Positions 1-32,000 of a stretch of 32,000 bases of DNA are shown in pieces. Source of the DNA: Cyclobacterium sp. 1_MG-2023 (GTDB lineage: Bacteria; Bacteroidota; Bacteroidia; Cytophagales; Cyclobacteriaceae); assembly GCF_030546805.1 (NCBI RefSeq), contig NZ_JAUOPC010000001.1, positions 114,081 to 146,080 of the forward strand, written 5' to 3'. Below the pieces are notes generated by a model that was not told the DNA's origin, did not search any database, and saw only the letters and a list, made by a program, of their open reading frames with translations. The position numbers and the translations under genes were made by a program. Each line of letters begins with the position of its first letter. Within the stretch, counting starts at the first letter, position 1.

Positions 1-729
1 AGTAATAATTTCAATTTGTTCATTATACTCGGTGTTGCAGGTCTCATTTATCCAATTACCGTTCAATCTTCCACAGCATGGAAAGAAATTCCTATTTCCC
101 TGATTGTCGCCTTATTATTGTTGGTCCTGGCCAACGATTTTTTTATAAATCAAAACCCTGAACTTTCAAACATTGACGGCCTGATTTTATTGACCGGATT
201 TGTTTGTTTTATTTATTATGTTTTTACCCAATTGAAACAAGAAAAATCTGAAGTGATTGCCTATGAAGAAAAATCAAATTATAAAATTGGGGCATTAATT
301 ATAGTTGGCATGGCTGGGCTTATCATTGGAGGGAAATTAGTGGTCGACAACAGTATAAATATGGCGACTGAATTAGGCGTTAGTCAAAAAATAATAGGTT
401 TAACCATAGTTGCTGCCGGAACCTCCCTTCCGGAATTGGTTACATCAATGGTTGCAGCCATAAGAAAGAATAGCGATATCGCCATTGGAAACGTAATTGG
501 TTCAAATATCTTTAATGTTCTGTTAATACTTTCCATCAGTTCGTTTGTAAATCCAATTGAATACAACCCGAATTTTAATCAGGATTTATTAATATTAATA
601 GGAGGTACTGTTTTTCTACTTTTGGCAATGTTTACCGGAAAAAGAAAAAAACTTGATCGGTGGGAGGCTTTAATCTTATTAAGTTTCTATTTGATTTACA
701 CGACCTTTTTGGTATCAAAAGAAATATAA
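1..729 (+). CDS. Ca2+/Na+ antiporter (CaCA/YrbG family), C-terminal part; the 5' end lies outside the window
   Basis: The frame is open from base 1, with no stop before the TTG at 16. The protein is multi-pass and hydrophobic and carries the CaCA alpha-repeat signature GTSLPELVTSMVAAIRKNSDIAIGNVIGSNIFNVLLIL. Confidence 0.85.
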   Translation, partial: SNNFNLFIILGVAGLIYPITVQSSTAWKEIPISLIVALLLLVLANDFFINQNPELSNIDGLILLTGFVCFIYYVFTQLKQEKSEVIAYEEKSNYKIGALIIVGMAGLIIGGKLVVDNSINMATELGVSQKIIGLTIVAAGTSLPELVTSMVAAIRKNSDIAIGNVIGSNIFNVLLILSISSFVNPIEYNPNFNQDLLILIGGTVFLLLAMFTGKRKKLDRWEALILLSFYLIYTTFLVSKEI

Positions 730-737
730 AAAACCAA

Positions 738-824
738 TAACTAAAAATCCTATGACCAGATACTGGTCGTTGAGCTGGTCGAAGGGTACTTTCTATACTG
801 AAAAACAGATGGATTGAAAAATCT
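738..824 (+). repeat. Junction repeat, P-type copy 1 (87 nt)
   Basis: It starts 9 nt after the CaCA stop. The left motif is TAACTAAAAATCCTATGAC, followed by a GACCAG-ata-CTGGTC hairpin at 754-768, a REP-like GAGCTGGTCGAAGGG core, and the right end GATGGATTGAAAAATCT. It is homologous to 1997-2071 and 6083-6150. Confidence 0.85.
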
Positions 825-891
825 ACCGGGATAAACCGGATTCTGTAGTTAAAGTAGAATTGACCTATGAGGTTAGTGTGGACAAAAATAG

Positions 892-950
892 AAATTCAAT
901 AAAACCTTAGTTTGACTAAAGAATTCCTTGTCTGAAATGTTTAATTTAAC
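892..950 (+). repeat. Junction repeat, R-core copy 1 (59 nt, diverged)
   Basis: The sequence is AAATTCAATAAAACCTTAGTTTGACTAAAGAATTCCTTGTCTGAAATGTTTAATTTAAC. It aligns without gaps to the cores at 5019, 7880, 9007 and 10591. Confidence 0.75.
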
Positions 951-1105
951 AAGTGTTTTAAACCATGGAGTTTGGTGTATATGCCTTTAAATGCTACTCC
1001 TAATATAAATAGGTAGGTAAACAGTTGTTCGACTCAATTAAAAAATAAGTAATTTTACACCCATTAGCCTGTAATTTTTCGTATAATAAGCAAAAGGGAA
1101 AAGAT

Positions 1106-1525
1106 ATGAATTCAACCAAAGATTCAATTAAAGATATTCCTGAGAAAATTTCAGATAGCCAGGTGGTTACCTATATACATTCAGGAGATTTAGGAACAAA
1201 ACAAGTTAAACTCTTCAAAACCTTGACTCATTCAAGCGATAAAGTCATTTCTGAATGGTTTGATGTTAGTGAAAAAACTTTCTATAGTTATAGAACCACT
1301 ACAGCAAAATTAAATATAAATTTCAAAGAAAAACTACTTTTATTAATATCCTTGTATAAACTAGGAGAAAGAGTTTTCGGCTCCAAAAAAGCATTTAATG
1401 ATTGGTTGGAAAAACCTAATTTTCATTTTAACAATAAACAACCTGTAGATTTTTTTAAAACCATTTCTGGTATTAGATATATTGAGGACAGATTAACCGG
1501 AATGCTATATGGAGATAATGCTTAA
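1106..1525 (+). CDS. Xre/MbcA/ParS-type antitoxin (DUF2384 toxin-binding domain) of a RES-Xre type II TA pair
   Basis: The C-terminal region AFNDWLEKPNFHFNNKQPVDFFKTISGIRYIEDRLTGMLYG matches the DUF2384 pattern. There is an HTH-like middle part. The gene ends 2 nt before the RES gene start. Confidence 0.85.
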   Translation: MNSTKDSIKDIPEKISDSQVVTYIHSGDLGTKQVKLFKTLTHSSDKVISEWFDVSEKTFYSYRTTTAKLNINFKEKLLLLISLYKLGERVFGSKKAFNDWLEKPNFHFNNKQPVDFFKTISGIRYIEDRLTGMLYGDNA

Positions 1526-1527
1526 TT

Positions 1528-1983
1528 ATGGAAGTATACAGAATTTCACACAAAGATTACTCAAAAGTATTATCAAGTGCTGGTTCATCAAACAGGTGGA
1601 ATTATGAGGGTGAATATGTTATTTATACAGGTTCTTCCAGGTCATTATCAACATTGGAGTTAATTGTTCATAGAAATTCCATTAAAAAGCTTCCTGATTA
1701 TGAAATGATGATCTTGTCAATAGCTGATGAAGATAATTTAATGGAGCAAATTTTAATCAAAAAATTACCGGCTAATTGGCGTTCATTTACATCCTATTTT
1801 AAATTACAAAAAATAGGTTCAGCCTGGTATAAAAAACAAAGCTCCTTAGTACTGAAAGTACCTTCTGCGGTAATACCAAAAGAATACAACTATATTATTA
1901 ACACAAAACATCCTACCTTCAATACGAATGTCTTATTAGTTAGAAACGAAGAATATTTTTTTGATGAAAGATTGTTTGAATAA
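1528..1983 (+). CDS. RES-domain toxin (MbcT/ParT-like NAD+-targeting family)
   Basis: The R, E and S signature positions are present in context: SSNRWNYEG (R), LSTLELIVHR (E) and LKVPSAVIPKEYNYIINTKHPTF (S). The gene is tightly coupled to the upstream antitoxin. Confidence 0.9.
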   Translation: MEVYRISHKDYSKVLSSAGSSNRWNYEGEYVIYTGSSRSLSTLELIVHRNSIKKLPDYEMMILSIADEDNLMEQILIKKLPANWRSFTSYFKLQKIGSAWYKKQSSLVLKVPSAVIPKEYNYIINTKHPTFNTNVLLVRNEEYFFDERLFE

Positions 1984-1996
1984 AAACTGTATTTCT

Positions 1997-2071
1997 TAAC
2001 TAAATATCCTATGATTGTCGCTTACCCAAACCGGTCCCTGAGGCTGTCGAAGGGTATCGATTGGAAAATCT
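1997..2071 (+). repeat. Junction repeat, P-type copy 2 (75 nt)
   Basis: The sequence is TAACTAAATATCCTATGAT...GGTCCCTGAGGCTGTCGAAGGGTATCGATTGGAAAATCT. It shares its left motif and right end with copy 1. Its right end abuts the truncated serine-hydrolase reading frame. Confidence 0.85.
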
Positions 2072-2870
2072 GGGGATTGCACATGACAATGGTTTAATAG
2101 GTGACTTGGACCAACCCATTCAATATTTTTTCCCCAAATACATCGATATCCTGCACACCGCTACCTGGCCGGTAAGCCTGAAAGATGCACTTACAATGTC
2201 TGCAGGATTGGACTGGAATAAATGGGAACTTCCTATATCAGACCCGGAAAATGAAGTAATAAAAATGCTTTTCAGTCAAGACATGTATGATTATGTATTG
2301 AAACGAAATATTGTCACCGGAACTCAACCGGGAGATAAGTTCGAGTACAACAGTGGCCTCTCGGTACTGCTTGGTGGTGTTATACTAGATGCTACCGGAA
2401 TGCCAGCTGATACATATGCCGAAAAAACATTGTTCAATCAATTGGGAATCCAACATTACAATTGGTTTTCCCTTACAGACGAAGTTCATACAGGTGGTGG
2501 ACTCTGGTTACAGCCCAGAGATTTTCTGAAAATGGGCCAATTGGTACTTGGTAGGGGAAAATGGAATAAATAACAGATAATTTCTGAATCTTGGATAGAA
2601 GAATCTACTGCCTTTCATCTACCACACTTGGAAAACAGTGGTTACGGTTATCAATGGTGGCGAGGTGAATTGAATGTAGATGAAATGAAATTCCCTATAA
2701 TTTATGTAGCCGGCTACGGTGGACAATTTTTATTTATAGTTCCTGATTTGGACCTTGTAACTTTGTTCTTGCATCATAATCCAAAAGATTTGGAATTAAG
2801 CCATACCATGGCATGGAAAGAAATGGAGAAATTTATTGTTCCTTCTTTTATAAGAAGATTAAACCATTAA
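2061..2870 (+). pseudogene. Beta-lactamase-related serine hydrolase, 5'-truncated and interrupted by an in-frame TAA
   Basis: The ORF pieces 2061-2573 and 2628-2870 share a frame (offset 567 nt). One TAA at 2571-2573 splits them (GRGKWNK*QIISESWIEEST). LGIAHDNGLI, FEYNSGLSVLLGGVI and GYGYQWW resemble the C-terminal two thirds of class-C beta-lactamase/PBP-like hydrolases. The N-terminal SxxK part is missing, and the frame begins inside repeat P2. Confidence 0.75.
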
Positions 2871-2936
2871 CCTTATAATGCCAAGTGGCTAGTATCAACT
2901 TCTTTCGCTAAATTTATAAAATACCAAAAAAGGGTT

Positions 2937-3209
2937 ATGACGTCACAAACTTCTTGCAAGCATATCACTGCTATCTCAGAATTTAAAACAGCCAATGAGC
3001 ATGTTTGCGAAGAATGTGTAAAATTGGGTGATGGTTGGGTACATTTGCGCACATGTCAGGAATGTGGTGTTACGCTTTGTTGTGACAATTCTAAAAACAA
3101 GCATGCAACAGCTCATTATCGTTCCACTAACCACCCGGTTATTAGTTCAGGAGAACTTAATGAAAGGTGGCTTTGGTGTTATGCCGATAAAGCTTTTGTA
3201 ACCTATTAA
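2937..3209 (+). CDS. UBP-type zinc-finger protein
   Basis: This is a 90-aa Cys/His-rich protein. The pattern CKH...CEEC...HLRTCQECGVTLCCDNSKNKHATAHYRSTNHP...WCY is typical of bacterial zf-UBP proteins. Confidence 0.8.
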   Translation: MTSQTSCKHITAISEFKTANEHVCEECVKLGDGWVHLRTCQECGVTLCCDNSKNKHATAHYRSTNHPVISSGELNERWLWCYADKAFVTY

Positions 3210-3221
3210 ACCAAACCATTT

Positions 3222-4868
3222 ATGATAGATTCTAAATATCCGGAGTTAACCGAAATACAAGTTGAAAAACTTAAAACCTATGGTGAGGTTGAATTTTACA
3301 AAGAGCCTACGGTGGTGTTGGATTTTGGTGATCAGCATTACGATTTTTTTGTAGTACTCACCGGTGGAATAAGAATTATAGATCCTTATAAAAGAGAGGA
3401 TAGCATTGCCATCCACAGAAGACATCAGTTTTCTGGGTCTAGTAGTATTTTGTCTCATAGAACGGTTGGTGTTTGTGGCGAAACATTAGAAAACACACAG
3501 CTTATAAGAATAAGTCCAGAAAAATTAAAAAGTGCCATTGCTAAATTCAGTGATATTAGTGATGTGCTTTTGAACGCTTTTTTACAACGTGAAGATGCAC
3601 TGAAGAATAACGTACAAGGCATAAAACTTATTGGTTCTGAACACTCTAATGAAACTTATGCCATTCGTGATTTCATGGATAAAAATGATATCTGGTACAA
3701 TTTTATAGATTCTGATAAGGAAGAAGGATTGGTACAAATGTTAGCCACTTTCAATCTTAAGGAATCTGATTTACCTGTTTTAATCAATAGTCAGAATGAT
3801 ATTTCTATTCGTCCGTCTATAGATGAAATTGGAGAATGTACCGGTGTTCGTTTACAGCTAGATGATGAAATTTACGATGTACTGGTAGTTGGAGCGGGCC
3901 CGGCAGGATTGGCAGCTAGTGTGTATGCAGCTTCAGAAGGACTAAAAGTGTTGACTATTGATAGCAACTCCCCGGGTGGACAAGCTGGTAAGAGTTCTAA
4001 AATTGAAAATTACCTGGGCTTTCCTACAGGAATTTCCGGTAGGGATTTAGCGAATAATGGCTATATACAAGCACAAAAGTTTGGCTGTACCATTTCTGTA
4101 CCACATAGGGTAGAGGGCATAGAGCGAAAAGACAATTATTATCAAATCAGTTCTAGCAACACTTCTATTTTAAAAGCTAAAACAGTAATTGCGGCTACAG
4201 GTGCAGCCTATAGAAGGTTACCCTTAGAAGGTATTGAAAAATTTGAAGGTTCCGGTATATACTACAGCGCCACCTCTATGCATGCAAATATGTGCAGAAA
4301 TAGTGAAATTGGTATTGTGGGTGGTGGTAACTCAGCAGGTCAAGCAGCATTATTCTTGGCAAATTATGCGCATAAAGTTTATGTGATAATTAGAAATGAG
4401 GACATAGGTGCCAAAATGAGCGATTATCTGGTACAGCGTATTATCGCTTGTGAAAATATTGAAGTATTGACCGGTAGTAACGTGATAACAGTTGAGGGAA
4501 GCACCTATTTAGAAAAGGTTGAAATCAAGAAAAATGAGACCTTAGTTGAAAATGATATTGGTTATCTTTTCACATTTGTAGGAGCAAAGCCTTGCACAGA
4601 ATGGTTAGATACTATTATTGATACAGATGCCAAAGGTTTTGTACATACGGGACTTGCCATTTGTGACAATGCTTTAAATAGCGAACCTGAGTTTGGTCAG
4701 AGAAAGCCGTATACCTTTGAAACTAGTTTACCGGGATTATTTGCAGTTGGCGATGTACGCTCAGGTTCTGTAAAACGTGTAGCTTCTGCCGTAGGTGAAG
4801 GTTCTATTGTTGTAAGTGATATTCATAAATTTCTGGCCCAAGACAAATTTGCTACTACCGCAAATTAA
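3222..4868 (+). CDS. cNMP-binding-domain / thioredoxin-reductase-like FAD-dependent oxidoreductase
   Basis: The N-terminus has a cyclic-nucleotide-binding-like region. It is followed by DVLVVGAGPAGLAASVYA (FAD GxGxxG), IGIVGGGNSAGQAALFL (NAD(P)H site) and GLFAVGDVRSGSVKRVASAVGEGS (TrxR-fold C-terminus). Confidence 0.85.
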   Translation: MIDSKYPELTEIQVEKLKTYGEVEFYKEPTVVLDFGDQHYDFFVVLTGGIRIIDPYKREDSIAIHRRHQFSGSSSILSHRTVGVCGETLENTQLIRISPEKLKSAIAKFSDISDVLLNAFLQREDALKNNVQGIKLIGSEHSNETYAIRDFMDKNDIWYNFIDSDKEEGLVQMLATFNLKESDLPVLINSQNDISIRPSIDEIGECTGVRLQLDDEIYDVLVVGAGPAGLAASVYAASEGLKVLTIDSNSPGGQAGKSSKIENYLGFPTGISGRDLANNGYIQAQKFGCTISVPHRVEGIERKDNYYQISSSNTSILKAKTVIAATGAAYRRLPLEGIEKFEGSGIYYSATSMHANMCRNSEIGIVGGGNSAGQAALFLANYAHKVYVIIRNEDIGAKMSDYLVQRIIACENIEVLTGSNVITVEGSTYLEKVEIKKNETLVENDIGYLFTFVGAKPCTEWLDTIIDTDAKGFVHTGLAICDNALNSEPEFGQRKPYTFETSLPGLFAVGDVRSGSVKRVASAVGEGSIVVSDIHKFLAQDKFATTAN

Positions 4869-4893
4869 ACCATCTATGCAGTATAGAAGGGAT

Positions 4894-5077
4894 GTCTCAA
4901 ACTGATCAGTTTTTGCTCTATGGGCAATTTAAGTTAAATTTTATGCTGTTTAAATCTCGTATTTATTGTCGATCCAACGAAGCACAGCCTTTTAGCCATT
5001 TCCAGTCAATTTTCAACAGTTTCCATTAAAACTTTAGTGAGAGAGCAGGATTCCTTGGCTGAAATGCTTAATTTAAG
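4894..5077 (+). repeat. Junction repeat, long form A (~184 nt) ending in the R-core at 5019-5077
   Basis: It starts 26 nt after the preceding stop and is colinear with 8882-9065. The first 36 nt, GTCTCAAACTGATCAGTTTTTGCTCTATGGGCAATT, differ at 1 position. It contains the 14-bp palindrome AAACTGATCAGTTT at 4899-4912. Confidence 0.9.
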
Positions 5078-5138
5078 ATGGGCTTTGAAATGGAAAAGAA
5101 GGGGTAATATTCAAAATGTTAAAGCGAAGTACCATACA

Positions 5139-5198
5139 ACATTAGGAGTCTAACGATTAGAATACGCTTGAGTAGTTCTTATATTGTTTTCTTCAAAC
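5139..5198 (+). repeat. S-block repeat copy 1 (60 nt), upstream of the ABM gene
   Basis: The sequence is ACATTAGG...GCTTGAGTAGTTCTTATATTGTTTTCTTCAAAC. The last 33 nt differ at 2 positions from 8083-8115. Confidence 0.85.
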
Positions 5199-5234
5199 CT
5201 TAGATTCCTTAATGTTAGCCTTAAATTGCAAGCT

Positions 5235-5570
5235 ATGAACAGAAAGAAAAAAATCATCAGGACTTGGAAGGGATGGACTACATTAGATAATGCTTCAATT
5301 TATGAAAATATGCTTATCAATGAAGTGTTTCCTGAAGTAAAAAGGAAGGGTGTGGCAGGATTGGAGAAAGTGAGTATTTCGACAAGTGAAAAAAATGATG
5401 AGGTAGAATTTTTTCTTATACTTCAGTTTGAATCTTTGGAATCTGTGAAAATGTTTGCGGGTGAAAAATATGAATTGGCATATATCCCGGATAATGCTAA
5501 ACGTGTTTTGTCACGATATGATGCAACTGCTCAACACTTTACTATGAAAGAAGAATTAATACTTAAATAA
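5235..5570 (+). CDS. Antibiotic-biosynthesis-monooxygenase-like (ABM/Dabb fold) small protein
   Basis: I take the ATG at 5235 (MNRKKKIIRTWKGWTT...) as the start rather than the TTG at 5184. The pattern WKGWTT...YE..L..EVFP......EVEFF.I..FESLESVKMFAGE.YE.AYIP..A..VLSRYD resembles this small-protein family. Confidence 0.65.
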   Translation: MNRKKKIIRTWKGWTTLDNASIYENMLINEVFPEVKRKGVAGLEKVSISTSEKNDEVEFFLILQFESLESVKMFAGEKYELAYIPDNAKRVLSRYDATAQHFTMKEELILK

Positions 5571-5589
5571 ATTTGACCTACAAAACCTA

Positions 5590-6039
5590 TTGCGTTTAAC
5601 TAAACCGTTTGGCCAAATAAAAATACAAAACTTGGAGCTAATAACTTTAAAAACATTTGATAATTCAATTGAGGCTCACTTGATGAAATCTAAACTCAAA
5701 AGTGAGAATATTGTGTGCTTTTTATTTGATGAAAATATAGTAGGGCTTAATCCTGTATATAACATAGCAGTTGGTGGGATAAAGTTAAAGGTTATTAAAT
5801 CAGACATTGATAAGGCGAGTTTAATTTTAAAGGAGACTGAAAAAGCTAGGTTAACCAATGAAATTGGCGAAGTTATCATCTGTCCGGTTTGCCATTCAGA
5901 AGAAGTTTATGGTGGATTCAAATCAATGAAGGGAATAAAGGGGATAATATCAGCTATTACCTCATTCCTATTGATGGTTTATCCGATTTATTATAAGTCC
6001 ATTTACAAATGCAAAAAATGCGGAAAAGAATTTAAATAA
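5590..6039 (+). CDS. DUF2007-like (putative signal-transducing) protein with a C-terminal zinc ribbon and hydrophobic segment
   Basis: LITLKTFDNSIEAHLMKSKLKSENIVCFLFDEN is DUF2007-like. The ribbon is CPVCHSEE...CKKCGKEF. The start is uncertain, because only TTG candidates (5590, 5632) precede the domain. Confidence 0.6.
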   Translation: MRLTKPFGQIKIQNLELITLKTFDNSIEAHLMKSKLKSENIVCFLFDENIVGLNPVYNIAVGGIKLKVIKSDIDKASLILKETEKARLTNEIGEVIICPVCHSEEVYGGFKSMKGIKGIISAITSFLLMVYPIYYKSIYKCKKCGKEFK

Positions 6040-6082
6040 TGCCTCTGCAAAAAATACCAAGCATCCTGGCGAATGGAACAGT

Positions 6083-6150
6083 CCCAAACCGGATCCTGAA
6101 CCTGCCGAAGAGTCCTTTTTATAATGAAAAACGGATGGATTGAAAAATCT
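6083..6150 (+). repeat. Junction repeat, P-type copy 3 (68 nt clearly homologous)
   Basis: The sequence is CCCAAACCGGATCCTGAACCTGCCGAAGAGTCC...TTTTATAATGAAAAACGGATGGATTGAAAAATCT. It has the same right end as copies 1 and 2. It shares CCCAAACCGG with copy 2 and TATA(C/A)TGAAAAAC(A/G)GATGGATTGAAAAATCT with copy 1. Confidence 0.8.
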
Positions 6151-6531
6151 TGAGCCAAAGAGCCGGAATTCCTTGTTTATGGAGAGGTATTGGCTTAGTA
6201 TAATGAAATATTTTTATCCCTTTTGCCGAAAAGTATTCAAATTGAACGTATTAAATCCGTTTTTAGCTCATTTTATAAGGTTTTTTAAATCTTTTTACGG
6301 TTTGATGTTTTCGCAATTCTTAATTTAAAAAGTAAGTTAAGAAGGATGGATGCGTATAATCAAAAGCTATTACTCTTCTGGAAAGGCATTGCTAATTTTC
6401 GGTATCATCTCCGGTGTTTTAGTTTAACAATGCAATATGTAGTTCCAAAATTGGTTAATATAAAACTAAATATTATTTTAACATTTTAAGACGATTCAAT
6501 ACCTTAATCTAGTAAAACAAAAAGATCTGCT

Positions 6532-6963
6532 ATGAAATATTTATTTTCTATGAGTTTAACATTTTTTTCATTATGCGCATTTGCACAGGATTCAAAGACT
6601 TCATTGATGAAGATTGTTTTGGCTGATTCAGTAATTAATAAATATATGGCTGGTATTGGGAAAGAAGATATTAATGAATATAAATTATTTCATGGATCTG
6701 GGTATTATATCTTTAATGATGGAAATGTTGAATTTCAAGAACATAATGGTAACAATAGTAATGCTATACAAAAAGGAATTATCAAAAAGATAAAAATTAA
6801 TAAGAATAAGGCTATAGTGAAATTTTATACAGCTTCATGTAACAACACACGCGTCAGCTTGAAGAAAGAAGCAAAAAATTGGGAAATTAAATCGAGGCTG
6901 ATTTACAGAAGCTGGAAGCATCCAAAAAAACAACCTAAACTTGTATACTATAGTTTGAATTAA
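6532..6963 (+). CDS. Secreted hypothetical protein
   Basis: There is a clear signal peptide, MKYLFSMSLTFFSLCAFAQ. I recognise no family. Confidence 0.6.
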   Translation: MKYLFSMSLTFFSLCAFAQDSKTSLMKIVLADSVINKYMAGIGKEDINEYKLFHGSGYYIFNDGNVEFQEHNGNNSNAIQKGIIKKIKINKNKAIVKFYTASCNNTRVSLKKEAKNWEIKSRLIYRSWKHPKKQPKLVYYSLN

Positions 6964-7011
6964 AAATTTAGGATCGTCGTTGAATTTCTGATTTGAAATG
7001 TTCATTTTAAC
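6955..7011 (+). repeat. Junction repeat, degenerate R-core copy overlapping the stop codon of the preceding gene
   Basis: The sequence AATTAAAAATTTAGG...TGAATTTCTGATTTGAAATGTTCATTTTAAC aligns to ATTAAAACTTTAG...GGATTCCTTGGCTGAAATGCTTAATTTAAG. Confidence 0.55.
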
Positions 7012-7102
7012 AAATACATTAAGCAAAAGTAGAAGGGATATAATCCAAATAAGCAAAACTTCTATGCCAATTATGTATATACATATGTTTTAACAATTGA
7101 AA

Positions 7103-7648
7103 ATGAGAAAATTAAAACTTCAAATTCAACTTTCAATTGATGGATTCATCGCTGGTCCTAATGGAGAAATGGACTGGATGATTTGGAATTGGGATGATAA
7201 GCTAAAGGATTTCGTAACCCAACTAACGGAATCAACTGATACTATAGTTTTGGGTCGCAAACTGGCAGAAGGATTTATTCCATACTGGAGATCAAATAAG
7301 GAGTTGGAAGGTGCTGAAAAAATTAATAATTCTAAGAAAATAGTTTTTACCAAAACACTTGAAAGCTCGAACTGGGAAAATACCATTTTGGAAAAGGGAG
7401 ATTTGACAGATAAGATACAAAAATTAAAATCCTTAACTGGGAATGACATGATAGCCTATGGTGGGGGAGCATTTGTTTCATCACTAATCAAAGAAAATTT
7501 GATTGATGAATATTACTTTTTTATTAACCCTACTATTTTAGGTTACGGAATGCCAATATTTGAGAAAACTGACTATAATAAGGAGTTGAAGTTGGAAGAA
7601 GCAAAAGCTTATGAGTGTGGAATAACCGTTTTAAAGTATACGAATTGA
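7103..7648 (+). CDS. Dihydrofolate-reductase-family protein (RibD C-terminal domain type)
   Basis: MRKLKLQIQLSIDGFIAGPNGEMDWM...IVLGRKLAEGF...MIAYGGGAFVSSLIKENLIDEYYFFINPTILGYGMPIF fits the YwjB/RibD_C-like family. I prefer the ATG at 7103 over the TTG at 7097. Confidence 0.8.
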   Translation: MRKLKLQIQLSIDGFIAGPNGEMDWMIWNWDDKLKDFVTQLTESTDTIVLGRKLAEGFIPYWRSNKELEGAEKINNSKKIVFTKTLESSNWENTILEKGDLTDKIQKLKSLTGNDMIAYGGGAFVSSLIKENLIDEYYFFINPTILGYGMPIFEKTDYNKELKLEEAKAYECGITVLKYTN

Positions 7649-7680
7649 ACACAGTATTAATTTACACTCCCAGTTCAACC

Positions 7681-7938
7681 CCTATGACTCGATTAAGGCC
7701 TCGGTTCATTGTAGTCCTGTTCGATCAGTATTGGACTCGGCCTCTGCTAGCTTTTTATGTTGGATATTGGATAGTTTTGTTGGGGGAATTAGGAAGCAAT
7801 TGAATTTTTATATAGTGCCAATAAATATGACCAATTAGAGCTTTTTGTTCCCTTATCCATTTCTAGTCCATTTCCCACAGTTTCCATTAAAACATTAGGA
7901 TATCCAATGGATTCCTTGCCTGAAATCCTTAATTTACT
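7681..7938 (+). repeat. Junction repeat, long form C, ending in the R-core at 7880-7938
   Basis: The left motif CCTATGAC is followed by GATTAAGGCCTCGGTTCATTGTAGTCCTGTTCGATCAGTA, which is homologous to 10520-10560. Next come a GCAATTGAATTTTTAT segment related to 4926-4945 and then CCATTTC.AGTCCATTTCCCACAGTTTCCATTAAA. Confidence 0.8.
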
Positions 7939-7944
7939 AGAATA

Positions 7945-7985
7945 AAAAACCGAAATAGCGGTAAGGTTGTTCGGTTTCGGTTTTT
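7945..7985. terminator. Bidirectional terminator-like hairpin
   Basis: AAAAACCGAAA (7945-7955) and TTTCGGTTTTT (7975-7985) form a perfect 11-bp stem flanked by A and T tracts. It sits immediately after R-core copy C. Confidence 0.55.
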
Positions 7986-8055
7986 AATTAAATTTACGGG
8001 TGGGATCTGGAAGAGAAAGTCGTGCTATTACATGGCAAAAAAAGGCATAATTCCC

Positions 8056-8115
8056 ACATTAGGCATTTAGTAATTTGTACAAGCTTTAGTAGTTCTTATA
8101 TTGTATTCTTCAAAC
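8056..8115 (+). repeat. S-block repeat copy 2 (60 nt), upstream of the antitoxin/ParE pair
   Basis: The sequence is ACATTAGG...GCTTTAGTAGTTCTTATATTGTATTCTTCAAAC. See copy 1 at 5139-5198. Confidence 0.85.
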
Positions 8116-8202
8116 AGAAGATATCTCAGTTTCACTTCTCATAAGCTAAAAAATTAAAAAGTACACTATTATTAATAATTTGGAAACATAAAATACAATC
8201 TT

Positions 8203-8418
8203 ATGTCAAAGGTAAAAGACAAACTTATAGATCAAATTACATCCTTAAACGATGAGGAGCTATTGGAATCAATATCAAATATGGTGAGTCAATTAAGTGC
8301 TGATGGGACGATCGAATTGTCGGAAGAAGTGCAGCAGGAGCTAGAAAAAAGAAGCGCAGAAATTAAAAAAGGAAATTTTATGACAAACGAAGATTTTGTA
8401 AAGAGATTTAACAAATGA
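8203..8418 (+). CDS. Small antitoxin partner of the ParE/RelE-family toxin
   Basis: This is a 71-aa acidic helical protein. Its stop overlaps the toxin start in ATGA at 8415-8418, which is the classic type II TA arrangement. Confidence 0.7.
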   Translation: MSKVKDKLIDQITSLNDEELLESISNMVSQLSADGTIELSEEVQQELEKRSAEIKKGNFMTNEDFVKRFNK

Positions 8419-8711
8419 AATTGAAAACAATTTGGTCATTAGAAGCAATTTATGAATTTGAAGCTATTTGTGAATACTGGGACAAAAGAAACAATTCAAA
8501 TTTATATAGCCGTAAATTGTTCAAATTAACTCAAGAAGTTATTAAAATAATAGAGAAACACCCCAAATTGGGAGTAAATTCAAATTCAGCAAATATAAAA
8601 ATGAGACTTGTTGAAAATAATTACTATTTAATTTACAAAATTTGCGATGAACACATTGAAATTTTAAAATTTTGGGACACTAGGCAAAATCCGAAAAAGA
8701 GAAAATTTTAA
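8415..8711 (+). CDS. Type II toxin, RelE/ParE family
   Basis: The protein is 98 aa. The N-terminus IWSLEAIYEFEAICEYW and the C-terminus HIEILKFWDTRQNPKKRKF match the pattern of Bacteroidota ParE-like toxins (FD.RQNPKK tail). Confidence 0.8.
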   Translation: MKLKTIWSLEAIYEFEAICEYWDKRNNSNLYSRKLFKLTQEVIKIIEKHPKLGVNSNSANIKMRLVENNYYLIYKICDEHIEILKFWDTRQNPKKRKF

Positions 8712-8881
8712 AAAAACGAGAGGTAATTGAGTGATTGGCTACTAACTAAAAGCCTACAGAGTTTCCCTTACGATTTATCCCGAATATAGGGGACAAGGTA
8801 CCCTTAAAAAAATTAGCCTAAGCAGAACATTTTCCGTGTCTGCCCTTTATTTAGAAGGCTTTTTCTTTCAAGCATGTGTTA

Positions 8882-9065
8882 GTCTCAAACTGATCAGTTT
8901 TTGCTTTATGGGCAATTAAAGGTACAATTTGACACTGTATAAATCTCGCATTAATTGTCTACCCAATGCAGCAAATCCTTTAACCATTTCCAGACCATTT
9001 TCAGCAGTTTCCATTAAATTCTTAGTCTATTAACTGGATACTTTGTCTGGAATGCTTAATTTGGC
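8882..9065 (+). repeat. Junction repeat, long form B (~184 nt) ending in the R-core at 9007-9065
   Basis: It is colinear with 4894-5077. In this copy only, the core end forms a perfect 10-bp hairpin: TGCTTAATTT (9053-9062), ggcaggg, AAATTAAGCA (9070-9079). Confidence 0.9.
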
Positions 9066-9169
9066 AGGGAAATTAAGCAGAAGTGGCTGAGTGCTTAGTT
9101 GATAAATACATAACTCCTTAGATAAACTTACTTATATACATTTATTGTAGGTAATTGAAAAAAATGTAA

Positions 9170-9937
9170 ATGGCATATTCGTTTGATATTGTTGATCAAA
9201 AAGTAAATGAAACTGAATTCTTTTTGAAAAAGATGGTTGAAGCTGAGAGCAATTGGTTCGAATTCTCTTGCTATTTAACAGCATTCCTTTCTGCATCAAG
9301 AACCATTACACTCGCACTTCAACGATTTAAATTTATAGATGGATTTAATGACTGGTATGAACCACACCAGTCAGTTCTTAAGGGAGATCCATTAGCTAAA
9401 TTTTTTCTTGAAATTCGAAATGATAATGTGCATGGCGGACCGAACCCAGTTGTTGGAGTATCATTTTACCATGGTAAATCTAAATATCGTTTTAAGGAAC
9501 AGGACAAACTGGAGCATGGTGATATTGTTTCAAGTTGTCGAATACACTTTATAAAGCTGCTTGAAATTGTTCATGATTGTTATGTGGTGTTGGGAGTTCA
9601 TATTGACCCACAACAATATTACACAAAGGAAAATTTTTCAACATTAGGATGCAATATTAATGATGCTGAAGTAGAGATTTGGGGTTGGGTAATGACATCT
9701 TTTATTGATGATGGGATGGATGAAGATGACCGATGGCACGAATTAAGAGGAAGAGTTGGAGAGTGTCATATTAATCATCTCTTTAAAGGGTATTTAAATA
9801 AAGTCACGCCTCAACCTAATATTCCGGATAGAATACAGGACTTTGACTTTACTGATGAAGATAGAGGATGGACATACATTCCACCCGGGTTTAATACAAT
9901 AGACGATTATCTAAAAACAATTGACAAAATAAAGTAA
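9170..9937 (+). CDS. Hypothetical protein (255 aa) with a possible HEPN-like Rx4H motif
   Basis: The ORF is long and uninterrupted and I recognise no family. FFLEIRNDNVHGG contains R-N-x3-H, the spacing typical of HEPN active sites. This rests on the motif only. Confidence 0.5.
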   Translation: MAYSFDIVDQKVNETEFFLKKMVEAESNWFEFSCYLTAFLSASRTITLALQRFKFIDGFNDWYEPHQSVLKGDPLAKFFLEIRNDNVHGGPNPVVGVSFYHGKSKYRFKEQDKLEHGDIVSSCRIHFIKLLEIVHDCYVVLGVHIDPQQYYTKENFSTLGCNINDAEVEIWGWVMTSFIDDGMDEDDRWHELRGRVGECHINHLFKGYLNKVTPQPNIPDRIQDFDFTDEDRGWTYIPPGFNTIDDYLKTIDKIK

Positions 9938-10008
9938 CTACCTACACAATTGTGTAAAAATGCATTAAAACGTATTTTACACGAAACGTTGCCACACTTA
10001 TTCGAACC

Positions 10009-10476
10009 ATGAAACATTTCGCTTTTGGATTAACATTTATAATTATGACCTCTTGTGGACAGGCTGATATTCAAAGTGGACCACAAGCAGATAACTTGAA
10101 AGTAGAAGAACCTAATATCAAATCAGAAACTTTTGATGATGAAATTATAACCTTACTTTATGAAAAATTAGACTCTGGATTTGATATTGACTTTAAGCAA
10201 AACCATCTTGAGAGCATTTTAAAAAATCTAGATATATTGAGTTTAAAAGAGGGAGAGGAATTTGAAAAAGAAATGCTCTTCGAAGACTATAAATGTGACT
10301 GCCTTGACAAAATAAAAATCTATTATGATAAAGCGGATGACAGATTTATACTATGGGTCTATGAAGAATTTTATGAAACTGATTTAGATTGGTGTCCTGA
10401 AACCTCATATTCCTATTCTTTTCAAATTGTGAACCATAAAATTACGGACTTGAAATTGGACTTTATGGCCGGATAA
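10009..10476 (+). CDS. Hypothetical lipoprotein
   Basis: There is a signal peptide with a lipobox-like IIMTSC|GQ. The mature part is acidic. Confidence 0.6.
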   Translation: MKHFAFGLTFIIMTSCGQADIQSGPQADNLKVEEPNIKSETFDDEIITLLYEKLDSGFDIDFKQNHLESILKNLDILSLKEGEEFEKEMLFEDYKCDCLDKIKIYYDKADDRFILWVYEEFYETDLDWCPETSYSYSFQIVNHKITDLKLDFMAG

Positions 10477-10519
10477 AAAAAATAAAATACGTTTGGCAAC
10501 AATTAAGCTATAATTATGC

Positions 10520-10649
10520 GATTTAGCCTTCGGTTCATTATAGTCCCAATCGATCGGTATAGCTTAGCCAATTCCTGACCATATTCAACTGTTTCCATTA
10601 AATTCTTAGTCTATCTATTGGATACCTAGTCATAAACGCTTAATTTAAA
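10520..10649 (+). repeat. Junction repeat, short form D, ending in the R-core at 10591-10649
   Basis: GATTTAGCCTTCGGTTCATTATAGTCCCAATCGATCGGTAT is homologous to 7691-7730. The core matches the 9007 core at 47/59 positions by hand count, and the first 24 nt are identical. Confidence 0.85.
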
Positions 10650-10740
10650 AAGAAATCAATTCAGTCGGTACATAGCTGATTTATGTAACTACTTGGATAA
10701 ACTTAATTATTTACAGTTGTTAGCATACATTAAAAAAACT

Positions 10741-11118
10741 ATGAGTAAAATAGAATTAAACTTTTGCAAAATTGTTCAAGATTCTCAAGATTATGGGAGT
10801 AATAATGAGCATATGATTTCAAGAGTATACTTCACAGTTGATGAAAAAGAATATGAATGTAATGTTCGACAACCTTATGGAGAAAGTTTTTCATTTGAAA
10901 AGGATCCAATTGAAGTTGAAGCACCCGAAGAATTAAAAAAAATAATCAACTATGGACAATTTAGAGATGAAGTTGAAAATTATTTTCGAAAAGCCGTTAG
11001 TGCTAATGCACACGGAATCCGAATTGATGGAGGAATGAATATTAGAATGCGAAATAATACTATAGAGAATCCACACAAAACGAGTATTGACAAAGCAGGA
11101 ATAAGTGGTGCTTGGTAA
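10741..11118 (+). CDS. Hypothetical protein (orphan, 125 aa from the ATG at 10741)
   Basis: The frame is open and I recognise no family. I prefer the ATG at 10741 over the TTG at 10693. Confidence 0.5.
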   Translation: MSKIELNFCKIVQDSQDYGSNNEHMISRVYFTVDEKEYECNVRQPYGESFSFEKDPIEVEAPEELKKIINYGQFRDEVENYFRKAVSANAHGIRIDGGMNIRMRNNTIENPHKTSIDKAGISGAW

Positions 11119-11206
11119 AAAAAATGGTATGCTAATAACTAAGCATTCTGACATTTGGAACAGCCTAGTCTGAGTGCAATGAAAAGTTTAGGGAATATAT
11201 CAATAT

Positions 11207-11228
11207 CCCTTCGACAAGCTCAGGGACC
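11207..11228 (-). repeat. REP-like element (inverted copy of the P-type core)
   Basis: The reverse complement of CCCTTCGACAAGCTCAGGGACC is GGTCCCTGAGCTTGTCGAAGGG. This matches 2033-2054 (GGTCCCTGAGGCTGTCGAAGGG) at 20/22 positions. Confidence 0.8.
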
Positions 11229-11367
11229 AGTTCTAGTCTAGGCAATGGGTGCTGTTGGCTGTGTTTAAATTAGACTTGCTAGGGTAAATGATTTCCTTTT
11301 AATGTATGGCCTACAGCTAAGTGTGAGTAAGGTGAAAATACAATCCTTCTTTAAAATTGGTAATAAA

Positions 11368-11706
11368 ATGGAAACCAGTAAAGTATATCTCTGTAGAGTG
11401 GAAAGGTCGAAAATAAACGGTAATTATACTGTTTGGTTACCGGAACAACCGGACGATGATTTTGTTGATCTGTTGGTGGATAAAAATGATTTATTACAAG
11501 GGGAACTGTGGGGAATTCTTTTAAAAACCGGTGCCAGGGATAGCAACTTAGATGTTTCAAAGGTCTATTTTGCCCCTGAAGGAGATGTCTTTGTCTCCTA
11601 TACCAGCGATTATGAATTGAGTAAAAACATGGAGAAAATCCTAAATGAACTGATTTTAAATCAGGAGTACTTTATTAACATGGTCCACCTAAGCGGATTA
11701 GATTAG
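11368..11706 (+). CDS. Hypothetical protein (orphan, 112 aa from the ATG at 11368)
   Basis: The frame is open and I recognise no family. The start is uncertain (ATG at 11302 or 11368). Confidence 0.5.
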   Translation: METSKVYLCRVERSKINGNYTVWLPEQPDDDFVDLLVDKNDLLQGELWGILLKTGARDSNLDVSKVYFAPEGDVFVSYTSDYELSKNMEKILNELILNQEYFINMVHLSGLD

Positions 11707-11783
11707 TAATTGGCAGTATAACAGGTTATTTTTAATGACATTTTTATACCTTTAGCATTATCCGCTATAAAAGGTGTTCTATC

Positions 11784-13073
11784 ATGGTTTTACGTGCGCT
11801 TACCCTTCTTGTTTTTTCCTTTTCCATAGTCAATTTTGCCCAGGCACAAGTAAAATACAATAGGGTGGTGTTTAAACCCAACCCCTATGTAGAATACCAT
11901 CCCAATGGCAATATTTACAAAAAAGGTTTTGTGAATGCCGACAATCAATTCGTTGATACGCTAGCCATTTTCTTTCCCTCTGAAAAATTATCGATGACTG
12001 CCGTTTACGACAATGGGGTGCCGAATGGGTTATGCATTCATTACAATGAGGATGGCTCAATTAGTAGGGAAGGGCTATATGCACAAGGCAAAAAAGAAGG
12101 GCTTTGGATCTATAATAACTATGCTGAATCTAAAGATGGTCTTCCTTATCGCTTCACTGTGAATTATAAAAACGGCCAACTTCATGGAGAGACAATCCTT
12201 TATGAAGGAACACATAAAATCCGCTCCGTACATGCATTTTTAGGTAAACCCGCACCGAATACAATATGGGAAATGTATTACGATAATAGCGATAATTTAT
12301 GGGCTGTTGGCTTCATTTCCGATGACAATCAATTTACCTTGAGGGGCTTATATACGGAAGAGGGGAAATTTGTGGACAAGGTTGGGGTCAGTAAGGAAAA
12401 AACCGAAACTTTTTTAGAAGCCATGAGAACGTTTTATAAGTCCATCCCTAAACAAGAAATAAAGTCGACGTCCAAGGTCACCTATGAGAATAAGACAGTT
12501 ACACATAAATCCGTCCCCTTTAGCACTTATCACGCCAATGGGAAAGTTCATGAGAAAGGCTATCGCAATGCCAAAGAGCAGCTTGTTGGAAAGTTACAAA
12601 CCTTCTATTCGTCAGGCACTTTAAAATCCGAAATGTACTATTTCAATGGAGCGCTTCAAGGTGACTGTACGCATTATAATGAGGATGGTACCACTAAAAT
12701 GCAAGGCAAATATGCCAAAGGTAAAAAAGATGGTTTATGGATTTATCCTGATTACATCAAGAATAATGGGGCTAGGTTTAGTTATGAGGTACATTACAAA
12801 AACGACCTGGTTCATGGAGAAACCTTATTCATCCGTGGAGATGAAAAATGGTTGTTGATGACAGCTTCCGAAGGAGTATTGCTTGGGAAATGGGAAACCT
12901 ATTACCCAAATGGCAACCCATCAAGCTCTGGTTTGGTGAGTGCTGCCGGAGATGTTCTTACCCATAAAGTATTTGACAAAGAGGGTAAAAGACTGGTTAC
13001 GATGTTTTCACCGCCTACTCCTGAAAACTTAAGCAAGTCTATCAAGGATGTTTTTGCCACCATTCCTAAATAG
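11784..13073 (+). CDS. MORN-variant / YwqK-like repeat protein, secreted, internally duplicated
   Basis: There is a signal peptide ending FAQAQ. Repeated motifs of the type HYNEDGxxxxxGxYAxGKKxGLWIY and VxYKNxxxHGET occur. The two halves are offset by 633 nt. Confidence 0.6.
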   Translation: MVLRALTLLVFSFSIVNFAQAQVKYNRVVFKPNPYVEYHPNGNIYKKGFVNADNQFVDTLAIFFPSEKLSMTAVYDNGVPNGLCIHYNEDGSISREGLYAQGKKEGLWIYNNYAESKDGLPYRFTVNYKNGQLHGETILYEGTHKIRSVHAFLGKPAPNTIWEMYYDNSDNLWAVGFISDDNQFTLRGLYTEEGKFVDKVGVSKEKTETFLEAMRTFYKSIPKQEIKSTSKVTYENKTVTHKSVPFSTYHANGKVHEKGYRNAKEQLVGKLQTFYSSGTLKSEMYYFNGALQGDCTHYNEDGTTKMQGKYAKGKKDGLWIYPDYIKNNGARFSYEVHYKNDLVHGETLFIRGDEKWLLMTASEGVLLGKWETYYPNGNPSSSGLVSAAGDVLTHKVFDKEGKRLVTMFSPPTPENLSKSIKDVFATIPK

Positions 13074-13658
13074 TAAAACACATAAAAGGTAAGCATTAGT
13101 CGACTGAAGGAAGGTAAAAATACCCGAAGTGACAGGAAAGTACAGGAATCGGAAAGAAACCTGCGGGAATGCAATAGTAACACGAAGGAATGAAAAAGGA
13201 GGTTCTAGTTTCCGAGCCCTGTTTTTTTAAATATGGCATATGCCTTTTCCTAAACCTTTTAAATTGATCCGAATGATTCTTTAAAAAGTGCTTATGCTTT
13301 TGTTGCTAGAAAGAATAAACCTATCCACAGCGGATATTTTTAGGATATTTTTTAAAATTTAGGTGATGGATTAAATTTGACCCGAAAAGGGACAAATGTT
13401 TATAGTCAATGCTTTCAGGTTTGGTATACGACCCTTACAAGGTCTAATATCAGAGAAACCCATTTCTTCCTATTAACCTATAATCCCTTTAGGATCAAAA
13501 TGTCGTTATATTATTTTTATTACATAAGTACGTGATAGATAGAGGGATAATAAAATATAATGGTTATTTTAGATCAGCCAATTCCCGAAAGTGTCCCTAA
13601 ATCCTTCTTGTTCTAGGTCCCTTTCACCAACTCGATCTACAAAACAAATGACCCTCTC

Positions 13659-15053
13659 ATGAAAAAGATAACCTTCCTTTTCCTGACCCTATTTATTGTT
13701 TTCAATACCCAAGGACAAAGCCCGGAAAACCAAGCCCCCATTATTTTTATATACGATGCCAGTGGTTCCATGTGGGGACAGATGCAAGGGAAAACCAAAA
13801 TGGAAATAGCTGCCAATGCCTTGAGCAGTACCATAGATAATCTTTCTGAGCAACAAAAAATTGGGTTTGTAGCCTATGGGCACCGAAAGGAAGGGGATTG
13901 TAAGGATGTGGAATTTATGGTGGATGCAGCCACCGGAACAAAAAAGGAGGTGATCACGGCCGTCAAAGGAATCAAACCCTTGGGCAAGACACCATTGGCC
14001 TATTCTGCAGTATTGGTCATTGATCAATTGAGAGCGGCCAAGCAGAAAGCCACCATTATCCTAATTACAGATGGGATAGAATCCTGCGATGGGAATATTT
14101 GTGAGATAGTTGAAGCGGCCAAGGATGAGGGCATAGATTTCAAGTTGCATATTATTGGCTTTGGCTTAAAGGAGGAAGATACCCAACAGTTGAGGTGTGC
14201 AGCAGGAGCAGGGGATGGGAGCTACTTTAGTGCTGAGAATGCTGAAAATTTTGGTGAAATCCTGAATGTGGCCACAGCTTCTACGGTAGACAAGCCTGCC
14301 AATAATTTCTCGGTATATGCACTAAAAAATGGCGAGCCATTGGATGTCTTTGTAAAGGCTTATGATATAGTTGCCAAAAGAGAGCCCATTATGCTCAGGA
14401 CCTATCAAGATACCGGGTATTTTTACCTTCCCCCCAGCAAATACAATTTGGAAGTGATGCCATTGGAGGGAAGCGATGTAAACATGATCACGGTTAACAA
14501 TGTGGAAAGCCATGAAAATACCATCGGACACCAAACCATTTCCTTTGATGGGGGAACTTTGAATGTGTTGACTACAAATAACGGGGAAGGTTGGGACAGC
14601 ATGGTGAAAATTATTGATAGCAATGGAAAAGTAGTGGCCACAACCAGAACCTATGGGCGAGAGAAGGAAATGGAAGTCAATCCCGGCGTATATAAAGTAG
14701 CCATTCAGGCATTGGTTATGGAGGGTTTGCATACGAATACAGCAATGGATAGCATCGCCATAGAGGCTGGGAAATCTTCCCCATTGGTATACGATTTTAA
14801 AACGGGCAATTTTGAAATTTTTACCCGGGTAGGAGCAGAGGACATTGATACGGTGGTTGCGGTTAAGGAGAAAAAATCCGGAAAAAGTGTAGGGGGAGCC
14901 CGGACCTATAATAAGGGAGCGAAATTTCTACTCAACCCGGGCAATTATATGGTAACCGTAAGGCCCCTGGGAGCACATAAAGAAAAAGCAGCACAAACCA
15001 TAGAAGTGGAAGTCAAAGCAGCGGAAACCATTAGCAAAACATTAAATTTCTAA
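13659..15053 (+). CDS. Secreted von Willebrand factor type A (VWA) domain protein
   Basis: A signal peptide is followed by the MIDAS-type IFIYDASGSMWG, then GKTPLAYS and ILITDGIESC. The long C-terminal part is beta-rich. Confidence 0.8.
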   Translation: MKKITFLFLTLFIVFNTQGQSPENQAPIIFIYDASGSMWGQMQGKTKMEIAANALSSTIDNLSEQQKIGFVAYGHRKEGDCKDVEFMVDAATGTKKEVITAVKGIKPLGKTPLAYSAVLVIDQLRAAKQKATIILITDGIESCDGNICEIVEAAKDEGIDFKLHIIGFGLKEEDTQQLRCAAGAGDGSYFSAENAENFGEILNVATASTVDKPANNFSVYALKNGEPLDVFVKAYDIVAKREPIMLRTYQDTGYFYLPPSKYNLEVMPLEGSDVNMITVNNVESHENTIGHQTISFDGGTLNVLTTNNGEGWDSMVKIIDSNGKVVATTRTYGREKEMEVNPGVYKVAIQALVMEGLHTNTAMDSIAIEAGKSSPLVYDFKTGNFEIFTRVGAEDIDTVVAVKEKKSGKSVGGARTYNKGAKFLLNPGNYMVTVRPLGAHKEKAAQTIEVEVKAAETISKTLNF

Positions 15054-15064
15054 GGGTGTCTTAA

Positions 15065-15112
15065 GATTTTGTCAGCATTGTTGCAGAAAAAAAGCAACAA
15101 TGCCGCCAAAAT
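15065..15112 (+). repeat. 48-nt hairpin element, copy 1 (directly after the VWA stop; possible terminator)
   Basis: GATTTTGTCAGCATTGTTGC-agaaaaaaa-GCAACAATGCCGCCAAAATC is a long imperfect palindrome. Related copies lie at 21957-22000 and 22370-22417. Confidence 0.85.
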
Positions 15113-15590
15113 CAAGTTGTATATGTTATTTCTCCTAGGGGTTTGCACCCCTAGCTACAAAAATATCACTCCTCCGGAGTTTTGGGTAAGGGTAAAATCG
15201 ACATGCTCAGAATTTAAATCAATAGAGAATCAGATAGAATTCTAATACATCGGTAATTTACAATGTTAGGGAGTTAATTTTTATCAGTGCTATTTTCTTT
15301 ATTCCGGCCTTATGGAAATTAGTAAAATGATTGCTCAATGGCGTTAAGAACAAAAAATCTGTCTGACGCCTTTTCGGCGGAGTTTTTTTTTGTTTAGCCA
15401 GTGAGTATTCATTTTGCGTTAAGATTTACATACAGCCTTGATCTTTTTGGTTCGTTTTTGTGTCATAGCCTGCCCTGAGTAGCGAAGCGGATCAGTGGAC
15501 AAAAATGAACAGGAAGAGATAAGGGTAACCAATGGCTTTAATATTAAAATCATATGAAAAGAGTATAATATCACTATAACTCGTGTTGTA

Positions 15591-18500
15591 TTAATTCCCT
15601 ACAATCACCTGACTTTGGGCACTATTGGCTTTTCCATCTTCTATCAAAACCTTTAATGAACCTGATACGGCTTTTTCTCGGTCAAAGGCAATATTCACCC
15701 ATTGTTTGCCCACACTGAGGTTTGTAGCTCCTGTACCCTTATTGAGAGGGATTTCTTTACCACTTACCCAAACCTTGGCCCGATCAATGCCCGTTAATTT
15801 CAAACTGAATTCACCCGCTTTAAGGATATTTACTTCAAATTGAACAAGGCTGAATTTTTTGCCTGTATTGTCTGTAATCACAGGAATATCTCCCAATGGC
15901 AGGCCTCCGGCCACCGTGCTGTACAAGGGCTTGCTGCTTGGGCCAATGTTTTTAGTGGGCAAGTTTTTCCAAGTATTCACCCCGTCTATTTTGCCCAATG
16001 CCTTAAAATCAGGGGCTGATTTCCAGCGCCTTACCAGTTTTTCATTGGTAACCCTAAAATCTCCATTGCTTCCCAGTTTGGAAAGGTAACTTACCAAATT
16101 GATAAATTCTTCTTTTTCCAGATTTGCCGTGATTCCTGCAGGCATCAAGGAACCGGGAACCTTTTCTACGTTTTTAATTTGTGATTTAGGAATGCCGTTT
16201 TCATTACCCGCCATGTCTCGAATGACAACTTCTCTTGCGCCATCATTGATTAAATAGCCCATCACTATTCCTCCATCATTTTTGGTAACCTTTTGTAATT
16301 CAAAACCTTCTTTGATTGATTCTGTAGGTTCGAGTATGGATTTGATAATATTGTCTATAGGTAAACTGGTGCCCAAAGAACTTAAATCCGGTCCCAGCTG
16401 ACCACCGGCACCGCCTATGCCATGGCAGTTTTGACACATCATTGAAGATCTCCTATAAATGGCTTCGCCTTTTACCGGATTTCCTGAGGTTTTTACTTCG
16501 ATTCCAAGGAGATAAATTTCTCGTTCGCTTAATTGCTGTGGCATTTTCTCAGGAGGTAAAACCCCACCAGAGGCTTCTAGAGCATCTTTAAGTTGTAGGG
16601 CTCCAGCCTTGGTTCTTCTATGCATAGGCAGTAATTCTTGCATGGTTTTTCTTCCTTTTTTGGCCGTTTCTGATGGGATGCGGGTATTGGACAAGGAATT
16701 GGCCAGAACTGCCGTGGCATTGTTGGAAGAAAGGAAAGCAGCAAATAGATCTCGCGTGCCGGTGTCCGTAGGCTTATTGGAAAGCAGAGTAGTGGCAGCC
16801 TCGGCAGCCTTCTCAGGGGCTGTTTTCACCAACTGAGAGATGGCCAATATCCGGATGCTTTCCTTTTTATGCGTATTGGCCATGTTGAGCAAAAGTTCTT
16901 GGCTATCGGCATCATCAAGCTTACCCATGGCTTCCATGGCCGCTTTTCTGACCTCTTCATTGCTGTCTTGGTTCTTTTGTAGGATAAGATCCATCAGATC
17001 TGCTTTTTTCCACAAGCCTACCAGTTGCAATACTTTTATTTCAACTGCTTCATTTTTACTTGTAAGCAAAGTTCTTAACTGCCCTGAAGTATGCTGTGGT
17101 GCCAGCCCTCTATCATTCGCTGCCCTGTGCAGTAGCTCTAGGTTTTTCAATTGGCTTTCTGTATCAGTTGAATTGATGGCAAGCAGGTATATTTTGCTTA
17201 AATCAGCTCTTGTGCCATATTTGGCCAATTTCTCCCGAACCATTTCCAGGTATTTATCCGGTACTTTATTGTCGCTATACAATTCAGCCAGCAAAGAAGT
17301 AGATTTTGGATCACTTACGGTATTGAGGGCAAAGATGGTTTTGTCCTTATTCCCAAAATAGTTCGGGTCCTCCAATAGTTTGGGTAGCCAAACCGGGCTT
17401 AAGGTATTTACCGTATGCCATAAGGCAAAGTCCAGATTAACATCCATGGGTTGATCCAAAGCTTCCAGTGCGGCAAGGGTCGCTTCTAAAGTGCTGAAAT
17501 TTTGAAGACCAACTACCGCTTCCAACCTTACCGTCGCATGGCTGTCTTGAATGGCTTTGGCCAGTAGGGATTGGGTTTCCGGGATCTGTTCTTTCCAATG
17601 CACCAGAACCCTAATGGCAGCTGCTTTGGCTTCCGGATTATTAGCTTTTAAAAGCTTCTCCAACAATGGTACATTTACCGCACCAATGGCCTGATGTAGC
17701 CAAAGTCCTTCTAATAAATGGTGCTCGTATTCGGGATTTGAAGGGTCAAGTGTCTCGATCCATTTACCTAATGCTTCCTTTACTTCTTGCTCGTCCTTGT
17801 TTTTTAGGATTAATTTTGCTTGTAACCTTTCCCAGTTTTCCACTGATTTTAATGCCTCCAAAAGCTCCGGAATAGACTTTCCTTCTAATTCTGGATACTT
17901 AACTAGGGGACTGTCTTTTTTAGTTACTCTCCAGATCCTGCCATGCTGCTGGTCTCTTCTCGAATCAAAAAAGTCAACCTCCCCATGTTGAATGATAGGA
18001 TTGTACCAATCGGCAATATATACTGCCCCATCAGGGCCCATTAGGATGTCTACAGGCCTGAAGCCAATATGATCTGTCCATAGCAAATCGTCTGCTTGCT
18101 TGGAGACAAAGCCACTTCCTTGCTCTTCCAAGACAAAACGGTTTACCCGGTTGGCCCTGAAATCATTGGTAATTAAACTTCCAGCCCAATTTTCCGGCAT
18201 ATGTGCCCCTGAAACGATATCCAAGCCACTGTGCTTGGGTTGACCGGGATTCAGGCCACTTAAAATACGTTCAGCCCCTGGTGCAGTAGCAAAAGTAGCA
18301 CCCGGAAAGGCATAGTTAATTCCCTCTCTACCTGCACCATCTGTTAAAAAGCTCTTACCCCATTTGTCAAATTGCAAACCCCAGGGGTTGATCAATCCTT
18401 TGGCAAATACTTCCAATTGCTGTGTTTTGGTATTGTATTGCCAAACACCCCCACCTTCAAGCCGGCGAATGCCATAGGGCGTTTCTACGTGACTGTAAAT

Positions 18501-19043
18501 GTAAATGGATTGATTGAAATACATCAGACCGTCAGGTCCCCAACGGAAAGTATGGATAAGGTGGTGGGTATCACCGGTACCAAAACCGGAAAGTATTTTG
18601 GTTCTTTCATCTGCTTTGCCATCTCCATCTGTATCCTTTAGGTGTAAGATTTCTGTAGAATTGGCTACATAGACCCCACCATCACCTGGCAAAAGGCCGG
18701 TGGGAGTGAAGAGGCCTTCAGCAAAAACAGTGGACTTATCTGCTTTTCCATCTTTATCGGTGTCTTCTATGACAAGTATTTTATCATTGGCTGTTTCACC
18801 GGGCCTGATGTGAGGATAAATGGTACTGCTCACTACCCATAATCTTCCTTGGGCATCCCAGTTCATTTGAATGGGCTTGACCACCATGGGGTCCGTCGCA
18901 AATAGATTGACTTCAAAGCCATCTGCCACTTGAAACCTGTCCATTTGATCCTGTGGATCTGAAGAGGGTATGTCACGGAGAGCATTTTGCCCATAGGCCG
19001 GAAGGTTTGCCAACAGTACGATCAACATTAAAATGACTTTCAT
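15591..19043 (-). CDS. PVC-type heme-binding CxxCH protein (N-terminal membrane-bound-dehydrogenase-like beta-propeller, HEAT-like repeats, cytochrome c domain)
   Basis: I take the start at the ATG at 19043, which gives the signal peptide MKVILMLIVLLANLPAYGQ. The N-terminus FQVADGFEVNLFATDPMVVKPIQMNWDAQGRLWV..DTDKDGKADK fits the dehydrogenase-like domain. CQNCH is encoded at 16422-16436. The middle part is long and helical. Confidence 0.8.
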   Translation of the reverse strand: MKVILMLIVLLANLPAYGQNALRDIPSSDPQDQMDRFQVADGFEVNLFATDPMVVKPIQMNWDAQGRLWVVSSTIYPHIRPGETANDKILVIEDTDKDGKADKSTVFAEGLFTPTGLLPGDGGVYVANSTEILHLKDTDGDGKADERTKILSGFGTGDTHHLIHTFRWGPDGLMYFNQSIYIYSHVETPYGIRRLEGGGVWQYNTKTQQLEVFAKGLINPWGLQFDKWGKSFLTDGAGREGINYAFPGATFATAPGAERILSGLNPGQPKHSGLDIVSGAHMPENWAGSLITNDFRANRVNRFVLEEQGSGFVSKQADDLLWTDHIGFRPVDILMGPDGAVYIADWYNPIIQHGEVDFFDSRRDQQHGRIWRVTKKDSPLVKYPELEGKSIPELLEALKSVENWERLQAKLILKNKDEQEVKEALGKWIETLDPSNPEYEHHLLEGLWLHQAIGAVNVPLLEKLLKANNPEAKAAAIRVLVHWKEQIPETQSLLAKAIQDSHATVRLEAVVGLQNFSTLEATLAALEALDQPMDVNLDFALWHTVNTLSPVWLPKLLEDPNYFGNKDKTIFALNTVSDPKSTSLLAELYSDNKVPDKYLEMVREKLAKYGTRADLSKIYLLAINSTDTESQLKNLELLHRAANDRGLAPQHTSGQLRTLLTSKNEAVEIKVLQLVGLWKKADLMDLILQKNQDSNEEVRKAAMEAMGKLDDADSQELLLNMANTHKKESIRILAISQLVKTAPEKAAEAATTLLSNKPTDTGTRDLFAAFLSSNNATAVLANSLSNTRIPSETAKKGRKTMQELLPMHRRTKAGALQLKDALEASGGVLPPEKMPQQLSEREIYLLGIEVKTSGNPVKGEAIYRRSSMMCQNCHGIGGAGGQLGPDLSSLGTSLPIDNIIKSILEPTESIKEGFELQKVTKNDGGIVMGYLINDGAREVVIRDMAGNENGIPKSQIKNVEKVPGSLMPAGITANLEKEEFINLVSYLSKLGSNGDFRVTNEKLVRRWKSAPDFKALGKIDGVNTWKNLPTKNIGPSSKPLYSTVAGGLPLGDIPVITDNTGKKFSLVQFEVNILKAGEFSLKLTGIDRAKVWVSGKEIPLNKGTGATNLSVGKQWVNIAFDREKAVSGSLKVLIEDGKANSAQSQVIVGN

Positions 19044-19174
19044 GCCTACAGCACTCGCTATATAAGGTGTACTCTGAGGCTTTTTAGTCGGGTGTTTTAT
19101 ATATATTTTTAAATCCAAAATCATGGTATGGTTTGTATCTTGATAAAATGGGTCAATTGAATAAAATCCTGTAG

Positions 19175-20350
19175 TTAGGGCAATCGCTCTAGTTGGTAAT
19201 GGAGGATTTTGGTCTTTTTGGTTTGATTGATCTTATCATCCAACCAAAGGATCAATGTATCCAAAGCTGCCAAACCCTCCTTATGTCTTCCTTGCTCATA
19301 AGAGCGGAAGCCCAGGATATAGGTTCTGTTTTGAGGCCGGTATTGCTGGAAATAGATTTTATCCTTTTCTCTTATCAATTTCAGCATTTGTTCTGATTGC
19401 TGTAAGCTAGGCCCTTGTGCCAAGGGAATACCTGCTTCCCAAGCCTTTCTGCTTCCGACGGCAATGAGTTTTCCGTCCACAGACAAGGAGTAATTTCCTT
19501 TTTTCAAGCCATTCACCTTAATTGTTTCATTACCTACATTAGGTTTAGAAGCCGGGTTTTGAGTACTATTAAAGGAAATTTTTCTGGCTTTATCGGCAAT
19601 GGAGAGCTTATTTACCGGTACATTACTTTCAACGCTTTTAGTAGCAGCATCAATTTCAATGGTAGGAGTTTCCCTACTAAGCCCCAATTGATTCATTATT
19701 GTTTCAGCAAGCTGAACATATCCTTTTTCATTAAGGTGAATCCCATTGTTCTCGTAAAATTCAGCAGCAGTAGTTGTTGTAAAAGCATCAAAAACATTAA
19801 CAAAAGCCAATTTTCGACTTTGAGCAATGGCATGAATTGACTGATTATAGTCGCTGTATGTCTTGTTTCTTAAGGCCAATAAATCCTCCGTTCCTGCAGA
19901 AACTTGTGGAATGGTAGAGAGTAATATTGCTTTTGCACCTATGGCTTCTACACTATCCAGCAATTGGTTCAAGCCATTTTTGAAAGCATCCACACCTTTT
20001 GACCCTTCTTGTGCTTCCACATTCCCATAGCCTATAATTACCCAATTTGGCTCTGTAGCTTTTATTTGAGAAATAAGCAAGTCGTAAGGACTTGGAGGAT
20101 TGGTATAGTAGCTTCTTGCATCTCCAAATACAGTATCCCCGGACCAGCCCAGATTTCTAAAAGTGAGGTGTTTCTCAGGCCAGTAACTAGTAAGTGCATA
20201 CTCAAGGAATCCGAATTCCTGCTCGTTTTCTATCAAGGCATTGCCTAATAGAGTTATTCTGTCCCCATTTTTTGGATCAAAAGATTGTTGAGAAAGTACA
20301 GTAGTATGAAATAAGATAAGTTGAAATAATAGGAGGTAATATTTTTTCAT
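19175..20350 (-). CDS. SGNH/GDSL-type hydrolase family protein with an extra C-terminal domain
   Basis: There is a signal peptide. Block-like motifs are ITLLGNALIE, NLGWSGDTV, IIGYGNVEA and NNGIHLNEKGY. It lies directly upstream of the heme protein on the same strand. Confidence 0.7.
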   Translation of the reverse strand: MKKYYLLLFQLILFHTTVLSQQSFDPKNGDRITLLGNALIENEQEFGFLEYALTSYWPEKHLTFRNLGWSGDTVFGDARSYYTNPPSPYDLLISQIKATEPNWVIIGYGNVEAQEGSKGVDAFKNGLNQLLDSVEAIGAKAILLSTIPQVSAGTEDLLALRNKTYSDYNQSIHAIAQSRKLAFVNVFDAFTTTTAAEFYENNGIHLNEKGYVQLAETIMNQLGLSRETPTIEIDAATKSVESNVPVNKLSIADKARKISFNSTQNPASKPNVGNETIKVNGLKKGNYSLSVDGKLIAVGSRKAWEAGIPLAQGPSLQQSEQMLKLIREKDKIYFQQYRPQNRTYILGFRSYEQGRHKEGLAALDTLILWLDDKINQTKKTKILHYQLERLP

Positions 20351-20623
20351 GGGATTAATTAGGCAAGTGGTATTTATTGTTAAAACAACCCATAAATATA
20401 AAAAGGAACTAAGAATATCAGGTACATTATTGGGTTAATTATATTATTGGTTGGTTTATTAGACCAGTGGCTGGTACAAAATATTGCCTAATGATTTTTT
20501 TTCTTGTGTAAATATTATGGAGGGGCTTAGGTGACCATATAATAACGCAACACAATCAGTTCCTCGGATTAAATTTGTAATTACATTTTTAATTAATTAG
20601 TTTTAATATAAAATCAATTTAAT

Positions 20624-21790
20624 ATGTTATACAAATACTTGAAATTCACGGTTCTACTATCCATTTCTTTGGCTTCTTGTAACAATGTAGAGAATCAAAG
20701 CAAAGTCCTTAAAGAAATGGAGTTTGTCAAGGTTGATTCATTGGTATTTGACGAATTACAAATATTAAATGTGCTGGACTATCATCCGGAGCAGGATATT
20801 TATCTTATGGTTACCAAAGGTGTGGAAGGCAGGTATTTTATTTTCAACAGTGATGGGGAGATGCTTGCTGAAGAACTCTTAAGTGAAGGGCCCAATGCTT
20901 TTGGGATGGTTTTGCACCGCGCTGGCTTTGTGGGGAATGAAATAATGTTTGTAAGCGATCAAGAAATTTTTATGTATGATTTAGCATTGCAGCAACTGAG
21001 AAAACTTCCCTTTGAACAAGATACAAGGGTAAGGATGATCCACACGCCATTGGATAATCTAAATGAAGTTAACATCGACGATGTCTCTTACGGAATTGCC
21101 AATTTGAGTGACAAAAATTTGGAAGAATATCCCATGGATTATTTTGATACTTTAAACTATTTTCATTTAGTAAACCCCGCGGATGGATCCGTAATCAAAG
21201 GAGGGAAAATAGATGATAGCAGTATTTTCAAACAGAGTTATTTTTACCCATGGAAGTATAAGCCAATTTATTTTTCAGATATAAAATCCAAAGTAATCTC
21301 TTTAATTTTACCGGCAGATACGATTTTATTTCAATATGATAAAAAGCTGGAGCTAGTCAATAAAATCAAACTGGAACGTGAGGAACCGGATCAACTTGCA
21401 AAGGTACCTATGGAAATGGCCAATCGAAATGAGATTGGAGCCATTGTTGATGAATTTGCCTTAGGAGGCGGTTTTTCACATATGGTAGGGCAAGGGGATG
21501 CATTTATCGTTGAATATACCGCCGGGTTAGCCCCGGAAGACAACATTCAAACAGATGATTACAGAGAGAGAATGGCTATAATGAATACAAGAAAAATCTA
21601 TTATTACCCCATAGAAGATGGCGTTCAGATTGGCCTCCCTGTTCTCTGGGATAAGCCGGGAAAGCTAAAACTGGGCTTAGGAAACAACCGCTATTTACAT
21701 TATGCTGATCAAGCCGACATTCATGAAGAGGAAAAAGAATACCAGTGTTATTATATTTATGAATTAAGGCCTATTGAAGAGGAGAATTGA
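20624..21790 (+). CDS. Hypothetical lipoprotein (388 aa)
   Basis: The signal has a lipobox, LSISLASC|NN. I cannot name a family confidently; it may be a beta-propeller-type Bacteroidota lipoprotein. Confidence 0.6.
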   Translation: MLYKYLKFTVLLSISLASCNNVENQSKVLKEMEFVKVDSLVFDELQILNVLDYHPEQDIYLMVTKGVEGRYFIFNSDGEMLAEELLSEGPNAFGMVLHRAGFVGNEIMFVSDQEIFMYDLALQQLRKLPFEQDTRVRMIHTPLDNLNEVNIDDVSYGIANLSDKNLEEYPMDYFDTLNYFHLVNPADGSVIKGGKIDDSSIFKQSYFYPWKYKPIYFSDIKSKVISLILPADTILFQYDKKLELVNKIKLEREEPDQLAKVPMEMANRNEIGAIVDEFALGGGFSHMVGQGDAFIVEYTAGLAPEDNIQTDDYRERMAIMNTRKIYYYPIEDGVQIGLPVLWDKPGKLKLGLGNNRYLHYADQADIHEEEKEYQCYYIYELRPIEEEN

Positions 21791-21872
21791 TGATGTGGTG
21801 ATGTGGTGATCTGTGATGGGGTGATCTGGTGATTTGGTGATGTAGTGATCTGTGATTTGGTGATTTAGGATG
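21788..21872 (+). repeat. Degenerate tandem octamer array (NNGGTGAT, about 10 units)
   Basis: Reading from the stop codon, the units are GTGGTGAT GTGGTGAT CTGTGAT GGGGTGAT CTGGTGAT TTGGTGAT GTAGTGAT CTGTGAT TTGGTGAT TTAGGATG. Confidence 0.9.
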
Positions 21873-21956
21873 GATAGGCTTTAATCAATTTGTGTTTGCG
21901 GTATTAAATAGTCAAGTGTTTAAGCCTTTGAAAGCAAATGATATTCATTGCTTGGG

Positions 21957-22000
21957 TTTGGCGGTATTATTGCTATTTCTGCAACAATGCTGACAAAAGC
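21957..22000 (-). repeat. 48-nt hairpin element, copy 2 (inverted relative to copy 1)
   Basis: TTTGGCGGTATTATTGCTATTTCTGCAACAATGCTGACAAAAGC is a near match to the reverse complement of 15065-15112. Confidence 0.8.
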
Positions 22001-22369
22001 TACATAAGGAAAATATTTCATTTATGTTTCCATCATTTAATTATTGGGTCTGATGGGGTTAAAAATAAGTGTATCTCCTCATTGGAGCTAACTCATTTTT
22101 TTAGCGTTCACCATCCATTTCCGAAAACCATAAGCTTTGAAGGCCAAAAACACCTAATATATCACACTGTCCTAGAAAGTTTTCTTTATCGGTACAATTC
22201 AATTTATCCAAGATTGTTAATTGTTAGGTTCGCTTAGAAACTGAATTACTTGCTTACTTTTTCTCATCAATAGAAATTATCATCCCTTACGAAAACGAGT
22301 AACCCCATAGGGGTGGCACTTTTGTAGGCAAAGGTGACAACCCTTGGATGATGCATGAGGAAAGTATCT

Positions 22370-22417
22370 GATTTTGGCGGTATTGTTGCTTATTTTCGCA
22401 ACAATGCTGACAAAATC
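22370..22417 (-). repeat. 48-nt hairpin element, copy 3 (inverted relative to copy 1)
   Basis: The sequence is GATTTTGGCGGTATTGTTGCTTATTTTCGCAACAATGCTGACAAAATC. It lies next to a CCCTTACGAAAAC...TTTTGTAG block (22284-27) related to 15155-15192. Confidence 0.85.
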
Positions 22418-22573
22418 CCAACGTCTTCCTTGTTTTCTTGGCTTTGATTCAACCAAAACAGTGGAAATATAAAAATCCAATTACGATATTCCGGATTATT
22501 TATAAAAATCATATATATATTTGTCTCTGGAAAATACTTCCACTTTATTGATTTATTCTAATTCTATTACTTG

Positions 22574-23140
22574 ATGAGTGCATCCCTAAGTGCCCGACCG
22601 GCCAGTTTTTCACGCGTTACCATTACAGAACTTATGATTCCCTCATATGCTAATTTTGGGGGGAAAATTCATGGCGGCATTTTACTTTCCATGATGGATA
22701 AGGTGGCTTACACTGCTGCCACCAAACACAGTGGGGCTTATTGTGTAACTGTCTCCGTGGATACGGTCGATTTCTTACAACCCGTGGAAGTTGGAGAATT
22801 GGTTTCCTTAAAAGCCTCAGTCAATCATGTGGGCAATAGCTCCATGATTATCGGGATTAAGGTGATTTCAGAAAATGTGAAAACCGGTGTTGTGAAGCAT
22901 ACCAATACCTGTTACTTTACCATGGTAGCCAAAGGGGAGGACGACAAGCCAACACCTGTTCCACCATTATTATTGGAAACGCGAACAGATGTCAGGCGCT
23001 TTGTAGAGGCCATTAAAAGGAAAAAGTATAAAAGTGAATATGGGGCAATCCTTAAGGAATTAAAACGTACCTGGGACAAAGAAGCCATTTCCACCATGCT
23101 AGTAGGGCAACGCTGCGAAATTTCCTTAGATATTAAATAA
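22574..23140 (+). CDS. Acyl-CoA thioesterase (hotdog fold, YciA/BFIT-like)
   Basis: ELMIPSYANFGGKIHGGILLSMMDKVAYTAA...VTVSVDTVDFLQPVEVGELVSLKASVNHVGNSSM is a typical acyl-CoA thioester hydrolase core. Confidence 0.85.
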   Translation: MSASLSARPASFSRVTITELMIPSYANFGGKIHGGILLSMMDKVAYTAATKHSGAYCVTVSVDTVDFLQPVEVGELVSLKASVNHVGNSSMIIGIKVISENVKTGVVKHTNTCYFTMVAKGEDDKPTPVPPLLLETRTDVRRFVEAIKRKKYKSEYGAILKELKRTWDKEAISTMLVGQRCEISLDIK

Positions 23141-23142
23141 TC

Positions 23143-23853
23143 CTAGTCCTCTTTCTCAAAAACAAGAAAATGCTGGATGTTTAAAAATTGTCCATTGGTA
23201 GACAATTTGAATCCATTGGCTTCCAATTCTTTCTTTACCTGCTTAACAGTCATTTTATGCAAGGGCTTTATGGCCACTTTGGGGTCCTCCCCACGGTATT
23301 CTATTAGCAATAGTTTACCATCAGGCTTTAGGGATTTTCTGATATTTTGTAGCATCTCTTTAGGAAATGCCAATTCATGGTAAACATCCACCATAATTAC
23401 CAAATCCATTGTTTTCTCCGGTAGGTTTGGGCCTTTTTCTGTCCCCAAAACAGTAAATACATTGTCTACATTTTGGTTTATTGCTTTGTTTTCGATGTAG
23501 TCTAGGGCATCTTGTTGAATGTCTACCGCGTAAACTTTTCCTTCAGGTACTTTTGATGCAATGCGAAAAGTATAAAAGCCAGAACCCGCCCCTACATCTG
23601 CTACATGGCTATTCTTATTGATCGGAAGGTTAGCAATGGCAAGCTCGGTGTTTTCTTCTTCCGTGCGACTGTCTCTTTCTAACCAAGCAACCCCATGAAA
23701 ACTCATGAGCTGAGCAATTTCCCTTCCCCTATATATTTTACCAATTCCATCTCTCGATGGCTCTTTGTGGGAATATTCATTGCCGCTTTGTGCAGTTACT
23801 TCTCCGGATAGGGGTAGGAAAAATAAGGACAAAACAATTAGTAGGTATCTCAT
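23143..23853 (-). CDS. Class I SAM-dependent methyltransferase with an N-terminal signal peptide
   Basis: Motif I is VADVGAGSGFYTFRIA. Post-I is VYAVDIQ, and a later block is LKPDGKLLLIEY. Confidence 0.8.
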   Translation of the reverse strand: MRYLLIVLSLFFLPLSGEVTAQSGNEYSHKEPSRDGIGKIYRGREIAQLMSFHGVAWLERDSRTEEENTELAIANLPINKNSHVADVGAGSGFYTFRIASKVPEGKVYAVDIQQDALDYIENKAINQNVDNVFTVLGTEKGPNLPEKTMDLVIMVDVYHELAFPKEMLQNIRKSLKPDGKLLLIEYRGEDPKVAIKPLHKMTVKQVKKELEANGFKLSTNGQFLNIQHFLVFEKED

Positions 23854-24274
23854 GGCTTTTACACTGTTATTGTTGATTGTTTGCTTAATTTAACCATAAA
23901 TACCTGAAAGTGTCTCTGATATTTGGCAAATTGTATCCCAAAAGTCATGATTTTAAAAGAAATAGAGGCAAATGTGCCAGGAGTAAGTGGAATTTAAAAA
24001 TTGAAAAGATACATAAGGAACAAAGCGTACTGGATGGACTTCAGAAGCGATTTAATAAATGAAGTTTATTGTCTGAAAAGAAGCGAAAAGTGAGACAATG
24101 ATGATCAAAGCGGATATGTGGCGAAAAAGCCCTTCTGCGTGTTATTTAATGTTAAATTTATTTATAAGTAGCTTATTTTAACGGTATTATACAAATTTAT
24201 CCAAATTTATCCAAATTTAATAGTTAATTTGACTTGTGAAAATAGGATAAGCCCTTTCATTAAAATATAAAGTC

Positions 24275-24625
24275 ATGATTAGAATGGTACTCATTTTTGG
24301 AATCTTTTTATTTTCATCGGTAGCTTATGGACAGGGATTAATTATCCGCCATATTCCCCATTCAATACAAAGTAACCTGGATGTACCTGAAAACCTAAGC
24401 TATAGCACCCTTAAGTTTGAGTCATCACTTGGCCATATAGTTCCAGCAGTTAAGTCAAATGCTAGTGATAATAAATTGGAGGAAGATTCAACAAATGTAT
24501 CCATTTTAAGCCCTTCAAAGGATTCTTCTTCCAATATGCCTGTCAAAGATTTCCCCTCCAGAATACGTAAGTTTAGCAAGAAACCAGTGAAAGTTGGGAT
24601 TCAATTGGAGGGTATAAAGAAATAG
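24275..24625 (+). CDS. Small secreted protein, paralogue 1 of a tandem pair
   Basis: The signal peptide is MIRMVLIFGIFLFSSVAYGQ. The C-terminus SSNMPVKDF...VGIQLEGIKK is shared with 25167-25565. Confidence 0.6.
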   Translation: MIRMVLIFGIFLFSSVAYGQGLIIRHIPHSIQSNLDVPENLSYSTLKFESSLGHIVPAVKSNASDNKLEEDSTNVSILSPSKDSSSNMPVKDFPSRIRKFSKKPVKVGIQLEGIKK

Positions 24626-24657
24626 TTTTTTTCTTTCGTTAGGCGCTAAATGGCCCC

Positions 24658-24912
24658 ATGAAATACTTTGTCATCCTAACAGCATCCATTGTGTTTTTCA
24701 CCGGGTCAATTGTGATGGTTTATTTTTTTTGGAACCTTGATCAAGAATGGACATGGATAGTTTTAATGATTATTTGTCCAACTATTTGTGGAGATTCAAT
24801 TATCAAGAACCTTCAAATCTATTCAAAATTTCACCAAAACTTAAAAACGAAAAGTCAAGAGAGCCTAACAGTTGGTAAATGTATATCACTACTGCCTAAC
24901 TGCCAGGTTTAG
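24658..24912 (+). CDS. Possible small membrane protein (84 aa, two hydrophobic segments)
   Basis: Only the ORF and its hydrophobicity support this call. It is present in the first duplication unit only. Confidence 0.3.
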   Translation: MKYFVILTASIVFFTGSIVMVYFFWNLDQEWTWIVLMIICPTICGDSIIKNLQIYSKFHQNLKTKSQESLTVGKCISLLPNCQV

Positions 24913-25166
24913 TATCACTGAACAATGATTTTTGAATTTGAGAATTTATTTGTTGAATGAAATTTTTTGGCGACAAAGAAGCGAAAAATGGGGAAATGAT
25001 GAACAAAGTGGATGTGTGATAAAAAAGTTCTTCCATCCGTTATTTATTGTTAAATTTATAGATAAACAGCTCTATTTAATGAAATTATAAATTTTTATCC
25101 AAACTTAATAGTTAATTTAACGTGTAAATATGAATTGGAGAGTATCTTTCATTAAAATAAAATGTC

Positions 25167-25565
25167 ATGATTAGAATTGTATTTATTTTTGGAATTGTAT
25201 TTTTATCAACTGCTTCTTTTGGACAAACTGTTCACTATCCCTACCAACAAGGCGATATTTTTTCAGGGGTTGATATTCAGTCCATTAAAAAGTATAAACC
25301 TGAGTTGTTTCTCAACTTTGAAGAACCCAAGAGTGAGTCAACCTTTAAGGGTATAGAAACGGATAAGGATGAGCCAAATGATACTGGTGAAATTGTGGTT
25401 GGTGAAAATGAAGAAGATCCAAATATGGTCATATTAGACTTATCAAAGAATTACTCCTCCAATATGCAAATGAAAGAATTCTCTAATGATTTCCATTCAA
25501 ACATGCCAATCGTTACCAAGATACGAATAGGGTATTCGATTGAATTGGATGGTATAAAGAAATAA
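25167..25565 (+). CDS. Small secreted protein, paralogue 2 of a tandem pair
   Basis: The signal peptide is MIRIVFIFGIVFLSTASFGQ. The C-terminus is SSNMQMKEF...YSIELDGIKK. The upstream leader is homologous to that of paralogue 1. Confidence 0.6.
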   Translation: MIRIVFIFGIVFLSTASFGQTVHYPYQQGDIFSGVDIQSIKKYKPELFLNFEEPKSESTFKGIETDKDEPNDTGEIVVGENEEDPNMVILDLSKNYSSNMQMKEFSNDFHSNMPIVTKIRIGYSIELDGIKK

Positions 25566-25717
25566 TATTCAACCGCAACAATACTTCACATCTGTTTCAT
25601 AGAACAGGTATATTCATGATTTTTGGGTATTCAACAGGCTAACTATTGAATATTCAGTAGTAAAAATGTAGGGAAATTTTACAAAAATTCTTACTTTTAT
25701 TACAAACCCAGCTTCAT

Positions 25718-26164
25718 ATGTATCTATCTAAAGTTTTTGTTTTTTCTGTATTGCTCTTTTCAGGTGTTGCTACCCATGTGCATGGGCAAGACCTGGAAGA
25801 TGGTAAAGCCATAATTGGCTTAGTAGCCAGTTACGCCAAAGCAAGGGAAAGCATAGACACTGTAATGCTTAGATACATCGTGACGGAGGATATTGATCAG
25901 TTGGTTTCCAATGGGGAGTGGAGACATGGAGTGGAAGCTGCTGTCAAAGGGATGGCCGCAAGCTCCCGCAGCAATCCGGGTGATAGGGTTTTGAAGGTAG
26001 AAAGGGTGCGTTATGTTAAAGAGGATGTGGCAATAGCCGATGCCCGCTATACAATTAAAAATGCCGATGGAACAGAGCGAAAAATGTGGAGTTCCTTTGT
26101 AACAGTGAAAAAGGGGAAACGGTGGAAAATAGCAGCGATTAGAAATATGAAACCTGCTGAATAA
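25718..26164 (+). CDS. SgcJ/EcaC-family (NTF2-like, DUF4440-type) protein with a signal peptide
   Basis: The size is right, and the C-terminal pattern VTVKKGKRWKIAAIRNMKP is typical of the family. Confidence 0.55.
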   Translation: MYLSKVFVFSVLLFSGVATHVHGQDLEDGKAIIGLVASYAKARESIDTVMLRYIVTEDIDQLVSNGEWRHGVEAAVKGMAASSRSNPGDRVLKVERVRYVKEDVAIADARYTIKNADGTERKMWSSFVTVKKGKRWKIAAIRNMKPAE

Positions 26165-26385
26165 GCTGAAAACAGTAATATCCTATAGCCCTTCCTTCCT
26201 TTACTTTCTGAAATCGGTTTAAAATTAACCAATTAAAACTGTTTTCATTTTTCCCCTTAGCGATACTGTGCTAATGTCTCTAAATATCCTGATTTTATTG
26301 CGATTACAACACTACCTAAAAAAAATCACGATAGGCATCTAGATTCTACTGTATAATTTTAGTTAAAAATACACCATTGAAAAAA

Positions 26386-26414
26386 GAAAAGCGACCAAAA
26401 TTTGGTCGCTTTTC
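26386..26414. terminator. Rho-independent terminator downstream of eda (bidirectional shape)
   Basis: GAAAAGCGACCAAA-a-TTTGGTCGCTTTTC forms a perfect 14-bp stem with flanking A and T runs. It lies 20 nt beyond the eda stop. Confidence 0.8.
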
Positions 26415-26434
26415 TTTTAATGGAATGGGTAAAA

Positions 26435-27097
26435 TTACCCTTTTACTTCATTCACTAATGCAATGGCTTTTTTAGCCATCTCGTGAATTTCCGTGTAATT
26501 TTTATCTTGCAATAATTGTTTGCTGACCAATTTACTTCCCATACCTACTGCACTAACTCCTGCAGAGAACCAAGCCTGAACGTTGTCCTTGTCAAGAGAA
26601 ACACCACCTGTAGGCATAAAGATCAAATTCGGGAACAAAGATTTGATACCGGCCATGAATTTAGGGCCTAATATGTCACCTGGGAATAATTTGATCATTT
26701 TTGCACCAAGATTCTCAGCTCTGATGATCTCAGATGGCGTCATGCAACCTGGAATCCATATCATACCGTGCTTATTCGCTACTTCTACAACTTCTTCAAC
26801 CAAGCCCGGACATATGATAAAATCTGCACCGGCATCTACATATGTTTCTGCCATCTCTGCATTTTTGATGGTACCGATACCCAACAATAGGTCGGTCATT
26901 TCGCTATCCCTCAAAGCAACCATTTTCTTAAAGTTGTTCAAAGCAGCTTCACCTCTATTGGTGTATTCCACCACGCGAATTCCAGCAGTGTAAAGGGCCT
27001 TAAGAACTTCAATACTTACAGTTTCATCTGCATTGAAATAAAGAGGAAGGATGGCCTGATCCGTTATTTTTTTTAATATGGTTTCGTTTTTACTCAT
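26435..27097 (-). CDS. eda: KDPG / 4-hydroxy-2-oxoglutarate aldolase
   Basis: IRVVEYTNRGE (the E..T.R catalytic region), MIKLFPG (Schiff-base Lys context) and FMPTGGV are present. The gene sits in a kdgK context. Confidence 0.85.
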   Translation of the reverse strand: MSKNETILKKITDQAILPLYFNADETVSIEVLKALYTAGIRVVEYTNRGEAALNNFKKMVALRDSEMTDLLLGIGTIKNAEMAETYVDAGADFIICPGLVEEVVEVANKHGMIWIPGCMTPSEIIRAENLGAKMIKLFPGDILGPKFMAGIKSLFPNLIFMPTGGVSLDKDNVQAWFSAGVSAVGMGSKLVSKQLLQDKNYTEIHEMAKKAIALVNEVKG

Positions 27098-27117
27098 CGT
27101 GATTAAATTTAAAGTAA

Positions 27118-27144
27118 ATTACCTCGGGAAAATCCCGAGGTAAT
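27118..27144. terminator. Strong hairpin between yhcH-like and eda (intra-operon terminator, attenuator or processing site)
   Basis: ATTACCTCGGGA-aaa-TCCCGAGGTAAT forms a perfect 12-bp stem. Confidence 0.5.
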
Positions 27145-27185
27145 CTTTATTAAAGTGTTGATTTTTAATGATATATGTATGATTG

Positions 27186-27638
27186 TTAGATTTTAACTTT
27201 AACAACCATTTTCTTGATACTACCTTCGCCAATCATCGGAGAATGAACGTCTTCAGGATAAAGAATTACAAATTGCCCGGGCTCCATACCAAAGTACATT
27301 TCCGGAGAATCCACATAAAAAGATACATCCTTATCTGGATTGTATTCGCCTTTTATTTTGGTGCATTTTTCTCTGGGTTTCCAGCCAATGCTTTCTTTAC
27401 CTTTGATACATACTTGAATGTCTATGTGCTTGTCATGACATTCAAATTTCTGATTGGATTCAGCTTCAGTTTTTGCTGCTTTTTCAAATACAGCAGCAAT
27501 TAACTCATCCCCATCAATTTCGTATTTGCCATCTTCTATTTCGTCCAAGTTATTGGACTGAATAAAGGCAAAAGCTTTTTCAAACAATGGGTGCAAACTG
27601 TAGTATCTGCTTGCATTGGATAATGTATCAAGTATCAT
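27186..27638 (-). CDS. YhcH/YjgK/YiaL-family (DUF386) protein
   Basis: The N-terminus MILDTLSNASRYYSLHPLFEKAFAFI and the cupin-like C-terminus YPEDVHSP match the family pattern. Confidence 0.75.
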   Translation of the reverse strand: MILDTLSNASRYYSLHPLFEKAFAFIQSNNLDEIEDGKYEIDGDELIAAVFEKAAKTEAESNQKFECHDKHIDIQVCIKGKESIGWKPREKCTKIKGEYNPDKDVSFYVDSPEMYFGMEPGQFVILYPEDVHSPMIGEGSIKKMVVKVKI

Positions 27639-27660
27639 GACTTTTTAGATTGAGTGGTTT

Positions 27661-28686
27661 TTATCGTTGTACTCTACCACTAGCATCTCCACCCATTAAA
27701 ACTTCAACCTCAGCAAGTGTTGCATGGTTCATGTCTCCAGGGAAGGTATGTTTCAATGCTGAAGCAGCTACGGCGAATTCAGTAGCACCTTCTAGTCCCA
27801 TTTCTTGAATCAAACCATAAATCAATCCACTGGCAAATGAATCTCCACCACCTACACGGTCAACGATTCTTACATCATATTTTTTGGAATGGTAAAATTC
27901 GTCACCATCATATACCAAAGCACTCCAACCGTTGTCAGAAGCACTGTAGCTTTCTCTTAAAGTAGAAGCGATGTATTTGAATCCAAATTTCTCTTTCATT
28001 TGTTTGAAGACATCTTTGTATCCTTCAAGGTTCAACTCACCTTTGGTAACATCAGTTTCTTTGCTGTGGAAGCCTAAAGTGGTTTCAGCATCTTCTTCGT
28101 TTCCGATACATACATCTACGTATTGGCAAAGTCTGGTCATTACCTCCTTGGCTTTCTCCTTGCTCCATAACTTCTTACGGTAGTTCAAGTCAATGCTGGT
28201 GGTAACACCTTTTGCTTTTGCAGCTTTTAGGGCAGCTTCGGTCAAAGCAGCAGCTTTGTCACTTAGAGCAGGGGTGATACCTGTGGTATGGAACCAAACA
28301 GCACCATCAAATATTTTATCAAAATCAAAGTCAGAAATTTCAGCTTCTGAAATGGATGCATCAGCTCTGTCATATACTACCTGAGAAGCTCTCATAGAGG
28401 CTCCGGTTTCTAGGAAATAGATTCCTAGTCGTTTTCCGCCTCTGGCAATAAATTGTGTGTCCACACCATACCTGCGTAAATGATTGATGGCTGATTGGCC
28501 AATTGGATTGTCAGGCACCTTAGTCACGAAAGTTCCTTCCAGCCCATAATTGCAAAGGGCTCCAGCTACATTAGCTTCACCACCACCATAGGTTATGTCA
28601 AATGTATCAGTTTGTACAAAACGCTTAAAATCTGGGGTAGAAAGGCGAAGCATTACCTCACCAAGAGTAACTACTTTTTTGGACAT
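27661..28686 (-). CDS. kdgK: 2-dehydro-3-deoxygluconokinase (PfkB sugar kinase)
   Basis: The PfkB signatures GGGEANVA (N-terminal) and DRVGGGDSFASGLIYG (C-terminal) are present. The length is about 340 aa, and the gene is adjacent to eda. Confidence 0.8.
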   Translation of the reverse strand: MSKKVVTLGEVMLRLSTPDFKRFVQTDTFDITYGGGEANVAGALCNYGLEGTFVTKVPDNPIGQSAINHLRRYGVDTQFIARGGKRLGIYFLETGASMRASQVVYDRADASISEAEISDFDFDKIFDGAVWFHTTGITPALSDKAAALTEAALKAAKAKGVTTSIDLNYRKKLWSKEKAKEVMTRLCQYVDVCIGNEEDAETTLGFHSKETDVTKGELNLEGYKDVFKQMKEKFGFKYIASTLRESYSASDNGWSALVYDGDEFYHSKKYDVRIVDRVGGGDSFASGLIYGLIQEMGLEGATEFAVAASALKHTFPGDMNHATLAEVEVLMGGDASGRVQR

Positions 28687-28994
28687 GATTGTTGTATAAA
28701 TTTTATGATTAAATGAAATTCTTGTAATTCAAAGCTACAAAGAAAAATTTAAAGGGCAATTTACATAAAAAAGCCCTTTTCAAGACAAGACTACTGCTTT
28801 ATTTTGTAAAAACCAAATCTATTTATCGAACAACAAAGCATCTAATTAGCTATCAATCACATATATTTAGGTGTATTTTTGACTAGGAAAGTAGGGGAAT
28901 GATTCACAGGTATGGTACCTGTTTTCAGGTTTGAATTCATTTTGCGTACTTGTGCCACAAATACCTTTTATTTTGACCTTTCCCTTTAGATAGC

Positions 28995-29783
28995 CTAGTT
29001 TTTCAACCGTTTATTTAGGTCGGCTTTGAGTTGATTTCTTGCTTCTTTGAAATCAATATACACTGTCAATTGCTCCAGAGAGATCACATTATAATTGTGT
29101 TGCTTTAAGAATTCCAAAAACCTTTTAAACATTTCAGGTGGGGTATTTACCCAAGGGTGTTCCAAGTCCGGTACACCGTGAATTGTAAGGACCACTATAT
29201 TTCCATCCTTTGCCTGCTTTAGGGCTTCCATTATTTTCTTTTCATTTCCGGGCTCAGTAGCCCAACTTGGGATTAAATAAGGGTGGTCCTCTAATGGCTT
29301 GTATACCCTTTCTCCTCCGGCTCTGGCCAATAAATAATTTTTCTTGGCCAAAACTTCCAGTACAGTTTCACTCATGGAATAACCCGGGTAAGCAAAGCCT
29401 ACGGGCACTTTTATCCCCAAGGAATCGCATTTTTCTTCTATATAGTTGATCTCTTGTAGAATCTTTTCTTCAGATAATTTCCCTACAGGTGCATGGTTTT
29501 GCGTATGATTGGCCACCTCAAAACCCATCCTATCCAATTGTTGAATCTGTCGCCAATTCATATAAAGTGTACTGTCAGAAAAATTAGGAGGAAATTCACA
29601 AACAAAGAAGGTTCCTCCAAAACCATATTCCAACAATAAAGGTGCTACGTTGGAATAATGGCTGGCTACCCCATCATCAAAGGTCAAGACCAAAGTTTTG
29701 TCCGGAATCGGTTGCTTCAAAACTTGGCTAATACCGGGCAAGCAAGCCAAAAGCAGGAGCAAGGACAAGAAAACCTTTATCAT
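28995..29783 (-). CDS. Polysaccharide deacetylase (NodB-homology) family protein, secreted
   Basis: A signal peptide is followed by the NodB motif LTFDDGVASHY, then HTQNH. Confidence 0.8.
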   Translation of the reverse strand: MIKVFLSLLLLLACLPGISQVLKQPIPDKTLVLTFDDGVASHYSNVAPLLLEYGFGGTFFVCEFPPNFSDSTLYMNWRQIQQLDRMGFEVANHTQNHAPVGKLSEEKILQEINYIEEKCDSLGIKVPVGFAYPGYSMSETVLEVLAKKNYLLARAGGERVYKPLEDHPYLIPSWATEPGNEKKIMEALKQAKDGNIVVLTIHGVPDLEHPWVNTPPEMFKRFLEFLKQHNYNVISLEQLTVYIDFKEARNQLKADLNKRLKN

Positions 29784-29811
29784 ATCAAATACTTTAATAG
29801 GGGCTGCTTTT

Positions 29812-30273
29812 CTAAGCTGCCCTTAATTTTTTTTGTAGCCCCTGTAAAAAATTCCTTAATACCTGATCCCTGCAAAGACGGTATTGGTGTTGATCGGGTT
29901 TTCTAAAAAAAGCACTTATTTCATGCTTGCTCATGTTCCTCCCAGCCAAAGCTAAAATTTCAATGATATCTTCAGTTTGTAGTTGGAGTGCGATTTTTAT
30001 TTTCCGAATGATTTGATTGTTGGTAAGCCTACTTTCAGGCACCGGCTGTGGGCCTTCCTTTTTGCCTCTTTTATAATTAATCAAGCCATTTAAAAAGACG
30101 GCCAACTTAAAATCACTAATAGGCTTTGCTTCCGGGTCATCATCTCTTTTTAACCAATCGCTCACTTCCGCTCGGGTTACTTCAAGGTCAGCAAGGCTGA
30201 AAATTTTAATCATTTGGTCATCTCCGAAATCGAAGGTGTACCTTAAACTTCTTATCACATCATTGTTTTGCAT
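29812..30273 (-). CDS. DUF1456 (YehS-like) family protein
   Basis: There are two tandem DUF1456-like halves starting NNDVIRSLRYTFDF and NNQIIRKIKIALQL. Confidence 0.7.
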   Translation of the reverse strand: MQNNDVIRSLRYTFDFGDDQMIKIFSLADLEVTRAEVSDWLKRDDDPEAKPISDFKLAVFLNGLINYKRGKKEGPQPVPESRLTNNQIIRKIKIALQLQTEDIIEILALAGRNMSKHEISAFFRKPDQHQYRLCRDQVLRNFLQGLQKKLRAA

Positions 30274-30390
30274 AGGGCATAAAGATAAACAAAGGGGATG
30301 AAAAGGTTAAAATTTTCACAGTGAAAAGATATTTTATTTCCTAATCGATTATTAGTGGAGTAATTGATTCGGATTTTTTATCTTAAGCCT

Positions 30391-31185
30391 ATGAAAGAGG
30401 AAAACTTCACCTTAATTACCGGAGCAAGTATGGGAATTGGTAAGGCATTTGCCATGGCTTGTGCTGCCAAAGGCATGAACCTTATTTTAGTGGCCTTACC
30501 TGACAATCTCCTAAATGAGCTGAAAAAGGATATTTTATCCCTTTACACTGTAAAAGTACACCTTTTTAACATCGACTTAACGGAAGATAATGCCATTCAA
30601 AAATTGTTTTCCTTTTGTCAGGAAAATAAATTTTCTATTCAAATGTTGATCAATAATGCCGGGATAGGAACGGGAGGGAAGTTTGAGAATATTGACTTGG
30701 TTAAACAGCTACAAATTATAAATCTGAACAATAATGTACTGGTTCGGATGTGTCATTATTTTCTGCCTCTACTCAAAAAACAAAAGAAAGCCTATATTTT
30801 GAATATGAGCAGCATGGAAGCCAATTTACCCTTACCTTATAAAGCAGTATATACCGGATCAAAAAATTTCGTATATGCCTTTAGTCTTGCCTTAAGAGAG
30901 GAGCTTAAAAATGGTCCGGTCAGTGTTTCTGTGGTTTGTCCCGGACCGGTGGTAACCAATGCTGAAGGCTTGCAAAGGATGGAGGCACATGGAAAACGGG
31001 CAAAATTGGTAGTGTTGATGCCTGATGAGGTGGCTGAGATAGGATTAAATGGTTTATTGAAAGGTAAAACCATTATAATACCCGGTAAAATCAATTGGCT
31101 ACTGGTGAAAATATCCCGTATTTTTCCAACAGCCGTAAAGATGCGATTGCTTGAGCGCCTTTTTAGGGTATACAGTACCCATTAA
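30391..31185 (+). CDS. SDR-family oxidoreductase
   Basis: TGASMGIGKAFA, NNAG and the YTGSK catalytic YxxxK are present. I prefer the ATG at 30391 over the TTG at 30364. Confidence 0.85.
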   Translation: MKEENFTLITGASMGIGKAFAMACAAKGMNLILVALPDNLLNELKKDILSLYTVKVHLFNIDLTEDNAIQKLFSFCQENKFSIQMLINNAGIGTGGKFENIDLVKQLQIINLNNNVLVRMCHYFLPLLKKQKKAYILNMSSMEANLPLPYKAVYTGSKNFVYAFSLALREELKNGPVSVSVVCPGPVVTNAEGLQRMEAHGKRAKLVVLMPDEVAEIGLNGLLKGKTIIIPGKINWLLVKISRIFPTAVKMRLLERLFRVYSTH

Positions 31186-32000
31186 GAAAAATTTCCAAAA
31201 TAATCAGCAATTCCACATTGCTCACAACTTAAGGTCCAAAGCCGGTCAGCATCTGTAATAGAGTTGGCTTTATTGGAAGTGGCTTTTGGTTTGCATTTAT
31301 CCCAGTATTTACCAGAAACACCTATTACGGAATTATCTGATGCCAGAAAGACAGAGGTTGCTGCACCTTGGGCAGGAGTTTTTCCGGTAAGTCTTCTTAG
31401 TTTCCACATCAATCCATGAAAGGAAAAGGTGTGCTTTAAGCCTATATCTGTTTTCACTAGGCCTGGCTGTACTGCATAAATAGAAATTTTTTTATCCGGT
31501 TTGAGCCGTTCAAAAGCTTTAGTAAAGAGTACATTGGCCAGCTTAGACTGTGCATAAGCCCGAAGGCCATGATAATTGTTAGTAAGATTGACATCCTCAA
31601 AATGAATTTTCCCATGAAAATGAGAGTCGGAACTAACCGTGATAATTCTTGGGTCATTTGCTTTTGCCAGCAGAGGTAATAATAAATGGCTTAAAAGAAA
31701 AGGAGCAAGGTGGTTGATGGCCCATTGTCGTTCTATTCCATCTGCTGTTAATTGCATATCGGAATACCAACTACCGGCGTTGTTGATCAGCACATCCAAT
31801 ATAGGATAACGACTGAGGATATTTTTGGCTAGGGTCTTAATATCCGCTTGAGAACTTAAGTCGGCAATGGCATAATCCAAGTCAGCCTTGGCCTGATCTG
31901 CCTGAATTTTTTCCATGGCCATTAGGGCTTTTTCTTTGGTTCTGCAAACTAAGATTACTTTAAAACCCTTTGCAGAAAGTGCTTTGGCGGTTTCAAATCC
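31182..32000 (-). CDS. SDR-family oxidoreductase (retinol-dehydrogenase-like); the N-terminus lies outside the window
   Basis: NNAG and the YAQSK catalytic YxxxK are present. The frame stays open upstream of the listed Met to base 32000 (GFETAKALSAKGFKVILVCRTKEKAL...), so the gene runs off the window. Confidence 0.85.
   Translation of the reverse strand, partial: GFETAKALSAKGFKVILVCRTKEKALMAMEKIQADQAKADLDYAIADLSSQADIKTLAKNILSRYPILDVLINNAGSWYSDMQLTADGIERQWAINHLAPFLLSHLLLPLLAKANDPRIITVSSDSHFHGKIHFEDVNLTNNYHGLRAYAQSKLANVLFTKAFERLKPDKKISIYAVQPGLVKTDIGLKHTFSFHGLMWKLRRLTGKTPAQGAATSVFLASDNSVIGVSGKYWDKCKPKATSNKANSITDADRLWTLSCEQCGIADYFGNFS

Follow-up and report, generated by a model that had tools for sequence, protein, structure and literature searches.

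A chromosomal hotspot of strain-variable, co-oriented gene cassettes bracketed by a private mosaic junction in marine Bacteroidota

The cassettes and their setting

The window, a 32-kb stretch of Cyclobacterium sp. 1_MG-2023 whose positions are used as coordinates throughout, contains a chromosomal hotspot of co-oriented, strain-variable accessory-gene cassettes of marine Bacteroidota. Each credible ORF from 1 to 15,053 is on the + strand (the ORF listing bears out an earlier note made from the sequence alone), and modules of the same direction, with all of their genes on that strand, span 730 to ~13,370. The G+C content of the array is 33.6% compared with 39.1% for the rest of the window (the four spot counts of the earlier note, 14, 15, 24 and 23, are exact), and 16 + strand ORFs in the window have a G+C content of 25–41%. 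The cargo consists of toxin-antitoxin pairs, defence-type genes, orphans and gene fragments, with an occasional 5-kb operon.

The 3′ part of a CaCA (Na+/Ca2+ exchanger) gene (16–729; Pfam Na_Ca_ex), which is kept in all relatives, is followed by a cassette for an Xre-family antitoxin and RES toxin (1106–1983; Pfam Xre_MbcA_ParS_C at 1106–1525 and RES at 1528–1983) that is missing from the related loci L024, L028, L003, L032 and L035. The next cassette (2071–4868) has three parts identified with Pfam: a 5′-truncated beta-lactamase-fold hydrolase gene (2071–2870, ORFs 2061–2573 and 2628–2870, with an in-frame stop at 2571–2573), a zf-UBP protein (2937–3209) and a cNMP-binding/pyridine-nucleotide-disulphide oxidoreductase (3222–4868; cNMP_binding and Pyr_redox). 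The truncation proposed earlier is genuine. L024 and L005 hold a 535-aa version of the hydrolase, with the C element described below upstream of the full-length gene, and the window is without its first ~808 nt. The cassette as a whole is 97–98% identical to the copies in these two loci, where it is at a different position in the array.

A 111-aa protein and a DUF2007 protein (5590–6039, Pfam) share the cassette at 5235–6039; the label ‘ABM’ formerly given to 5184–5570 is without Pfam support at E<=0.01. In L026 this cassette comes after the ParE cassette and not after the TrxR-like one. A secreted orphan of 143 aa, known from the ORF listing (6532–6963), adjoins CaCA in nearly all relatives, and the RibD_C (DHFR-family) cassette (7103–7648; Pfam RibD_C in ORF 7097–7648) has at least 8 different downstream neighbours across them. 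The antitoxin/ParE toxin cassette (8203–8711; Pfam, the antitoxin match being weak) is found in 7 contexts, and its own core variant goes with it in 6 of them. A cassette at 9170–10476 encodes a lipoprotein (10009–10476) preceded by a protein (9170–9937) that had been taken for a 255-aa orphan and is a member of PF26900, Phage_lambda_Ea47; other genes occupy its position in L002. Then come a 125-aa orphan (10741–11118, ORF listing), missing from L002 and L006, an Imm51-like orphan (11302–11706, a weak Pfam match), a MORN-repeat gene (11784–13073; Pfam MORN_2) and a VWA gene (13659–15053; Pfam VWA).

The variable region reaches further than 730–11,750, the span formerly given. The MORN gene is a member of the variable region, being missing from L028 and L008, and BLAST end-points (13367 with L024, 13383 with L028) put the right edge, where flank conserved in all relatives begins, at ~13,367–13,383. 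To the left, relatives' arrays continue further, with a C element upstream of CaCA in L003/L014, L007 and L032. Since cassettes precede CaCA in some relatives, this gene is itself counted as part of the variable region. Cassettes thus surround this gene, the left limit being a giant adhesin or dioxygenase cluster and the right limit the VWA gene. [A tRNA-targeted integrative island was considered and rejected: the window has no tRNA or tmRNA gene (ARAGORN), at an edge or otherwise, and no integrase (Pfam).]

The junctions and where relatives break

Each cassette is bracketed by copies of a single private mosaic junction. That related repeats stand at the module boundaries had been noticed before, and they are real and far above chance: the core pattern has 5 matches against 0.03 expected. 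The full junction (~265 nt) begins right after a stop codon and runs through a stop-proximal motif, a D or B repeat, segment x, an arm of ~30 nt and a 56-nt core to an E or F leader. Arm and core together are the C element, in which the core reads GTTTCCATTAAA-N3-TTAG-N10-TGGATWCYTTGYCTGRAATSCTTAATTT. The window has 4 full and 3 degenerate copies of it, on the + strand throughout. Short junctions derive from the full form by deletion. The junctions are 85–270 nt long, and their only possible coding content is a doubtful reverse ORF of 32 aa. From the end of the core to the start codon there are 28–270 nt, and therefore probably space enough for every cassette to have a promoter of its own.

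The full-length form is at 7672–7935, with its stop-proximal motif at 7672–7689, D repeat at 7690–7731, segment x at 7732–7805, arm at 7850–7879 and core at 7880–7935. Two long forms with a B repeat instead of D, at 4894–5074 (B 4894–4942, arm 4989–5018, core 5019–5074) and 8882–9062 (B 8882–8930, arm 8977–9006, core 9007–9062), are 81% identical over 181 nt; the HMM match of the former has E=1.6e-21. In the short form at 10519–10646 the D repeat (10519–10560) abuts the arm (10561–10590) ahead of the core (10591–10646), a direct join also found in L005 and L019. The first junction, at 730–948, has a stop-proximal motif (738–755), an A repeat (757–824) and a degenerate core (895–948), and the second, at 1984–2070, a stop-proximal motif (1997–2014) and an A repeat (2025–2055) fused to the end-point of the hydrolase deletion. 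At 6083–6185 an A repeat (6083–6150) precedes a 5′-truncated core (6151–6185), and at 6948–7012 a degenerate core overlaps the stop codon of the 143-aa orphan. The last junction, at 11119–11240, combines a stop-proximal motif with an inverted A repeat (11207–11232, − strand), and is without a C core; cassettes of L010 are closed by the same 3′ element. Comparison of repeats also identifies the shared 5′ leaders: the E repeat, a putative promoter segment, at 5139–5205 and again at 8056–8122 before the antitoxin/ParE cassette, and the F repeat at 9111–9146 before the Ea47 gene and again at 10686–10721.

HMM searches find no credible C element past 10,654 in the window nor in the flanks of related loci. 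L010 is from another genome with its array at an unrelated locus, and there too the core is present, co-oriented and restricted to the array. A core variant stays with the cassette downstream of it, an arm variant with the cassette upstream.

At least 11 related loci have the same flanks and differ in cassette content and order, the smallest (L028) being an array of 3 cassettes. Between lineages, cassettes are 91–98% identical and flanks 79–87%. Breakpoints are solely within the junction repeats, yet at many positions: in the A repeat (824/6150), at the start (7698) and end (7731) of D, at the end of x (7787–7805), at the start of B (4892), at the arm/core boundary, at the end of the core and ~50 nt past it (L003 vs L028). 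In L003, L024 and L028, window position 824 is joined directly to 6086–6150. The full-length junction by itself has breakpoints against relatives at 7698, 7731, 7787, 7803–7805 and 7836–7868. Several crossovers cluster at the arm/core boundary of ~25 nt, and independent comparisons place them −14 to +13 of the core start; one such is the crossover of the recombinant L026, in which the ParE cassette is joined to the 111-aa and DUF2007 cassette, relative to the core start of the junction at 8882–9062. Conversion-like patches occur within otherwise 98%-identical DNA (L019_4280 vs the window; L005_7403 vs L019_7022). In L007 an inserted block is flanked by a direct duplication of ~200 nt of the CaCA 3′ end, a copy of window 625–823 being in the array.

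That this is a recombination-built accessory-gene array, as the earlier note had proposed, is upheld by close relatives in which the modules and their order differ and the breakpoints are in the repeats. What was to count against the proposal was dispersal of the repeat through the genome together with identical module order and content in relatives. This objection falls for the related loci compared and the species genomes scanned, in which the copies are confined to arrays, and the relatives are not identical in order.

Recombination between junction copies and its alternatives

The spread of breakpoints over the junction and the short conversion patches are explained by homologous recombination with no need for a dedicated enzyme, and the shuffling is therefore attributed mainly to homologous recombination between junction copies, at a probability of roughly 0.45. 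Junction copies would serve as portable homology. RecA-type recombination and gene conversion between them, within a genome and with DNA from related strains, would delete or reorder cassettes, or insert them by Campbell-type integration of looped-out circles. The junction may be retained because it carries signals that cassettes need, for instance to terminate the unit before it and to express the one after it. In orphan toxin/immunity arrays after cdiA/rhs and in Neisseria maf islands, conserved segments are homology for RecA-dependent module exchange. There too modules are split by short conserved segments and repeats are mosaic, but the present locus has no main toxin gene with a repeated conserved region, its repeat is non-coding and its cargo is not toxin C-terminal domains. 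Several observations are at odds with homologous recombination. Identity tracts between paralogous junction copies are <=25 nt, marginal for RecA; core and arm variants track with down- and upstream cassettes, and several crossovers cluster at the arm/core boundary, which is what a site-specific enzyme would give. Nor does homology alone explain a core that is strongly conserved, co-oriented with the genes and array-restricted even at the other locus of L010.

Less probable than homologous recombination, but well ahead of the other alternatives, is an integron-like site-specific system, in which a recombinase encoded elsewhere would act in trans and use the C element as its att site. Cassettes would be excised as circles and go back in at a different C element, crossing over where arm and core meet. 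In function this would correspond to attC × attC recombination or to the work of the XerD-like recombinase in rAID-1, and the enzyme would be unlinked, which is the case in a CALIN (a cluster of attC sites without integrase, whereas a complete integron has its IntI tyrosine recombinase adjacent). Besides the conservation, orientation and confinement of the core over lineages and loci, the association of the arm with the upstream and of the core with the downstream cassette and the placing of crossovers near the core start, a weak consensus inverted repeat between arm and core is consistent with such a site: 82% of its cells are paired, compared with 17–47% in slid controls, and double changes are seen at 5 pairs, a level reached in 9 of 500 shuffles. 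In the generic repeat it is an imperfect inverted repeat of 14–15 nt, the arm matching the core's right end, weak and not maintained. Arms bind their cognate cores no more strongly than non-cognate ones. The hairpin is of low thermodynamic stability, single-strand DNA folds of junctions having z ~0 except in one copy and RNAalifold giving −3.7 kcal/mol, and neither folding nor inspection of the arm/core boundary finds a conserved hairpin or a dyad-symmetric core site in the junctions. The many breakpoints elsewhere in the junction and the conversion patches also tell against a site-specific system.

So does the absence of a recombinase adjoining any of ~10 arrays, a contrast to integrons and rAID-1. 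A Pfam search with every sizeable ORF finds none in the 32-kb window, in agreement with the earlier note. In seven relatives the sequence runs on into non-array flanks; none is within ~8–14 kb of the arrays in L014, L024, L028/29, L032 and L035, in the 6.7 kb beyond the L010 array or among the ORFs tested with Pfam in L001, L005 and L007, loci in which there is almost no flank.

Cassettes may instead be non-autonomous transposon-like units, with the core for a left and the arm for a right end, which a transposase or HUH enzyme from some other locus mobilises and directs to the end of a resident unit to yield head-to-tail arrays. The head-to-tail layout and constant orientation, several TTYCCA-type motifs in arm and core (both direct and inverted) and the unrelated locus of the L010 array would suit this, but the unit ends lack terminal inverted repeats, there is no target-site duplication, breakpoints are scattered and no transposase is present apart from an unrelated IS21 remnant in L024, so that transposition is an unlikely explanation.

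Less probable again is an ordinary dispersed REP/MITE family that is by chance dense in a generic genomic island. The junction is indeed a mosaic of short repeat families, and the window does have a genuinely dispersed hairpin repeat at other positions (15064–15114, 21976–22001 and 22369–22417). Copies of a REP or MITE are scattered through unrelated intergenic DNA in both orientations, whereas the HMM matches here are confined to arrays and have a single orientation; there is no credible C or A repeat in ~70 kb of non-array DNA (window 13.4–32 kb and the flanks of L014, L024, L028, L032, L035, L008 and L010), and a scan of 185,579 species genomes matched the core solely on array contigs of three MAGs.

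Relation to integrons and other cassette systems

The array is not a canonical integron. An attC site has RYYYAAC ... GTTRRRY boxes ending an imperfect palindrome of 57–141 nt and folds as single-stranded DNA with extrahelical bases. The likeness to sedentary integrons and CALINs is in the short cassettes of one orientation with many toxin-antitoxin pairs, defence genes, orphans and fragments, in a locus-specific repeat at each boundary, in G+C below that of the surroundings and in differences of cassette content and order between close strains, whose breakpoints are at the repeat. Here, in contrast, the junctions are without R''/R' boxes and a conserved bottom-strand hairpin, their lengths are 85–270 nt, the cassette boundary is ~1/3 into the element and not at its 3′ end, breakpoints are not limited to one position and no IntI is near the array. 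Box scan, folds and Pfam thus agree with the earlier note that canonical attC and IntI are absent. It was also right that there is no credible box pair; against its denial of a long imperfect palindrome stands the short and weak arm/core repeat. Its suggestion of a decayed array, a CALIN with eroded attC sites, is very improbable: cassette content is typical of sedentary integrons, the stop-proximal motifs end in ..YAAC (for example GTTCAAC at 7672–7678) and segment x of the full-length junction ends in TTGAAT, but both strands of 1–15,000 hold just two RYYYAAC/GTTRRRY pairs (dG −3.5 to −5.3 kcal/mol), neither credible, the fold of 7660–7809 is poorer than that of shuffles (z = +2.6), the junction shows good conservation between lineages in place of erosion, and hardly any integrons are known from Bacteroidetes (bioRxiv 10.1101/2022.02.28.482270).

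Within its own phylum, the system that comes nearest is rAID-1 of Bacteroidales, the recombinase-associated acquired interbacterial defence clusters (Ross et al. 2019, bioRxiv 10.1101/471110; PMC12247911). These have a 5′ tyrosine recombinase of the XerD-like kind (>44% identity to BF9343_RS08045) that has the orientation of the array, and at least 2 co-directional downstream genes of G+C <=41%; the genes are short and the conserved repetitive intergenic motifs are ‘reminiscent of integrons’ (bioRxiv 10.1101/471110; PMC12247911). Co-oriented short genes of low G+C (the 16 ORFs above are within that limit) and the presence of conserved repetitive intergenic motifs are shared by the present array, one cassette of which has a weak Imm51 match. 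Its cargo is mainly toxin-antitoxin, defence and miscellaneous genes whereas that of rAID-1 is T6SS immunity genes, and the window and the DNA 5′ of the L014, L028, L032 and L035 arrays are without a tyrosine recombinase domain.

Small modules, often toxin-antitoxin, that are bounded by short sites and moved by a recombinase encoded elsewhere are known from pdif modules and Xer-exploiting integrative elements. The pdif sites of Acinetobacter plasmids are 28-bp XerC/XerD sites with an 11-6-11 dyad in alternating orientation; the C element, in contrast, lacks dyad symmetry and all of its copies are direct.

It is a tentative proposal, rated below homologous recombination, that a cassette-capture system not described before operates in marine Bacteroidota, with the C element as its attachment site and a distant recombinase that, at the arm/core boundary, would cut out and put in entire cassettes. 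If so, this would be a third integron-like platform after IntI/attC integrons and rAID-1, and its site would be double-stranded or weakly structured and unrelated to attC. Between related strains the shuffling of the cassettes resembles that of an integron, without integron sites or a recombinase close by.

Content and turnover of the array

The co-oriented accessory-gene cassettes around the CaCA gene form a genuine, variable array whose junction repeat is private and is not an attC. ORF calling places all credible ORFs of 1–15,053 on the + strand, as had been claimed from sequence alone, and Pfam assigns on that strand CaCA (16–729), Xre/RES (1106–1983), a beta-lactamase-fold fragment (a truncated hydrolase, 2061–2870), zf-UBP (2937–3209), a TrxR-like cNMP-binding/Pyr_redox protein (3222–4868), DUF2007 (5590–6039), RibD_C (7097–7648), antitoxin/ParE (8203–8711), by a weak match an Imm51-like protein (11302–11706), MORN (11784–13073) and VWA (13659–15053). 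Nearly all gene labels of the earlier note were recovered by Pfam; 'ABM' was not, and its 255-aa 'orphan' belongs to PF26900 (Phage_lambda_Ea47). Its spot G+C counts were exact on recount, and G+C is 33.6% in the array versus 39.1% in the rest of the window. The window has no tRNA gene and, at gathering thresholds over its whole length, no Rfam family. Ten cassette proteins gave no PADLOC match, a ParE homologue search returned 3 proteins, and the Ea47-family homologue P0002 lies in a genomic context that is not an array.

That the array was built by recombination is borne out by gene order, which differs among related loci sharing flanks (those numbered L019 to L035 were added through protein-identity look-ups). 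The order in the window is CaCA, Xre-RES, truncated hydrolase-zfUBP-TrxR-like, 111 aa-DUF2007, 143 aa, RibD_C, ParE pair, Ea47-like + lipoprotein, 125 aa, Imm51-like, MORN, VWA. At L019, 98.3% identical over 7 kb, a HEPN/nucleotidyltransferase pair takes over after RibD_C. L024 (flanks 91–95%) runs CaCA, 143 aa, RibD_C, full-length hydrolase-zfUBP-TrxR-like, a reverse 386-aa gene, 114 aa, ParE pair, AbiJ-like, and on to MORN and VWA, while L028/29/30 have just CaCA, 143 aa, RibD_C, 106 aa and VWA. L032 carries ~10 kb of extra co-oriented cassettes between a giant adhesin gene and CaCA, among them a 4-kb operon flanked by two C elements (C being the best-conserved part of the junction repeat), and in L026 the ParE cassette is joined to the 111-aa+DUF2007 cassette. 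L035, L007, L003/L014, L001/L006, L002 and L005 each have other combinations (Mrr, Fic, DUF418, others); L001/L006 share the right flank only (MORN/VWA), and the L002 and L005 contigs, both from one MAG, are short stretches of array that reach at most the MORN side. The array had been taken to end at 11,750; the variable region in fact ends at ~13,367–13,383, and MORN therefore lies inside it. Between lineages, cassettes are 91–98% identical versus 79–87% for flanking genes, which implies that cassettes have been exchanged between lineages.

Several further features were seen in these loci. The truncated hydrolase fragment is split by an in-frame TAA at 2571–2573, and this stop must be very recent, since in L019, which is 98% identical, a 269-aa call runs through without interruption there. 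Inside the L024 array, beside the reverse 386-aa gene, 8380–8640 translates into a remnant resembling an IS21-family transposase (IstA-like) fragment, which appears unrelated to the junction repeats. Elsewhere in the window a ~300-nt segment occurs twice (24035–24333 and 24933–25225, ~890 nt apart, 73–76% identity), each copy extending into the beginning of a small ORF (24275–24625; 25167–25565), the two ORFs being paralogous; this is a tandem gene duplication. Short tandem GGTGATSTG-type repeats with 39-nt and 8-nt periods (21775–21860) lie at and just past the 3′ end of ORF 20624–21790. Two proteins of the window match Cyclobacterium sp. 1_MG-2023 proteins at 100% identity. The closest named homologues of CaCA, however, at ~80%, are from Flavobacteriaceae (Formosa, Mesonia, Bizionia), and so the record name Cyclobacterium may be wrong as to true family; one related MAG is labelled Yeosuana.

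Anatomy and distribution of the junction repeat

The repeats reported at module boundaries are real. The C element consists of an arm of ~30 nt, TTTARCCATTTCCAGACCATTTTCARCA, and a 56-nt core, GTTTCCATTAAA-N3-TTAG-N10-TGGATWCYTTGYCTGRAATSCTTAATTT; four copies are full (4989–5074, 7850–7935, 8977–9062, 10561–10646) and three degenerate (895–948, 6151–6185, 6948–7012), all on the + strand. The junction also has a stop-proximal motif (..TTAAAC..CTATGAY..), either of two segments, D (7690–7731; 10519–10560) or B (4894–4942; 8882–8930), a segment x that ends in TTGAAT (7732–7805) and, 3′ of the core, a shared leader, E (5139–5205; 8056–8122) or F (9111–9146; 10686–10721). Some boundaries instead have another 3′ element, A (757–824, 2025–2055, 6083–6150; inverted at 11207–11232). 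The longest form is 7672–7935 (~265 nt), and since the shorter ones appear to derive from it by deletion, 'one mosaic repeat family' is a fair description. Scans for sigma-70 promoters and terminators gave chance-level results only, and inspection of the core found no match to the Bacteroidetes −33/−7 consensus or to sigma-54. Directly 3′ of the ParE-type core is a hairpin followed by a T-run (AAAAACCGAAA...TTTCGGTTTTT, 7945–7990). The segment just 3′ of that core (AGAATAAAA...AAATAGCGG) is common to the window copy and both copies of L010, and thus defines a second C-element subtype. On the − strand, ORFs begin from the CAT of the core (GTTTCCATTAAA) at 7789–7887, 8916–9014 and 10503–10598, and likewise in L001–L004, reading METxENGLEMxK... 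and often exactly 32 aa long. Several copies have stops and frameshifts, the frame differs among copies and it is unconserved in L010; this ORF is unlikely to be a gene.

Across 185,579 species genomes, the exact core pattern is limited to five contigs, which belong to three Tara-derived MAGs, and a metagenome scan with the core pattern gave 13 loci (8 real, 5 chance single matches). No match to the junction was found in viral contigs (two patterns), plasmids or phages. The L010 locus belongs to another genome and has other flanks (ADH, M13 peptidase); its C elements precede ParDE/HigBA and TIR cassettes. Within each locus C copies have the same orientation as the genes. The earlier note had set against its own reading a scatter of copies genome-wide and an identical order in relatives; this is not the pattern found, since an HMM of the C element detected no credible copy across ~70 kb of non-array sequence and the A repeat is, as far as scanned, in arrays only. 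Unlike the C element, a palindromic REP-like element (TTTTGTCAGCATTGTTGC-AGAAAAAAA-GCAACAATGCCGCCAAAATC) is genuinely dispersed: it is intergenic and outside the array at 15064–15114, 21976–22001 and 22369–22417, and is also present in L010 (481–527) and L008 (~970–1000). L034 (1–20954), whose CaCA is 84% identical, carries co-oriented small genes in long runs to either side of that gene, including beta-lactamase-fold fragments, DUF6090, PadR and DUF302. The C element is absent from that stretch, and its array may therefore use a different or diverged junction.

Comparison with integrons

Integrons are nearly unknown in Bacteroidetes (bioRxiv 10.1101/2022.02.28.482270), and box scanning and folding agree with the first reading that the junction is not of attC type. 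A RYYYAAC/GTTRRRY scan gave two pairs, both with negligible folding energy, and C elements and entire junctions, folded as single-stranded DNA for both strands, gave no recurrent structure and did no better than shuffles. The stop-proximal ..YAAC and the TTGAAT that closes x were considered as R″/R′ boxes and rejected because 7660–7809 folds worse than shuffles. The consensus has a 14-pair imperfect inverted repeat of arm and right end of core with some double changes; pairing in the hand-drawn stem is high and covariation modest. RNAalifold on 17 copies gave weak structure only (−3.7 kcal/mol). A conserved arm/core hairpin was rejected, since cognate and non-cognate duplex energies are equal, at only −3 to −10 kcal/mol.

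Pfam searches of all sizeable ORFs across the 32 kb revealed no recombinase domain, as had been noticed. Around the arrays of L014, L024, L028/29, L032 and L035 none was found within ~8–14 kb, nor was there one in the 6.7 kb beyond the L010 array. The closest described system in the same phylum, and the only integron-like platform described in Bacteroidetes, is rAID-1 (interbacterial defence clusters), which is tied to gut Bacteroidales and an adjacent recombinase (bioRxiv 10.1101/471110; PMC12247911). That defining XerD-like neighbour distinguishes it from the present array, which is without one.

Where cassettes are exchanged

Core variants go with the downstream cassette (the ParE-type core is found in six contexts) and arm variants with the upstream one (the ParE cassette 3′ end is found in five). 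In L026, which is a recombinant, and in several further comparisons the switch lies between −14 and +13 relative to the core start, as expected of a site-specific enzyme. Many breakpoints are elsewhere, however: in the A repeat (824/6150), at 7698, 7731 and 7787–7805, at the core end, ~50 nt past the core and at the B start (4892). Two cores have short replaced patches in otherwise identical DNA, and in L007 an inserted block is flanked by a second copy (4466–4666, equivalent to window 625–823) of the last ~105 nt of CaCA plus the A repeat (~200 nt), which points to single-crossover insertion or to an element targeting the gene 3′ end. Together, the scattered breakpoints, patches and duplication bear the marks of homologous recombination, gene conversion and Campbell-type insertion. 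Since junction copies share their longest identity tract at the arm/core boundary, crossovers would accumulate there under either model.

The favoured reading, at a probability of roughly 0.45, is that junction copies recombine homologously and so reshuffle cassettes, the junction being perhaps retained for expression signals it carries. Junction origin and strong conservation are outside its account, which keeps capture by a dedicated recombinase, acting in trans at the C element, alive, if on balance doubtful. A transposon-like mechanism, a dense REP family and a decayed integron have just the remaining probability to share among them.

A marine lineage here has a cassette array on its own junction element, with turnover between near-identical strains and no linked enzyme, and the junction HMM is a direct means to find such arrays in metagenomes. 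Should a dedicated recombinase exist, this would be a new gene-capture system; if there is none, the locus shows that integron dynamics can be imitated by homologous recombination acting with a private intergenic repeat. This bears on the origin of cassette arrays and of defence or toxin-antitoxin islands.

Follow-up and report, generated by a model that had tools for sequence, protein, structure and literature searches.

Comparison of the window (the whole stretch of 32,000 nucleotides analyzed) with related marine metagenome contigs, designated by L numbers, indicates that the repeat lying between its small genes is the conserved joint at which interchangeable gene modules meet, in a hypervariable part of the chromosome of marine Bacteroidota. 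A first-pass annotation had proposed a recombination site, a shared regulatory or leader element, or a small structured RNA. The best supported of these is the recombination site, as the modules vary, the halves of the repeat segregate with different neighbors, and an occupied and an empty version of one site are available. The regulatory candidate has less support; in its favor, a conserved leader of ~130 nt runs on to the right of the core and closes with a motif resembling the Bacteroidetes -33/-7 elements. More specifically, we give about an even chance to the repeat being an att-type site that is recognized by sequence, as double-stranded DNA, in a cassette array resembling an integron, with the recombinase encoded elsewhere.

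The array and its variable gene content

The array in the window has a GC content of 31-35%, against 38-44% in the flank, and extends leftward past the window edge. Whole arrays in relatives are bounded by the gene for a 2705-aa T9SS protein and the VWA gene, and the backbone VWA gene is nearest to Cyclobacterium. The cassette genes in the arrays include toxin-antitoxin (TA) pairs, genes of TIR and Mrr-like types, and many unknowns; immunity-like genes are limited to one with a weak match to Imm51 and one MORN_2 gene, both in the core-less part of the array.

730..13658, + strand: visible cassette array of co-oriented, low-GC small genes, from the Na/Ca exchanger gene to the VWA backbone gene (ORFs, Pfam, GC)
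7882..9009, + strand: one complete cassette, comprising a right half-core, leader, ParD/ParE-like pair, trailer A, and left half-core

The genes between the repeats vary by relative. The RibD_C gene is followed by the ParDE-like TA pair in the window, by a 158-aa gene in L066, and by a 106-aa gene in L069, and one shared left flank leads into the Na/Ca exchanger gene in L063, a 114-aa gene in L066, and an 85-aa gene in L017. The complete cassette at 7882..9009 recurs as the same unit between different neighbors in L055. A profile built from the copies recovered ~26 distinct copies in the window and related contigs, all inside arrays and co-oriented with the genes; the ~70 kb of backbone on their flanks (positions 15-32 kb of the window, positions 1-12.4 kb of L038, and flanks in L069, L011, and L021) contained none. 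The repeat is strongly tied to variable gene content and is not distributed like a MITE, respects in which the first-pass annotation had considered its reading vulnerable. Other small repeat families are also present in the region.

Copies and extent of the core repeat

The repeat had been described as a 59-nt core in five direct copies plus a degenerate one. All six sites are real, the five main copies lie where they had been placed and align without gaps, and the hand-counted identities are exact (44/59 for 5019 versus 7880 and 47/59 for 9007 versus 10591); the copies are better divided into four strong and two degenerate ones (892 and 6949). The unit itself proved longer than 59 nt: the profile envelope spans ~105 nt because a left extension of ~35-40 nt (TTAGCCATTTCCAGACCATTTTCAACA) lies beyond the reported core in the four strong copies, and there are conserved blocks on either side. 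The sequence GTTTCCATTAAANNNTTAG has four exact matches in the window; with up to three mismatches, six were found against 1.35 expected, and 0/100 shuffles reached six.

4982..5086, + strand: core copy, AAAAC subtype, oxidoreductase/111-aa gene junction (nhmmer E = 1.4e-27)
7847..7953, + strand: core copy, AAAAC subtype, RibD_C/ParDE-like TA junction (nhmmer E = 1e-25)
8971..9080, + strand: core copy, AAATTC subtype, ParDE-like TA/255-aa gene junction (nhmmer E = 4.1e-31)
10556..10663, + strand: core copy, AAATTC subtype, 155-aa/125-aa gene junction (nhmmer E = 8.6e-24)
897..953, + strand: half copy 3' of the Na/Ca exchanger gene, conserved in its right half only (nhmmer E = 8.8e-9, model positions 46-102 only)
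6949..7022, + strand: degenerate copy by profile (from 6953 by pattern), overlapping, as reported, the stop codon of ORF 6532-6963
5019..5030, + strand: invariant GTTTCCATTAAA, putative switch (crossover) region (exact in the four strong copies; breakpoints mapped)

The degenerate copy keeps its placement in L008/L063, L066, and L069, and the 12-mer GTTTCCATTAAA recurs at 7880-7891, 9007-9018, and 10591-10602. Every window copy is on the + strand, in agreement with the single orientation noted earlier, and the proposed subtypes (AAAAC.TTAG and AAATTCTTAGTCTAT) and variable center hold across 26 distinct copies. CTTAATTT is invariant in 26/26 copies, and TGGAT, TTAG, and CCATTAAA form the other invariant blocks. 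These blocks around a variable center are compatible with recognition by a sequence-specific protein.

The core is flanked by trailers on the left and leaders on the right, which bring whole junctions to 260-550 nt:

4894..4981, again 8882-8970, + strand: left trailer block A, palindrome AAACTGATCAGTTT then a T-run (repeat search)
7668..7846, again 10493-10555, + strand: left trailer block A' (repeat search and alignment)
5139..5205, again 8056-8122, + strand: right leader block C, linked to the AAAAC subtype (repeat search)
9081..9146, again 10664-10724, + strand: right leader block C' (repeat search; extended alignment of 14 copies)

Block A' begins where the upstream gene ends, directly past its stop codon. 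Block C' carries a conserved GTGCWTAGTTGATAWATAC...CCTTRGATAAAC followed by TACATTTA / TACAGTTG, 20-30 nt before the ATG; these motifs look like the Bacteroidetes -33 TTG and -7 TAnnTTTG elements and suggest a promoter role. All four combinations of trailer A or A' with core subtype plus leader C or C' occur within the window, a mosaic pattern that follows from the presence of trailer A with both core subtypes.

Hybrid halves and breakpoints

Alignment of junctions across relatives indicates that each repeat is a hybrid whose left half goes with the upstream gene and whose right half goes with the downstream gene, the switch falling in or beside the invariant 12-mer. Between the window and L055, the switch is at 7881/7882, with identities of ~60-70% to the left, where the last mismatch is at 7881, and ~95% to the right; between the window and L008/L063, identity is ~90% through 5030 and collapses beyond, placing the switch at 5030/5031. 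In L055, too, a junction follows the ParDE-like TA pair, and the left half of the copy at 8971..9080 matches it at 97% identity. Pairs of junctions with only the right gene in common have half-core identities of 0.82 (right) and 0.56 (left), and those with only the left gene in common have 0.66 (left) and 0.67 (right), against backgrounds of 0.53 and 0.68 (Mann-Whitney p = 0.0056). Judged by these identities, the half-sites co-segregate with their neighbor genes.

The occupied and empty versions of one site come from L066 and L063, whose flanks match at 97.6% identity. In L063 a single core separates a 141-aa gene from the Na/Ca exchanger gene; L066 has two cores, around the 114-aa gene. The left junction in L066 combines the resident left half with the cassette right half, the right junction combines the cassette left half with the resident right half, and the switch lies within AG-TTTCC-(A/G)TTAAA. 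This arrangement is as expected of conservative insertion or excision, with one module and exactly one repeat gained or lost. Only ~7-13 nt of identity are shared at the mapped switches, a short stretch for RecA-type recombination. We infer that the exchange is enzyme catalyzed and site specific rather than homology driven.

Not every breakpoint lies at the 12-mer. The copies L066_9837 and L038_13610 share a rare variant, AGACGATTTTCAATAG, at -16..-1 with different left neighbors, and the segment common to L063 and L069 extends to about -32. The recently exchanged 114-aa ORF has ~25 nt upstream and ~15 nt downstream in common between its carriers while the half-cores differ, so that some exchange is at the level of the ORF and independent of the core. 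L008/L063 is also rearranged away from the cores: among other changes, the 3' end of the Na/Ca exchanger gene is duplicated, and RibD_C is followed by a Fic gene without a core. Homology-driven crossovers would likewise favor the longest invariant stretch, and the clustering of breakpoints is therefore not decisive.

Alternative explanations and fold tests

The main rival, a possible but on balance doubtful one, is that accessory genes share a portable regulatory module of terminator-like trailer, upstream element, and promoter leader, the core serving a common regulator or silencer as its operator or upstream element, and that cassette differences arose passively through homologous recombination, gene conversion, slippage between repeats, or recombination with foreign arrays. 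It accounts for the ~130 nt of conservation right of the core, ending in a -7/-33-like TAYAWTTG with CCTTGG upstream, 20-60 nt before start codons, and it fits breakpoints spread over more than one position, the exchange of the 114-aa ORF alone with boundaries in leader and trailer, and the lack of a nearby recombinase. However, the distance from core to start codon varies from 22 to ~265 nt, the window junctions have no exact TAnnTTTG 3' of the core, sigma-70-type sites show no enrichment (51 against 53 expected), and the identity at the switches is short for RecA-dependent exchange. It also leaves unexplained why the same 200-300 nt chassis accompanies unrelated genes and why a conserved left half-core lies downstream of each gene. 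A MITE or REP-type selfish repeat, abundant by chance in an intergenic-rich region, is very unlikely, given the single orientation relative to genes, the absence from flanking backbone, a unit not bounded by terminal inverted repeats or target duplications, and halves that belong to different neighbors; it would suit a short, non-coding, AT-rich repeat with a weak consensus dyad in a region with other small repeat families.

That the repeat is a divergent integron attC, and the array a CALIN (a group of attC sites without an integrase) recombined by IntI as folded single-stranded DNA, strikes us as improbable; the fold tests largely refute it. Neither strand of the repeat shows a conserved fold, unlike the positive control, the attC of the true integron in the related array L073, which folds end to end (z = -3.3). 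For five of the six copies, folding is no stronger than in shuffled sequence (z about -0.7 to +1.1), and the sixth, copy 9007 (z about -2.3), contains a hairpin that had already been reported and is confirmed here:

9053..9079, + strand: perfect 10-bp hairpin TGCTTAATTT/AAATTAAGCA (perfect in copy 9007 only; weaker forms in a few relatives)

The earlier failure to find by eye a stem common to all copies is borne out, as neither the core nor the -40..+185 unit yielded a consensus structure on either strand. The sole detectable dyad, a weak one in the consensus (CATTTCCAGAC / GTCTGGAATG), has 70% of cells paired versus 26-46% with the partner slid, and its test for covariation found none, with 255/500 shuffles equally good; end-to-end pairing of whole junctions was not found. 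Moreover, the switch motif is GTTTCCA, not GTTRRRY, there is no adjacent intI gene, and the core profile matches nothing in L072 and L073, which are true integron arrays. What speaks for attC is the co-oriented low-GC array with TA cassettes, as in sedentary chromosomal integrons, the GTT within the putative switch, R''-like YYYAAC after some stop codons, GTTRRRY-like motifs (GTTGGGC, GTTGGAC, and GTTAGCA) before many ORFs, and the Na/Ca exchanger gene, which related Flavobacteriia carry as a true integron cassette and which keeps GTTGTGG upstream in L069. The small structured RNA proposed earlier finds no support, having neither an Rfam match nor a consensus structure on either strand nor covariation, and it is most improbable that the repeat encodes either such an RNA or the end of a small ORF (a minus-strand 5' end, METVENGLEM..., or a plus-strand 3' end, ...IFNSFH*). 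The CAT of CCATTAAA does read as ATG on the minus strand, opening 31-32-codon ORFs in three window copies, and the plus-strand frame stops at an invariant TAA; yet across copies the ORFs range from 3 to 70 codons and are interrupted at differing places on both strands, the apparent peptide is a product of iterated AATGG/CCATT boxes, and the repeat contains no tRNA, no member of an Rfam family, and no real ORF.

Relationship to known systems

Integron arrays, both sedentary chromosomal ones and CALINs, are similarly chromosomal, with co-oriented, low-GC, mostly small accessory genes including TA and defense-type genes, one repeat per cassette boundary, each a hybrid of two partners, and cassette content and order that vary between close relatives; CALINs also lack an adjacent integrase. 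The present site differs from attC in lacking the hairpin, the R''/L''-L'/R' boxes, and GTTRRRY at the switch, and in being conserved in sequence rather than structure. Its junctions are long, and each cassette appears to bring a leader and promoter of its own, placed 5' of the gene, whereas integron attC lies downstream. The repeat looks like a recombination site that acts without the DNA hairpin that integrons require. The integron site attI1 acts as double-stranded DNA, is recognized by sequence, and has direct-repeat accessory boxes left of a GTT-containing crossover, an organization resembling the CCATT(T) boxes left of CAG|TTTCC in the repeat. However, attI occurs once per integron, beside intI, and recombines mainly with folded attC, whereas here the same type of site would serve both partners and recurs along the array, without sequence similarity to known attI sites.

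The rAID-1 arrays of Bacteroidota have co-oriented short genes of <41% GC and conserved repetitive intergenic motifs described as reminiscent of integrons, and are defined by a XerD-family tyrosine recombinase heading the array and by orphan immunity genes (doi 10.1101/471110; doi 10.1101/2025.05.03.651265). The array described here shares their phylum but, in a comparison by description rather than motif sequence, has no contiguous recombinase and carries mainly TA pairs, defense-like genes, and unknowns; its host is marine and Cytophagia- or Flavobacteriia-like, as opposed to gut Bacteroidales. CIMEs beside ICEs, formed by tandem accretion, and Xer-dependent pdif/IMEX modules likewise have modules between repeated double-strand att/dif-like sites, may depend on a recombinase encoded elsewhere, and often carry TA systems. 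In contrast to pdif sites, which alternate in orientation, the repeats here are all direct and have, by eye, no 11-6-11 dif-type dyad; the array also has no duplicated target gene end or tRNA.

A possible mechanism of cassette exchange

Under the att-type reading, each junction would consist of a left part belonging to the upstream cassette (the 3' trailer and a ~40-nt half-core with iterated CCATT(T) boxes) and a right part belonging to the downstream cassette (a ~45-nt half-core ending in invariant CTTAATTT, then a ~100-130 nt leader with the promoter-like motif), joined within GTTTCCATTAAA. Strand exchange would occur in or beside GTTTCC, catalyzed by a sequence-specific recombinase from elsewhere in the genome, most likely a tyrosine recombinase. 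By eye, the boxes of the core are direct repeats, without the inverted symmetry that core sites of tyrosine recombinases typically have. No recombinase gene was found in the window, nor inside a complete array or up to ~10 kb from one, which makes the enzyme hypothetical. Cassettes may be inserted, excised, and reshuffled when two junction sites recombine conservatively as double-stranded DNA. The 114-aa ORF, with DNA 98.3% identical between L055 and L066 while their VWA genes are 76.6% identical, indicates that cassettes transfer between lineages.

Organization of the array and its junction repeat

Bases 1-15053 of the window contain plus-strand genes only and have a GC content of 31 to 35%, versus 38 to 44% in the backbone to the right. 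This stretch comprises the following genes.

Genes of bases 1-15053
3' part of a Na/Ca exchanger gene, plus strand
Xre/RES toxin-antitoxin (TA) pair, plus strand
beta-lactamase-family gene, interrupted by a stop codon, plus strand
zf-UBP protein gene, plus strand
cNMP-binding/pyridine-nucleotide oxidoreductase gene, plus strand
DUF2007 and RibD_C genes, plus strand
ParD/ParE-like pair, plus strand
several small genes without a family match, plus strand
weak Imm51-like, MORN_2, and VWA genes, plus strand

Most cassettes lack a family assignment, and searches of the cassette proteins with PADLOC and NCBIfam returned essentially no matches. The Imm51 match is weak (E=0.0017, below the cutoff), and both it and the MORN_2 protein lie outside the core-bounded part. 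The beta-lactamase-family gene (2061-2870) is cut by an in-frame TAA at 2571-2573 into two open reading frames (ORFs), 2061-2573 and 2628-2870, and appears to be a decaying cassette gene.

The first-pass annotation had described a 59-nt repeat between these genes, in five direct copies (892, 5019, 7880, 9007, and 10591) and a degenerate sixth; all six are correctly placed on the plus strand, and its hand counts of identity (44/59 for 5019 versus 7880 and 47/59 for 9007 versus 10591) proved exact on recount. The 59-nt core is indeed present, but the true unit is larger, with a profile envelope of about 105 nt, and an additional 35 to 40 nt on the left (TTAGCCATTTCCAGACCATTTTCAACA) is common to the four strong copies (5019, 7880, 9007, and 10591). 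Copy 892 had been counted as a full copy, but only its right half is conserved, while the degenerate sixth (6949-7022) overlaps a stop codon, as had been reported. The string GTTTCCATTAAANNNTTAG has 4 exact occurrences in the window; with three or fewer mismatches it occurs 6 times versus 1.35 expected, a count reached by none of 100 shuffles.

Several other repeats occur in the window. A second junction repeat family (757-824, 2025-2055, and 6083-6150, with an inverse of the motif at about 11208-11232) contains ...CTGAGSCTGTCGAAGGG... and ...GGATTGAAAAATCT and lies 3' of the Na/Ca exchanger, RES, and DUF2007 genes. It was considered as a degenerate attC and rejected, as it forms local hairpins only (z about -2.3 for the one 3' of the Na/Ca exchanger gene) with no end-to-end attC-like pairing. 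The hairpin-containing repeat TTTGTCAGCATTGTTGCAGAAAAAAAGCAACAATGCCGCCAAA, with an adjoining CCCCTAGGGG-type palindrome, is found at 15070-15112, 3' of the VWA gene, and twice further right as inverted copies (21957-22000 and 22373-22415). It recurs in three related marine contigs (L021 477-599, L011 952-1069, and L005 25-281), in L021 directly before the first cassette junction, and is probably a terminator or REP-like element. Further right, a tandem duplication at 24035-25225 (unit of about 890 nt, 73 to 76% identity) takes in two paralogous small genes (24275-24625 and 25167-25565) with their upstream regions, and GGTGATNT-type short tandem repeats lie at 21775-21860, at and just past the 3' end of a 388-aa ORF (20624-21790).

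Anatomy of the junction

Alignment of the core copies and of 14 extended junctions revealed the following elements, read here from left to right.

Elements of the junction
1, trailer A or A', beginning at the stop codon of the upstream gene
2, left half-core, CCATTTCCAG, CCATTTTCAAC, then (TT)CCATTAAA, with direct repeats of a CCATT box
3, invariant GTTTCCATTAAA
4, TTAG followed by about 10 variable bases
5, CTGGAT(T/A)C(C/T)TTG
6, (G/C)CTTAATTT, invariant in 26/26 copies
7, A-rich spacer
8, block of the form GGGTGCATAGTTGATATATACGCAAYTCCTTGGATAAA
9, TAYAWTTG, 20 to 60 nt upstream of the ATG

Promoters of Bacteroidetes are marked by a -33 TTG and a -7 TAnnTTTG element. The GGGTGCATAGTTGATATATACGCAAYTCCTTGGATAAA and TAYAWTTG blocks resemble these elements and may constitute a putative promoter in the leader, although exact consensus matches are rare at the junctions. 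Scans with exact TAnnTTTG and with sigma-70 patterns detected no enrichment, and the promoter-like block is visible only in the aligned extended junctions.

The leader of the ParDE-like cassette contains a hairpin of 15 bp with 93% complementarity (AATAAAAAACCGAAA / TTTCGGTTTTTAATT; 7941-7989), which directly adjoins core 7880 on its right side. This hairpin is also conserved in the related contig L055 and resembles a bidirectional terminator between the core and the cassette promoter region. In two complete arrays, the left half of the first junction past the giant T9SS protein gene holds an insertion of about 270 nt (L066:120-395 and L063:960-1232) that contains GC-rich hairpins (CCCCTGACATTGTCAGGG); L038 lacks it.

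Distribution of the repeat

A pattern scan of metagenomes recovered true relatives in seven marine contigs (L005, L008, L011, L017, L021, L038, and L051), and look-ups of the proteins encoded by the two flanking genes, VWA and Na/Ca exchanger, recovered whole arrays (L055, which is TARA_SAMEA4398387 scaffold_133; L063; and L066 to L071, of which L070 is Ga0394809_000154). The backbone VWA protein is 79 to 80% identical to proteins named as those of C. qasimii and an uncultured Cyclobacterium sp. Searching with a profile of the repeat yields about 26 distinct copies; every one lies within an array and in the orientation of its genes, and none lies in the surveyed flanking backbone. Among GTDB species-representative genomes, a 20-base pattern gave 3 chance matches only, so that either the lineage is absent there or the pattern is too strict. 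Three scans of viral contigs returned nothing or chance matches only, with no attP-like copy; BLAST of one whole junction against plasmids and phages gave no match, an exact look-up of one window protein yielded no entry, and no description of the repeat was found in the searchable literature. Upstream of the single core of L011, the segment 11226-13203 is further mobile-element debris at the array edge: besides a second RelE/ParE-like TA pair, it holds a gene fragment of 95 aa with no assigned family and an ORF of 179 aa which, judged by eye, is like a fragment of a group II intron reverse transcriptase/maturase.

Variable gene content between conserved junctions

Association with variable gene content in relatives had been proposed as a test of the repeat, and the genes between repeats do differ among relatives. 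Complete arrays, bounded by the gene for a 2,705-aa T9SS-type surface protein and the VWA gene, range from about 4 kb (L069, L070, and L071) to about 16 kb (L066). The repeat after RibD_C is followed by the ParDE-like pair in the window, a 158-aa gene in L066, and a 106-aa gene in L069; likewise, the gene that comes after a 141-aa gene on the left flank is the Na/Ca exchanger gene in L063, a 114-aa gene in L066, and an 85-aa gene in L017. The neighbor to the right of the 114-aa gene is the ParDE-like pair in L055 and, in L066, the Na/Ca exchanger gene. In L021, the repeat is at a different backbone locus, where it bounds ParDE and HigBA pairs and a TIR-domain gene. Within the window, the trailers A and A' occur in all four combinations with the right core subtype and its leader, C or C'.

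Comparison of junctions that have one partner in common locates the point at which their halves switch. At copy 7880, where the window and L055 have the right partner in common and differ in the left, identity rises from about 60 to 70% in the left part to about 95% in the right part, with the last left-type mismatch at 7881. At copy 5019, where the window and L008/L063 have the left partner in common and differ in the right, identity of about 90% holds up to 5030 and collapses past CCATTAAA. The arrays L063 and L066, with flanks 97.6% identical, differ by one core versus two cores around the 114-aa gene: at the left junction of L066, the resident left half is followed by a new right half, and at its right junction a new left half is followed by the resident right half, with both switches falling inside AG-TTTCC-(A/G)TTAAA. 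Across 17 junctions, pairs with only the right gene in common have identities of 0.82 in the right half and 0.56 in the left, and pairs with only the left gene in common have 0.66 in the left half and 0.67 in the right, with background values of 0.53 for left and 0.68 for right halves (Mann-Whitney p=0.0056). As read from these alignments, the half-switch pattern bears the signature of conservative recombination between two site copies, and either insertion of a circular cassette or its excision is compatible with it.

Other comparisons depart from this pattern. Two junctions with different left neighbors (L066_9837 and L038_13610) have a rare left-half variant in common down to -16, and in another comparison the segment in common extends to about -32. 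The 114-aa ORF, which codes for a membrane protein in both L055 (3297-3680) and L066 (9233-9616), has a DNA identity of 98.3% across two lineages with VWA genes that are 76.6% identical; this high identity ends some 25 nt upstream of the ATG and some 15 nt past the stop and excludes the half-cores, an ORF-only replacement inside otherwise diverged junctions. L008/L063 also has rearrangements without core involvement. Breakpoints off the switch, the 114-aa ORF exchange, and core-free rearrangements together indicate that homology-driven events and ORF-level replacement act too. Breakpoints are expected to cluster in the most conserved stretch under site-specific and homology-driven models alike. 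Upstream of the Na/Ca exchanger gene, the noncoding DNA of L069 and L038 is too diverged for an empty-site comparison.

Folding and coding potential

The window has 0 Rfam matches at gathering thresholds and 0 hits in a tRNA/tmRNA scan. When single copies were folded as DNA on both strands, five of the six window copies were no better than shuffles; the sixth, copy 9007, beats them because of a private 10-bp hairpin, which had already been ascribed to this copy alone. The first-pass annotation had also found no stem common to all copies, in keeping with the RNAalifold result of 0 pairs on either strand for the alignment of 18 cores. The 14 junctions from -40 to +185 gave -0.4 and 0 kcal/mol on the two strands, i.e., essentially no structure, and whole junctions folded as DNA had no end-to-end pairing. 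The positive control, an attC of L073, folded end to end with z=-3.3.

A consensus dyad seen by eye (CATTTCCAGAC / GTCTGGAATG) was rejected: 70% of its cells are paired, there is no covariation, and 255/500 shuffles are as good. Also rejected as coding were the minus-strand ORF METVENGLEM and the plus-strand ...IFNSFH*, because the ORFs through the core, which run for 3 to 70 codons on either strand and stop at differing places, vary in length and stops between copies. The METVENGLEM peptide is a by-product of the iterated CCATT/AATGG boxes.

Relationship to integrons and other arrays

Integrons, the textbook means by which accessory genes are stockpiled and shuffled, have a folded single-stranded attC and a dedicated integrase as their defining parts; to our knowledge, Bacteroidota have few of the classical kind, yet they do possess integron-like arrays such as rAID-1. 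Among described systems, integron arrays and CALINs come closest; with them our locus shares co-oriented cassettes, one repeat per boundary, and content variable between strains. Unlike integron attC sites, with their hairpin of inverted repeats (R''-L'' ... L'-R') and folded bottom strand, the window repeat has no such hairpin. Its switch, CAG-TTTCC-ATTAAA, has GTT followed by TCC, versus RRR in the integron GTTRRRY R' box; GTTRRRY-like motifs lie about 150 nt further right, just before the ORFs and within the promoter-like block, not at the mapped switch. A complete integron has intI, attI, and a Pc promoter at the array head, whereas no recombinase gene, whether intI or another Phage_integrase-type gene, occurs anywhere in the 32 kb of the window. 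The complete arrays L063, L066, L069, and L070 and their surroundings up to 10 kb away likewise contain no Phage_integrase-type gene.

Two contigs, L072 (uncultured Formosa sp., GCA_947500765.1; 1-20954) and L073 (1-20954), of about 21 kb with genes almost exclusively on the plus strand, are a classical integron-type cassette array in Flavobacteriia: their repeats of about 150 nt have R''-like CACAAC/CTAAC and R'-like GTTGTGG/GTTAGC ends, and our core profile has no match in them. The Na/Ca exchanger gene is a cassette in this array, with 85 to 87% amino acid identity to the L038 homologue. As GTTGTGGTGC is kept directly upstream of the ATG of the L069 Na/Ca exchanger gene, the gene probably entered the lineage as an integron cassette.

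The next closest system, rAID-1 of Bacteroidales, is defined by a contiguous XerD-family tyrosine recombinase, co-oriented short low-GC genes, conserved intergenic motifs, and orphan immunity cassettes (doi 10.1101/2025.05.03.651265). The locus resembles it in phylum, in its co-oriented, short, low-GC genes, and in its repetitive intergenic motifs, but it lacks a contiguous XerD-like recombinase and appears to differ in gene content. Inspected by eye, the consensus has direct CCATT boxes, not the 11-6-11 dyad of a 28-bp Xer/dif-type site. Since the locus has neither the hairpin and integrase of integrons nor the contiguous recombinase of rAID-1, we do not file it as a member of either.

Interpretation

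We give an even chance to the reading that the repeat serves an integron-like cassette array as its att-type junction site: a recombinase encoded elsewhere would recognize it as a double-stranded sequence, and strand exchange would take place in or adjoining GTTTCC. The chief competing view is that of a shared regulatory chassis undergoing passive recombination; the homology-driven events speak for it, and we regard it as distinctly less probable, though the most serious of the alternatives. A divergent attC is improbable: the array has the layout of an integron, but its repeat has no hairpin, unlike the L073 control, and no integrase lies near the arrays. Even less can be said for a MITE, as the MITE-like distribution named in advance as contrary evidence was not seen; unlike MITE or REP elements, the copies keep one orientation, lack terminal inverted repeats and target-site duplications, and in the sequences surveyed are confined to arrays, with an internal dyad that is weak and devoid of covariation. 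Least credible of all is an RNA or ORF. The lack of an Rfam match, a consensus fold, and covariation speaks against the small structured RNA suggested earlier, and the ORF lengths and stops vary.

On the reading as an att-type site, the locus may, more tentatively, represent a cassette-capture system of Bacteroidota distinct from integrons, in which an unstructured double-stranded att site and a promoter leader belonging to each cassette are served by a recombinase acting in trans. Such a site would be conserved in sequence over about 85 to 105 nt; its crossover would fall in GTTTCC, flanked on one side by iterated CCATT boxes. This system appears to take in genes that circulate as classical integron cassettes of neighboring Flavobacteriia, such as the Na/Ca exchanger gene. 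The locus offers a concrete, mappable site: its left and right halves are defined, its switch spans 12 nt, and both occupied and empty alleles occur naturally. These features could help to identify the enzyme from phyletic co-occurrence, to trace cassette circles in marine metagenomes, and to learn whether TA and defense cassettes can be traded in an integron-like economy through double-strand, sequence-specific sites. If it should instead be a passively recombining promoter module, it would still be a clear case of portable homology driving the turnover of a flexible genomic island.
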